A stretch of DNA of 63,531 nt, counting the filler, from Folioceros fuciformis (taxonomy: Eukaryota), in NCBI GenBank assembly GCA_049999805.1. It is 9 parts of 9 records of this genome, joined end to end, with 100 filler letters (N's around TTAATTAATTAA, not from the genome) between each part and the next. Parts side by side here need not be neighbours in the genome. Positions count along the whole stretch, not along the records: positions 48,816 to 57,912 come from JBNGIO010004714.1; 8 more parts are not named here. One strand, written 5' to 3'. The translations under genes and the position numbers were made by a program. The notes under the pieces were generated by a model. The model worked only from the letters and a program-made list of their open reading frames with translations. It was not told the origin of the DNA and did not search any database. Every line of letters starts with the position of its first letter. Position 1 is the stretch's first letter. Positions 1 to 63,531 of the stretch are shown piece after piece.

Positions 1-344
1 CAATCACCTCGCCTCCCCCTTCTTCACCCATCTTCATCAGTTTTATGCTGTCTTCCATCTCATCAGGATAAGTGCAGGAGCTGTTCTTTGCCAAAGCTGT
101 CCTCTTCTTCAGGTGCTCCACTTCACGTGCCAGTCTGTCCCCTCTGCTCCCCGTTTCCTTCACCCGCTTCTTCCAGTACACAGTTATGTTGTAGAAGTCA
201 TTTGCCTCTGCAGCAGGCCATGCCTGGACAGTATCAGGGTGCACAGGGTTGCTGGGTGGCACAAGCGGCTGGCAGCCACACACAAGGCGCAAGGCTGCGT
301 GGAAAGGAGCAGGAGCGCTCTGAACAGATTTAGCACCGTCTCTT
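1..344 (-). other. Possible coding exon of an unidentified gene running off the window start
   Basis: Stop-free minus frame reading ...PDTVQAWPAAEANDFYNITVYWKKRVKETGSRGDRLAREVEHLKKRTALAKNSSCTYPDEMEDSIKLMKMGEEGGGEVI; no family recognised. Confidence 0.25.
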
Positions 345-820
345 CAAAAGCAGATAAGGCGATGGGAGCTCCAGCTGTTCCTGCCGTGGCTTCAGCAACA
401 AACGGCGAGTGTGGCTGCAGCAGCCTTAGGCGAGAGTGTCCTGAGTTCACAAGGAAGACGAGCTGACATAAGCGGTGTGAGTGAATCCAGTACATGAGCT
501 GGAGACTGAGGGCATTCACGCGTACAGATGTTGGGGCCTACATAATAAATATTCGTTCATCCTAATTTCGTTTAGTGTTATCGTTCTATAACTAGTGAGT
601 GGGAGTGTTAAAGTTTTATGGTTTAACATATACAGTACATTACGTTATACCAAGTAGGTTATTTAGTTTAGTTATTTAAGAACAGCTATGAACCGTTGTA
701 ATCATTTTACGGGTTACTCCTATTTGTGTCTTTCCATCATTATCAATGTATGCTTTTTGTGTGTTAGCTTGGCGCATCTCGTGATCCACGAATGTTTTCA
801 CAAGCCATACCAAAACTCAA

Positions 821-1420
821 TCATGCTCGACAACCAACAGATAGTCGAAGCATGTCACATGTCGTTTGGACAATGCCAACAACTTCACGGCGATTGCCCA
901 CCTCAAATGTACCAATGCCTTGCCACTCCACGCAGAAGATGGGTGGCAAGGGCAAATTCATAACGTAGCACATCCTCACACCCGAGCCGACGCCATGCTT
1001 GCACATGTAAATTTGTCACACACAAAACCAAGGGAGCACACCTGAAACGCACCAACATCCAGGCCTTGTGGCTAGGGTGTGCCTGTCCCCAACTAGTGTC
1101 CTCCTGCAACTTACACGAGACATACCAAAAACTCGGTCATGCTTAACTAGCAGCAGACAGTCGGAGCATGTCACTTGTCGATTGGAAACAATGGCCAGTG
1201 ACTTCACGGCGATTGTCTACTTCAAACGCAACAACGTCCTACCACTCCATGCATAAGACAGGTGGCATGGGTAGATTCATAATGCAGCAGATCCTCTCAC
1301 TCAAGCTAGGGCCATGCTCGCACATGTACATTTATCACGCACAAAACCAGGGCGGTGCACTTCAAACGCAATGACGTTTGGGCAGTGTGGTTGGAGTCCT
1401 ATTCACCAGAGCTAGTCACA
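821..1420. repeat. Diverged tandem duplication, unit ~316-319 bp
   Basis: TCATGCT..GCATGTCAC..ACTTCACGGCGATTG..CACATGTA..CACAAAACCA occurs from 821 and again from 1137. Confidence 0.8.
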
Positions 1421-4035
1421 ATTGAATGAAGGCATTTACAGCAACGGTAAGGTTGATCACTCGCATCACCCAGCAACACAATATGTAGCCAGGTCCAAGT
1501 TCGACTCTTCACGCACGGCCATGTTTGACTCCTCAAATGCGATCAACCCACGACTAATTTGGCACACCCTACAACTTTTTCCTAGCTAGCTATAGATCCA
1601 CAAATGCTTGCCACAGTTGTGTTTTATGCTGAGCAGCTAGGTCCCTTATGCTTGCGTAGTCTCCAAACTCCATTCGACCAACTTTCTTCCCGCTGAGCAC
1701 ACACCTTTCCTGGGCCTAGCACACACAACTAGAAAGAGACCAATTGTTGTTTTGTCCCATTGCTCGATAAAGGGGCCATGCATCGGTGGACATATCACCT
1801 TAACATTCCTTTATATTAATTTACTATATTTTACTCATTTATTTTTAATATAATTTAAGAGGACCATTAACTACGTGTCACTTATAAAGTATTCCATCTT
1901 ATTTGAGACACAAATAATTAATTATATTTTATTGAATATAGAGAGGACAAAATAAATGTGTTTCACCTGTTTCCTACTAAAGTGAGCTCCAAAGCATGCT
2001 TACACCCATGCCATGGAGTTATACTTGGGCATGAACTAGAAATCCACAATTTAACTCCTCCATTCCCACAAAGAATCCTCTCTAAGTTTGAGTTGTGTTG
2101 AACAACTAGCAATATGATACCATTGTTGCTTTCTATATTTCTTGGTGCTAGGGAGGTTGGTTGATGCACATCTACTATGATATTGCTTTGTACAAAAGCT
2201 AAAGTGACATTCTTCTAAGGTCGGCTTGTTCCTCGATGTTAACTATGTGTCAATCTCCACTACATTGTGGATTGCTTTTCATTTGATTAGGCTTCTTGCA
2301 ATTCTTTAATTGATAGCTTAGATTGTGCAAGGTATTGTTGTGCAATTCTCTTTCTATGTTGTCATTTTTACCCTAAATTTCTTATTAAGATCTTGACCTA
2401 AAATTTTTAGCTCATCCAATACACTTTTGGATCTTAGGGCACCTAATGACCATTTCCATCTAATGGGAATTCACTTGAGATTCACCTTTAAGCTTCTCCA
2501 TATAAGATGCAATTGCTCGTTTTTGCAATTGGGCTCAAAACAAAATGTCCTCACTCTACAAATCTTTGTTGGTCATATATAAGAGATTTTTTGGCTTTGA
2601 TAAAAGATGTGACAAGTTGAATCAAGAGATTCATAAATGTCTAGTTTATTAAGCATGCATGCTAGTTTCTTATTCCATCTAGGTTTTGTCTTGTCACGTA
2701 CATAATGCTTTCTAGGTTTGCATTCTCCATTTAGTTTGCAAAATAAAAATTCTACATACCTTAGTTAGCCTAGTGATTGGTCAAGCTATCGTGATATCAT
2801 CATGAGTCAACATTGGCCATATATAGGAGGACAACGTTGGTAGGAGTGGCGGCCTTAGCAACCCTAATGGTAAGTAGACCCTTTCTCCTCCCATGCCATG
2901 ATGTTTTAGGTGCTATTGGTAGTCCTTAGGATTTAGGGGGTTAACCCTATTATGATTTATCTCCCTCTTTTAAGAGTAGATGGGTTTTTCCATCTTGTTC
3001 TTCTCAAATAAATAAATAATGTCGTGGAATACATAAATTTATCTATCAAAGATTGGGTTTAGCAATGACATGAGATTCCTTATTCCATTGTCAAAAAACG
3101 TGCTCAATATCTTCATTCGTCATGTTGGAAACTAGACCCATCGAGAGTGCCCCATTTCCTCATGGGAAATGAAGAGAATCCATTTGTCCATTAAGATTAG
3201 AGTTTCATTCAAGTTTATCGAATATTCTATTCGTTGATTAAGTTAGGGTTTTTCCGTGTGTTCATGAATTTGATATTTAGTTTTGTGAACTTACAATTGT
3301 ATGGACAAGAAAATGGGTAGGTGATATATACATTGGAATTTGAAACTCTTTTTTCAAAAACATATTCTTATAGTAGAAGATGAGAACCCTCAACGATAAT
3401 GACTAGTGCCACCTCAAACATGAAAGTTCTGCTTATTGTTTAGAAGGTTTGGTGAAATGTGTTTCAGACCCCTATTGAAACTTCACATGACTTTAATATG
3501 AATCTTTGGTCTTCCTTTACCTGGACTATCTCCTCTCCTAATACATTTATTACTAATTAAAAAAACTCGTAATTGTTTTACAATTGTAAGGGATGGTGAG
3601 TCCTTCCATAAAGACGTCAAAGGATACCCCTACCTGTACAGGAGTTCCTACATGTTTATGTGGCTACATTACTTCAGGTACCTAGGGAGTAGGATACACG
3701 AGGCGAGGGCCATAGGCTTCCGTTGTTTTCGTGTTTATGGGAGAACTTGCACACGGCGGTGCTTTTTGCTACCTGTAGGTCGTTCATGTAGCAGACACAG
3801 GGCAGTGCGTCAACGATTGTGGATTTGTGGGTCTACGTCGGGGCCGAAGTGATAGCGGCGCACAAGGACTCGTTGTTCCTGGCGAATTTAATTTGTCGAA
3901 GGCCGAAGACGGCTGTCTTCCCCTGTCCGCCAGAGATTTATAGGTAGAACTGTTCCGTGTGAAAGTGGTCACTCGGTGGATGCGATCTACTGGTGGTCTG
4001 GGCGCTGCTGCCGGAAGCAACCTAACCCCTCTCAA

Positions 4036-11145
<7,110 letters not shown>

Positions 11146-11844
11146 GCTGTGGGCTTTGAGATGGGAGCCTTCAGGACTTTGTGCAACAGGAGGTCCCTGG
11201 AGTCAACAGAAGGGAGGAGTGAAATTGGCTTGGACGGTTCTGCTTCTGTGCTTGACGCTGGTTGCACTACAAGCATGTGTACTCAACATCAGTTGGCTTA
11301 ATGCATATCCTGCTGCCTTTATGCAGACGTACAGCCTTCGAAGCACTTTGTAGCCCTTCTTTGTCGTTGGTGTGCCAAAAAGTTGCTGCCGTTAAATCTG
11401 TTTTTTTTTTAACTTGGTCTCGTGGATTCTGCAATTAGAATGCAGTCAAATGTCTCCGATAATGACAGGGTCTGTAACTGAGATACTTCAACTGAAATTC
11501 CGAAATGAACGATGGAGAAAGCCTAGGTCGTTCTGCTTGTCTCGATTGATTTGTTCTGGCTTGTACACCAGTTCTCTTGAAAGTGATTCGGTTTCATCAG
11601 ATGCACCCTTGGTTTCATCCCAGCGTCCTCTTCAATTCGTCTTATTCACTAACTTTGTTGTAGCTGGGCTGTTGTGAAAAAATGATGGCAAAGCTTCTTT
11701 TTCTTAACAACTTTGTTCTTCCTTGGAAGAAAAGGGATATTGTTGAAAAAAAAATGAAGGTTCAAAACTTTGCCCCCAGTAATGTTATAAGTGAAATAAG
11801 GTGAAAATTAAATCTAGAGCTATCTGAAGTGTGCAAGATGGGAA

Positions 11845-11943
11845 ACAAGATGTGTGTTTCAAGAAAAACCTCTTAAAACAAGATGTGCGTTCCGGGAAAA
11901 ATCTCTTAACACAAGATATGCGTTCCAGGAAAAACCTCCTAAG
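11845..11943. repeat. 33-bp tandem repeat, 3 copies
   Basis: ACAAGATRTGYGTTYC..GAAAAAYCTCYTAA at 11845, 11878, 11911. Confidence 0.85.
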
Positions 11944-11954
11944 AAGGATGGAAT

Positions 11955-13014
11955 TGTAATGACCACTAGTATTCTGAGATGAGTGGTGTGTATCATTTCC
12001 AGCTTTAGCAGTGACTTAGCTGTGGAGTATAAATAGGCAAGTGTTAAGGTCTTGAGGACATACACCGATACACAGAGAGAGATAGAGGTAGACAGTGAGA
12101 AGTCTAGCCTTGAGGCATAGCTGTGGAGAGCTTGAAGAGCAAGCTTGTCAGATTGAGTCTAGGGCAGTAGCCAATAGGGCGTAGATCGCCAGACTCTTTT
12201 GTAAGTATCTGGAATAAAGAGCAGCACCTAGAGGAGGTCTGCGAGTCGTCAGTGGACGGCGATCTACTTGGAGCCTAGTGCTGAGTCGTGTGAGAGGGAG
12301 TGAGTGATTTGTAAGTGGAGCGCTGCGGAGTGAATAGACAAGATTCGAGGCTGTTGCTTCCTTTACGCTGCGTAAGGAAGGGGGTGTTACTTAGTTGGTA
12401 TCAGAGCAAAGTTATTGTGCTAATGTAGCCCAGGGTAATCGAGCACATACCATCACATATTGGGCATCTTTTAAAGAGGCCTTGAAGAAGTAGTTCCAAC
12501 CTGCGAATGCTTCGCGTTTAAGCCGGCAGCTGCTTGATAATATAAAGTAGACAGGTACTGTACGGGAATATATAAGTCCTTTAGTGAAGCTGTTATGCAT
12601 TGTACTTCAATGAGTGAAGTTGACAAACTACATCGCTTCATGGTTGGTTTGAACGACTGAGCTGCTAACAGAATTGAGTTGTACAGTCCAATGACCTTGG
12701 CAGAGTCCATAATAATAGTACATGCTATCCCAAATACCTTTCATTCCAACACATCCAACTCCTCACGAAGATTTCGAGGTAATACCCGTGGACGGTATAT
12801 GCAGACTAGGGTTTCTTCCGACAGTGTTGGCAGAGGAACTCCCGAGGATAATGAAAGAAGTACAATTGCAAGAGGCGAGTCCAATGGGAGCTTCCGTGGG
12901 AGAAATCGAGGAGTGCGCGGGGGGCGCGGAGCTCAAAGAACAGTGACAATGGGTTCTCGGAAAGGAGTTTGTTTTTCTTGTGGAGAGCAGGAACATTATG
13001 CAAATAAATGTTAA
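11955..13014 (+). mobile_element. Truncated Ty3/gypsy LTR retrotransposon: 5' LTR, PBS and decayed gag
   Basis: LTR begins TGTAAT at 11955, contains TATAAATA and ends GGGGTGTTAC; PBS follows; gag remnant WASFKEALKK*FQP..EVDKLHRFMVGL; zinc knuckle CFSCGEQEHYANKC. Confidence 0.8.
12396..12407 (+). promoter_or_regulatory. Primer binding site complementary to the 3' end of tRNA-iMet
   Basis: TGGTATCAGAGC immediately after the LTR. Confidence 0.9.
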
Positions 13015-13136
13015 GCATGATTAATGTTGAGATTAATTAGTGCTAATCCAGCTTATTGAGTTTGTACTAATTAGTCGTAAGAGTGATTAAGGTTATGATT
13101 AATATATATATATATATAGCTTATTAGACTTTGTTA

Positions 13137-13563
13137 TGTTAGGCAGAAAAGGTATTGTAGGGTTTGGGGTCATTTATCCCATATTGGGCACGAAATGAGA
13201 GTACCTCCCATAGGTCCATAAAAGAAGGGATGAACCCACCTAGTATTTGTAGTCTAACTCCCTCTTCACTTGTTATAGTGCTCTTATTTTTGGGATTCTG
13301 CATCTTGCTTCAACTAACTTGTTTTAACCTCTTATTTTTGGGATTCTGCATCTTGCTTCAACTAACTTGTTTTAACCTCTTTTGAGCATGGCGGGGGTGA
13401 CATCTCAAAAGGTTATGGGCCCACACACCCAAGGGACCGTCACTCTACAAGTTATCTCAAAGTTTGGAGGTGACAACTTCAATTTGTGGAAGTTCAAGAT
13501 GCAAATGTTGTTGGCTGAAAAAGGCCTTTGGGGAATTGTGTCGGGGACCGAGGAGCGTCCAAA
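13137..13563 (+). mobile_element. 5' end of a Ty1/copia element: putative LTR, half-tRNA PBS, gag N-terminus (cut by contig end)
   Basis: TGTTAGG start; GGTTATGGGCCCAC at 13411; gag ISKFGGDNFNLWKFKMQMLLAEKGLWGIVSG. Confidence 0.8.
13281..13376. repeat. Perfect 48-bp tandem duplication inside the putative LTR
   Basis: CTCTTATTTTTGGGATTCTGCATCTTGCTTCAACTAACTTGTTTTAAC x2. Confidence 0.95.
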
Positions 13564-13663
13564 NNNNNNNNNNNNNNNNNNNNNNNNNNNNNNNNNNNNN
13601 NNNNNNNTTAATTAATTAANNNNNNNNNNNNNNNNNNNNNNNNNNNNNNNNNNNNNNNNNNNN
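13564..13663. other. Artificial contig-joining linker (one of eight)
   Basis: 44 N + TTAATTAATTAA (stops in all six frames) + 44 N; same linker at 21363-21462, 24177-24276, 37275-37374, 42986-43085, 48716-48815, 57913-58012, 62254-62353. Confidence 0.98.
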
Positions 13664-14730
13664 ACCTAAACTAGCCCGCCACTCCAATCAGCCGGCCTGC
13701 CTGCCGGCCGGCTACCCCTCGAGCTCCCAGACTACCTCTACTGCCGCTGCGAGGCTGCCTGCCTGCAGTGGCTAGCGGCTTGCAACCAGGCCAGGCTGCC
13801 TAGTTGCAGCCAGACCGAGCTGCCCGTCTGCAGCCGGTACCCAGCTGCTTAATTGCAACCGTCTGGCAGGATCCGCTCCGCCACCTGCCTGCTAGACCCT
13901 GTCGGGACCTCAGCCGGGCCCCAGCCTGCTAGCTCCTGGCTAGCTAGATCCGGCTGGCAAGGTGGTCGTACCCACCAGCCAGCCCTACTGCCTTGCTCCA
14001 CCTCGACCAGCCGCCAACAAGCCTACCAGTGGGACGGCCTGTCTCCTGGGCTGCCTGCCTGCACTAGTGTCGGCCCTCCACTTGCGCCAGTGTCGGGCCG
14101 TCTGCCCCTCAGCCCTCAGCCGCTGCTCAGCTCCAGGCCCTCGCCTGGAAACTTGCATCCCTGCGCCCAATCGTCTAAACCTGGCTCTGACCCTGCACGG
14201 CTAGTCTTCCTGTCATGACCCGTCCCGCCTGGCCCATCCTCGACCAGCCGGCCGTATCCGACGGCCAGGTCCCTGCCATCCTGCCACCGATGCAACCAGC
14301 TAGTCAGCCCCGCTGGACGCATGGCCGGGCTGCTACTGGCTCCCAGCTCCGACCAGGCAGCATTCCCACGAGGCCCAACCTGCCTGCTCTCAAGATCCTC
14401 AGCCCCCAGGTGCGGCCACCCCATGCCTATGCCCAACCGCCTCCCGCACGCTCCCGAGGCCCCAACTCCCCCTCACACGCCCGACTTAGGGTTCCACACA
14501 CACCAGCGTCCCTCTCCACGGGCACACTTACCCCCTACTTTACATTTTCCACGGCCGCGGGCTAGTTAGACGATTGTTGACTTTCTAAACTGCACCACCA
14601 CTATCTCTGGTCATCCTATTTAATCTAGCCTTATCTAACATAGTTTCCTAATTACCTCTCCAAGGACTTCTATCAAAACTCCAAAAAAAAACAAATACCA
14701 CCCATTTTCTAAGGGGCCTATTCACCATGT
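13664..14730. repeat. GC-rich low-complexity segment, probably LTR/TE-derived
   Basis: Recurrent CCAGCC/GCCTGC/GCTAG motifs, overlapping Pro-rich ORFs with no recognisable domain, abuts a copia remnant. Confidence 0.35.
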
Positions 14731-14889
14731 GGTCTCCACAAGGTGTCTTGTTCCAGCACCTGGTGCGACTTACCCGACTCCAAGCTGCCTGGCATAGGCA
14801 GCCTGTCAACCAAGTCGTTCCCACAACTTCAAGAAACCTGCATTTGAGCAAATTTCATGTTGATGGGAGTTCCACATTTTCCTAGTGCT

Positions 14890-15600
14890 CAACATATTGC
14901 GTGTTACTAACCTCCTTACTTTTGTCCTTGGGGTGTGTGCTGTGTTGTTTAGTTGGCGCTCATGGTTGGAGGGCTACCATGCTAATCACCTGTTTGTGTG
15001 CCTCGCACCACAATATTGCCATGTACTATACTTCAGTAGACGACAAAGCAACAATAGGTTGTCTCCTAATATTCCAAGAAATAGCTCCTCTATTCGACAA
15101 AAAAACAACTCGAGTTGTGGACTTTTGACTGTCAACATCTCTTGCCCAATCAGAATCACAATATCCCACTAACTTGGCTCCATTTTGATGCGATTGTTGA
15201 TACACCAAATTCCAAGTTTTGTACCATTCGATCCTTTTCATGGCTTGAAAATGTTGTTGACCAGGATTGATGAAAAATTGGTTAGCTACTCCCGCTACCC
15301 CTACAATGTCACACCTTGTGCCTGTATACAAATATGAAAGGCAGCCAACTATACATAGATAGAAAGTTTTATCTACCTTTGCCTTTTCTTCCTTAGTTGA
15401 AGGACTCATTTCCTTTGACAACTTTTCATTCAACACCATTGGTGTCTTCACTAGCTTGCGTTCCAAAGCACTTAAGGACATTCTCAATGTATGTCCTTTG
15501 ATTCAAAGACATTGTCCTGTTGGACATATCCCTCATTACCTTTATCCCTTGAAAGTAATGAAGTTCTCCTTGATGCTCATGTCAAACTGTTATCGAGACT
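14890..15600 (-). mobile_element. Decayed Ty1/copia RT/RNase H fragment
   Basis: KLVGYCDSDWARDVDSQKSTT..GAISWNIRRQPIVALSSTEV; NPGQQHFQAMKRI. Confidence 0.9.
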
Positions 15601-15607
15601 CTAAGAC

Positions 15608-15882
15608 CTCACGCAAGCAATTCTGCTCACGCAAGCAATTCTGCATCCCTTAGGCAAGGGATACTACGTTCCTCACGTAAGCAATTGTATGTTCCTCACG
15701 CAAGCAATGCTGCATTCCTCACGCAAGCAATGCTACATTCCTCATGCAAGCGATCCTACGTCCCTAACGCCTTCCTTCCTCACGCAAGCGATCCTGCGTT
15801 CATTACGCAAGCAAGCCCGCGTTCCTTAGTCGAGCGTGGCCTGCGTCACTTAACGCAAACCAGACCCGCGTTGCTTACACAA
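15608..15882. repeat. Degenerate ~23-bp minisatellite, about 11-12 units
   Basis: Core TTCCTCACGCAAGCAATGCTGCA repeated, more diverged toward the 3' side. Confidence 0.85.
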
Positions 15883-16299
15883 TCCAGAGTCCTTTCCTTC
15901 CGCAAACGAGTCCTACTCTATGATTCCGTTTAGCAACAGCGTAGAATAAACTGCGACTTCCACCCAACCGTCCACATTGAACGGAAAATAAAACATTTTA
16001 TTACTTGTTAACCTGACCTGCTGCGCCAAGTCTTTCTGGTACATGCCACCTTCTGGATCAAAAATGCTCGAGAAGCAGCAAGACTGCCGAACGAGGTCAA
16101 AGCAGTGTGCCATGAGATGGATGACGATGGCTGTTGGAGCCAGGCGACTTCGTCGGGGAGGCGGCGCACAGCTCATCAGGTTGCGTTGACTAAGGGATTG
16201 TCATTTCATTGGTCTCCATTGCGACTTCAGGGTTTGCTCTCTTGGTGATGTCCCGTCCTCGGAACTGTGCGCCAGGCTGCTATCCTGCGGGTCTGTTTC

Positions 16300-17330
16300 C
16301 ATTGCTGGCTGGAGAACATGTGCAGCTGAGGTCACGCTGCTTTTCTCCTGGCGAAGGCAGCTTCACAGTATGGGTTGTGGCCTCAACCAACGGGTGTGGC
16401 ACTAGCTTGGCAGCCCTCTTTCTTTCAAGTGATGCTCAGCAGTGCTCATCCGATGCGTAGCTTGATGCATCTCTCTTGCTTTAGCAACGTTCTGTCGAAG
16501 TTTTGGACCCTCCGGCTACCCTTACCCCATTCAGCTCTCGTTACACTGCATGGCAACTTCTGCCACCATTGTGCGGGCAATGGTGGCAGAAGCCGCCATG
16601 CAATACACCGAGGGAGTCAGCAGGCAGCACATTTTCTATGATGGTGAGCGGTTTTTAGTGTTCGACAGGCCTTCGGGGATGTACTCTGAGCCTGGGTTTA
16701 CCACTGTCAGTCCATGTTACGGGACGGGGACTTGGAAACTCGTGAACAAGGTGCAGAGTGGTAGGTTTGCTCATTTGTATGTGACGTGACAGAGGATGAC
16801 AGACAGAATGACATGACAGAGGATGCAACCCAAAACGAGGACAAGCCTGCGGAGATGTTGAGATCGTCCTCCTTGCAAGGCCTTCAACTGGTAGAACAAA
16901 CCAAATATGGCTACACTGCGGCTACTTGGGGATGCCCTTGAGAGGCGATGCGAAATACGGTGTGGGATGCCACTAGGTGTGATGCATGCCATATCCACAG
17001 CTCTGCAACTTTTATGTCTCAGCGCAGGTTGTTCTCTCGCTAGCTGTTGCAGAAAATGCTTGCGGATTTGAACATCGGGATCCCTTTGGTAGTACGTCTC
17101 CTCCCTCAGTTTTGATCCCCTTAACCTTGCTGGTATCGTGGGAGCGGCAGTTCCAGGGCTGTCAATGCTTAAATGGACAGAGCAAGGGAGGTGCAACTTG
17201 TTGCAGCACGGTTTATGCAGAGGAAACCTCGTACTAGCTAGAACTGGAGAGCTGGCAAAGGCTTATTGCTTGAATGGAAACGCGCTACGGTCTAGGACGT
17301 GCGGGTTCTCGTTGTCAATACCTTGACTTC
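16300..17330 (+). pseudogene. Degenerate F-box / F-box-associated-like fragments
   Basis: WVVASTNG; IFYDGERFLVFD; MPLGVMHAISTALQLLCLSAGCSLASCCRKCLRI*TSGSLW resembles an F-box core; multiple stops. Confidence 0.35.
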
Positions 17331-17920
17331 ACCCTTTCACGAGTGAAGATAGGTGCCCAAATTTCTTGAGTTCACTGCTATCGAGAAAGAAATTACGTTT
17401 CTGACCAGGTTGACGTTTCTCGCAGGGAGGCAAGTTCCGATTTGCAATCTAGGCGCCGATCCTGCAATTCTCGATGGACCACCGAGAGATCTGCTGGTGC
17501 CTAGCGTTGTCAAAAGAGCGTACGGAATTGCAAACAGTTGATTTAATTAGAGTGCCTTAATTGCAGGCAGACACGTACCGAGGGATGTTGAAGATAACAC
17601 AAGGACACTGGGAGGGAAGGTTTGCCTTTGACAGAACAACTCTGTTCTTCTGATCACCTCAATACCTGCCTACTACAATGAGGTTCCCATTATCTTGTAA
17701 TAATCTAACAGGCTTCCCAAGACCAACGTTCTGTGGATCCACTACCCAGGGCCTGCATTGTCCTCACCAAGAAATTTTCTGTAAGTTTCTCTCCACTCTC
17801 GTCCCGTGCAGGACAGAAAAATGTTGGGAACAGGGTCCCAGATCTTGCCCTTGAGTTATGTTCCGACCAGCTCCCAATAGCTACTAACGTTTTAAATACT
17901 GAGACACCAATAACATTACT

Positions 17921-20677
17921 TTATACTTGATGCGCTGTATGTTCCTGAGGGCGCTGCTGAGGATTTGCATTGGTTGGCTTGAAGATGACCACGTGACTTG
18001 GAAATAACACACCGACCATTCTTCCTTCCTTGGGGGTACTTGCCAGCAGTATTGTCTGGCTTGGCAGTTCAATCACAGCACGCAATTTGTTCTCTGCCAG
18101 CTGAAGAAGGAATGGATGTTGATTCAGTGCCCTGAAAGTCAAAACCTCTGGTTTTCCCTCTACCTTTACGCTGCTCATGAGGTCCTGATCAATGAGCCTC
18201 ATTATACGAATTGTGGAGGGCCAATCTGCAGCAAGTGTTTCTGGTGACGAACGGAGTCTGTAACACTCTAACTTGCAAATAGCCACAGTCTGTCCTTGAC
18301 GGTTAGCTGCTAATACACCGTCCCACAACTTTGCATACCTTCCTCCAGCTGCCTGAGAAGACTGTGGAACCTGTTGCTGTGGATTCACCGGGGGCTGGCC
18401 AATTGTGTGCTGAGGTTGGTGGAGTGTCTGTTGTTGAAGAGTCTGGTGTGAAGTTTGTGTGACGGAAGATTGTTGCAAGACTTGTGTAGGCTGTGCTACC
18501 TTAGAGAGAGTACCCGTGCCTCCTGGTAGACTCTGTTGTGAAGTTTGTGTGACGGAAGATGGTTGCAAGCCTTGAGTAGGCTGCTCTATGTTAGAGAGAG
18601 TACCAGTAACTCCTGGTATTCTGTTTGCACGTACACCTCCAATTTGAGTTGCTTCTCTGTTCGGAAGATGACTTCCTGATCTCAAACCCCCTGCGCTCCG
18701 TGAATTATGTTGGCCAATTGGTGGAGTACCTAGGCCCCTCGCCTGGCTAAGTCCTCCAGGTAGCCGACTGTCCGGAACACTGACAGCAGGAAGCTCCTCC
18801 CGGGTTATAATCAAGTTTGCGGGCTGCATGCCATTAGGGTGCAACCCATTTGCAACATTTCCCTGTCGGGCCATGTCTACTTGTCGACTACTGACGCCCA
18901 CTTGACCTCCACTTGCATTAATTCCAGTTCCCATAGAGGCCTGTCCCTTTGTAATTCCAGCTAAACTGCTTACTCTCTGTCCTTGATGGTTAGGTGCTAA
19001 TACGCCGTCCCACAACTTTGCATACGTTCCTCCAACTGCCTGAGAAGACTGTAGAACCTGGTGCTGTCGTTTTGCCGGGGGCTGGCCAAGTGTATGCTCA
19101 GGTTGGAATGTCTGTTGTTGAAGAGTCTGCTGTGAAGTTGGTGTAACGGAAAATGATGGCAAGCCTTGAGTAGGCTGTGCTATGTTAGAGGGAGTACCAG
19201 TAACTCCCGGTATTCTGTTTACAGCGACACGTCCAACGTGAGTTGCTACTCTGTCCGGAAGCTTACTTCCTGACGTCAAAACCCCTGCCCTCGGTGAATT
19301 AAGTTGGCCAAAAGGTGCAGTACTGATACCCGTCTCCTGGCCGAATCCTCCAGCCAGTTGACTGTTGGGAATACCGACAGCACTAACCCCACCCCGGCGC
19401 ATGATCAAGTTTGGTGGGGCAGTAGGGCGCATGCCATTCGCAACCGCTCCAGCTATTTCTGCCTGCGGACTGACTACCCCCTGATCACCACGTGCATTAG
19501 GCCCAATTCCCATACACTCCTGTCGTATAGTAACTTCAGGGAAAGAGTTTGTCCCAGTGCCCTGAGGCGGGTGGGTATGTGCAACCCCCTCGAAGCTTCC
19601 ATCCCCAGCCTGCAAAGCATCATTATTGCTCGCCTGATGGATTACATTGTGTGAGACTGAGTTCAAGGCATGCAGTACTGGATCCGTGGAAGAGGCCGAA
19701 CCAGCGTTGATCTCAGTTACACCTGTTCCAGTCGTCGCCTTAGTATTTACAACCCGTACAGGTGGCAGTAGTGAGGAAATCCCAGTCCTTGGTTTGCCGG
19801 TTGGGTCGCCGACGGAAGGTCCATCAATCACACTTGTCGCTTGTCCTGACGCGATGGGAATGTCATGAAGTCCAGCTTCCAAGCCTGGAGGCACAGAGGA
19901 GTTGTTCCCGTTGATGCCCAAAACAGCACGGGCCTCCCAGAAACCATCCGAAAGAAGAACTGTGTCATTGGAATACTGTCTGGGAATGACCACTTCTGGG
20001 TCAGCTGACCTTGTATTCCGCTTGGCTAGGTTGTAAACGGAGCGCAGCTGGGGGAGTCTTCTTGGGCTGATGACCGACAAGGAAACGTAGCATTGAGGGA
20101 ACCACTTGGCCACCTCCTCTGAATCTGCAAGGCGCCACTGGCGTGTCTCTGATTCCGAGGCACCAGAGTCGCTATTAAATCTAATTGGTGGGGTGACAAC
20201 AGGCTTAGGTATGCTGCAGGGAGCAGATGTAGCTATCAGGAGAACGTGCTTCTGCCTTTGCGATCCAGGTACGTTTGCCACACCTTCTTCCCCTGGAATA
20301 CACATGAGGAGAGCCTCTGCCAGCCCCTCGGCCATAGCCACTTCCCCAAATCCTCCCCCACTGAACTGGATGTTATGGAGCCAGCGAAGGAAGATATCCA
20401 TACTGCTGGTCCAGCCCACGAGCTGTACCAACGCTCCATGACAAGCACGATGGCTGTTGAACAAAACCAAACCAGTTTCTCCTGACGTAACTGACAATTT
20501 AGTCCCGTTAACGTCCTGACCGTAGAAAGCCCGAACAATTTTCTCCGCATACTCGCTGAGTAGATGAGACCATTGATATCCCAAAGCCGCTGTGCTTTCA
20601 ACCACTACTACCAGCTGACGAAGTGGAAGTGTCATATGTTGTGACATGGTGTTGGCGCAAGCTGCAGGAAAGATCAT
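17921..20677 (-). CDS. MED25: Mediator subunit 25 (PFT1)-like, single exon, up to 918 aa
   Basis: N-terminal vWA LVVVVESTAALG..FSGGGFGEVAMAEGLAEALLM; C-terminal ACID domain YAKLWDGVL..ICKLECYR..ETLAADWPSTIRIMRLI..FLLQLAENKLRAVIELPSQTILL; true start may be the downstream Met of MSQHMTL. Confidence 0.93.
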   Translation of the reverse strand: MIFPAACANTMSQHMTLPLRQLVVVVESTAALGYQWSHLLSEYAEKIVRAFYGQDVNGTKLSVTSGETGLVLFNSHRACHGALVQLVGWTSSMDIFLRWLHNIQFSGGGFGEVAMAEGLAEALLMCIPGEEGVANVPGSQRQKHVLLIATSAPCSIPKPVVTPPIRFNSDSGASESETRQWRLADSEEVAKWFPQCYVSLSVISPRRLPQLRSVYNLAKRNTRSADPEVVIPRQYSNDTVLLSDGFWEARAVLGINGNNSSVPPGLEAGLHDIPIASGQATSVIDGPSVGDPTGKPRTGISSLLPPVRVVNTKATTGTGVTEINAGSASSTDPVLHALNSVSHNVIHQASNNDALQAGDGSFEGVAHTHPPQGTGTNSFPEVTIRQECMGIGPNARGDQGVVSPQAEIAGAVANGMRPTAPPNLIMRRGGVSAVGIPNSQLAGGFGQETGISTAPFGQLNSPRAGVLTSGSKLPDRVATHVGRVAVNRIPGVTGTPSNIAQPTQGLPSFSVTPTSQQTLQQQTFQPEHTLGQPPAKRQHQVLQSSQAVGGTYAKLWDGVLAPNHQGQRVSSLAGITKGQASMGTGINASGGQVGVSSRQVDMARQGNVANGLHPNGMQPANLIITREELPAVSVPDSRLPGGLSQARGLGTPPIGQHNSRSAGGLRSGSHLPNREATQIGGVRANRIPGVTGTLSNIEQPTQGLQPSSVTQTSQQSLPGGTGTLSKVAQPTQVLQQSSVTQTSHQTLQQQTLHQPQHTIGQPPVNPQQQVPQSSQAAGGRYAKLWDGVLAANRQGQTVAICKLECYRLRSSPETLAADWPSTIRIMRLIDQDLMSSVKVEGKPEVLTFRALNQHPFLLQLAENKLRAVIELPSQTILLASTPKEGRMVGVLFPSHVVIFKPTNANPQQRPQEHTAHQV

Positions 20678-21362
20678 ACCCTGTCCAACCTAACTGGACT
20701 CTTGAAGATGCATCTATATCTTAAAACGAAAGCAGTTTGGCAACCCTAGTGCTATGTATAATCCCTATATTAGTATATACCTAATTGAGTTTAGATCGTG
20801 ATATTAGCAAGTGCTTAATTGATGTTAGTTTGCAAGATGTATGAGAGGTTAGTTTGTAAAGTATACTAGGATTGATTTGTAAAGTATATGAAGACTAAAT
20901 ATAGAATTTATCATTTTGGATTATAACAATTAGTTTGAACTAATTTATCACTTTCTAGGTTTGGGTTACAAGTCCTTAAATTAGTTTGAACTAACTTATT
21001 GATTTTTGTTTTATATTTACTTTGGATCAAATATACTTTTCATTGTTACATTTGAAGGAAGATAGTGTAGGCATGACGAAGTAAAAGTGTCATCTGTTGT
21101 GACATGGCGCTGGCGCAAGCTGCACGAGAGACCATAGCTTGTCCAACCTAACTACTATCTTGAAGATGCATCTATGTAATATCTTAAGAAAAAAAATACT
21201 AATAAAAAGAAAGCAGTTGTAGCAACTCTAGTGCTATGCATAGATCCCGATATTAGCAAGTGCCTAATTGAGTTTAGATCCCGATATTAGCAAATGCCTA
21301 ATTGAGGTTAGTTTGCAAGATGTATGAGAGATTATGCAAAGTATACTAAGGCTAATTTGTAA
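20628..21362. repeat. Diverged tandem duplication of the MED25 5' end and upstream region
   Basis: GTGTCAT.TGTTGTGACATGG..GGCGCAAGCTGCA..TCTTGAAGATGCATCTAT..GTTAGTTTGCAAGATGTATGAGAG at ~20628-20890 and ~21088-21362. Confidence 0.85.
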
Positions 21363-22577
21363 NNNNNNNNNNNNNNNNNNNNNNNNNNNNNNNNNNNNNN
21401 NNNNNNTTAATTAATTAANNNNNNNNNNNNNNNNNNNNNNNNNNNNNNNNNNNNNNNNNNNNGCACTTCCGCCTCCTGAACTTACTCCACTCTCCGCCAT
21501 CCTCTGGGGTCCCTTCTACATCAAGACCAGGAACTCGGGTTGATTCAAGCGCTGTTCTTCATCATTCGCCCCTCCACCCCGCTGCAAATCACGCCATCTG
21601 TTAGCCCCAAACTCGGGAACCTCCCCGCTATAACCATCCTCGTGGCGTCCCCTTCTTGAAGGAGAGTGAACAGCGCCTCCAGGTGTTCCATCTAGCAGAA
21701 TGTTAGATGCCCCACCGAAAAGGCGATGAAACTCCTTCTCCAGTCGTTGAGCTCCTCCCATCCAAACGCGCATGCTCCCCTGGCCGTCTCGACAGGCAGC
21801 CACCCACCACTCTAATCGCGTCCGCTTGGCAAGGAGAAGGCTCAGCAACAGGGTCCTTACCGCATGAGGGGCATTTGACCTGCGACTTGCGTGGCAGAGA
21901 ATCACCTCGTTTCTTGGCCTTCCTCGCCCTTGCAACCTTCCGGTTCTTCTCACCCAGGACCTGATTAGAACTCACCGAGAGTGCTAGCACATTGGCACCT
22001 GCACCTAATTGCAGCGATTCTGCAAGACGTGCTCCAAGGTGTTGGGGGTTATCTAGGCTTGCCTCCGTCGATGAGGAGAAGGTGCGCTTGGGGAAACTCT
22101 TGAGCAACCCTGTTGACCACGGCCTGCCTCACTAAGAACCTTGCCTCCTACCGGCCCGTTCCTTAAGTCACCTTAGGGTCTCTGTTGAGCAGAAACACCA
22201 CCCTGCACCGCCTTTGCACTTGCCAACATCCTAAGATCGAATTCAGTGCCTATACTTATCTTCACAGCACCCTACACCTGCTCCTGCTGGTCAAGACCAG
22301 CCTGCACCTGCTCCGGCTGGTCAAGACCTTCTTGCAGACCAGAATGATGGAAGGAAACCTGTTCCCGAAGCTCTACATCCATCGGTACAGATCGGTCTTC
22401 CTCCATGTCCTCCTTTCATCTGAGCTCCTATTCTCCTGGAAGTTTAATTGTAATCGACGAGGTTAGCAATCCGAAGAAGCTCAGATGAGCCTTAAACGCT
22501 ATTCTAGTGGCAAGAGTGACCCGAACTCTGCCGAATTTAGCATCCTTGACTAAGGCAAGCACCTTTGACTCCCCCAT

Positions 22578-23990
22578 CTACTGCAGCTTGTTGGAGATCG
22601 GGATCCAATTCTCCCTCCCCAAGTTCAGCAATGTGCTGAAGTATAGAATCGCCGAGGAACCTTCGATTCTGTGACAGATTGCGCTGAACCTAGCCTCCTT
22701 TAAAAGCTTGCATGCGTACCCTTCCCCCACACCCAGACCCTCTTGTACAATACTCATGGCCCTTAGCTTGACAGTCTCCCATAGCCTAGCCATACGAACT
22801 TCCTCTGCGACTCCTAGCTGTAGTGACCGAGTAGGTAAGGCCTGCAACTCCTCCCTTTTTGGCATCCAGTAGTAGAAGGTGTTCTCCACCTTCTTCCTCA
22901 TGATGACACAGGTTTTCACCTGAGTGATGGTTGCGTTAACAAGCCTTGGGAAGAAGTTTTCCTGGATTTGGCGAGCCCACCTCTGCGTAGCCAAGTTAGC
23001 TCTCCAAGGCTTCTTCTGAGTTCCTTGAAACCCCGGTAGGGGTCCAGACTGTGTCTTCGCAGAGTTGACACTCCTGCTGCCTTCTGGACCTGAGCGAAGC
23101 GGACAATCTCGTTTAAGATGGTTAGTCAAACCACATACTCCGCATCTAATAGGAAGACCAGGGTAATCAAAAAGCTGTGTGTAGCTCTTTGAGGAGTCTG
23201 CCGGATCACGAACCACCACCCCAGCGGGCAACGAGGAGAGGTTGTCTACTCTTACACCAAAGCGGGACGGCTTGTTCCTGTCAAAAAACTGGTAGTCCAC
23301 TTGTGGCACCTCAACCACCTGTCCAATGGTTTCCAGCATCCTGTTGATCAATGGAATAAGTTGCATCGGTAAGGCAGGCAGCCGCACCCAGACAAAGTGC
23401 CTCTTGATCTGGGACTGCATAATTGTACTGCCAGGAGACCAAGCCTCAACCATCATCGGGGTTGAGCCTCTGAAAAGCTGTGTTGTTTGCAAGAGCGCAA
23501 GGACCTCAACATCTTCATCGCATTTCACCTGAAAAGAGCCATCATCCTTCAGGAAGACGTAAGCGGGGGGACACCCTATGACCGAGGCAACCCATTCCTC
23601 CAACTCGCCTACAGAAGACAGCCCTCCAATAGATAGCTACCCCACCACCGAACTACCGGACAGCCTAATCTCCTCATGCTAAAAAAAGCGCTCCTCAGTA
23701 AGGATGTTCGCCAAAGGACCAAGCTAGATGCCGGCCTCCTCATTTGCCGAAGTTGAGGCAGATTCCGTACTTGCGTCCTCATTTGACATCCCATGAGCGG
23801 TGTCGTTCTCGAGATTCCGTACCTGAGCCTCCTTCTCAGGCACTGTTTTCTTCCGCCTAAGCTCGTCTGGATTAGTTGCATCCTTTCCTGCGTTAGGCTT
23901 CTGTCTATTCTGCACGCTTGAGCACATACCGGCCACTTCGGCCCATGTGGGGACTGTCGAGCCCCCCCATGGGAAGCTCATTGCTTCCAC
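22578..23990 (-). mobile_element. LINE (L1-type) ORF1, decayed (DUF4283-like region + CCHC knuckle)
   Basis: TWAEVAG; PMMVEAWSP..FVWVRLPALP..IGQVVEV; FDYPGLPIRCGVCGLTNHLKRDC; frame breaks near 23.6-23.9 kb. Confidence 0.8.
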
Positions 23991-24084
23991 CGACCGTCAA
24001 ACCCCCGTCAAGCCATGGCTTGCGCACCACCTAGCGCTCCTCCATCACCATACAATAGTAAGTTGGCATGGGCTCGTCGGTCTG

Positions 24085-24176
24085 TATGCATGAGTGGTTT
24101 GACCCTTCTTTCCAAGTTGGACTCTTCTTCGTAGACCTATGCATGAGTGGTTTGACCCTTCTTTCCAAGTTGGACT
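24085..24176. repeat. Direct repeat at contig end
   Basis: TATGCATGAGTGGTTTGACCCTTCTTTCCAAGTTGGACT x2. Confidence 0.85.
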
Positions 24177-24403
24177 NNNNNNNNNNNNNNNNNNNNNNNN
24201 NNNNNNNNNNNNNNNNNNNNTTAATTAATTAANNNNNNNNNNNNNNNNNNNNNNNNNNNNNNNNNNNNNNNNNNNNGGATTTGGCAGCGGGTTGGGGAGT
24301 TTTCTAGCGCTCAAGGAACAAGGCTCGTCGAAGGCTGTGTCTGCTGTTTGCTGTTTCCGATTGGATTGACGGGATCGGAAGAAAAAGGAAAAAAATCGAA
24401 CAA

Positions 24404-25413
24404 ATGGCGCATGCGCTGGCTGCCGTGAGGTCTTCAAATGCGCCGGGTTGCGCTTCGTGTGGCGAGATTTCCAGTTTTTCTGTCCCAGCGGGACGCGTGC
24501 CTTTGAGTAGGCTATCCATGCCGTTCAGTTCTCATCTGGGACAAAAGATGCTGTCAGGTAAGACTTAGTGCTTAGCCTAGCGTTCGTGGTTTAGAGAGGA
24601 AGTGACGCATGTGCAGAGGAGAGGAGAGGAGGAAGTTTGAATGGCGAAATTGTCGTGGTTTGGTGCAGGCGCGTCGAGTTGTCCAAGGCGGAAGCTTGTG
24701 GAGAGAGTAGGTACAGTTTGCGCTGCAGAAGGTGATGCATTTTTTGACTCCAGCATCGTCCAGAGCGAAATCGACAGGCTGCAGGCCGACTATCAAGCGC
24801 TCTTGAAGCTCGTGAGTTCCTCTTGCCCTCGCCGGGTGAGGAAAGAAAACCTGGAATTTGGAACTGTTGGCATGGCACTGTGTGAGACTGGGAATGCTTA
24901 CACGAGATGGCGGTGCTCTATGTCATGCAGGGAAGAAGGTATGGCCAGTTTGACCGAGAAGGCAAGATTTCCTACATCGCTGAGATGAAGGTAGGAAGAA
25001 CAATGGTCTTCATGACTGTCACAAGATTGGATCTAGTTACTTTGTGGGGAATGCGCATCGCTGAACGCCCGTTTGTTGCTCTGTGTTGTTCTCCATGCAG
25101 AATGTGATTGAGAGATGGCAAATTTTTTACAAACGGATGGAACTCTCCGACGACTTCACCGCTAAACTCTGTGCAAAGCAATTAAAATCTAGGGTAGGCC
25201 TGCAGCAGTCCCTCGTACCTCTTACAAGGAATGACACGTCTAGTTTCTCCATGCTGTATCTACCGGCGACCTGTTGCGCATCGGATAACCGGCTAACTGT
25301 GGCGTCTTTGCTTGCTTCAGTGCGGTCCTCTAGGGCTCAGCAATCTGGATCTGGTACAATCCCTGTATTCTGCCCTAGACGAAATGAGAGATGAGGCTGA
25401 GGCTGGTCAGTAG
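24404..25413 (+). CDS. DUF1825-family protein with N-terminal transit-peptide-like extension; 5 exons (24404-24557, 24669-24811, 24931-24990, 25101-25193, 25321-25413), 180 aa
   Basis: Four GT-AG introns with consistent phases; mature part AFFDSSIVQSEIDRLQADYQALLKLGRRYGQFDREGKISYIAEMKNVIERWQIFYKRMELSDDFTAKLCAKQLKSRCGPLGLSNLDLVQSLYSALDEMRDEAEAGQ* matches the recalled cyanobacterial DUF1825 pattern FFDSEIVQ..YGKFDREGK..IFMKRFELSEDF. Confidence 0.88.
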
Positions 25414-25419
25414 TCGGGC

Positions 25420-26920
25420 ATAATGCCTGTGTTTCCTCAGCGTGGGACCTTTCAATTCCGGATACCTATGCTGGATCCAGCAGGTTGTGGAAGGCAACCC
25501 TGCTCGTCTACGCGAAAGCCTGAGGATTCTGAGATCAAGCTTCTGCCGGTTCATTCCGGCTAAACTTTCTTTCTCTGGGGCTCGATCGGATGCACACGTT
25601 CTGTCGATAAAAAACTGTTGAAGAGCCCTCCATGGTTGTACAGAGTTTACGACAGCAGCACGCGAGGTGGTTGGCAGGACACCACAAGGAGTACTAGTGG
25701 TCGTCAATGAGTTGTGGGCTGTACAGCACACATGTAGAAGGCCGGCTTCACACTCGTAAACCGACGAGACAAGGCAGAGAACGTGCGAGCTCTTTTTGTT
25801 GTACAGAGAACGGAAATGTGAAGTTGTGGAGGTTGTCTTCATCCCGCCGATCACCTCATCATCCAGTCACCACTGCCTGGAAACTTTAGGGGCATTGGCC
25901 AAAACGCCTTTCATAAATTTCGAAGTCGTGTGCTAAGGATCAAGGTCAGCTCTCGCTTTACAGCAGTATCTTCAGCAGCGGGTGCGTGTTGTCCTCCAGT
26001 AGGCACTTGTTAATTGTTGTTCTGCAATAAGCAATTGTAGGAGCTGTCCTATGCTCTCCACACATTCATTGTACAGTATTCAATCTGGAAATCTATGTAG
26101 GAGGTAGCTTCTAGGCACGGAGTTTGGTTGTTCCTTGGATCTCCCTTTGATGTCCTTGCGGAGCTGGGTTCGCCCTTCGCCCCTTTCCACGAATCACATG
26201 TGACGTCGTCGCATGTACATGACTGTTCAGGCCTTGCAAGTCCCTCCAGCCTTTACACAGGACACATTCTGCAAACGCGAGGTGCAGAGGGGCCTTCATG
26301 GCCGTCCAATCGTGGATGCCATTCCCCCGTTTTTGGTCCCACGCCACTTGGTCGATGGTCATGGACGCGCAGCAGCATAAGTTGGGTTCGGGGGATTGAG
26401 AGACGCGGCTCGTCGTTCGTCTTCACATCCATAATTCCATGGCCACCGGCGAGCTCAGGCCACGAGTACGTAAGGCCCACGTCCCACACGTCGCTACCGA
26501 GAACGATTCGCAGCCTACAAGGGGTAGCATTCCTATGATGGCACCCTAAGAACTGAAGGCGGGCATCGCACAAAAGGGTGGGCCCATTCCTTCGGGAACT
26601 CGCCCCTTGACTGGCCTGTGTCACACTCTCTCCACACTCTGCCAATTTGGAGCAGTGTCTGCTAGCCTCCTCCTCCTTCTCTCCCTCCATCCTGCCACCA
26701 ATGAAGGTGTGGAATCATAGGAGCTCAGTTGGTGTCCCTGCCTTGCATAAAATGGGCTGCACCTTTCGTGCCAAGGACCTGGGACTTTAGGCTGCTAAAG
26801 GAGTTAGCATTGCAGCTGGGCTGCAATGTACGCACGGTCGAAAGGCTGCTAAATGCATATCCAGCAAGGAGGTGGGTGTATGGCAGGCTGTCGATGGAGG
26901 AGGTGTGGACACTCTAATAA
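25420..26920. pseudogene. Degenerate F-box/kelch/LRR-like fragments on both strands
   Basis: + strand LYRVYDSSTRGGW and NVKLWRL..AWKL; - strand LAFAECVLCKGWRDL; many stops. Confidence 0.3.
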
Positions 26921-27313
26921 GATGGCACGGTGTGAATGCGTGATTCGATTTGTGCATGTTGAGCTGCAGCTGGATGGAATTGAGATACCAAGGAGGTAGG
27001 TAGCAGAAGCATTGGGCTTCATGCAACCAGAGGCCCATGTGCATATATAGGCGAGAGAGATGCGCAGACAAGGCTGAACGCTGCGAGGTTGCTAGAACTT
27101 GGCATCTCCAGGATCGATGCTGAACCATAAACCGTAACAAAAAGAATGTGACTAATTGAGTGACTGACCCGTACAGCCGCAGGTTTGTTGTTCCCATCGG
27201 TCGCCCTACGACCGATGGGGGCGAGTTTGTGACGTCCAAAATTTTGGACCGTGCGCAAAAAACAAAATTGTCAAAGACCGAGTCACTGTATCGGTATTCC
27301 ATAAACAGGAAAG

Positions 27314-27432
27314 CTAAGTGGGAGCCCTTTATTCCGAGCTTCTTGCCTAAGTGGGAGCCCNNNNNNNNNNAGCCCTTTATTCCGAGCTTCTTGCCTAAGT
27401 GGGAGCCCTTTATTCCGTCCGAGCTTCTTGAC
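27314..27432. repeat. 33-bp tandem repeat spanning a 10-N gap (probably collapsed array)
   Basis: CTAAGTGGGAGCCCTTTATTCCGAGCTTCTTGC, at least 3 copies. Confidence 0.9.
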
Positions 27433-27882
27433 TAGAGCTAGAGGTGTGGTGTCTCGGTACGAAGAAGGAGAGGATGGGAAACCTAAGAGCAATGCGAGAA
27501 ATTGTGGGAAGAACGCAAGAAAAGGGTTCGAACCTACAAGAGGTAAGCCACTCGAAGCGCAGGGAGATAGAGTTGGAGAGCAAGTGGCGGGGCGGACTCC
27601 AGTCCACGGGCCGCTGGCCTTGAGGTCTGTTTCATGACGCAGATAGAGATCGCGGGACCTGGCTGGACGTGACACATAAGCTGCTGACGTGCTAGGTAGG
27701 CACGGAGCATGTGAGGAGCACACGGCATGTGAGGCTCGCATCTGTGTGCCACACTCATCGCATTTGCACTTCAGTAGGTGTAACTGGTTTGGCTTGCTTA
27801 CCCACCGGGCCACCAAGTGCATTGCGAATCGCGGAGACACAGCCGGTTTCACATTTTGTATCAGGCTTCATAGCGTCCCGTC

Positions 27883-28990
27883 ATGGCGGCATCCAGCCTT
27901 TGGCTNNNNNNNNNNNNNNNNNNNNNNNNNNNNNNNNNNNNNNNNNNNNNNNNNNNNNNNNNNNNNNNNNNNNNNNNNNNNNNNNNNNNNNNNNNNNNNN
28001 NNNNNCCGGCCTGGGTCACGCTGGCCCCTCGCCTTTCCTGCTCTGCGTCGGCCACGTCGGTCCGTTCCGCTGCTGCTCTGCTCTGCGATTGAGTGTGCTC
28101 CATTGGATCCTCAGTGCTAGTCTGGGTCACCCGGGTTTCGGAGGAAACTCATTCCGCTTCTTCCTGTTGAGAGCAGAGGGGAAACCAGGTCAGGTTGGAA
28201 CAGCTCCACAGCGTGCACCAGGGCGGGTCGGTGTCCAGGTCCAAGCGACTGGCCATGGCTGCGCTTGCGAATGAGGAAGCACTCGCTTCCGACAAGGAGA
28301 CCAACACTGAAGCTGGTGAGCATCCCATCAGGGTTTGCAAACTGCGGATAAACTTTGTGCTTATCTCCTTCTGTTTCATACATGTTCACACTCGCCTGGT
28401 TCGTGCTTGGATCAGGTATCGAATTTGTGAGCATGCACCATGTGGCTGGGATTTGCAAAAATCTGGAACGGTCCTTGGACTTCTACTCTGGCGTGCTGGG
28501 TAGATCCATATGTTCTTACTGTTGCTTGTTTGCTGTCGTCGGTGAACTTCACTGGCGAGTGGATGTGAAATTCAGTGACGAGTGGATGTGAAATCAAGCT
28601 GAGTTTGTGCAGGCCTGACTTTGAACCCCGATCGGCCGGCTTCCTTGCCGTACAGAGGGGCTTGGCTGTGGGTAGGCCCCCAGATGATTCATCTAATGGA
28701 GGTACCCAACCCGGACCCTGTGGACGGACGGCCTGCCTATGGCGGTCGCGATCGTCATTTTTGTGTCGCAGTCAAGAATTTGCAGCAGGTGGAAGCTCGC
28801 TTGACAAAGAACGGTAAATCCATTATCTTGCTCAACGTTGCCGACTGTGACACGCTAGTATGAAATGTAGGCTCAGCATTCTCATGGTGTGCTGCCAGGT
28901 ATCCCGTTCCGAAAGAGTTCGTCAGGACGGACTGCATTATTCTGCCGTGACCCTGATGGCAACGCTATTGAGTTCACTCTTGCGGAATGA
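27883..28990 (+). CDS. VOC-superfamily lactoylglutathione lyase/glyoxalase I-like protein, probably plastid-targeted; 5 exons, first interrupted by an N gap
   Basis: Exons 28416-28499 IEFVSMHHVAGICKNLERSLDFYSGVLG, 28613-28813 LPYRGAWLWVGPQMIHLMEVPNPDP..GGRDRHFC, 28899-28990 GRTALFCRDPDGNAIEF. Confidence 0.92.
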
Positions 28991-29638
28991 TTCCTCTACA
29001 AATAAAAACGTATGTACGCTAGTTGGGCACCTGCCATGTATAGTTGGTCTTCTGCCTTGCATAGTTAAGCATCTTCCTTGTATATAGTCGAAGTGTACAC
29101 AAATAATATTCTTCCAGTGCAATCACAATTCCTTCTGTAATAGTTCTCGTTATGCAACCCTGCAACATTCGCAACTGTTTTCTACACTGTTCACTGCACC
29201 TGGAGTCAATACTATCTGAAAAATCTCCATAACTGCACTAACTGGAAAAGAGAGTCTGCAACTGGACAAACCTGGATAGTGATAGCAGAAACTAGGCGGA
29301 GTGGAACGACACACACATGACCGCGGAGTTTTTGAGGTCCTAAGCTTAAGAAGAGAAATTCACAAAGACTCACGTCCGACCCCACAAAATTTAGGTATGT
29401 AGCAAAAAGTCACTGATTGAAAAGGGTGAAACTGGACTGGCCTTCCCGGTGAAGCCACCAAATTATCCAACCACCAGGAGAGCTAGCCAATCAACACAAT
29501 ATGTTCCATTAAGGAGAGGGGGGGAGGGGAAGGGGGGGCAACATCTACGTCTGCGTCACTGGCATGAAAGAGAGCCAGGACACCAAGATGAATCTTTCCT
29601 CAACACAGTCGTGGTCGGTGACTGGGAACTTTCTCACA

Positions 29639-30466
29639 CTAGCCCCGAGATTGTCCAGCACGGGATGATAGGATGATGCCGATGATGAGCCCGTACAGGG
29701 CAAGAGCCTCAGCAAAAATGAGGATAAGGATCATTCCCACGAACAGCTTGGGTTGCTGGGCATTTGCTCTACAGAACACAGAACAATGGACACCTATCAA
29801 CAGAGGCAATAAAACGCGAAAACACCAAGGGCCGAGTCAAGACAGCTTACAAAAGCTGAGCAGGGTTTAAATGACCTAGTGACTAGAAAAAAAGGTGTAG
29901 GAAAAAAAGTGAAGAGCAAAACAAAGCAGGAGTGTTACCTGACACCAGCGTCACCAACGACGCCAATGGCAAAGCCTGCCGCCAAGCCAGAAAGACCACA
30001 AGCCAAACCCGAAGAGAGATGAGCATATCCGTCGAAAAGATAGTATGCCTTAGCTTTGGGGTTGATTCCAGTGCTGATAATGACGGCAATAATCAATCCA
30101 TAAATTCCGAGTACTCCAGCCATGACAACGGGTACGATGGATTTCATGACAAGTTCGGGCCTCATAACACCCATAGCTGCCACTCCGACTCCACTCTTAG
30201 CTGTTCCATACGCAGCGCCTATGCCTGCAGTGTGCGATCGGTGCACAACATCATCCCAAGGTTCCAGGCGGACAAAAACCTAATCCGGGTCTGGATCTAG
30301 TGCTGGACACAAGGGCGGGCTACAACGTCGGAACGGCCATGCCACCTACCAAGCACGCTCCAAAAAGGGCGGAACCAAGCACACACTTACAGGAAAACAC
30401 GAGCGCAGCTGCAGCTCCCATGAAGCCAAAAAAGGAAGCCACCTCGTTCCCTTGGAAGTCCGCCAT
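29639..30466 (-). CDS. VHA-c: V-type H+-ATPase 16 kDa proteolipid subunit c; exons 30466-30391, 30224-29939, 29768-29639; 163 aa
   Basis: [106 protein letters not shown]. Confidence 0.98.
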
Positions 30467-32884
30467 GGATGCCACCACAACGCTGTGGCTGTTGCTTCCC
30501 TTCCCCTTCCTCCTCCAAAGCCTAGTAACCGACGTACAGATCCAAACTCAGGGATCCCAGATCCCGACCGCGCCGCACAGATCCGGCTATCCAGCAACAA
30601 ACAATATGCTGAAGAGAGCCGGATCGCGATGCGGCTGGGCAGGCGAAGAGAGTAAGCGCGAGCGCGAGCGCGAGCGCTAGCGTGAGCACCTGCTACTGAA
30701 GGAGGCGCCACGCGGGCAAATGGCGAGCGCAGCGGAAGGCGAATGGCGGATGGCGGCGTGCAGAGTGGCGAGACAGCCGCGAAAGAAAAGACTGGGCACC
30801 GGCCTCGTCTTCGCTCCTCCTCCCAGCGCCCCCGTGATCAGATGCTACTGCGGCCAGGGAAATGCGAGGGAGGGGAGAGCTGGGGAAGGAGGAGCCACGT
30901 GTCCTGCTATTTATCGGATGCGGAAGCAGTAGCAGCACGATTCTTAGGCCCAAGCTGAGGCGCCCCACCACCTCGTCGCACTACCTACGTAGACCAAAGT
31001 AATAAAAATGCGACTCCCGTTTTTCTTCGTTTCCTTCTTTCCGCATGTCGTTAGGGCATTAGGTACCGGGGTAGTCATTTTTCCCAGTTCGTCCAACACA
31101 CCTAATTCTTCGATCATGTACCTATTATTTGCGATTTGGCCGGCCTTGAAGGCCATTAATACTGGGGAACTTCAATCAAAGTTGTCGGAGGGTACCTCAA
31201 ATCTAGTAGAGTACGTAGAATCTAATAGGACCTCTCGGACTCATACTCTTAGATGCAGTACAATTCAACTTTTGGGATGGCCAAGTGAATTGTACTAACC
31301 ATAGAATAAAACACAAACATAATATACTGTGTACTTGGGCCAACTTTCAATTCGGCCAATGGAATTGTACCAGCCGTAGTCCCCCTTCAATTCTGTCTCC
31401 CTTCTAGAATGATGAAACTAGTTTCGACATCCCCTTGCTAGTTTGATGAAGCTTGTCCCTTACTTATCTCAACAACATCTGCGTACAGACAAACCTTGAT
31501 CAACACATGAAATGAAATATTCTCCCTTCGAAGGGAGGACATTTCATTTCAAATGTCTATGAAGGGAAGAACCATATGGTAACAATCAAGATGCCAAAAT
31601 TGAAGTAGCAAGAGTTAACTACCAAGGAAAGTAACTAAGGCTAACAGTCAATCGGCCCCGAAGGTTATTGCAAAGAAGCATGCTTTCAGGTCAAGTTGTT
31701 AATAGCACACTCAAAGATTATGTAATTCAATTGAAGATTGTATGTTTTCTTAAAAAGCAATGTATGAGTTTGAATTCTTAATACGTTGTAGTAGTGCTAG
31801 CTACAACATAAAGTTGTTAGTATAATCTTCTTGTGGTCCTTCCTCCTCTACAAGTAGCAGACAATACAAATGGTTTTTTCCAATTTCATATAAGTCTTAG
31901 TTTAACTAGTTGTTAAACTAAGTTTATGGAAGCTTTAATAAGAGGCCTTTGAAATCAATATAGTTGTGTCGATTTCGTTGGAAACTATGAAAAGTAGTTC
32001 AGACTACACAAAGTTGTTCAAGCTATGAAGCAGTAACTTAATCCTCGTTCATTTTAATTTTAGGAATTGCTATAATCAAAACAATTCTTAAAATTGTAAA
32101 ATATATAAAATATATACATTCTATTGAATGATTCATGAAGTATAACAATAATAAAAGAAAAATAATTCTTAATAATAACTACCAAATTAGGGCTATAACT
32201 ATCATCAATGGTGTGCACCCTTTCACAAGGTGCACCTATATAATAATTAAAATTATGAAATGTGCCCTAACCCTAGTTGATATAGGCAACATACTAGTAA
32301 GGGCCATTTCAACACTTCCACTTATTGCTATATCTACTAGGCTTATGTTTGCCTCATGTCGGCGCTTCAACTTCAAGTAATGTCCACACATGAACGATAG
32401 GTAGTGCACGAGCTCAACAGTTATTCTCACACCCTTGTGGAAATATGATGGAGTTGCATGTCGTGCCCCCAGCAGCCTGGTTAGTGTATTCCCAATTGTT
32501 GGTTTACAATTTCGTGCGAGGTTTCAAGAATGGCTCACAGGCCAGCAAGCTCCCAACTTTGCGATGGCCCCATATACTGATGTCGGTGGTAACCAGAAAC
32601 GGAGGCACACCTACAACAAGGATACTCACGGCCGCTTCATCACTAAGAAGATCAGGGAGAATCATGCCAAGATTACGAGATTAGCCTCAACCAACAACCC
32701 TGTGCAACGCCTTCCACATCTAATTCCAGCGAGGGCGTCTTCAGCTATCAACGCAACAAGTAAGGTTGTGAGGTAGGCACTCTTGCGAAAGAAAAAGAAG
32801 ATGGGAGTGCCAACTAGGAAGACGCCTGCCAGGGCCACTGCAACACACGCTGTCATTGAGAACTGACATTGTCTAACGGGTGCC

Positions 32885-33105
32885 AAACGTGGCAGAAAGG
32901 GGAGGTACGCCTTCCCTCCCGCGCGCGGGACCTCGCCCGCCAGCTGGGGGGTCCCTAGGCCTAGTACCTTGGTATGGAACATTTGACGTAGGTTGTCGAA
33001 GAGCCGTTGGTCTTGGATCTTCTTTTTCAACCTAGGAGATGTGTTTTGATGGATGGTGTCAAAGCACTTGCACATATTGAATTCGAAAAACCCAGGAGGT
33101 GTGGC
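32885..33105 (-). pseudogene. Group II intron reverse transcriptase/maturase fragment (organellar type, probable NUMT)
   Basis: FFEFNMCKCFDTIHQ..LKKKIQDQRLFDNLRQMF resembles the RT motif WFxEFDIxKCFDTI..L.xxIxDxR; EGVP..PL remnant of the GVPQG..SPL motif in a shifted frame. Confidence 0.7.
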
Positions 33106-34189
33106 TGCCTTCATTCATACTTGATCTTCCTTCATGCAGTCTGGCAGGATCCGTTCAAGCGGAAGCCTTGCGACAAGTCATGCATGGAAGGTACATCCTT
33201 TCCAAGACTAAAGAATATAAGCACTGTGTGGAGGTGCGTTACAAGTACGCGTCCCAAGCTAACACTCCTCTTGTGCCAGAATTCTTTCCCATCAACGAGT
33301 TGTGGAAGGAGACCAAAATCTACTCGCTGGAAACAGTCTCTAAGCCAGGCACGCCAGTATAGTATAAATGCTGGAAGACAGGCCTAAAAATAGTGCGCAT
33401 AAGGGTCAGAGACAGCAGCCAAGTCCTCAACCACGTGATCAGCTTCTATAGTAAGATTTCGAAACTCGAAAACGCTGTTCTCCTGTTCTCATGCACACCT
33501 ATACATTTCCTTGCGATTCTGAGTTACATGCACGGGGTTCGGTCTGCAAGTTCACTGTTGATTTGCAGCCCCGAAACCTTCACACTCAAAGAGATGCCTT
33601 GGAAGCATGCATAGTTGCTAACCCGCTCATTTCAGTCTTACGGTTTCCCGTTTTTTTTGCTTTTGATTTGTTCAGTTCTCATTTGGCTCGGGTTTAGGTA
33701 GTAGCACACAGCCTCAGACTTATTTGCATAGCTACGCTAACCAGGCAGTCTTTGCCTTCAGGATATCACCTTGAGCTAATTGCTGTTTTTTTTTTTTTTT
33801 CGGTTGTACAAAACACCTACTAAAAGTCACAACCACTTGATCCTTCATCTTTTGTTATCATGTGCTGATATTCTAATATGTTGTGCTGCCATCCCGAAGT
33901 CTCAACATGTAATTAAATCTCCCACTATTTGTGCAGGGTCTGAACAAAGAATTGATAAAGAGCAAGGTCTGGACCACGAAGACAGAATTTCATTTGATCC
34001 CACTTCATCTTATTCTAAATCGAAAAGTGAAGATCATGAGGCCAATGACATGGTGGACAAGGATGAGGATAGCTGCGAAAATTCGCCACAATCTCCTCGA
34101 GACCATAGTCACTAGTCAGTCTCTGACTCTCCTAATGAAAGTTTGTAAGGGAGCTAGGATACTCCCCTAGGCCCAGTGCCTGAACATAT

Positions 34190-37100
34190 TTGTTATGTAA
34201 TTCTTTGCTTAATGGCTTTGTGAAAACATTAGCTGGAGTTCCTTGTATAGGGACATATTTCACTTTACCTTTCCAACTGCAACTAAATCTCTTATAAAAT
34301 GATATTCCACTTCAACATATTTTGTTCGAGAGTAAAACACTGGATTTTGTGCTAAAGAAATTGCTCCTTGATTGTCTGTATGTATTGTTGTGCAAGCAGG
34401 AATTAATAAGCCAAGTTCCTTAAATAACAACTTACATCATATATCTCTTTGGCAGTTGCTGTAAGCACTCTATACTCAGCTTCGGTGCTAGATAAAGCAA
34501 CTATAGGTTGTTTTTTGCTAGACCAACTGATAGGTCCTCTAGCAACACAAACCACATAAGCAGAAACTAATTTCCTGGTGTCTACATCTTCTGCATAATC
34601 AGAATCTGTAAAAACTTCCAAAGTAAGTTCTTCATCCTACTTGCCCTAAAATCGTATGCCTCTGTTAAACGTGCCTTTCAAATATCTAAGTACACGTTTC
34701 AAACATGTCCAGTGTTCCTATCCTGGATTCTCCAAATACTGAGACAATACGCTGGTTGCAAAGGCTATTTCGGGTCTTGTAGTATTAGCAGCATAAATCA
34801 ACTTACCAACAGCCTTTCTATAAGGTATCTGAGACATAGCTTCCTTTTCAGTTTGTGTACTAGGACTCATACTTTTACTTAACTTAAGTCCTATTGGTAA
34901 AGGAGTAGAAACAGGCTTAGCATCCTTTAAACCTAATTGTTCTACACAGTCTAAAATATATATGGGCTGTGATAAATTTAAAAGTCCTTTACTTCTGTCT
35001 CTTTGTATATGGACACCTAGACAACTTTGTAAAGGTTCTAAATTTGTCATTTTGAATTTAGCTGCTAAGAAATTATTTACTTTACTAATGAAAGTTGTGC
35101 TATTGCAAAATAAATAAAATTAGGTCATCTACATACAAGGCTAAATAGAAAATAACATGACTTTTGATGAAAATATAAAGACTGCTATCTGCTCGACTCT
35201 TTACAAAACCTAAGGTACGTAACTCTTCATCTAACACCAAATTCCATTCTTTTACTGACTGCTTAAGTCCATAAATTGTTTTAATAAGTTTGCAAACTAG
35301 CTTCTCCTTTCCCTTTACTTCATAACCAAGAGGTTGCTGCATATATATATCGGTGTCAAGTTTGCTATAAAGAAAAGCAGTTTTAACATCCAACATCTGC
35401 AGCTCATAGTTCTTGTAGGCTGAAATAGCACATAAAACACGGATTGTAGAAAACTTCACAACAGCAGCAAAGTTCTCAAAATAATCCAAACCAGGTACTT
35501 GAGAAAAACCTCTGACAACAAGTTTGGCTTTGTATCTATCGAAAGTGCCATCAGCCTTAACTTTCAACTTAAACACCCACTTACAAGACACTAAATTCTT
35601 ATCAGGAGGCAACTCCACTAACTCCCAAGTGCCATTTTCAATCAAGGAATCATATTCTAATTTAATGNNNNNNNNNNNNNNNNNNNNNNNNNNNNNNNNN
35701 NNNNNNNNNNNNNNNNNNNNNNNNNNNNNNNNNNNNNNNNNNNNNNNNNNNNNNNNNNNNNNNNNNNTATTTACTATCAGGTCTACTCAAAGCTTCCTCA
35801 AGAGATTGAGTTTCAAGAGGAAGGGAGATGGCAGCCAGAACTTTTACATAAAACACACCTGCTCTACTTGCTTTAAAATCAAAAGCTTGATAATAATCTG
35901 ATCAAAATGAGAAATTGGAGGAAGGGATGAATCATCAGCACTCTCCTCTTGAACTGAATTTTCAGTGTCAACTAATCCTACTAATCCAAAGGTACTCTCA
36001 TCGAAAGTAACACTTCTTGCATAAGAAACTTTATTTTTAACAACATCCTATAATTTATAGGCCTTGATGCCTTCTGTATAGCCTAGCATGAGAAGTTTCC
36101 TTGACTTATCTGAAAACTTTTTACGCTTCTCTTCGGGTATGAAAGCATAAACAACACAGCCAAAAATCCTTAGGTGTTGAATTGATGGCTTCCGTTCGGT
36201 AAAAGCCTCATAAGGTGTCATATTATTAACAGAATTTGTTAGCAACCTATTTTTGAGGTAAGTGAATGTCATTAATGCTTCTGCCCAATATGGTTAAGGG
36301 AGCTGAGCTTGATGAAGCAAACATGCTATCATTTCTTGTAGAGTTAAATTCAAGGGCTCTGCAACTCCATTCTGTTGATGAGTGTAAACTACTATCAATT
36401 GTCTCTCAATACCAACGTCCACACAATAATCCTGGAAAGCATGGGAGGTAAATTCTCCACCATTATCTGATCTCAATGTCTTCAATTGCTCTTCAGTCCA
36501 TCTTTCAGCCCTTAAAATAGGAAAAACACTCACTTTTATGTTTTAAAATATATGAAGTGATAAATTTGGTTTTACTATCTGTAAAGGTTAAGAAATATTT
36601 TCCACCACCTATAGACTCTTGAGAAAGGGACCCACATAGATCTGTGCGTACAAGCTCCAATGTTTAATGTGCTCTATGGGGAGTCAATTTTTTGAAAGCA
36701 GCTTGATGTTGCTTGGACAAAACACAAGACTCACAAAGTGGCAAGCTGGGTAAAGGACCAATTTTTCCATCTTGATACAAATCACTAATAGCTAATTTTT
36801 GCAATTTAGTATTATGTGGGTGTCCCAATCTAGCATGCCATAGCTTTGACTTTTCTATTTGCTGGTTAGAGATTGACATCTTGTGTTAAATTAGACTCTA
36901 TAGGAATTTGTTTTTTATGTAAAAGGTACAAACCTTTTGCAAAGGATCCAAAACCAATTATTTTCTCATAATCAAGTGCATCTATCAATTGGCATTTTGA
37001 TTGTGTAAACAAAACATGATAATTATTATCTGCACTTAACTTCTTAACATATATCAAGTTCCTAGTCATGTCCGGATATGATAAGCATCATTGAGAAGCA

Positions 37101-37274
37101 AAATGGTCCCAGAAGGTAATGACAATTTGATTGTGCCTTTGCCAGGTGTAACAAGGGACCTATCATCTCCTAGATAAACATACTCATTTGAAACTGACCA
37201 ATATGTTGTGAATGAACTTTTATCAAAACACACATGTGCTATAGCGCTTGTATCTAAATACCATTCACTAGAAC
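34190..37274 (-). mobile_element. Decayed Ty1/copia pol (protease, GAG-pre-integrase, integrase, RT, RNase H)
   Basis: WYLDTSAIAHVC; LWHARLGH..CESC; LRSDNGGEF..QQNGVAE; LDVKTAFL; LYVDDL; FTDSDYA..ALSSTEAEY; ADVFTKPL; frameshifts and stops. Confidence 0.95.
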
Positions 37275-37374
37275 NNNNNNNNNNNNNNNNNNNNNNNNNN
37301 NNNNNNNNNNNNNNNNNNTTAATTAATTAANNNNNNNNNNNNNNNNNNNNNNNNNNNNNNNNNNNNNNNNNNNN

Positions 37375-38700
37375 TGGATACTGAGGAGCTGGTTCCATCT
37401 TTACAAGAGCCAGCACATGAAGAAACTGTACAAGCAGAGAATCCAATCGTTGACGAAGAAGAGCAACCTGCACCAAGGTACAACCTAAGGACCAGACCTC
37501 CTGTCTCTGGGCCTGCAGGATGGAAGGAACCACCTTTAGGATACCTTGCCACTTTTGATGATCCCTCCTCACCTTTCTCCCATTTTCATCAATCTGTTTA
37601 TAAAGCTACAGTTGATCCTGAAGAGCCACTAACCCTTTAACAAGCTTTTTCTTCTCTTGAGAAGGATTTATGGAAAGCTGCAGTGGACTCTGAGTATGAC
37701 TCCCTAGTTAAGAATTCCACATGGGACTTAGTCAAACCACCCAAAGGGAGAAAAATAGTTGGGAGTAAATGGGTCTTCAAAATTAAACGTAAGGGTGATG
37801 GTTCCATTGAGAGATATAAGGCAAGATTAGTAGCCAAAGGTTTTACCCAGATACCGGGTTTAGATTACATACCCTGGGCTACCTATGCTCCAGTAGCAAA
37901 GTTTGCCTCTCTCAGAACTATAATTGCCTTATCTGCTCAGCATGATTTACATCTTCATATGATGGATGTCAAAACTGCTTATCTGCATGGACGCATTCAA
38001 GAAGAAATATATATGAAGCAACCTGAGGGATATGAGGTCAAAGGCAAAGAAAATATGGTATGCAAATTAATAAAAGGCATTTATGGCCTTAAGCAATCTG
38101 GCAAGGAATGGAACAATGTAATACATGATAAGCTGATCACATATGGTTTTGTACAAAGCAAGGCTTATGCAAGCTTGTATATATTGAAGACAAAACAAAA
38201 TACAGTTTATCTATTACTTTATGTGGATGACTTATTTTTAGCATCCTCACTCTCCCACCTAGTTGAGATCAAAGCTTGGTTGAGAAGTCACTATGAAATG
38301 ACAGACTTGGGAGAACTTACCTATGCCCTTGGAGTTAATGTCATAAGGGATAGAAGTGACAAATCCTTTTCCTTAGTTCAGACAAAATATATAAATGAAA
38401 GTTTAGCCAAGTTTGGACTTGAAGACGCTAAACCAGCTGCCACACCATTTCCTAGTGGCACAAAGCTCACTTTAGATATGAGCCCTAAGACTGAAGCTGA
38501 AAAAGTCGAGATGTCAGCAGTACTATACAGACATGCTGTTGGTACCTTAATCTATTTAAGTAACTTCACAAGACCTGATATATCTTTTGAAGTTAGTGCA
38601 GTCTCACAATTTTTAGAGAACCCTGGAAGACAACATTGGCAATGTGTTAAGAGGATTTTCAGGTATCTCAAAGGGACTATGCACACAGGACTTAAATACA
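37375..38700 (+). mobile_element. Ty1/copia reverse transcriptase, truncated before RNase H
   Basis: RYKARLVAKGFTQIPGLDY; MDVKTAYL; IYGLKQSGKEW; LLYVDDL; HWQCVKRIFRYLKGT, then abrupt loss of similarity. Confidence 0.95.
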
Positions 38701-41700
38701 GTCATAACGAGAGATGGTTGCCCTAGGATAGCCCGCTTCTCGGCGTTAAGCGTAGATTTAGGTTAAGCATACACACGTAATACGAACGGGCTCGAAACGT
38801 GCCCTAATGAATCGTTACCCGTCAACCGTCGTACAGGTTCACGGGAAACGACCATAAAAGGCCTCACTCACACATATTAATTAATTCTCACTCATTTATG
38901 TTTCTTTCCTACGCTAGCCTGTCGATCCTATTTACGCTATGGTATTAGAGCCGGTCTATGGATCCCGCCATGTCGCCCTCCAACGTGTGTGAGATCTGCA
39001 AATCCGAGTGCTATATTAAGAGTCTGTCACACGAGAATTTTTCATGCAGCAACTCAAGCACTCAGACTCTTCCCCACCCGATTTGGTGTAATGGCGGAAG
39101 ATTTCTTGGCGGAGGTCATCAACCACTACTATGCGTAGCGTCCGCACACCTAGCGCCAAGGAGCAGCGAGCCACCCTGATGAACCCGCGTTCGAAGGTCG
39201 CTAGATTACAAGCATCACGCGTCCTGATTTGGTCTTTGCCCTGCACAGTACAATCAACCACGCACACCTCTAGCATGACCTGTGATTAGTTCACTGGTGT
39301 CTAAGACTCAATCCACTATAGAAAAGAAGCCTGTGTAGGAGCACCAGGTCATCTGCACGTCTTTCCTAGTGTCTCCTCTCACACTTGGAAACAAGTAATG
39401 ATAATCGGGAGCCCTTGCACACAGTCGTCAGTCTACAATCTTGCATAAGGTATGTCAACGACTAGACTTCTATCCTAAACAATGCCTCGCAATGGCCGCA
39501 CAAAGCGCACCTTCAATCCACAAAGGCAAGTAGCCTCTCCCTTTAGGAGCAGTGCAGATCAGCAGTCCCTCTTTTCCAGCCTCTCACAGTGGGACGTTCC
39601 TGTCTGCACTTACCAAGTTGCGAGCTCTTGCAACACTTGTGGAAGAAGTGGGCATCTGCGTCCATCTGCGAGCACACCTGGAATCATGACTGGTCAGGCA
39701 GAGCCGGTGCTGAAGATTGTCCGTGACCTGTTTGCTGAGGAGCGCCGCCACACTCACGCAACACTGTGAATTTTTCGGCGGATGCGTGAAGTTCAAGAGG
39801 AGCGCCTCCGCAGCAAGGTCGATGACATTAACTACAGAATTGCCATGCATATTACCTGAAGGAAGATCCAAGGACGACGTTATTTCAGAAGTGGCTGCAC
39901 TCCTAACACACATGTCACTTGAGGCGAAATCCAGGAAGATGGTGTTTGAATATGTCGGAACCTTGGGATCCAAGCCCAGCAAGGAGGCCACCTCGCCGGA
40001 TTCCTACTAGATCTGGAACGACACCTGCAAGGTCGAGATCTGAAGCGTCACCTGAAAGACTTAGATCTGAAGAGGCATCTGAAACGTCACTTGCTCCCGG
40101 ATCTGAGGGGACACTAGAAGCATCCCTAGCTTCCGGGTCTAAAGAGATGTCACCATTTCCTGTCTTTCCAGAAAATCCCTTTGACTATTCAGAAGCTTAT
40201 GACCTTCCAGATCCCTCACCAATCTTTACAAGTACCATTGGCACGGGAGACTTAGGTGCAGTCCCCGTTCAGCCATCCTCACCTAGCAGCATTGCTTCCA
40301 CACCAAGGTCCATACATAGTTCACACAGCTCCTCTTCCTTATCCCCTGATCGCCTGTTTGATCTAAGTCAAACCCAGTTTAGCCAATATACATTTGTCCC
40401 TGTCATGGCTAATCCTCCACCTCCTGCAAATGTCACTGTCAACAATTTTAAGTATGACTTCAAAGATAGAGATAGGTTTAGTGGTCAACACTTCGACATC
40501 TGGATGATTCGAGTTCGGACCATCTTTCAAGAATTGGAAATCTGGGACTACGTGACTGGCATCATTCCAATGCCTGCAGCTGCTGCAATTGCAGCTGAAA
40601 AACAAGCCTGGAAATTAAAAGATCTGCGTGCCCAGAATGTGATCCAGTCTGCATTAGACCTGAGCATGATGTCTCATGCTCGAGAGGCAGACAGCTCCAA
40701 GGCAATCTGGGACTCTCTCTGCCAAGTGCACCAAAAGAAGAGCGTGACATCATTGGTCCATGCCACACGCACCTTCTACAACCTGAGAATGCGAGATGGT
40801 GATATTGTTGAGAACCATGTCAGCCGCTTTAAGATGCTTCGCACCAAATTAATTACTGCCAGCACAACTGTTGATGAACTTCAAACTGCAGTGGCCCTTC
40901 TCATGTCACTACCAGAAAAGTATAACAGCTTTGTGAGTACTCAAAATCAACACATCCAGACTGCCCAAGCAGCAGTAGCTACAGGCACACCATCACCAAT
41001 CACACTCTCAGAAATTATTGGTGCTCTGTTAAACGAGGAGGCTACTCACACTCGTGGCCGAGGTTCCTCCTCCAACAATGCTGCACGTGCCATGTTCGTG
41101 TCCCGAGGATGAGGATGGCGTGCTCTAGGTGGCAATCGCCCACCTTATAAGCCTAGCTCTCCTCACCCAGCATGGCCAGCCTCGAAGTCCAGCACTTCAA
41201 AGAGAGGCCCATGCACATGGTGCAGGATTCCTGGCCACGTGGAGTCTGAATGCCGCAAAAAGCAGAGTGGCAAAGCCAAGAGAGAAGCTCCTCCATCTGC
41301 CTATGTATCCTCCAAGAAAGGCATAGGGGCCATCCTCACAGTATGCATGGTCTCCTCCTCACAAGATAGGCATGCCTGGTACCTAGATTCAGGTGCCACA
41401 ACACATGTCTGCAACACTCGCACAGCCTTTACCACTTTTATACCTTCTCCTAAGGGACAGTTTGTACTTCTAGGCAATGATAGCGGGCTGTGTATAGAGG
41501 GCAATGGCACCGTTGTCCTTCATCCTGCACAAGGTCTGCCCATCACATTATTAGAGGTTATCTATGTTCCTCAGATGGCTAAAAACCTTGTATCACTTAG
41601 ACGCCTGTCACCTCCGTTACTTCCCTTGAGATGACCATGGATGGCCTTGCACTGAGAGAGGCTGCTGCTCCACACAAGTTGTTGGCTACATGTACTCTCA

Positions 41701-42985
41701 AAAATGACCTGTACCAGTTTAACTTGAAGAGCAACCCTATCCAGCAATTGAAGGCACCAACAGCCCAGTCTGCAGTATCCACGCCAGTTAATGAGACACA
41801 GCTTTGGCACTGCCGCTTGGGGCATGTTCACTTACAACGCCTTCAAACTCTGCCATCTTCTTCTCTATATCGGACGCCGCTTCACTTCAAATCTGAGAAG
41901 AACATCTTCTGTGAAGCCTGCATACAAGGGAAGCATCATAAGGCCCCTCATCCCAGTCAAGATGCTACTAGGGCCACTCACCTACTCCAAACTGTGCACA
42001 CTGACCTCTGTGGTCCTATGTCCACATGTTCACTTAGTGGTGCTCTCTATTTTATGCATCTAATTGATGACTGGAGTCGGTTTACTATCACTTACTTTTT
42101 GAAGCATAAAAATGAAGCATTCTCTTGCTTCCTTCTGTACCTCGCATATGCTGAACGATTCACAGGTCAGAAACTGAAATGCTTGAGAAGTGACAATGGC
42201 GGTGAGTTTACCTCAGGAGAATTCACGGAGTTTTGCTCACGGGAGGGCATTCTTCGCCAACTTACAGTTCCCTACGAGCATGAACAAAATCCTCTTCCTG
42301 AGAACAAAAACAAAGTCACACAGGCTGCTGCCAAGTCGATGCTGCATCTGGCCCGGCTCCCTCGGTGCTTCTTGGCTGAAGCTTTTGCCACGGCGGTTTA
42401 CATACAAAACCGGCTACCCACTCGTGCTTTTGCCAATGCTACACCTTTCAAGAGATGGACTGGCGTTAAGCCTCGAGTGGATCACTTGCGGATATGGGGC
42501 TGTCCAGCCTATGCACATACACCTGATGAGGTCAGATGCAAGATGGATTTCAAGGCAACCAAACACCTGTTCATCGGCTACACAGAGGGCATTAAGGGCT
42601 ATAAGCTTAATGACCCCTTAAGTCGACGCTTCCTACATGCCAGAAACGTCATATTTGACGAGCAGTTTCTTCTGCAAGCTTCAGAAAAAGGCAGAGATGT
42701 GCCTGGCCTAGAGCGTCTTACGAATGATGAACAGGATGCATCTTTGACTGAATTTTCAACACATGACGGACACTTGGTCACCCCTCAACAAATACCAACT
42801 GTTCCTGCGCAGCCTGCAGACGTCTTTCCAGAAGATGAAACGGATCTCACCGCGGATGACTCGAGCTCAGAGGCAAGTGACCAGGCGGGTGAGGCCCAGC
42901 AGGAGAACTATGACAATATGGATGATGACAGTCTCCCATCTTCGCCCTCACCAGAACCTGAGGAGAATGATGAGGAACATGCATC
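38701..42985 (+). mobile_element. Second Ty1/copia element apparently nested in the preceding RT: LTR/leader, extra upstream ORF, gag, protease, integrase
   Basis: gag DRFSGQHFDIWMIRVRTIFQELEIWDYVTG..LLMSLPEKY; CTWCRIPGHVESEC; WYLDSGATTHVC; LWHCRLGH..CEAC; HTDLCGP; LRSDNGGEF; LTR limits uncertain. Confidence 0.9.
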
Positions 42986-43370
42986 NNNNNNNNNNNNNNN
43001 NNNNNNNNNNNNNNNNNNNNNNNNNNNNNTTAATTAATTAANNNNNNNNNNNNNNNNNNNNNNNNNNNNNNNNNNNNNNNNNNNNGGAAGAGGGAGATTA
43101 GGGGAGGCGGGGGGGCCGTACCATGCGAAAGAGAGAGAGGCAGCGAATGAGGCGGCGTCGCGTGTGCCGGGGGTACCATCAAGGCGGGGCCTACCCAAAA
43201 GGAATCCGCCCCGCCTGCCGAGGCGCGCAACCAGACGCGGGGGCTGGCCCAATCCCGGGTCCCACCAACGCCCGTTTCCTTCACAAAACGCCAACTCACC
43301 ACACTCCCATCATCACACACAAACCCAAAATAAAATAAAATAAAATCCAAATCAAACCAAAACAGACCAA

Positions 43371-43400
43371 GGCAACGCAACGCAACGCAACGCAACGCAA
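43371..43400. repeat. (AACGC)n microsatellite bordering a scaffold gap
   Basis: GCAACGCAACGCAACGC... Confidence 0.9.
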
Positions 43401-43723
43401 NNNNNNNNNNNNNNNNNNNNNNNNNNNNNNNNNNNNNNNNNNNNNNNNNNNNNNNNNNNNNNNNNNNNNNNNNNNNNNNNNNNNNNNNNNNNNNNNNNNN
43501 TCTGCACTGCCCCCTTCTTGCTGCCATACCCGTATTTATTTTATCAATTTATTTCTCTAACAGTAAAAATAAGTTTCATTTTCGAAACTGAATGTCTGTT
43601 TAAAATTTTATGCCTGGGAGTGGGGGAAGCAAAGCATTCAAGGAGGAGGAATGGTTGCTTCCTTGCTTCCTTCCTTGCTTGAGTGCTTGGATGCGGAATG
43701 CTGCTACCACCGCCTCTTCTTGC

Positions 43724-44752
43724 TCACTGCCGAACTATGTACACCAACACCATGAAAGACAAAGAAAACAATGTCGGAAGATTGATTTTTTTCCATATCC
43801 AATACTTCTTCTTCTTCGTATGCGACACTCTATGAGGACGCTTGAGCCACAGCTGCGTGCGCAAGTGCTTCACCTCCCTCTCCTTCTGCTCCACCACCTT
43901 CTCTAGCTTCCGCGTGTGACATCGTGATTCTTGCAGCCATACCTCTAACTTGCACATCTTTTTCTGCATCTCTGCTTCCAATCTTTGTTGCTTCTGCACC
44001 TGTGCTTCAACTTCTTGACTCTGCACCTTCAATTCACATGATTTCTCCAACATTTCTTCACGCAGCCTTTGCAGCTCTTGCTCCTTTGTTGCCAAGTTGA
44101 TTTCCAACTTCTCCTGCTCCCTAGCCGATAGCTTGTCCAAGATCTCACCAATCTCCTTCTCTCTCCGTGTTTTTGCCGCCACCATTGTCTCGTCCAATTC
44201 CATTTCAAGCTCCTCCACTTCTTTCACTAGAGCCCTTTGTGTTTCCGTCTTTTGCTCAATCACTTGTTGTAGATTCTTTAGTTGCTCCTCCATGGACTGT
44301 ATCTGAGCCTGCTTATCCTCCACCTCTACCCTTTTTGTTTCAAGGTTATCCATCAAACTTTTGCATTGCATATGCGCAGCACATGTTGATGTGGAGCATT
44401 TGTGAGCCTCCTCTGCCACTTTCAAACTTGCCCTCAAGCTCAGCAATTCCTTTAGATATTGCCCTGCCACAAGGGAACAGCTCTGAGCTTGCAACTTTCT
44501 CTCCTCATACTTGTCTCTCAACTCTTCCAATTCTCTTTCCATAATTCTTGAATTCTTCTCCACAATTTGACGTTGCACAACCTCGCTAGCAAGCAGCATC
44601 TCTTGTTCCACAACTCGTGATCGAACTCTCTGCAATTCTGCAGCCATACAAGCCACTTGCTCCATTAGACGTCGTAGATTCGCTTTCTTATCATGGAGAT
44701 CCTTGAGGAAGGTTTGAGGCTCAGCTAAGTAATTTGATTCTATTATAGACAT
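43724..44752 (-). CDS. NEAP: Nuclear envelope-associated protein (NEAP) homolog, single exon, ~342 aa; coiled coil + basic patch + C-terminal transmembrane helix
   Basis: FLKDLHDKKANLRR..MAAELQRVRSRVVEQE; KKMCKLEVWLQESRCHTRKLEK; KKKKYW..LFSLSFMVLVYIVRQ* is colinear with the recalled Arabidopsis NEAP pattern LLRDLDEKK.SFRR..ELKQVRGRL..KKVLKLEFCLQEARSQTRKLQ..VSMSML. Confidence 0.88.
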   Translation of the reverse strand: MSIIESNYLAEPQTFLKDLHDKKANLRRLMEQVACMAAELQRVRSRVVEQEMLLASEVVQRQIVEKNSRIMERELEELRDKYEERKLQAQSCSLVAGQYLKELLSLRASLKVAEEAHKCSTSTCAAHMQCKSLMDNLETKRVEVEDKQAQIQSMEEQLKNLQQVIEQKTETQRALVKEVEELEMELDETMVAAKTRREKEIGEILDKLSAREQEKLEINLATKEQELQRLREEMLEKSCELKVQSQEVEAQVQKQQRLEAEMQKKMCKLEVWLQESRCHTRKLEKVVEQKEREVKHLRTQLWLKRPHRVSHTKKKKYWIWKKINLPTLFSLSFMVLVYIVRQ

Positions 44753-45606
44753 CTTCACAATTAATGCACTAGCTTGATGGTGATTGTGGCATTCATACAT
44801 GATGCTTGGAAGCAACAAACACAATCATTTGCAACATCATGTTGTCACNNNNNNNNNNNNNNNNNNNNNNNNNNNNNNNNNNNNNNNNNNNNNNNNNNNN
44901 NNNNNNNNNNNNNNNNNNNNNNNNNNNNNNNNNNNNNNNNNNNNNNNNCATACCAACTTTCCTACGTTCAGTATATGAATAATTTCTTTCAAATGTATAA
45001 AAGATTATCCCACAACTTTCAAATACTAAAAGTTTGAGAACATTGGGCTTCCAAGTCCCAAGGTCAAATTTCATTTATGTTAATGGGCAATATATGTAAA
45101 ATATAATAAACTCCCTACCAATTACAAACAACTATCTAGTAATAAAAATATTATTTTATCTATATAAATACCTAAAGAAATCTTTTCTATATTTTATAAT
45201 AAAATTATCAAAAGTAGATCAAAATTTATATAAAAAATAATTTTTTAAAACCAGATATTTAATGTAGTACTTTGTACATCATGCAAGTGTAACACTCAAT
45301 CATTCTTTTTGCTATTTCTGTAAAATCAACTTTATAAGCTTGATTTTGATGAAATATTTTTACATCATTATTAAAATCTAAAAAGTATTATACAAGCTTC
45401 CAAATCATTGTGTCCCTCAATCAAATTGTCTCCAATTACGTGGTGTACTTCAAAAAAATGAAAAGGAAAAGGAAAAGGAAAAAAAATGAAAAGGAAAAGG
45501 AAGAAANNNNNNNNNNNNNNNNNNNNNNNNNNNNNNNNNNNNNNNNNNNNNNNNNNNNNNNNNNNNNNNNNNNNNNNNNNNNNNNNNNNNNNNNNNNNNN
45601 NNNNNN

Positions 45607-48168
45607 ATATAATGGATCCCAAACAGTTGATACAGCCATGGCAACTGGAAGGGCTAAAATCGCACAAATTGTGCCACCAACAAGTATTTCCATGCAACTC
45701 CACATGCGTGTCCAATTCTTTTTCTGGAGAAAAAAAAAAGCTGAATATGAGCAATATTTATATTTCCATCGTGTTCCTTTCCCTTTCTTGTGGATGGTGA
45801 CGCCATTGAAAGTATTCCAGCGATCCACATGTGCATATCTTTTTGAAAATCTCTTTGTGAGTGAAGAAAATTCCATAATGCGATTCTCCAAGTCCTTGTG
45901 TTCTGAGGTTGCATGCAAGTTTATAGTTGAGGATTCCACTATCTCGGTGCTTCCATTTTCTTGATCATGTAAGTTACTTCCAGATGAGGAATAATCTATG
46001 TCGGCTCCATCATCTTGATGAATTGTTGGGGATCCTTTACTTTTGCAATGTAGATTCACCACACTGCTTTCATGTTCTTCGTGCTCAAATGTTGCATCCG
46101 AAGCAATTGGGTTATCGTGAACACTCCAACCATTGTCACTTGAAGTCTGTAAATCAATTTCTTCAGCATCATGTCTTACTTCATCGGAAGGAATGATATG
46201 ATCAAGCACACTTGGTTCTGATTCCACATGTTGTGCTTCTTTACTAATTGCCACAGAAATAGAATCAAATTGTGATGGCAAAGAATGTTGATCTGCGGGT
46301 TGGTTCTACATGGAGATAAAATAGTAACATTTTTAAAATTTGAAAGGAATGAGAAACTTCCTTTTTGAATTGCAAAGCTATGTAGCTTGAGATGAAGATG
46401 AATGTACCTTAACAAGACAAAAATCTGTATCATTTGTGGATTTGTTTCTCAGGTAGTCATCATCGAACAAGTCCATGCTACTTGAATCCGTAAGAAAAAA
46501 CGATTCTTTCTCCATTAGACTCATGTTAGCCATATTGGTTTGGTTTAAGTTGAATGACTTGGAAGAACACTTCTCTCCTATCCTATCCTTTTGTATCATG
46601 CTGTCAAAACTCCTTCTGTCGTCAAAATCTTCAATGGAGGTGAATTCAGCTCGTTCATTGCCATTATCTCCCCCGTCCTCATCATACTCTGATGCATCAC
46701 GATCAAATATTGGTAGTATGGTGTTATCAAAAAGACTCAGTAACCCATTTGTTTTCTCTAAAGTGGCTGCACCTTCCTCCCTTTCTGTTTCTACACCTGG
46801 CCTCATGTTTGAGGGAGTGTTTGCGCACTGTGTATTAGGAAGTAAAGCATGCTTCTTCAGTTTGCAAAACAGGTCTCTTTTATTTCGCTGCTCCTTTCTC
46901 CGCAACTGTTGGGAAGTGCGGATACATTGTTCGTCGGTTTCAGAATTGATTCCCAGCATGTCACCCTTATCCATCCTACCTTCCTCCGCTAAGCTCACTG
47001 AAGAGGTCCACTTGGATGGCTCGTACCTGGCTGGAAACCTAGAATTCCTCCTGTGTTTCGCGCTTGATTCCGATGGCGTTGATGAGGATGGAGAGGGGGA
47101 GAAGGAAATTACTTGAGATTCTTGGGATAAGTGAGATTCTTTTTGTGCTTGAAGCATTGCACCTTCTTGTTTATTGCAAGGAGTGGTATTCCAAGCGTTG
47201 CTGGATTTCCTGTAGTAATCCAAATCCATGAATGCGGACGGTCCGGGAATTGGTTGCTCCCCCTTTGCACTCCTCCTGGAATTTTCTTCCGAAAGCAGAA
47301 ATTTAGCGGTTTGCAAACTGTCCGCTACCGCCGACCGGACGTGCGGTATCCTGTCATGACGAAAGGCCTCTAGCACCTGCATAGTATAACTGACTTCAGA
47401 TGCCAAGGTGATGGTGTCGAGCTTGGCGAGAACGGCCTGGATCAAACGAGCGGCAGACACACGATGATGCCATGTGCCATTCCCAATAGATGCGCGTAGA
47501 GCTTGACATGCAGATCGGAGTAGGGCAAGCCCGTAGGCACCTAACACATCTCCATTTTTCAATGCTAGGGCACGAGCGAGCTGCATATGTCCAACCGTCC
47601 TGGTTGCCTTGTCTCCCAACGCAATGGTGCACCTCAAGCATGTCTCTTGGATCAAGTCCATGGATGCAAACTTCCACATGTCCGACTCTACCAGTGCCTG
47701 CAGACAAATTGCAGCTCCTGCCGCTAGAGGTTCAAACGTGCCCGCCAACACCTCCAACAAGGGCACACAAACCTCGTTTACCAGAGTGTGCGCTTGCCCG
47801 AGAGGAGCCAGCGGATCCATGGTATGTTGCACAATAGCTACCACCACATGCGCACATGCCTGGTGCAATTGCAACGAGCTCCCGCTCGCCGAGAGGAACC
47901 TTACGATGGTGGACAACATACGAGGCACATGCTGGATGATGAAGTTGCCATGTATCCGTGCAACATCCTCGAAGAGGGAGATGGCGTAACAGCGAGTGGT
48001 ACCTTCGTCTCGACACTCCGAAACTTGGGCCAGGAATCGTGGCACTGAGCCGGCGTCTAACTGGCCCACGAACGACTTGAGGGAATGCATTGCCAGACGC
48101 CTAGAGTCTCCATCCTCGCTGAGTTTGGCTAGATCCTGCTTCACGAGGGGGCTCATGTACCTCCCCAT
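45607..48168 (-). CDS. SINE1: SINE1/SINE2-like ARM-repeat KASH protein; exon 1 48168-46408, phase-0 intron 46407-46306, exon 2 46305 into the N gap
   Basis: MGRYMSPLVKQDLAKLSEDGDSRRLAMHSLKSFVGQLD..FLAQV..AISLFEDVARIHG..GAAICLQALVESDMWKFAS matches the SINE N-terminus; AAG|GTACAT..ATGTAG|AAC joins two same-frame ORFs; TM helix ILVGGTICAILALPVAMAVSTV just before the gap. Confidence 0.88.
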
Positions 48169-48815
48169 GGGGATCCCGCTACACCAGATGGCGACAACGT
48201 CGCCGGCCTGCCCTGCCTTGCTTTGCTTTGCCTTGCCTTGCCTTGCCCTGACTGCTTCACATCACATGCCCATCATGCTCCCGCTCATGCGCATCCACTC
48301 TCCACCTCCCTTAGGATTACTACACACTAGAGAGCATGCACCGGGCGCGTGCTTGTAGGTGGTGAAACGAGAGAGTGAAAGGCGGCCCGGTTTGAATCTT
48401 AGCACACTAGACGGAGCAGCAGCAGCAGCAGGAGGGTCAGGAGCCAGGAGCCAGGAGCAGGAGCAGGAGCAGCCGCAGCAGCGAGGAAGTCACGACTCCC
48501 TGGAGCCGGGCCAACCTGACCTAACCTAACCTGGCCTAACCAAACCTAACCTAACCTAACGGCCTCTGCTGCCGGATACAGCCGGTGGCGGCCACCGGAC
48601 CGACCGGTGACGCCGAACGCGCTTGGCGTGATCCGGAACACGACAAAGCGGGCCAGTGGGTATCCGCCAGCGCGGCGCTCCGTATGGCATCATCGATGGA
48701 CGAGGCTGGCGCGCGNNNNNNNNNNNNNNNNNNNNNNNNNNNNNNNNNNNNNNNNNNNNTTAATTAATTAANNNNNNNNNNNNNNNNNNNNNNNNNNNNN
48801 NNNNNNNNNNNNNNN

Positions 48816-51800
48816 GCGGATCATCAAATAAATCAACATGGTCTGGTGCTTGTTGAAGAGGAACTGCATTCTCAACTGTCTCACCACCAGTGGGAACATT
48901 GTGGGACTGGTCATTGTCACCCCCTGAACCACCGGCTGCACCTGCTGCACTGGCTGCACCCCCTGAAGGAGAAGCAGGAGCAGAAGGTGGGACAAAAGAA
49001 TCCTGAGGAAAGTGAGAAGGAGCTTCATCATCAACATCAACCGAGGCCTCAAAATCAGTAGCTGGCATCGTGTTGTTGACAGTGTCAGCATTTTGCTTAG
49101 CAGGAGAAGTTAGCTCCTTAAAGGTCACACTTCGAGCAAAGAGAGAAGAATGAGAGGAGGGGTCATACAACTTGTAAGCCTTAGTCTCCTCACCGTATCC
49201 AACAAAGATATAAGGCTTAGCTCGGTCCTGAAGCTTCTTGCGTTGCTCGACAGGTATGAAGGCATATGCTGGAGAGCCGAAAACGCGAAGATGCAATAAA
49301 CTGGGTCGACGTTGCCAGATTACCTCATAAGGCATGCGTCCTTCAACAACACTTGTCAGCAGTCGGTTCAGAATGTACGTAGCTGTGACAATAGCCTCAG
49401 CCCAGTAGGATTTGGCCAAACCTGACCAATCAATCATGCTTCTTGTCATATTAAGCAGAATCTAGTTGCGTCTCTCGGCGACTCCGTTCTGCTGTGGAGT
49501 ATATGGGACAGTAAGCTGCCTCAAAATGCCTCTTTTAGCAAGATACTGGTTGAAAATGCTGCTGACATATTCAGTGCCATTGTCGGATCGAAGACAGCGG
49601 AGGAGTCTGCCTATCTGATGTTCCACCATGATAAGCCATTCTTGAAAGAGAGGAAACGTGTCTGATTTGCGTTTCATAGGATAGGTCCAGCTATATCTAC
49701 TATAGTTGTCTGTGATTGTGAGATAATAGAAGGCACCTCCTAATGATGGAACATGCAGCTTACCAGAAATATCCGAATGCACCAGGTCCAAAACGTTTGA
49801 GGAACGATAAGAAACTGTGGAAGGAACTGGAAGTTGCTTTTGTTTGGCAACAATACAGGAATCACATAATGGAAGTTCCTTAAAGTAGCGAGGCAGAGGC
49901 TCCCTATAACATTCAAGGTTAGACATCTTTATCAACTTGTCTTGATTTGCATGTCCCACACGAGCATGCCATAATTGTGCCAAAGCTTCTTGTGTCGTGG
50001 AAAAGACGAAAGCGCTCTTAGCGTGTTCACAGCATATGTTGAGCTTGTAGAGATCATGTTCAAGAATACCCCGAGCAATAGTAGTATGTGGAGATGTCTT
50101 GAGCACAATGTGGCAATCAGCAGCAGAGGTAAAAGACAACTCATAACACTCTAGCTTCATGAATTGACTAACCGAAAACAGATGCTTTGCCATACTCGGG
50201 ACATACAGAACATTGTCCAGTTGCAGAATAGAGTTGTCGGCAAGTCGAAATGAGCAAGACCCAGAACCAAGAATATTCAAACCTGTCCGGGTAAGTTCAT
50301 CGCCCAACAACACCTTCTCTTTAGTTTGGAAAGGAATAAAGTTGCTAAGCAAGTTTCTATTGTGGCAAATATGGGATGTCGCCCCCGAATCCAAATACCA
50401 AGAGTCTGATTGACAGGCCCTATGCGTATTATGGCAGACGGTGAAGACAACTGGCTGCTTGCCAGAAGAAGAAGCCTATGAGGGCTTGTCCTTGGAAACA
50501 GAATGCGCCTCAACCGCCCTAGGGGTCTTCTCGGCTTTCTTCGGTTCTCCAGAACGTTTCTTCCTGCACTCGCGCTCCCAATGCCCTGGAAGCCCACACC
50601 AGTTGCAGGATCCAGTACGTTTTGCTTGCCCTGGCTTGGAAACACCAACTCCTTGTGAGTTCTTTCCTTTCCCAAATTGCTATTTGCTTTTGGTGAACAA
50701 GACTCTGTCAGTCTTAGTCTTGGCAGAGTGTGTATTACTCCGACTTTGTTCTTCTTGGAATAGAGCGCCAATTACATCAGTGAGTAAAATGCGGGGTTGT
50801 TTGCCTGCAGCCACAGCCTTGGTCGCAGCGCTGAGGGAAGCACCGTAGCTAGATACAAAAGGTTGATAGCTCGGAGGCAAACTAGTGAGCAGTTGAGCAA
50901 CAGCATCAAGCTCGCTCATTGTGGAGCCCAGGGATATCAATTGTGAACGAAGATGCCTGAACTTCCCCACGAATGCGGCTACCCGATCTCCATCTCTCAT
51001 TCACAAAGAGAACAACTCACTCCTCACAGCACATAGAGTAAGAATATTCTTCACATCATATGTCTATGAGAGTTGTGTCCAGATCTCCTCTGCTTTGTTG
51101 AGATAGGCAACATCAGGTACCATGACTTCATCTAATCCACTGATGAGGAGGGCACGTGCAACATTGTTAGCATTCATCCACTTGTCCTTCTCATCCTGGG
51201 TGGCTGTGGCTGCAGGTTCTACATGAACTCCACTAATGACTCCCCACACATGCCGAGCATCAAGTGCAGCGCGCATCCGCACGCTCCACACTTGATATTT
51301 ATTCCCGTTGAACCTATCTCGTTCCTTGAATTCTATTGTGTAGGAGGGTTGATAGGTAGGAGGAAAAGGAAGTGGAGGTATAGGTGATGGAGCAAGGGGT
51401 GTGGGGTATGATACGCCACCACCCAAGCCGCTACCACCACCACCGGAACCGCCGACGCCACCAGAGCCCCCGCCGCCAGAGCCCCCGCCGCCAGAGCCCC
51501 TGCTCGCCATGCTTCAGAGGTGATAAAGGAGGCTAAGAGGCCAGGGGGCTAACAGGCGACTGGACAGTGTAGCGCCAAGTCGGTGTCAGCTGACGCCGCT
51601 CCACAGAGTCGGCAGTTACGGGTACGAAACGACGTCGCGCCTGTTCGCAGCTTTTGACATGTTTCCGAAATTGGGCGCCTGATGCCAAATTGCTCACTGC
51701 GCCCGTTCAAATCTTGTCTGTGCAGAATCGCGATGCCTGCAGAGACAAATCCCAACCCCAGATGAGATCAAAGCAAAGTGGATCTCGAGTCTCGACTCGA

Positions 51801-52776
51801 GGAAGCCACATAATCTTGTCGCATGATCTCCCGGATGAGCAGCGCTCTCTCAAGTAGAGAAATCAGGCGCTTCTGTTGTTGTGTCAGGCTGTCAATTTGT
51901 GCCACAAGAGTTTGGAGATCTTTGAGCTGCACAATCGCACAAGTCTGATTTTGGATTGGGCGCAGATCTTGGTGACAGGTACAGCCTGAAATGCTCGCTC
52001 GTTTGTATTTGTCGTCCTGTAGAGATGGATGAGTGAACCGATATTGGTCGGCTCTCTTCCTTTGAGTGTCTACAGGAGTCGGCAATGGGATTTGATGCCT
52101 CTGATAAAATTCTGCGTTTCTCAACGCGATGTTCCATGGAAGAACGGATGACCGCCTGGATTGGCGTCTAGACATCTTGATGGCGCACAACACCTGCCTT
52201 TGATCTTCACAAGTAATTGCGTCTCCACATAATACGCAGCGGAAATATAGAATCTAAGCATGTCCAGACTTCTGATTGTCTGATGATGCCTTGTCTGTTT
52301 GTATCTAGAACTAACAGTGTAATGCAGGTGACGAGACTACGCTGGGCACACCATCCTGCACCCATTTGCATGTGTGCAAGATTTTTTTTTTTTTGACTAA
52401 TTGTAAGTTTGGTCACGGGCATCTACAGTGCATACATCTAGAAACAAAAGATAGCCTATATGCTATGCAGATAGAGAGCCTTCCTGAGCACATGATCCAC
52501 GCCTCACGGAAAGTGAGTATTGAATGATGTGCTCATTCGAGTGCTTTTCTATCATCATAGTAACCTAGCGCTCTGATACCATCACAAGGTTTTTGAAGAG
52601 CGGAGCAAGCGAGAGACTTGAAGAAAGATTTGTAGAACAAGTAAAACAATTAATGTCAAAAGATGTCTTATATACAAAATTGTATGTAACCTATGTAACT
52701 CTTCATTTAAGTATAAGTTAGATATTCTAAGCGACGTGGTTACTAGTTAATCCTAACCGGGTTACGGGGTTCAACA
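48816..52776 (-). mobile_element. Ty1/copia element (short 5' LTR, PBS, upstream extra ORF, gag, protease, integrase), decayed
   Basis: LTR starts TGTTGAA at 52776; PBS at 52570-52581; gag ERDRFNGNKYQVWSVRMRAAL; CNWCGLPGHWEREC; WYLDSGATSHIC; LWHARVGH..CDSC; LRSDNGTEY; PQQNGVAERRN; several in-frame stops. Confidence 0.95.
52570..52581 (-). promoter_or_regulatory. tRNA-iMet primer binding site
   Basis: Plus-strand GCTCTGATACCA = TGGTATCAGAGC on minus. Confidence 0.9.
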
Positions 52777-55475
52777 TATATGCCTCTAAGACTTTGGCAA
52801 TCCAAAATGGTCTATTGTCTTCGTAGGTCTCGCAAGGGACTGCAATCATATGCCCTTTTTCTATTTCCATTATATCCTCGTTCAAACTGTCGCAGTCATC
52901 ATTGAGGTCCGTCTTCCTACGGTATGCCCCTACATACATGTTTCTTCTGGGAATCTCGCGGATGCGTGGATTGTAAACAACCATTTCATCTGGTACAGTA
53001 ACAGGTGTGTTCAATATTTTTGCCGCCTCCCGATTATACCACAGCCAATTCGAATCAAGTTCTCTGTCTACACTGGAGTTTATAGAATGCACGATAGCCT
53101 CTTGCTCTGCCCAAAACCCATCCCACCACAAGTTCTAGCCTAGTCCTAAGTGTTGTCATAATCGCACCTCTAGTTTTAATCTGATTTGTGCCAGATGATA
53201 TTCAACGACATTGTCTGGAACTGTCCTTTGTTTTTTGCTCCTAGATTGTAGATATAAAAATGGAGCAGCTTTGATTTCTGTGTCCGGAACATGCTTCAGA
53301 AACTCGATACCCTCATCTGGCGACCAAAATCCGTCTGTACAATACTGCTTCCCGCGCATCACTATTATAAAGCCCTGTTCACCATGGCTCTCCCTTGTGA
53401 TCTTGAACTGGTGTTGGAACGAAATATTGTGCAGTGGGTGAACAGCCTTACATTTTGATAACCAGCTTTTCCGAAAGGTACAGGCCACACAAATCGCCGA
53501 AAGTCTGGCACCTCCTTCACTTCATGCATTGCTGGTGTAGGTGTATAAGAACTCTGCATAACAGCGATGAGTGCAGGTAAAGTCAATGCCTCTTTCCTTT
53601 CCAGAGCCGTCAAAAACCGAGAGAACATCTGGTCCACTTGGTCGTGTGTGTGGCCTACTAGTAAAAACCCCACCTTTACCTTCTTGAAGATTCCTTTCTC
53701 CACTAACATATTCAAATATGAAAACAGCATAGCGTTTTTGTTTTCTCTTGCTGTGTTGTCCAGCTGCAAGTACATAACTCCTAGAAAAAGTCCAGCGTAC
53801 ACGTGAATCACACTCTGAATAATAGAAATCGTTAAGTTTGCATTGTTCCGTATATTTCCATACTCTATGAAGAGCTCAGGCGACATTGTGCTATTGTACA
53901 CCATGCAGCCCACGACATGGACGTCAATAAGGTCAAAATCCGCCAAGTCTTTTGGAAGTCGCACAAACTGAGGAATATGAGTTTTTTGCTGATCCATACC
54001 ATCTATAGACAACCCGAGATATTGAGTTGGATCACCATAGCATTTTACACGATACTTGATACTCTTCTCCCTCTCCGCCTTCAGCCACTGTCGATGTTCT
54101 TTTAAGTTGCTTTCAAAACCCTCTGCCAGGAACGGGAACAACAGTCAACGTGCACTTACTTTGGTCTTCGGGTGTGCGCCGGTGTACCGGTGCACTTTTC
54201 TCATGCATTTGGACAAGTGCGCTGGTAGATCGGCGCACTTGTCCTCACTCGGCGGGAGTGCGCCGGTAGACCAGCACACTGGTCCTGACCCGCCGGGAGT
54301 GCGCTAATAGACCGGCGCACTAGTCCTGACCTACCGGGAGTGCGCTAATAGACCGGCGCACTCCATGTGTCACCCAAACCAGCACCAGACTACAAACATG
54401 TGCAATAAAGAGCATGGAATTAAAACACGCAACCCTAAGAACAAATTCGTACCTTGTTTTTGTTTATCTGTTTCAGAGCGAATGTTTCTCTTTAGATAAT
54501 CGCACGTAGTACACAAGGAAAATCTGTTCGTTTTTGGAATGCGCACTTTCGGGAAGTGCGGAGCCCATAGCTGACAGAAGTAAGAGTACGAAATGTTATA
54601 TTTTCTTGCTCTGCTCATTTGCCGCTTGTAGTCCATGAGAATTTCCTCCTTTGTGTAAGAGTCAGGCAAATGGTACAGTTCAACATTTGGCATACGCTCT
54701 GCAATTAGGAGAAATAATTGATCCATCCATACGACGCGGCAGCGGCTTACCCTGGAGCCCGTGGCTCTGAGGGGATAGCTCTGGACCAAACAATGTTCCC
54801 ACAAGCACGTTCTTTTGCTCCCTCATATCTATTTGAACCAATACAGTACACTCTTCTGAAAGCGTCTCGACAACACCTTATTTTCCCCAACCCAAGTAAG
54901 AATGGCTCCGCGATTGGACGTGCGCTACCAGTCTGTTCGACATCAAAATGTGCCTGGAAAAAGGTTTCTTGTTCGGTCCTGCTCATCTTCAAAAACCGAT
55001 ATCGCAACTCTCTGAATCCTGGTTTGCCAAGCAGTCTCAAACATTGTCTTGGACAACATATCTTTCTATAATCAAGGGAAATGCGAAGCTCTGAACACTT
55101 AGCCTCTAGTAATGTTGAAGTTCTCTTCTGCCGACATCTTCGATGATCTAAGGGTGTTTCGATCATTGACTCCAACGCCGGCTTCCGATTAAAGGTCGAC
55201 CGCTGGCTAGGTGTTTGTCTTGAATCCGAACACTCTTGACTGCAACGCCCTTCTTCATTCGCATTCATGGAATCGTTCACTTCCTGCATATGTGTTCCAG
55301 TACCTAGGCCCCAACCTTCTGCACCACTCCCTCCCGAGAACTTACGAACATCGGCGTTTCCCCGTAGCACTGTAGTCTTCATCACTGCGCCCACAAATGA
55401 ATGTCGCGGAGATAACAGGCTTGGAAAACTGTGCACTTCGTCCAGAAGACTGAGCCGGATTGGCGACGACCTCAA
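52777..55475 (-). mobile_element. Sola-like DDD transposase pseudogene with a phase-1 intron (54452-54123)
   Basis: FCQLW..FPKVRIPK..FSLCTTCD; LSIDGMDQ; YLQLDNTARENKN; FLLVGHTHDQVDQMFS; frameshifts near 54.77 and 53.48 kb; 3' end cut by the copia LTR. Confidence 0.75.
54172..54362. repeat. 41-bp tandem array of palindromic hairpin units inside the transposase intron
   Basis: AGTGCGC-N10-GCGCACT at 54216, 54257 (one mismatch), 54298, 54339, plus a degenerate copy at ~54173. Confidence 0.9.
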
Positions 55476-56099
55476 CTCCTGACACTGATGTATGGAAGGA
55501 TGATCTCCTGGGGATTAGAATCATCCACGGATTAGTAAAACAGAAGCAAATCATAGTCATGTGAATCCACGATTACAAAGCATCGTCCGCTCTTCCAAAC
55601 CTTCGTCGCTACTATCTTCACAAAAATTCTCCATACCGCGACACGATGAAAAAGATTTGTTTGCCATGGAAGCATGAAAGAACAAAGTGTATGTATACCC
55701 TTCGGCTTGGCTGGCTTTCAAATCTCCTGCGTTGTAACAAGTCCCTACACCAAGTCCCGAGGCGCAAGTGATTAATGCAATGAGAACGTTAGACCAAAAA
55801 TAGAACTAGCTGTTGAGGGAGAATCAACACTGGAAACGACCATCATCACACTAATTCGATTTGAACATTTGAGTCAAAATAGAACTAACTGTTCAATGAG
55901 AATCGCCGCCTGATACAACTTGCATCGCGCTATAAATGCATTGGCGGTCGGTAATAGTGGATATTCGATTTCAGCTGAACAGTTCGTTGTCGACTTCTTT
56001 GTTGTACAAATCCAGTGCTTGGGAACTTCTTCCACAACAGCTTCCGTCTCTAGAAAAGACTACGTGCTGTGCGACTCTTCCCTTTTTGGGTGCACAGCA

Positions 56100-57550
56100 A
56101 TGGCATCTGGTCGTCGTAGCAACAAACTTTAGCTTGTGGACAGGGATGTTGAGGCGCTTCCAAGAGTTTGAAAGCAAAGGAACGCCGGGAAAGCAACTGC
56201 GCGAGCGTCGTCTGGTCACAACCCCGATAGAGATGGACAACGACCTGCACCACCGGCTGGCGAAGAGGCTACTCCCTTTGCCTAGACTACTGGAGGAAGA
56301 AAGGATAACTCAGGTGGGAGTGAGAGAGCGTCCAATTCAAAACCAAGCGAAGGAACTCTGAACCACATTTCGATGACTGTGAATCACGGAGGTAGTCAGA
56401 ATTACAACATTCCAAATGCCTACAACTTTGTAGAGCGATTGAGACTGAAGAAGTTAGAAGACACTCTGGCCAAAAGATTCAACATTGACAAGGAATGGTT
56501 TTTGATAGCTAAAGATGAGCCTGATGACTTGAACTTGTCGTGGATTCCTCTTGTTGCTCTGTGGGTGAATGGGTTTCAAGGCTTGGTGGAGGACGAAGCA
56601 GGAAGGGCAGGATGGATTCTTTATGCGTTTGTGGACGGGGAAGACGACGAAACTGACTTGAATTTCATCCTCATCCGACACCCACCAAGCCACATTACGG
56701 ATGACTACGACAGTCACAGTTTAGTGGTTGTGAATGTTGCGAAAGCTATACCTCACCGATGCGAACCGCTGTGGATGAAAAACACGCTAAGAGATTGTCC
56801 TTTTTTGAAGGATGTAAGTGGTCTTATCAACCCTAAGTTAAAAATGTTGTTACCGAGAATTATCCTAAACCCTAACTTTTGTGGTTGGTTTTTCGCTAAC
56901 TAGGGTGGAGAACAGTTTTGTCGACAGTATTGCAATGTGTAGGCGACGCGGTGCTGAACAATAGGGCTCTTGTCGCGCGGCTTGCGGGGGGGAGCGGCAG
57001 CGGAAGTCGGTGCAAGTAGAATTCGGAGTCCTTCATACTCGTGCAGTGGGATTCGTGGAAGACAAGCAGGAGATGCCTCGTATGTAACCAGAGATTTCAA
57101 AAGAAGAGGCACCCTACGTTCCAGATCACAACGAAGAGGAGGAAGTCAAGGAAGTGGGGGAGATGGCTCAATACTCCTCAGCGGAAGACATTCTAACTGA
57201 AGCTTTGGAGATGCCCTACAATTCCTGCGAGGGTGATGCATCAGAGGAGTCTCTTGTAGAGATGACTCCACCGCGGAAGAGGGTGACCCAAGGGCGCCGG
57301 TCTACCAGCGCACCAAGGCAGCGGAAAAGGAAAGCATCAGCATCTTCTGCGAAACAGCGGAAGATGATATCTGGTGAGGCTATTGTGAGCAAGCTTGTAA
57401 TTTCTTTGGATTTGTTGCTGGCTTTCTGGATTCTGTTGATGAAACACTGACCACTGACCCCGATGTTACTCCTCCTGTGTGTCTCCACAGCCACATCTCC
57501 GCAGCCGAAACGGCGAAAGCCTACCTCCCCGGATCCGCCTCCAGGTCCCG
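56100..57550 (+). pseudogene. Decayed multi-exon gene of unknown family, divergent from the transposase
   Basis: One frame from MASGRRSNKL through ..RAGWILYAFVDG..CPFLKD broken only by TAG/TGA stops; donor GTAAGT at 56814; acidic then NLS-like exon (RKRKAS..KQRK); intron 57374-57490. Confidence 0.55.
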
Positions 57551-57912
57551 CCGGGAGCGACGTCGCGCGGCTCCACACCTGGATGTGGAGCTTCGCTCGG
57601 GAGGTGAAGGAGCTTTCCACCCCGGACTGCTTCGACGCAGTGACGGATGCCTTAGATGCGTACGTGGAAGCGTCCATGGCCGTGCGCGAGGACGTCGATG
57701 CCTGCACCCGGGACGTGGAGTCGTACTCCCGCGTGAGGGGATACAACATTGCCTGCATGTCGTTCTGCGCAATGGCCGAGATGATGGTGCAGGAGTTCCT
57801 TCCCCCGCATGTGCGCGCGCATCCCGCCATCCAGAAGTTGGCCTGAACCGCCTGCTTACATGTCGGTTTCCTGAACGACCTCTTTTCCTACGACAAGGAA
57901 GTGGCCAGCGCA
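57550..57912 (+). pseudogene. Microbial-type terpene synthase-like (MTPSL) C-terminal half with one in-frame TGA; cut by contig end
   Basis: ALDAYVEAS..VESYSRVRGYNIACMSFCAMAEM..LPPHVRAHPAIQKLA*TACLHVGFLNDLFSYDKEV; NSE/DTE metal-binding motif NDLFSYDKE at 57874-57900. Confidence 0.85.
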
Positions 57913-58012
57913 NNNNNNNNNNNNNNNNNNNNNNNNNNNNNNNNNNNNNNNNNNNNTTAATTAATTAANNNNNNNNNNNNNNNNNNNNNNNNNNNNNNNN
58001 NNNNNNNNNNNN

Positions 58013-61000
58013 TCAGGCTAGGTTCCGGCTGCTGATCCCACTCCTTCCCACCTCTTCTCCATCTTTCCCATTGCTCATGCTCCTCCCCTAGAGGCTGGCT
58101 CAGCCACCAAGGGTGAACAGTTGCAGGGGAAGACTTAGCGGGCGACCATCCAGCAAGGAAGAGGCGGCCTCCGCAGACCTTTGAAGATCAGACATCCTCC
58201 GAAGTCTCTGGATAGTCTAAGAGGTGGTAGATCCTTGTGGTGGTAGGGCTAGGAGCTCATTGGTGGCAGGTTGTGCTAGAAGTCTAAATAAGTGGCTGGT
58301 GACAGCCGGCTAGACTATTAAAATAATATTTCTCAAGTTAGAGAGAGGTGAAGTCAGAGAGAGAGAGAGAGGCTCCTATAAGATCAGGTGAGCCTGTAGG
58401 AGGAGGGAGTCATTCACTTTGGGGAGTCAGTCTATCTCTTTGTGAGCTCTTGGAGGTCCTCTCTTCCTGAGCTCTTGTGGTCTGTCCCTGCTTGGTTTAG
58501 GACTTGCAGTGTGTTGCCGGCTGTGCAACGTCTGGTAGGATCGCAAGCCGTGTGTTGCCGGCTGTACAGTGTCTGGTAGGATCGCAGGTGGCGTGTTGCC
58601 GGCTGTACAGTGTCTGGTAGGATCGCGGGCAGCGTGTTGCCGGTTGTATAGTGTCTGGTAGGATCACAAGGTGTAATGACCAGGGTGAAGGGGCTTGCCC
58701 CTAGCTCTTGATTGTAAAGGGTGTGTCTTTCTCTCGACCTGTCCACTCTTGTTCCTTGCTTGGTCAAGTGTTGTAGGCCGGCCATGTCTCATGGCGTCTG
58801 GTAAGGTTGTGGGGAGGAGATACCCAAGAGGGGAGTGTGTTCCCCTCTTCCTTTTGTTTGGGGTTAGTCTAGTGACTCTTGCCAGGTAGGAGGAGTCCGT
58901 AGGGAAGTGTAGAAGGTAGTGGTGTCGTTGCTGGTTGTTGGTAGTTGTTGGTGTTGGTGCTGGAGCGAGAGAGTGAGTGAAGTGTGTGAGGGAAGTCGCA
59001 GATCTGAGAGGTTAGAGTCGTTGTAGTGACTGGAGTGAGTTTGTGGGCACCAAGAGAGGTGCAGCTAACCGCCGGACAGCGAGGCCTGTCCTACGCCTGA
59101 TCGGAGCTGAAGGGGAGCCCTCGAATCCATCATCGAGTCGATCAAGTCCGACCCTCCATCCACAGCAGCAAGAAACCCCATCGCTCCTTCGTGGGAACGA
59201 AACCCAATGTCTCAACGACAGTGGGATAAGTGTGGCCACTAAAGGTGGAACCTGTCGGCAATCAGTGCCCGGGGTTTTGCCTCCACAAGGGCATACTGTC
59301 AGGATGGTGGATTTGGGTCAAGAGGTGACTTGTTTCCATACTGAAGTGGTGGAGAATGAAGATCCACAGGAGGATGAAGAGCAAAGGGAAGGAGCTGCCT
59401 TTTGGAAGGGGAAAGCCTATGACTATGATTTCCCAGAAGAAGGATTAGGAACAAGTGTAGGGAGTAGTCCCGAAGGAGTTTACGTGGATCCCGATGCTGT
59501 CGAGGACATGGAGTTGACCCCAGGGAAGAAGGTCAAGGTGTCCAAGTACCTCACACCCAAGGAGAAGGTAGGTTTGAAGGCACTGTTGACTGAATATTTG
59601 GATGTGTTTGCCTTCAAGGTGATGGACATGACAGGTGTTCCGGAGGAGCTGGGTGTTCATAGGATAGATCTCAAGGAGGGAAGCACACCGGTTCGGGTGA
59701 AGCAATATCGATTGAACCCAAAGTACTCCATGGTTGTGAAGGAGTAGTTGGATCAGTACTTGGAGGCTGGAGTCATCTATCCTGTCCTAACTAGTGAGTG
59801 GGTAGCTCCAATTGTGGTGGTGCCTAAGAAGCAAGCTGGCAAGGTGAGGGTTTGCCAGGACTTCAGGAAGCTCAATGAGGCGACCAAGAAAGACCATCAT
59901 CCACTCCCTTTCATGGACAGTGTGCTGGACACAGTTGCTGGACATGAGATGTACAGTTTCCTAGATGGGTATTGAGGTTACAATCAGATCACACTGCGGG
60001 AGGAGGATCGCGACAAGACGACTTTCACAACTGATTGGGGGACCTACGCCTACACCAAGTTGCCTTTTGGGCTCTGCAATGCTCCGACAACTTTTCAGCG
60101 GGTGGTGAATACCATTTTCAAGGAGTTCCTTAGGAAGTTCATGGAGGTGTTCTTGGATGAACCCTAACCTCAAGTTGCATCCGGGGAAGTGTTTCTTTTG
60201 CATGACGGAGGGTATCTTGCTAGCCCATAGAGTTTCAGCTAGGGGGTTGCAAGTCGACATGGAAAAGGTGAAGATCATCTCGGAGATGGATGCACCTCAG
60301 AGCGTGAGACAGGTTAGAGCCTTCATTGGGTTGGTGGGTTACTACAGGAGATTCATCAAGGACTTCGCTAAGAAGGCTGCAGCTTTGACCCAGCTAACGA
60401 AGAAGGATGTGCTGTATGAGTGGACCCCGGAGAGGGAGGAAGCGTTTCAGGACTTGAAGAGGAGTTTGGTGGCAGCACCCACATTGAGCCCACCAAATTG
60501 GGAGAAGACCTTTCATGTGTATGTGGATGTGTCAGCCTATGCTATAGGGGCCATCCTCAGCCAACAAGACGACAAGAAGAGGGATCACCCTATCTTCTAT
60601 GCCGGAAGGCAACTCACGGATGCGGAGAGGAATTACTCCACAACGGAGAGAGAGGCTTTGGGCATCATCTACGCTTGTAAGAAGTTCCGTCACTACCTTC
60701 TAGCTTGCAAGGTAGTATTTCATGTGGACCACTTTTCTTTGAAGTATCTTGTGAACAAGCCTGACCTATCGAGGAGGATCGCTAGGTGGATTCTCTTGCT
60801 GCAGGAGTTTGATTTTGAGGTGGAAACAAGAGCAGGGAAGAGCCATGTTAATGCTGACTTTGTTTCTAGACTCAAAACCAAAGGGAAGGTTAGAGAAACA
60901 GATGACAGGTTTCCTGATGAGGAGTTGATTGCTGCTGTACATATAGTAGAAGAGGGAGAGTTCGATGAACAGGTTACCGGTGAGGGAGGAGGAACCTCTA

Positions 61001-62253
61001 CAAGGGTTGAGAGTAGCCAGAAGGTCAGCCAGGCTCGAAGGAAGAGGAACCGCCGTAGCGACAAGTTGGGAAGGCCTTGTGCTAGGCAGTTGCTACCAGT
61101 TGAGGTGAGGAGATTTCTGGAGTTTGGAATCATGCCAGTTGGATTGAGCCGCGAGGGTAGGGCAGTGTTCTTGCACAAGACAGGCCCATATTGTTTGAAG
61201 CAAGGGGTCTTGTACAAAGTAGGCCCAGATGGTAAGGTGAGGCGTTGTTTGGAAGTGAATGAAGGTGTTGTGGTGACCGAAGCTTTGCATGCGGAAGAGG
61301 CAGGAGGCCACTATTCAGTCCCCATTACCATCAAGAAGATCTTGGATACTGGGTTTTGGTGGGCTACCATGCAGAGGGATGTGTGGGATTTTGTAAGAAG
61401 GTGTGATGCTTGTCAAAGGGTAGGGAGACCCACATTGACAACCAGGTGGTCGTTGACCTACATTTTGCCGTTGGCTCCGTTTGAGAAGTGGGGGATCGAC
61501 TTTGTAGGGCCGATTCGTCCACCTACTCGCTGGACAAGGAAGCAACACATCTTAGTGGCAACGGACTACTGTACCAAGATGGTGGAGGCAAAGGCTACCC
61601 AACGGGACGATGCCCCAACAGTGGCCAAATTTCTGTTTGAGAACATCATCACACGCTATGGGTGTCCGTTGGAGTTGGTCAGCGACAGAGGTACACATTT
61701 CCTCAATGAAGTCATCACCGCCTTGACCACTTACTTCAACATTCGACATAGGAAGACCACTCCTTACAATCCGAAGGCAAATGGGTTGACGGAGAAGACC
61801 AATGGTCTTTTGGGGACCATCTTGACTAAGGTGACTGTGACTCACATGTCCGATTGGGATACCAAGTTGCATTCAGCACTTTGGGCTTACAGGACAGTAG
61901 AGAAGATCACCACGAAGAGGACTCTATACTACTTGACCTATGGTATGTCGCCTGTTCTTCCCATTGAGTTTGAGATTCCCACTCACCGTGTCATGGAGGA
62001 GGCTAGGCTACCGGTGAGGGAGAGCCAAGAAGCTAGGTTGGAAGCTTTCATCACCTACGAGGAGGACCGAGAAGAAGCCTTCGAGGAGACACATAGGATA
62101 CAAGAGCAAAGGAAAACCCACCACGATGGTAGGTTGAGGAAGAAGGAGACCATCGTACAGGGCGATTTGGTGCTACTGTATGACAGTAGATACATGGATT
62201 TCCCAAGTAAACTAAGGTTGAGGTGGATGGGTCCTTACAAGGTGAAGGAAGTG
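58013..62253 (+). mobile_element. Ty3/gypsy element (probably non-chromovirus): LTR/leader and RT-RNase H-integrase; gag/protease not seen
   Basis: SEWVAPIVVVPKK..VRVCQDFRKLN; LPFGLCNAP; VYVDVSAYAIGAILSQ; NYSTTEREAL; H..GGH..CDAC; WGIDFVGP; SDRGTHF; RWMGPYKV; stops and a deletion in RT. Confidence 0.95.
58511..58671. repeat. 41-bp tandem repeat x4 in the gypsy LTR/leader
   Basis: GTGTTGCCGGCTGTACAGTGTCTGGTAGGATCGCA... at 58511, 58552, 58593, 58634. Confidence 0.92.
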
Positions 62254-62353
62254 NNNNNNNNNNNNNNNNNNNNNNNNNNNNNNNNNNNNNNNNNNNNTTA
62301 ATTAATTAANNNNNNNNNNNNNNNNNNNNNNNNNNNNNNNNNNNNNNNNNNNN

Positions 62354-63030
62354 CCAAATATCTTAGGACTCTCTTAGCTGCAACCCAATGCTCTGTCCCT
62401 AGGTTTTCCAGGAATTGAGAACAGTTTCCGGAAAAGGAAAACTGAGCTGAGCATCCATACGGGTAAGCGATGCCATCAGCTGTGTCTGATTGTGTGGGGA
62501 AGTGTGAGCTTCATCCAAGCCACAGCTGTGGCCGCTGACGTCTGTCTCGTGATCGCTTTTAGGTACTCCAAAGGTATAGATCGAGTGCTGGTGGCGTTCG
62601 CCGTGGCGGCACAACAAGTTTGCTGAGCGCCCTAACCGCCACGCGCGCACATGCTCGCGGAGCTTAAGAAGGTGCCACTTGATTAATGGCATCAGGGGTA
62701 GAGCTGAAATAAGTTTGTGTTCTTCTAACCCCAGTGACAGTTGATGTTGCTCATGTAGTAGCTTTGACAATCCTTTTGTGAGCATATCTGCCAAATTCTG
62801 AGCTGTAGGAACATAGACAAGCTCTATGATCTTCCGCTCCACTGCCTGTCTGATGTAATGGAATTGGATTTCAATATGTTTCGAACGGGCGTGTAGGATA
62901 GGGTTTGTAGATAGTGCGATGGCGGATTGGTTATCGCACTGCAAGGTTGTAGGCGAGCTTTGCTGAACTCGGATCTCTGAGAGAAACTGACGAATCCAGC
63001 ATATTTCCCTGGCAGCTAATGACAGAGCAC
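62354..63030 (-). mobile_element. Ty1/copia RNase H end and probable 3' LTR
   Basis: CDNQSAIALSTNPILHARSKHIEIQFHYIR..NLADMLTKGL; similarity stops abruptly near 63031. Confidence 0.9.
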
Positions 63031-63531
63031 TGTGTGAACCTCCAAAGTTTGGGGTAGTAGTTTGTTTTGGTTGAAAAAGGGTTAATAGTGGTATGGTTTG
63101 GTTTTCTTTTTCAACTTATTTTCCCTAATTTTCCTTGATTTTCTGGTCATTTTTCCTATTTTTCTTTGTGCTAATTGGGTTAATTGACCAAGAAATAGTT
63201 GGTTTGGTTATAAGAGTGGGTATAGGTTTGGTCCCAGAGCTGGGAAGGTTTAGGTTCGGTACCAGGCCATAGGGTTGGGTGATTAGTTTAATATTAATTA
63301 AAGATATATAATTATTAAATAATTAAACAATAATATAATAATATTAAAATAATATAATAATGGTTTGAACATAGGAACGGGTATCTGGGTATGTCAGTGT
63401 CAGGGGTCAGGGTTTGACGATAGGCTGGCTGATTGCTTGGCTGGCATGAACGGTTGTGGAGGCCATGCCCTAGCTAGAGCTAGAGGCAGGGGTTGCAGCC
63501 GCCCCCATCCCCTTTTCTCCCTTTCTCCCTT
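63031..63531. mobile_element. Probable LTR end inserted into the copia RNase H
   Basis: Begins with TG (TGTGTGAACC) exactly where RNase H coding breaks; non-coding composition. Confidence 0.45.

Follow-up and report, generated by a model that had tools for sequence, protein, structure and literature searches.

The closest described counterparts of the gene reported here are the cyanobacterial DUF1825 proteins of about 105 aa, e.g. Gloeobacter Glr0782 and those of Gloeomargarita and Calothrix sp. NIES-3974, which consist of the domain from end to end and begin directly at M-x-FF(D/E)S. Conservation of the family extends from Gloeobacter to land plants, and cyanophages carry members as well. 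No functional study of DUF1825 was found in the literature, in keeping with an earlier, sequence-only reading of this DNA that had called the family uncharacterised, and no mention was found of the identifiers PF08855, IPR014954 or pfam08855; both searches covered the main texts of papers. PMC10343443 names a DUF1825 domain on a viral contig and PMC3597751 gives a metagenomic correlation of DUF1825 with Photo_RC.

Three further groups of relatives can be set beside the cyanobacterial proteins. Cyanomyophage homologs (phrog_468, about 110-123 aa) are carried in 99 cyanomyophage records at 28-32% identity, and 5-6 of the 8 invariant residues of the family are changed in them, whereas all eight are kept in the protein described below. 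Chlorophyte fusions (P0142 and P0227) place DUF1825 behind an N-terminal leader, at 82-86 bits on Pfam, and add a C-terminal STI1-HOP_DP module that is missing here; they are also far more divergent, at E 4.3e-13 and 2.9e-07 against the land-plant profile. Land-plant members are already public as hypothetical proteins, namely P0003 of Marchantia paleacea and the Diphasiastrum complanatum paralogs P0005-P0012, and these display the same architecture of a 63-88-aa leader followed by the domain. Seven paralogs occur in Diphasiastrum complanatum, compared with one copy here. The gene adds one more, apparently unannotated, member to a family that is known but uncharacterised; it is not a new kind of system, and nothing about it is categorically new.

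The window (the whole stretch of DNA analysed, 63,531 nucleotides from Folioceros fuciformis) contains on its plus strand what is almost certainly a real DUF1825 gene; it is intact and nuclear, occurs as a single copy and belongs to a non-seed land plant. Five exons of 154, 143, 60, 93 and 93 nt, joined by script over four GT-AG introns, give 543 nt that encode 180 aa and a single terminal stop (TAG, 25411-25413), as the sequence-only reading had proposed. The start codon at 24404 is the first in-frame ATG downstream of a stop that ends at 24307. The introns measure 111, 119, 110 and 127 nt, with donors GTAAGA, GTGAGT, GTAGGA and GTAGGC and with acceptors made of a pyrimidine-rich tract and CAG. 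In a stop-to-stop ORF listing the gene is visible, as had been claimed, only in fragments, its exons being split among five frames (24308..24568, 24641..24988, 24886..25107, 25065..25394 and 25297..25413). Short multi-exon DUF1825 genes escape ORF-based reading in this way, and annotation may overlook them too.

Exon 1 (24404..24557, 154 nt) carries the start codon and most of the leader, that is aa 1-51 and the first base of codon 52. Its N-terminus aligns with the similar N-terminus of the homolog P0002, whose tblastn match begins at 24404. Intron 1 (24558..24668, 111 nt, GTAAGA...GTGCAG, phase 1) contains an in-frame stop and therefore cannot be read through. Exon 2 (24669..24811, 143 nt) runs from the last part of the leader, with V68-C69-A70↓A71, into the DUF1825 domain, which is encoded from about 24734 (aa 74) onward. 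Intron 2 (24812..24930, 119 nt, GTGAGT...ATGCAG, phase 0) is followed by exon 3 (24931..24990, 60 nt, aa 100-119), which bears the YGQFDREGK motif and five of the eight invariant residues (G100, F106, D107, G110 and K111). The other three (R124, R131 and L134) lie in exon 4 (25101..25193, 93 nt, aa 120-150), along with helix 2 and the ELSDDF turn, beyond intron 3 (24991..25100, 110 nt, GTAGGA...ATGCAG, phase 0). Intron 4 (25194..25320, 127 nt, GTAGGC...CTTCAG, phase 0) precedes exon 5 (25321..25413, 93 nt), which encodes aa 151-180 with the final helices of the domain and ends in TAG.

This gene model is matched by homologs along most of its length. Two plant homologs and the Gloeomargarita protein, compared with the window by tblastn, return the same exon blocks in frames 2, 2, 1, 3 and 1, and the same three-homolog search of the entire 63.5 kb found no second copy of the gene. 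The spliced protein aligns with its homologs gap-free across junctions 2-4. Exon 5 is 72% identical to P0002 over 29 aa (tblastn), and the alignment to the cyanobacterial profile described below reaches aa 177. Junction 1 lies in the poorly conserved leader, where its support comes down to splice sites of the canonical type, an unbroken reading frame and a loosely fitting alignment with P0002.

Membership of DUF1825, which had been claimed from the motifs, is borne out by profile comparison. Exons were scanned against Pfam one at a time, with a cut-off of 25 bits for DUF1825 (PF08855) and a profile of 103 positions. Exon 2 matches positions 2-26 (23.2 bits), exon 3 positions 27-45 (20.3 bits) and exon 4 positions 48-76 (30.6 bits), the last exceeding the cut-off on its own. 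Three successive exons matching successive stretches of one profile is, at the level of sequence comparison, no chance pattern. Exon 1 matches no Pfam family at a meaningful score and exon 5 alone gives no Pfam match; a Zn_ribbon_Thio2 match in exon 1 (E 0.065, 13.6 bits compared with a cut-off of 27.1) was dismissed. Against Pfam DUF1825 the full-length homologs reach 103-108 bits, and NCBIfam has no family for any of the four proteins scanned. As a stand-in for a whole-protein scan, a profile was scripted from 37 short cyanobacterial-type rows of an alignment of 58 rows (A2), leaving out every land-plant and leader-bearing row. Against this profile the spliced protein scores 120.4 bits (E 1.9e-39) over aa 74-177 with zero gaps.

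The domain measures 105 aa, as do its cyanobacterial counterparts, and is 45-50% identical to them. In the 58-row alignment 8 columns are invariant and 13 near-invariant; the window protein matches the family at every one of them, and these positions are spread over exons 2-5. The family landmarks are present, i.e. the G..YG.FD..GK turn, two Arg and a Leu on helix 2 and the (E)LSDDF turn, and the two signature motifs that had been pointed out occur in the forms FFDSSIVQ and YGQFDREGK. An AlphaFold2 model of P0002, built on the 58-row alignment, has helices at residues 93-113, 121-147, 151-163 and 171-191, with 10-residue block-mean pLDDT of 87-96 over residues 91-160. Within the model the invariant G..YG.FD..GK forms the turn joining helices 1 and 2, and the invariant Arg, Arg and Leu, together with the ELSDDF turn, are on helices 2 and 3. 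From this prediction on a 62%-identical homolog we infer that the domain of the window protein would be a four-helix bundle.

Comparison of the family with solved structures gave no relative. A sequence search of the PDB returned three matches at E<=1 and no solved family structure; the best, FAP305 (E 0.0027 over 66 residues), was judged to be coiled-coil noise from an unrelated chain. A fold search of the PDB returned 440 matches, none at E<=0.001, and designed helical bundles were at the top. A likeness to the BAG domain of AtBAG4 (E 1.0) and a fold match to Psb27 (E 3.1) are insignificant, and neither was used as evidence.

The domain is preceded by an extension of 73-75 residues, counted to the start point of the cyanobacterial proteins, and this extension is missing from all cyanobacterial homologs. 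Together with the nuclear location and the four introns, a leader of about 73 aa is what sets the gene apart from cyanobacterial DUF1825. Transit peptides commonly abound in hydroxylated and small residues, contain few acidic ones, carry a net positive charge and lack structure. The 75 aa before the FF motif contain 19% S+T, 15% Ala, 4 D+E and 8 K+R, while the domain of 105 aa contains 17 D+E. The first 70 aa had been described as rich in Ser, Ala and Arg; Ser (13) and Ala (9) are indeed prominent, but Arg (6) is no more frequent than Leu, Val or Gly (6 each). The leaders of the eight full-length land-plant homologs are all 63-88 aa long and contain 1-6 acidic residues, and in the P0002 model residues 15-80, which belong to the leader of the homolog and not to that of the window protein, have pLDDT <50. 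The earlier description of the leader as transit-peptide-like agrees with its composition, from which plastid targeting of the product is predicted to be fairly probable. The segment V68-C69-A70↓A71 resembles what we take to be a stromal processing motif (V-x-A↓A). A transit peptide cut near this point would release a soluble stromal protein of about 110 aa.

Relatives of the gene were collected with several queries. The 115-aa read-through frame at 24641-24985, a query diluted by non-coding residues, gave 14 candidates, none of them significant. The 45-aa stretch at 25065-25199, around exon 4, returned four proteins: P0003, P0002 and two fragmentary forms. P0002 (193 aa) is the closest relative, identical at 110 of 177 aligned residues (62%) and at 75% over the columns used for the tree. 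P0003 (Marchantia paleacea Mapa_000428, hypothetical protein, 185 aa) is identical to the window protein at 90 of 161 aligned residues. P0001 and P0002 are each encoded without introns in one uninterrupted stretch, on contigs of 1.8-2.1 kb, as spliced transcripts would be. A profile of three homologs matched 95 proteins at E<=0.001 among 6736 candidates. Eighteen of the 95 carry an organism name (one from Marchantia paleacea, seven from Diphasiastrum complanatum and ten from cyanobacteria, including Gloeobacter, Gloeomargarita, Thermostichales, Pseudanabaenaceae, Calothrix, Spirulina and Alkalinema), and no seed plant, moss or fern is among these 18. The proposed loss from flowering plants is consistent with these named matches, but absence is not proven by them. 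The protein collection examined contains none from the species of the window, and its named land-plant entries come from one liverwort and one lycophyte species.

A search of 1.84 billion representatives gave 242 matches at E<=0.001, 73 at E<=1e-10 and 8 at E<=1e-30; among the best 150 of the 242, all eight at E<=1e-30 belong to the same land-plant set. Architectures among the representatives include domain-only proteins of about 105 aa, leader-bearing forms, two-domain forms (250-420 aa) and forms with a C-terminal STI1/HOP DP module. The leader-bearing representatives look algal, judging from their leaders. Pfam recovers DUF1825 in all 13 representatives scanned and STI1-HOP_DP in two of them (P0142 and P0227), which belong to four leader-bearing forms of 245-273 aa. 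Of the 53 proteins in one Atlas cluster, all eukaryotic and mostly from chlorophytes, 100% have DUF1825 and 85% STI1-HOP_DP, and one of the two fusion proteins belongs to this cluster. An Atlas search with P0003 itself returned no usable match. The window protein has neither STI1-HOP_DP nor TPR, its exon scans giving only DUF1825 at a meaningful score. A TPR fusion, P0091, is represented by a single 1.4-kb contig and is possibly artefactual.

A tree of 55 rows and 120 columns was calculated from the window protein, 8 full-length land-plant proteins, 10 named cyanobacterial proteins, 16 short proteins, 13 leader-bearing representatives and 7 of the 10 cyanobacterial loci. The truncated or read-through proteins P0001, P0004, P0007, P0012 and P0094, the near-identical loci L003, L005 and L006 and all other matches were left out. 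The nine land-plant rows, the window protein included, group together (100/99), and the stem of their clade measures 1.56 changes per column; in this tree the land-plant copies are thus monophyletic. Ten leader-bearing rows form a second clade and the cyanobacteria a third branch (91/88), the three groups joining at one node. A single eukaryotic origin would fit this tree but is not demonstrated by it.

Information about intron age can be garnered from the read-through proteins. P0094 departs after ...LLQI, which is junction 2 of the window gene. P0007 departs from P0002 after ...EMK, at junction 3, and P0004 and P0012 depart after ...LKTS and ...LKTK respectively, both at junction 4. All four departures open with Val, as a GTN donor would read. 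Since these departures fall at the junctions of the window gene, three intron positions appear to be common to the liverwort-like, lycophyte and window genes. Taken with the land-plant clade, this would place the transfer from a cyanobacterium to the eukaryotic nucleus well before liverworts and lycophytes diverged, and the gain of the introns also before that divergence.

Taken as a whole, the proposal of a nuclear gene of ancient entry, whose leader is a plastid transit peptide and whose binding domain is of cyanobacterial ancestry, is quite likely to be correct, and the alternatives to it concern the origin of the gene, the fate of its product and the role of that product. The 45-50% identity of the domain to cyanobacterial proteins, and the position of the gene on a short 3.1-kb piece between assembly gaps, might be taken to point to horizontal gain from a cyanobacterial symbiont, as the sequence-only reading had allowed, and to a recent one, or to cyanobacterial contamination of the assembly. 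Against this, four spliceosomal GT-AG introns interrupt the gene and its leader is of eukaryotic type; the protein groups with liverwort and lycophyte proteins inside the land-plant clade, and three of its intron positions appear to be those of other land-plant copies. Forcing the window protein beside the sole Nostocales row costs 115.8 lnL (p-AU 9.2e-5), the group having been named after the tree was seen. Recent gain or contamination is therefore extremely improbable and, as far as sequence comparison goes, excluded. A separate claim, that the stem lineage of land plants received the gene long ago from a Nostocales-like donor, survives the test in which all land plants are forced with the Nostocales row (Calothrix; p-AU 0.246), and the tree of 120 columns places no donor. 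Endosymbiotic transfer and ancient horizontal transfer both fit the sequence data. Turning to the product, the gene could be an intact but unexpressed relic, a pseudogene, in that no identical protein turned up in the protein collection and hence no annotation or transcript support comes from this species; or the product could be mitochondrial or dual-targeted, in that leader composition alone cannot separate plastid from mitochondrial presequences. However, the frame of 180 codons is intact over five exons with canonical splice signals, 21 of 21 conserved positions are kept and the homologs P0001 and P0002 read as spliced transcripts would, all of which speak against a relic, and the cyanobacterial ancestry of the domain would favour a plastid destination over a mitochondrial one. 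Either departure from an expressed, plastid-directed product is very unlikely.

With regard to function, the family has no conserved Cys/His or other catalytic-looking constellation and is for this reason read as a non-enzymatic protein-binding adaptor; the domain is probably a four-helix, putative non-enzymatic binding module. Because chlorophyte relatives fuse DUF1825 to the STI1/HOP DP module, our leading guess is an adaptor or co-chaperone-like role, which is possible but tentative: the product would act in plastid protein biogenesis or proteostasis in the manner of a co-chaperone. Counting against it, the STI1 fusion occurs in a divergent algal subfamily and not in land plants, and the cyanophage copies lie among gp33, gp59 and gp32. 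The phage setting points instead to gene expression or DNA transactions of a cyanobacterial-type nucleoid, with DUF1825 binding a clamp, a single-strand-binding partner or RNA polymerase, for example, and not to protein biogenesis or photosynthesis. Both phage loci inspected put DUF1825 beside these genes, in the orders phoH - exonuclease - gp33 - DUF1825 and phoH - hypothetical protein (similar to gp232) - gp33 - gp59 - DUF1825 - gp32, and the phage gene overlaps a gp33-type late-transcription or gp59-type helicase-loader gene in 22 of the 30 rows listed, many of which duplicate the same phages. Phage gene order is, however, weak evidence, and copies in which 5-6 of the invariant residues are altered may do something else. 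The sole PHROGs match of P0003 (phrog_468, E 1e-14) is annotated as of unknown function, and no nucleic-acid-binding family or fold was matched in the PDB sequence and fold searches, PHROGs or NCBIfam. A FUR-family regulator does begin 20-32 nt downstream in Thermostichus-type cyanobacterial loci, which would suit a role in gene expression, but no conserved neighbour or operon clue was seen in the six of ten cyanobacterial loci inspected. Neighbours there vary by lineage (FUR and an AbrB-family protein in the Thermostichus type, a PBP1-type protein in two Oscillatoriaceae and a Na/H exchanger in one MAG; a signal peptidase is also among them), 11 of 18 neighbouring ORFs having a Pfam match. 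A nucleoid role, the named examples of binding partners included, is on balance doubtful.

A role in assembling or repairing the photosynthetic apparatus is doubtful to a similar degree. The presence of the family in cyanobacteria, cyanophages and leader-bearing eukaryotic forms would suit such a role, and so would the metagenomic correlation with Photo_RC abundance, which is ascribed by its authors to cyanophage co-occurrence and taxonomy (PMC3597751). No photosynthesis gene adjoins DUF1825 in the six of ten cyanobacterial loci inspected or in the two phage loci, and the likeness to Psb27 noted above is too faint to count in its favour. Gloeobacter, which lacks thylakoids, nevertheless has the protein. 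The suggestion of a photosynthesis-related factor had distribution as its only basis, and the Gloeobacter protein, the cyanophage block and the unconserved neighbours speak otherwise.

The co-chaperone-like adaptor remains our leading guess, and a broader framing may be set beside it. Several cyanobacterial-legacy functions have been lost in seed plants, among them flavodiiron proteins, the light-independent protochlorophyllide reductase and the plastid peptidoglycan layer. DUF1825 could be another such plastid function and a core host factor, kept by algae, bryophytes and lycophytes and discarded by seed plants, although this strikes us as clearly unlikely on present evidence. Were it true, the function would be important enough for T4-like cyanophages to carry a diverged copy in their replication/late-transcription block, and the land-plant gene would offer a handle on a plastid process unseen in Arabidopsis-centred genetics. 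Should seed plants truly lack DUF1825, its role would best be sought in model liverworts and cyanobacteria. The apparent restriction to non-seed plants, in conjunction with the phage copies, makes the family a reasonable target for functional study.

Additional information about the locus comes from its surroundings. The window also holds Med25, MATH+UCH and TORTIFOLIA1-like genes and copia/gypsy elements; because of these surrounding plant genes and retroelements, together with the spliceosomal introns, the gene is placed in the nucleus, as had been proposed from the sequence. It lies on a 3.1-kb piece (24277-27360) between two assembly gaps, the second of which begins at 27361, and its linkage to neighbouring genes thus depends on scaffolding. 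The first gap (24177..24276), composed of 44 N, TTAATTAATTAA and another 44 N, is located 128 nt upstream of the start codon, and the promoter region is therefore incomplete. An antisense frame of 163 aa at 25375-25866, which has no Pfam match, is taken as a chance frame.

The five-exon DUF1825 gene lies on a 3.1-kb piece (24277-27360) flanked by two assembly gaps; its linkage to neighbouring genes therefore depends on scaffolding. Between window positions 13564 and 62353 there are 11 assembly gaps built as 44 N, TTAATTAATTAA and a further 44 N, e.g. at 24177-24276; the window also contains unbroken stretches of N, either 10 or 100 letters long. A 24-nt direct repeat, with copies at 24100-24123 and 24153-24176, adjoins the gap 5' of the gene. 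At the 3' end, the gene is overlapped by an antisense open frame of 163 aa (25375-25866, negative strand), which had no match in the Pfam scan and is probably due to chance.

In Thermostichus-type cyanobacterial loci, a FUR-family regulator lies 20-32 nt downstream of the DUF1825 gene and is followed, with overlap, by an AbrB-family (PF05145) gene (locus L007, 3998-5293; locus L009, 143-1435). The three genes could form an operon confined to the Thermostichus-type lineage. A diverged DUF1825 gene is also carried by T4-like cyanophages (99 records), in a constant location amid gp33 (late-transcription type), gp59 (helicase-loader type) and gp32, as in cyanomyophage records L011 (2501-2872) and L012 (2501-2833). 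Among the homologous proteins from the profile searches, P0141, P0144, P0149, P0151, P0161 and others are 250-420 aa long, and each contains two DUF1825-like stretches and a conserved N-terminal motif, PIGPFCPF(R/K)S. These proteins seem to have an undescribed tandem architecture and probably come from non-green algae, an attribution made by inference.

Additional plant genes can be recognized elsewhere in the window. A single open frame of 922 aa (17924-20689, negative strand) carries at its N-terminus a match to the Mediator Med25 VWA domain at 124.6 bits. By eye, its translation contains a long Gln/Pro-rich stretch twice, both copies finishing in ...YAKLWDGVLA. An exon-sized frame at 4603-5247 (positive strand) encodes a MATH domain and, after it, the beginning of a UCH ubiquitin hydrolase domain, an order that corresponds to the USP7/UBP12-13 type of architecture. 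A 627-aa frame at 46381-48261 (negative strand) matches the N-terminal domain of TORTIFOLIA1, a microtubule-associated family of plants, at 85 bits. Further DUF domains are DUF4283 (22581-23636) and DUF7869 (53368-54144), both on the negative strand. Retroelement pieces lie within 34718-43037, 48760-50475 and 59016-63115. Several are copia-type, with RVT_2, gag and integrase, and one is gypsy-type, with RT_RNaseH and integrase; some of the pieces are broken by gaps.

Follow-up and report, generated by a model that had tools for sequence, protein, structure and literature searches.

At its right end, a ~9.1 kb contig carries part of a microbial-type terpene synthase (MTPSL) gene next to an internally truncated copy of a high-copy mobile element. 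We favour, with moderate confidence, the view that the two form a non-functional relic, in which a hornwort-type MTPSL copy lacking its 5' part was fused in frame, at the DNA level, to the element. The synthase sequence begins past its first catalytic motif, carries an in-frame stop codon ahead of its second, and meets the repeat between positions 57518 and 57519. The window, by which we mean the whole 63,531-base stretch of DNA that was analysed, consists of nine pieces with linkers of the form N44-TTAATTAATTAA-N44 between them and is not one molecule; the assembly from which it comes is fragmented, with linker-joined pieces and internal N runs. The features that delimit the fusion and make up its synthase side are:

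48816-57912: the piece with the fusion, a ~9.1 kb contig that carries it at the right end
57913-58012: linker N44-TTAATTAATTAA-N44, marking the contig end; the sequence beyond has no physical linkage to the fusion
55500-57518, strand unassigned: mapped part of the high-copy repeat, matched by 385 (X1) and 380 (X2) contigs that are mostly 85-99% alike
57518-57519: breakpoint between the repeat copy and the MTPSL-derived sequence, an in-frame fusion, placed by contig depth, loose ends and the start of homology
57520-57912, plus strand: MTPSL fragment, PF19086, corresponding to approximately residues 178-306 of Anthoceros MTPSL1 and ending with the contig
57844-57846, plus strand: in-frame TGA, Trp in MTPSL1 at the aligned position, 9 codons before NDLFSYDKE
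57874-57900, plus strand: metal-binding motif of the NSE/DTE type, NDLFSYDKE, located past the in-frame TGA

The sequence to the right of the breakpoint belongs to the MTPSL family, and its closest relative is hornwort MTPSL1. It matches the Pfam profile PF19086 (Terpene_syn_C_2) over profile positions 49-163 of 199 (E 4.5e-18; 66.2 bits, the cutoff being 23.7), which bears out the assignment of the downstream sequence to the terpene synthases in an earlier note on this DNA. A phmmer search with the fragment against 1.84 billion representative proteins (cut-off E 0.001) returns 32 matches with E up to 0.001, headed by the 408-aa Anthoceros MTPSL1 (E 1.3e-56, 73% identity), where query residues 11-141 align with residues 178-306 of the protein. 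MTPSL1 is deposited under the accessions AVL27452.1 / AVL27456.1 (Anthoceros punctatus / A. agrestis) with the source name 'terpine synthase-like protein MTPSL1', and BLASTP of the fragment against it gives 94 of 132 residues identical. After MTPSL1, the next phmmer matches are at most 36% identical. A search of the fragment among longer proteins returned MTPSL1 only, and a closer parent was not found there. When the junction ORF (57451-57843) was searched among proteins of near its own length, none of 11 candidates scored.

The N-terminal limit of the homology and the motifs that follow it are apparent from an alignment of nine sequences that includes the window fragment and MTPSL1 (alignment A1). 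The column block of the DDxxD motif (VDDLCFD in MTPSL1) lies upstream of the start of the window sequence, which begins at the equivalent of MTPSL1 residue 178, ~35 residues past DDxxD. A tblastn scan of the whole 63.5 kb window with five MTPSL-type protein queries found no second terpene synthase piece, the DDxxD half included, in agreement with the earlier observation that no such half precedes the fragment. The NSE/DTE motif, (N/D)Dxx(S/T)xxxE, is present as NDLFSYDKE, as had been read previously, and its residues N129, D130, S133 and K136 are invariant in 9/9 sequences. In addition, an Arg located 46 residues upstream of the NSE/DTE motif is invariant throughout the alignment, and this residue is probably the pyrophosphate sensor. 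The 393 nt of the fragment contain no frameshift, and the sole length difference to MTPSL1 is an in-frame insertion of two residues (PA); the fragment is therefore either young or still constrained.

The earlier note had the frame run without a break into the cyclase sequence, but the TGA at 57844-57846 interrupts it between the Y..R part and NDLFSYDKE. In alignment A1 the column occupied by this codon is Trp in MTPSL1 (P0002, P0034) and in a further aligned protein (P0003). To follow this and other positions, contigs of four public runs bearing the same organism label (X1-X4) were aligned to 55500-57912 at a likeness of at least 85%; X1 and X2 represent the same sample, and X3, from another study, is RNA only by our guess. 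An uninterrupted frame through the catalytic domain is absent from the assembled copy, and one public contig reads TGG at the site of the stop. This X1 contig, the single one from its run that covers the site, matches 57555-57912 with 2 differences in 358 nt and runs 81 nt past the contig end; the first difference, 57846 A>G, converts TGA to TGG (Trp), and the second, 57865 G>A, changes Gly to Ser. The X2 and X3 contigs keep A at 57846, and hence TGA; among them a 489-nt X3 contig covers 57511-57912 with 0 differences and runs 87 nt past the contig end. Overall, the public contigs reach 81-216 nt beyond 57912.

There are consequently at least two near-identical versions of the fragment, one of them with the ancestral Trp codon. 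The TGG version may be allelic, may belong to the parental gene or may come from another chimeric copy, and because a near-identical copy with an open frame exists, the status of pseudogene may be limited to the assembled copy. For the assembled copy itself, the nonsense codon together with the missing DDxxD motif suggests that the fragment would be unable to encode a working enzyme, and the same two features weaken the idea that the fusion offers a route for spreading functional genes.

The breakpoint lies 28 nt inside an exon that starts at 57491, rather than at an intron, and is placed at 57518/57519 because the repeat depth, a set of shared loose ends and the start of the MTPSL1 homology converge there. 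In X1 the summed contig depth falls from 121.6 (57444-57524) to 24.6 (57525-57605) and then 13.0 (57606-57686), and X2 gives 108.8, 27.8 and 10.3 for the same three bins. Behind 57518, 8 X1 and 7 X2 contigs carry loose ends with one common consensus (agreement 0.94), so that other copies of the repeat evidently read on into a shared sequence. This alternative continuation stays open when read in the frame of the exon, and a search of the window that tolerated up to 3 mismatches did not find its 30 letters. One X1 contig that is identical to the window over 57224-57518 ends exactly at 57518, as would be expected if its 30-mer has two continuations in the reads. From the opposite direction, the homology to MTPSL1 begins at query residue 10-11, equivalent to 57517-57520, where TSPQPKRRK forms the repeat side and PTSPDPPPG the synthase side, the latter matching DSPDPPPG of MTPSL1. 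The GC content steps from 0.485 (57300-57499) to 0.665 (57500-57699), confirming the rise that had been noticed near the junction.

A contig was counted as bridging a site where it extends for at least 31 letters on each side, and because no contig among those aligned bridges 57518/57519 in this way, the junction rests on the assembly together with the indirect signs listed above. One X3 contig crosses the breakpoint by 8 letters only, unchanged and without a loose end. The X4 contigs provide no cover from 57525 on and carry no reading either way. On balance, the two parts probably do form a chimera in the DNA itself.

The sequence to the left of the breakpoint is a mobile element, together with a retrotransposon, and contains the following features:

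48816-51513, minus strand: interior of a copia-type LTR retrotransposon, cut by the start of the contig and either nested within the DNA element or adjacent to it
52727-54822, minus strand: putative transposase gene in several ORF pieces, with the core ORF at 53365-54144
56373-56813, plus strand: ORF of the repeat's second gene, 147 aa with an ATG start, ending at a good donor GAT/GTAAGT (56813/56814)
57088-57373, plus strand: open frame of the second gene with basic clusters ('NLS-rich'; PPRKRV, RQRKRK, KQRK), first ATG at 57163
57374-57490, plus strand: putative 117-nt intron (GTGAGG...polypyrimidine...CACAG), wholly within the repeat
57491-57518, plus strand: first part of the following exon, (A)TSPQPKRRK, derived from the repeat and with high contig depth up to 57518

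The numbers of X1 and X2 contigs given for the repeat are counts over the whole of 55500-57912, nearly all of them lying left of 57519, and they support many dispersed copies of the element. The summed X1 depth over the repeat is ~90-380, compared with ~13 from 57606 on. The contig alignment began at 55500, and the left limit of the high-copy repeat therefore falls outside the mapped part. A BLAST comparison of the contig with the window detected no second copy of the element there, the only match being an internal 65-nt repeat. The single copy present is truncated on its right side at 57518 and is interrupted or bounded on its left by the copia element. The latter contains gag (Retrotran_gag_2, E 1.9e-08 and 5.8e-09), GAG-pre-integrase (gag_pre-integrs, 1.4e-10), integrase core (rve, 1.8e-11) and SH3-like (SH3_retrovirus, 9.6e-26) domains in 48816-51513, together with a Pfam match to Pol_BBD (2.2e-20).

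The core ORF of the putative transposase gene, 53365-54144, matches PF25273 (DUF7869; Pfam, E 2.4e-45), and its neighbours in the ESM Atlas are eukaryotic DUF7869 clusters (score 0.96). A sequence search of the PDB with this ORF yielded no relative (best E 0.36 and 0.95), the single-sequence AlphaFold model of the protein has a mean pLDDT of 36.6, which is too low for fold comparison, and a literature search for 'DUF7869' found no mention. The distribution of the domain and the copy number of the element suggest that the DUF7869 protein is a transposase. The position of the DUF7869 ORF upstream of the fusion, on the minus strand, is confirmed. DUF7869 is the sole family match of the putative transposase, and the superfamily label 'Sola-like', which the earlier note had attached to the element, is neither backed nor opposed by it.

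The second gene of the element, on the plus strand (56373-56813, 57088-57373 and the exon from 57491), belongs to the repeat. For the ORF 56373-56813, none of 444 longer candidate relatives scored and the Atlas search gave no usable match. Reading past an intron candidate at 56814-56903 meets a stop at 56940, and upstream of the basic exon the frame stays open in 157 single-intron models, with no single one preferable. Further downstream, the donor CTG/GTGAGG (last exon base 57373) and the acceptor CCACAG/CC (first exon base 57491) are both phase 1, as had been described, and enclose an intron of 117 nt. The acceptor context ...CTCCACAG leads to the exon start at 57491, and the spliced reading ...KQRKMIS-A-TSPQPKRRKPTSPDPPPG... 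contains the string TSPQPKRRKPTSPDPPPG that the first reading of the DNA had described.

As judged from its sequence, this GT/AG pair could plausibly delimit an intron that belongs to the second gene of the element itself. The agreement in phase, which had been put forward as evidence, is weak evidence, because 16 of the 50 GT-AG pairs around the stop at 57448-57450 also keep the frame open: the two ORFs share the same frame and are one stop apart, this sole stop lying inside the putative intron. The 57373/57491 pair nevertheless has the best-looking sites of the set. In other copies of the repeat, indels at 57403, 57404 and 57449, all within the putative intron, have lengths not divisible by 3, and this fits non-coding sequence. 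Among the aligned contigs of X1-X4, none was seen that joins 57373 to 57491 in the spliced form; X3 leaves the element exons over 57039-57443 uncovered, and says nothing on expression or splicing.

These results shift the joint between the two kinds of sequence from the intron, where it had been placed, to a point past the acceptor. The proposal of a chimera between a mobile element and an MTPSL gene holds at the DNA level, and its choice of family, now narrowed to hornwort MTPSL1, was right; the splice, by contrast, plays no part in linking them. As one of two origins, the earlier note had considered that the element inserted into an MTPSL gene; a simple event of this kind is unsupported because the 8 X1 and 7 X2 contigs read past 57518 with shared sequence, so that the copy in the window is truncated at this point rather than reaching its end there.

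As the most likely origin, we suggest illegitimate end-joining or repair between a site inside the element and one inside an MTPSL gene. This could have occurred by a deletion after nearby insertion of the element, or the element could have picked up a piece of the gene while being repaired, two variants that are inseparable here. The joint would then fall within an exon of the element's second, plus-strand gene, 28 nt from its start, and the intron would be the element's own, with no part in the fusion. If the chimera were transcribed from the element gene and spliced, the longest product from the ATG at 57163 would comprise 188 aa, with 70 aa contributed by the ATG exon and 118 aa by the next exon, of which the first 9-10 would be element-derived and the last 108 synthase. 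Such a product would contain neither DDxxD nor, as the TGA comes first, NSE/DTE, and therefore would be no class I terpene cyclase. We note that an in-frame fusion is a 1 in 3 chance event, and that it is also what would be expected of a selected chimeric gene.

Several other explanations bear on the same observations. The element may have captured the MTPSL fragment by transduplication, in the manner of Pack-MULE, CACTA and Helitron elements, such that the element resumes beyond 57912 and at least one round of movement or copying of the composite has taken place. We regard this as unlikely, yet several points favour it, since the element copy is interrupted in its interior and not at its end, the fragment is in frame with the element's own gene, a near-identical second version of the fragment is present in the same sample (the X1 contig over 57555-57912, with 2 differences in 358 nt), and the depth in 57525-57605 (24.6 for X1 and 27.8 for X2), at ~2x that of the later bins, would fit two copies of the junction region. 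However, the contig ends 393 nt into the fragment, so that element sequence is seen on one side only; the contig of the second version starts at 57555, past the junction; and the depth of the fragment from 57606 is low (~13 in X1, ~10 in X2) relative to that of the element. Moreover, in the examined part of the literature that mentions MTPSL together with 'transposable', no transposon-borne or transposon-fused MTPSL is described. A bolder form of the same idea, in which a DUF7869-type element of a hornwort-like plant took the C-terminal half of a horizontally acquired MTPSL, fused it in frame to the second gene of the element, with its nuclear-targeted product, and then multiplied the chimera, with the TGG copy as one product, appears to us a rather long shot. 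A quite different reading of the joint is that the assembler wrongly connected a repeat contig to a genuine MTPSL contig at 57518/57519. The short contig (only 9.1 kb) in a fragmented, linker-joined assembly with internal N runs, the hundreds of copies of the repeat on the left side, and the failure of any aligned public contig to bridge the joint with at least 31 letters per side would all be compatible with such an artefact. Against this, the joint contains no shared repeat by which a graph assembler might be misled, the X1 contig of exact match stops precisely at 57518, as if both continuations were in the reads, the X3 contig from another study agrees with the window in the 8 letters before the joint and has no loose end, and the MTPSL1 homology starts immediately at the joint and in frame. 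An artefact of this kind is therefore, in our estimation, quite improbable.

Two further readings would leave the fragment within a gene. The sequence could derive from an ordinary MTPSL gene of several exons, one of whose introns has filled with transposons, with an exon from 57520 and the DDxxD exons upstream of 48816. An AG is located exactly at 57518-57519 with the MTPSL1 homology following from 57520, all 8.7 kb upstream on the contig is transposon sequence, and 57511-57912 is unchanged in X3, the run guessed to be RNA. This arrangement would nonetheless require the truncation of the repeat to coincide with an exon boundary to within 1-2 nt, and the stretch before the AG is purine-rich (GAAACGGCGAAAG) with no pyrimidine tract, making it a poor acceptor. 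Furthermore, the in-frame TGA makes it less likely that the assembled copy is a working gene, and to the left of 57519 the X3 contig has the sequence of the window, not that of an upstream exon, so that we consider the transposon-filled intron very improbable. Finally, the basic, nuclear-targeting N-terminus of the element and the C-terminal half of the synthase could together form a selected chimeric gene with a new, non-catalytic role, for which the in-frame fusion, the lack of any frameshift in 393 nt and the existence of a TGG version could be cited. The stop in the assembled copy and the missing DDxxD speak against selection, half of an alpha-helical cyclase fold would be unlikely to fold alone, and the spliced form is not seen in the contigs guessed to be RNA; this last reading is hardly credible. 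We thus retain, as the preferred interpretation, the non-functional relic of a truncated MTPSL copy joined to an internally truncated element.

The relic adds one more case to a well-known class of genomic debris, and none of the results demonstrates function, expression or mobility. As it stands, it is of little weight, being a gene fragment that is without one catalytic motif and with a stop. For annotation, the region is not to be counted as an MTPSL gene, and since hornworts are reported with only 6-7 such genes, one false gene would change the count. The underlying figures are 6 MTPSL genes in Anthoceros agrestis and 7 in A. punctatus, according to bioRxiv 10.1101/2024.12.20.629586 and the review PMC12448838, which also give MTPSLs as absent from seed plants. 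PMC7027989 describes fungal-derived MTPSL genes as common to hornworts and liverworts and duplicated after transfer. Were the element to carry and copy the fragment, it would provide a concrete mechanism for duplicating or shuffling this horizontally acquired family in bryophytes, and, if true, such capture and copying would be the first example of a transposon shuffling HGT-derived terpene synthase pieces in bryophytes.

Compared with MTPSL1 of Anthoceros punctatus and A. agrestis, the window sequence belongs to the same family (PF19086), is 71-73% identical over residues 177/178-306, and shares the invariant Arg 46 residues upstream of NSE/DTE as well as the motif NDxFSYDK. In contrast, the window retains only approximately residues 178-306 of the 408, without the N-terminal 177 and DDxxD, has TGA in place of Trp and a two-residue insertion (PA), and is preceded by transposon sequence.

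Plant genomes contain many truncated gene fragments that are attached to transposons, and plant DNA transposons such as Pack-MULEs, CACTA elements and Helitrons commonly carry gene fragments and create chimeric ORFs; most of the fragments acquired in this way are truncated and carry a disabling mutation. For Helitrons, gene capture appears in PMC11986588. The fusion described here resembles gene-fragment acquisition by Pack-MULE, CACTA and Helitron elements in that a piece of a host gene adjoins the interior of the element, is readable in frame with one of the element's exons, is truncated and carries a disabling mutation. It differs in that the element is of the DUF7869 type, outside the named capturing families, and that the fragment, as seen, is flanked by the element on one side. 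With truncated duplicate pseudogenes that arise by illegitimate recombination near transposons, it has in common the one-sided truncation of the coding sequence, the nonsense mutation and the abrupt change in composition; what sets it apart from these is the existence of a near-identical copy with an intact Trp codon.

Run X4, a public sequencing run made from one and the same sample as run X1, shows C>T changes in strong excess (90 places), as would be expected of a bisulfite- or enzymatically converted library, and this excess is absent from X1 and from the further run X2. The X4 contigs cover the high-copy repeat (55500-57518) and keep many of its Cs, whereas the terpene synthase part (57525-57912) has no X4 contig on it, a gap in cover that carries no evidential weight. 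The X4 pattern may reflect a methylated element and a terpene synthase fragment that is not methylated.

The window is made up of nine separate contigs with N44-TTAATTAATTAA-N44 linkers between them, and internal stretches of N, 10 or 100 bases long, also occur. Context across the linkers is meaningless, because the adjoining pieces are without physical linkage. The linkers and the retroelement-like features are as follows:

13564-13663, linker
21363-21462, linker
24177-24276, linker
37275-37374, linker
42986-43085, linker
48716-48815, linker
57913-58012, linker
62254-62353, linker
48816-51513, minus strand, copia-type gag and integrase ORFs, running off the contig start
59016-60167, LTR-retrotransposon-like ORF with reverse-transcriptase-like sequence, by eye

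The copia-type ORFs adjoin the DUF7869 element or are nested in it. In the DUF7869 gene, a GC-rich (0.57-0.60) direct repeat of 65 nt (54216-54280 and 54298-54362) separates one ORF piece from another; its copies are 78% alike and possibly lie inside an intron. On the contig beyond the 57913-58012 linker, a tandem array of approximately four copies of a unit of about 40 nt (…GTGTTGCCGGCTGTACAGTGTCTGGTAGGATCGC…) was seen by eye at 58500-58670, upstream of the LTR-retrotransposon-like ORF.

A 360-nt contig (record 19) of run X3, which stems from another study, matches the window only over 39 nt (57772-57810, five differences) surrounding the conserved QEFLP.HVRAH stretch, with both flanks unlike the window. 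This contig probably represents another, more distant MTPSL paralogue from the same organism.
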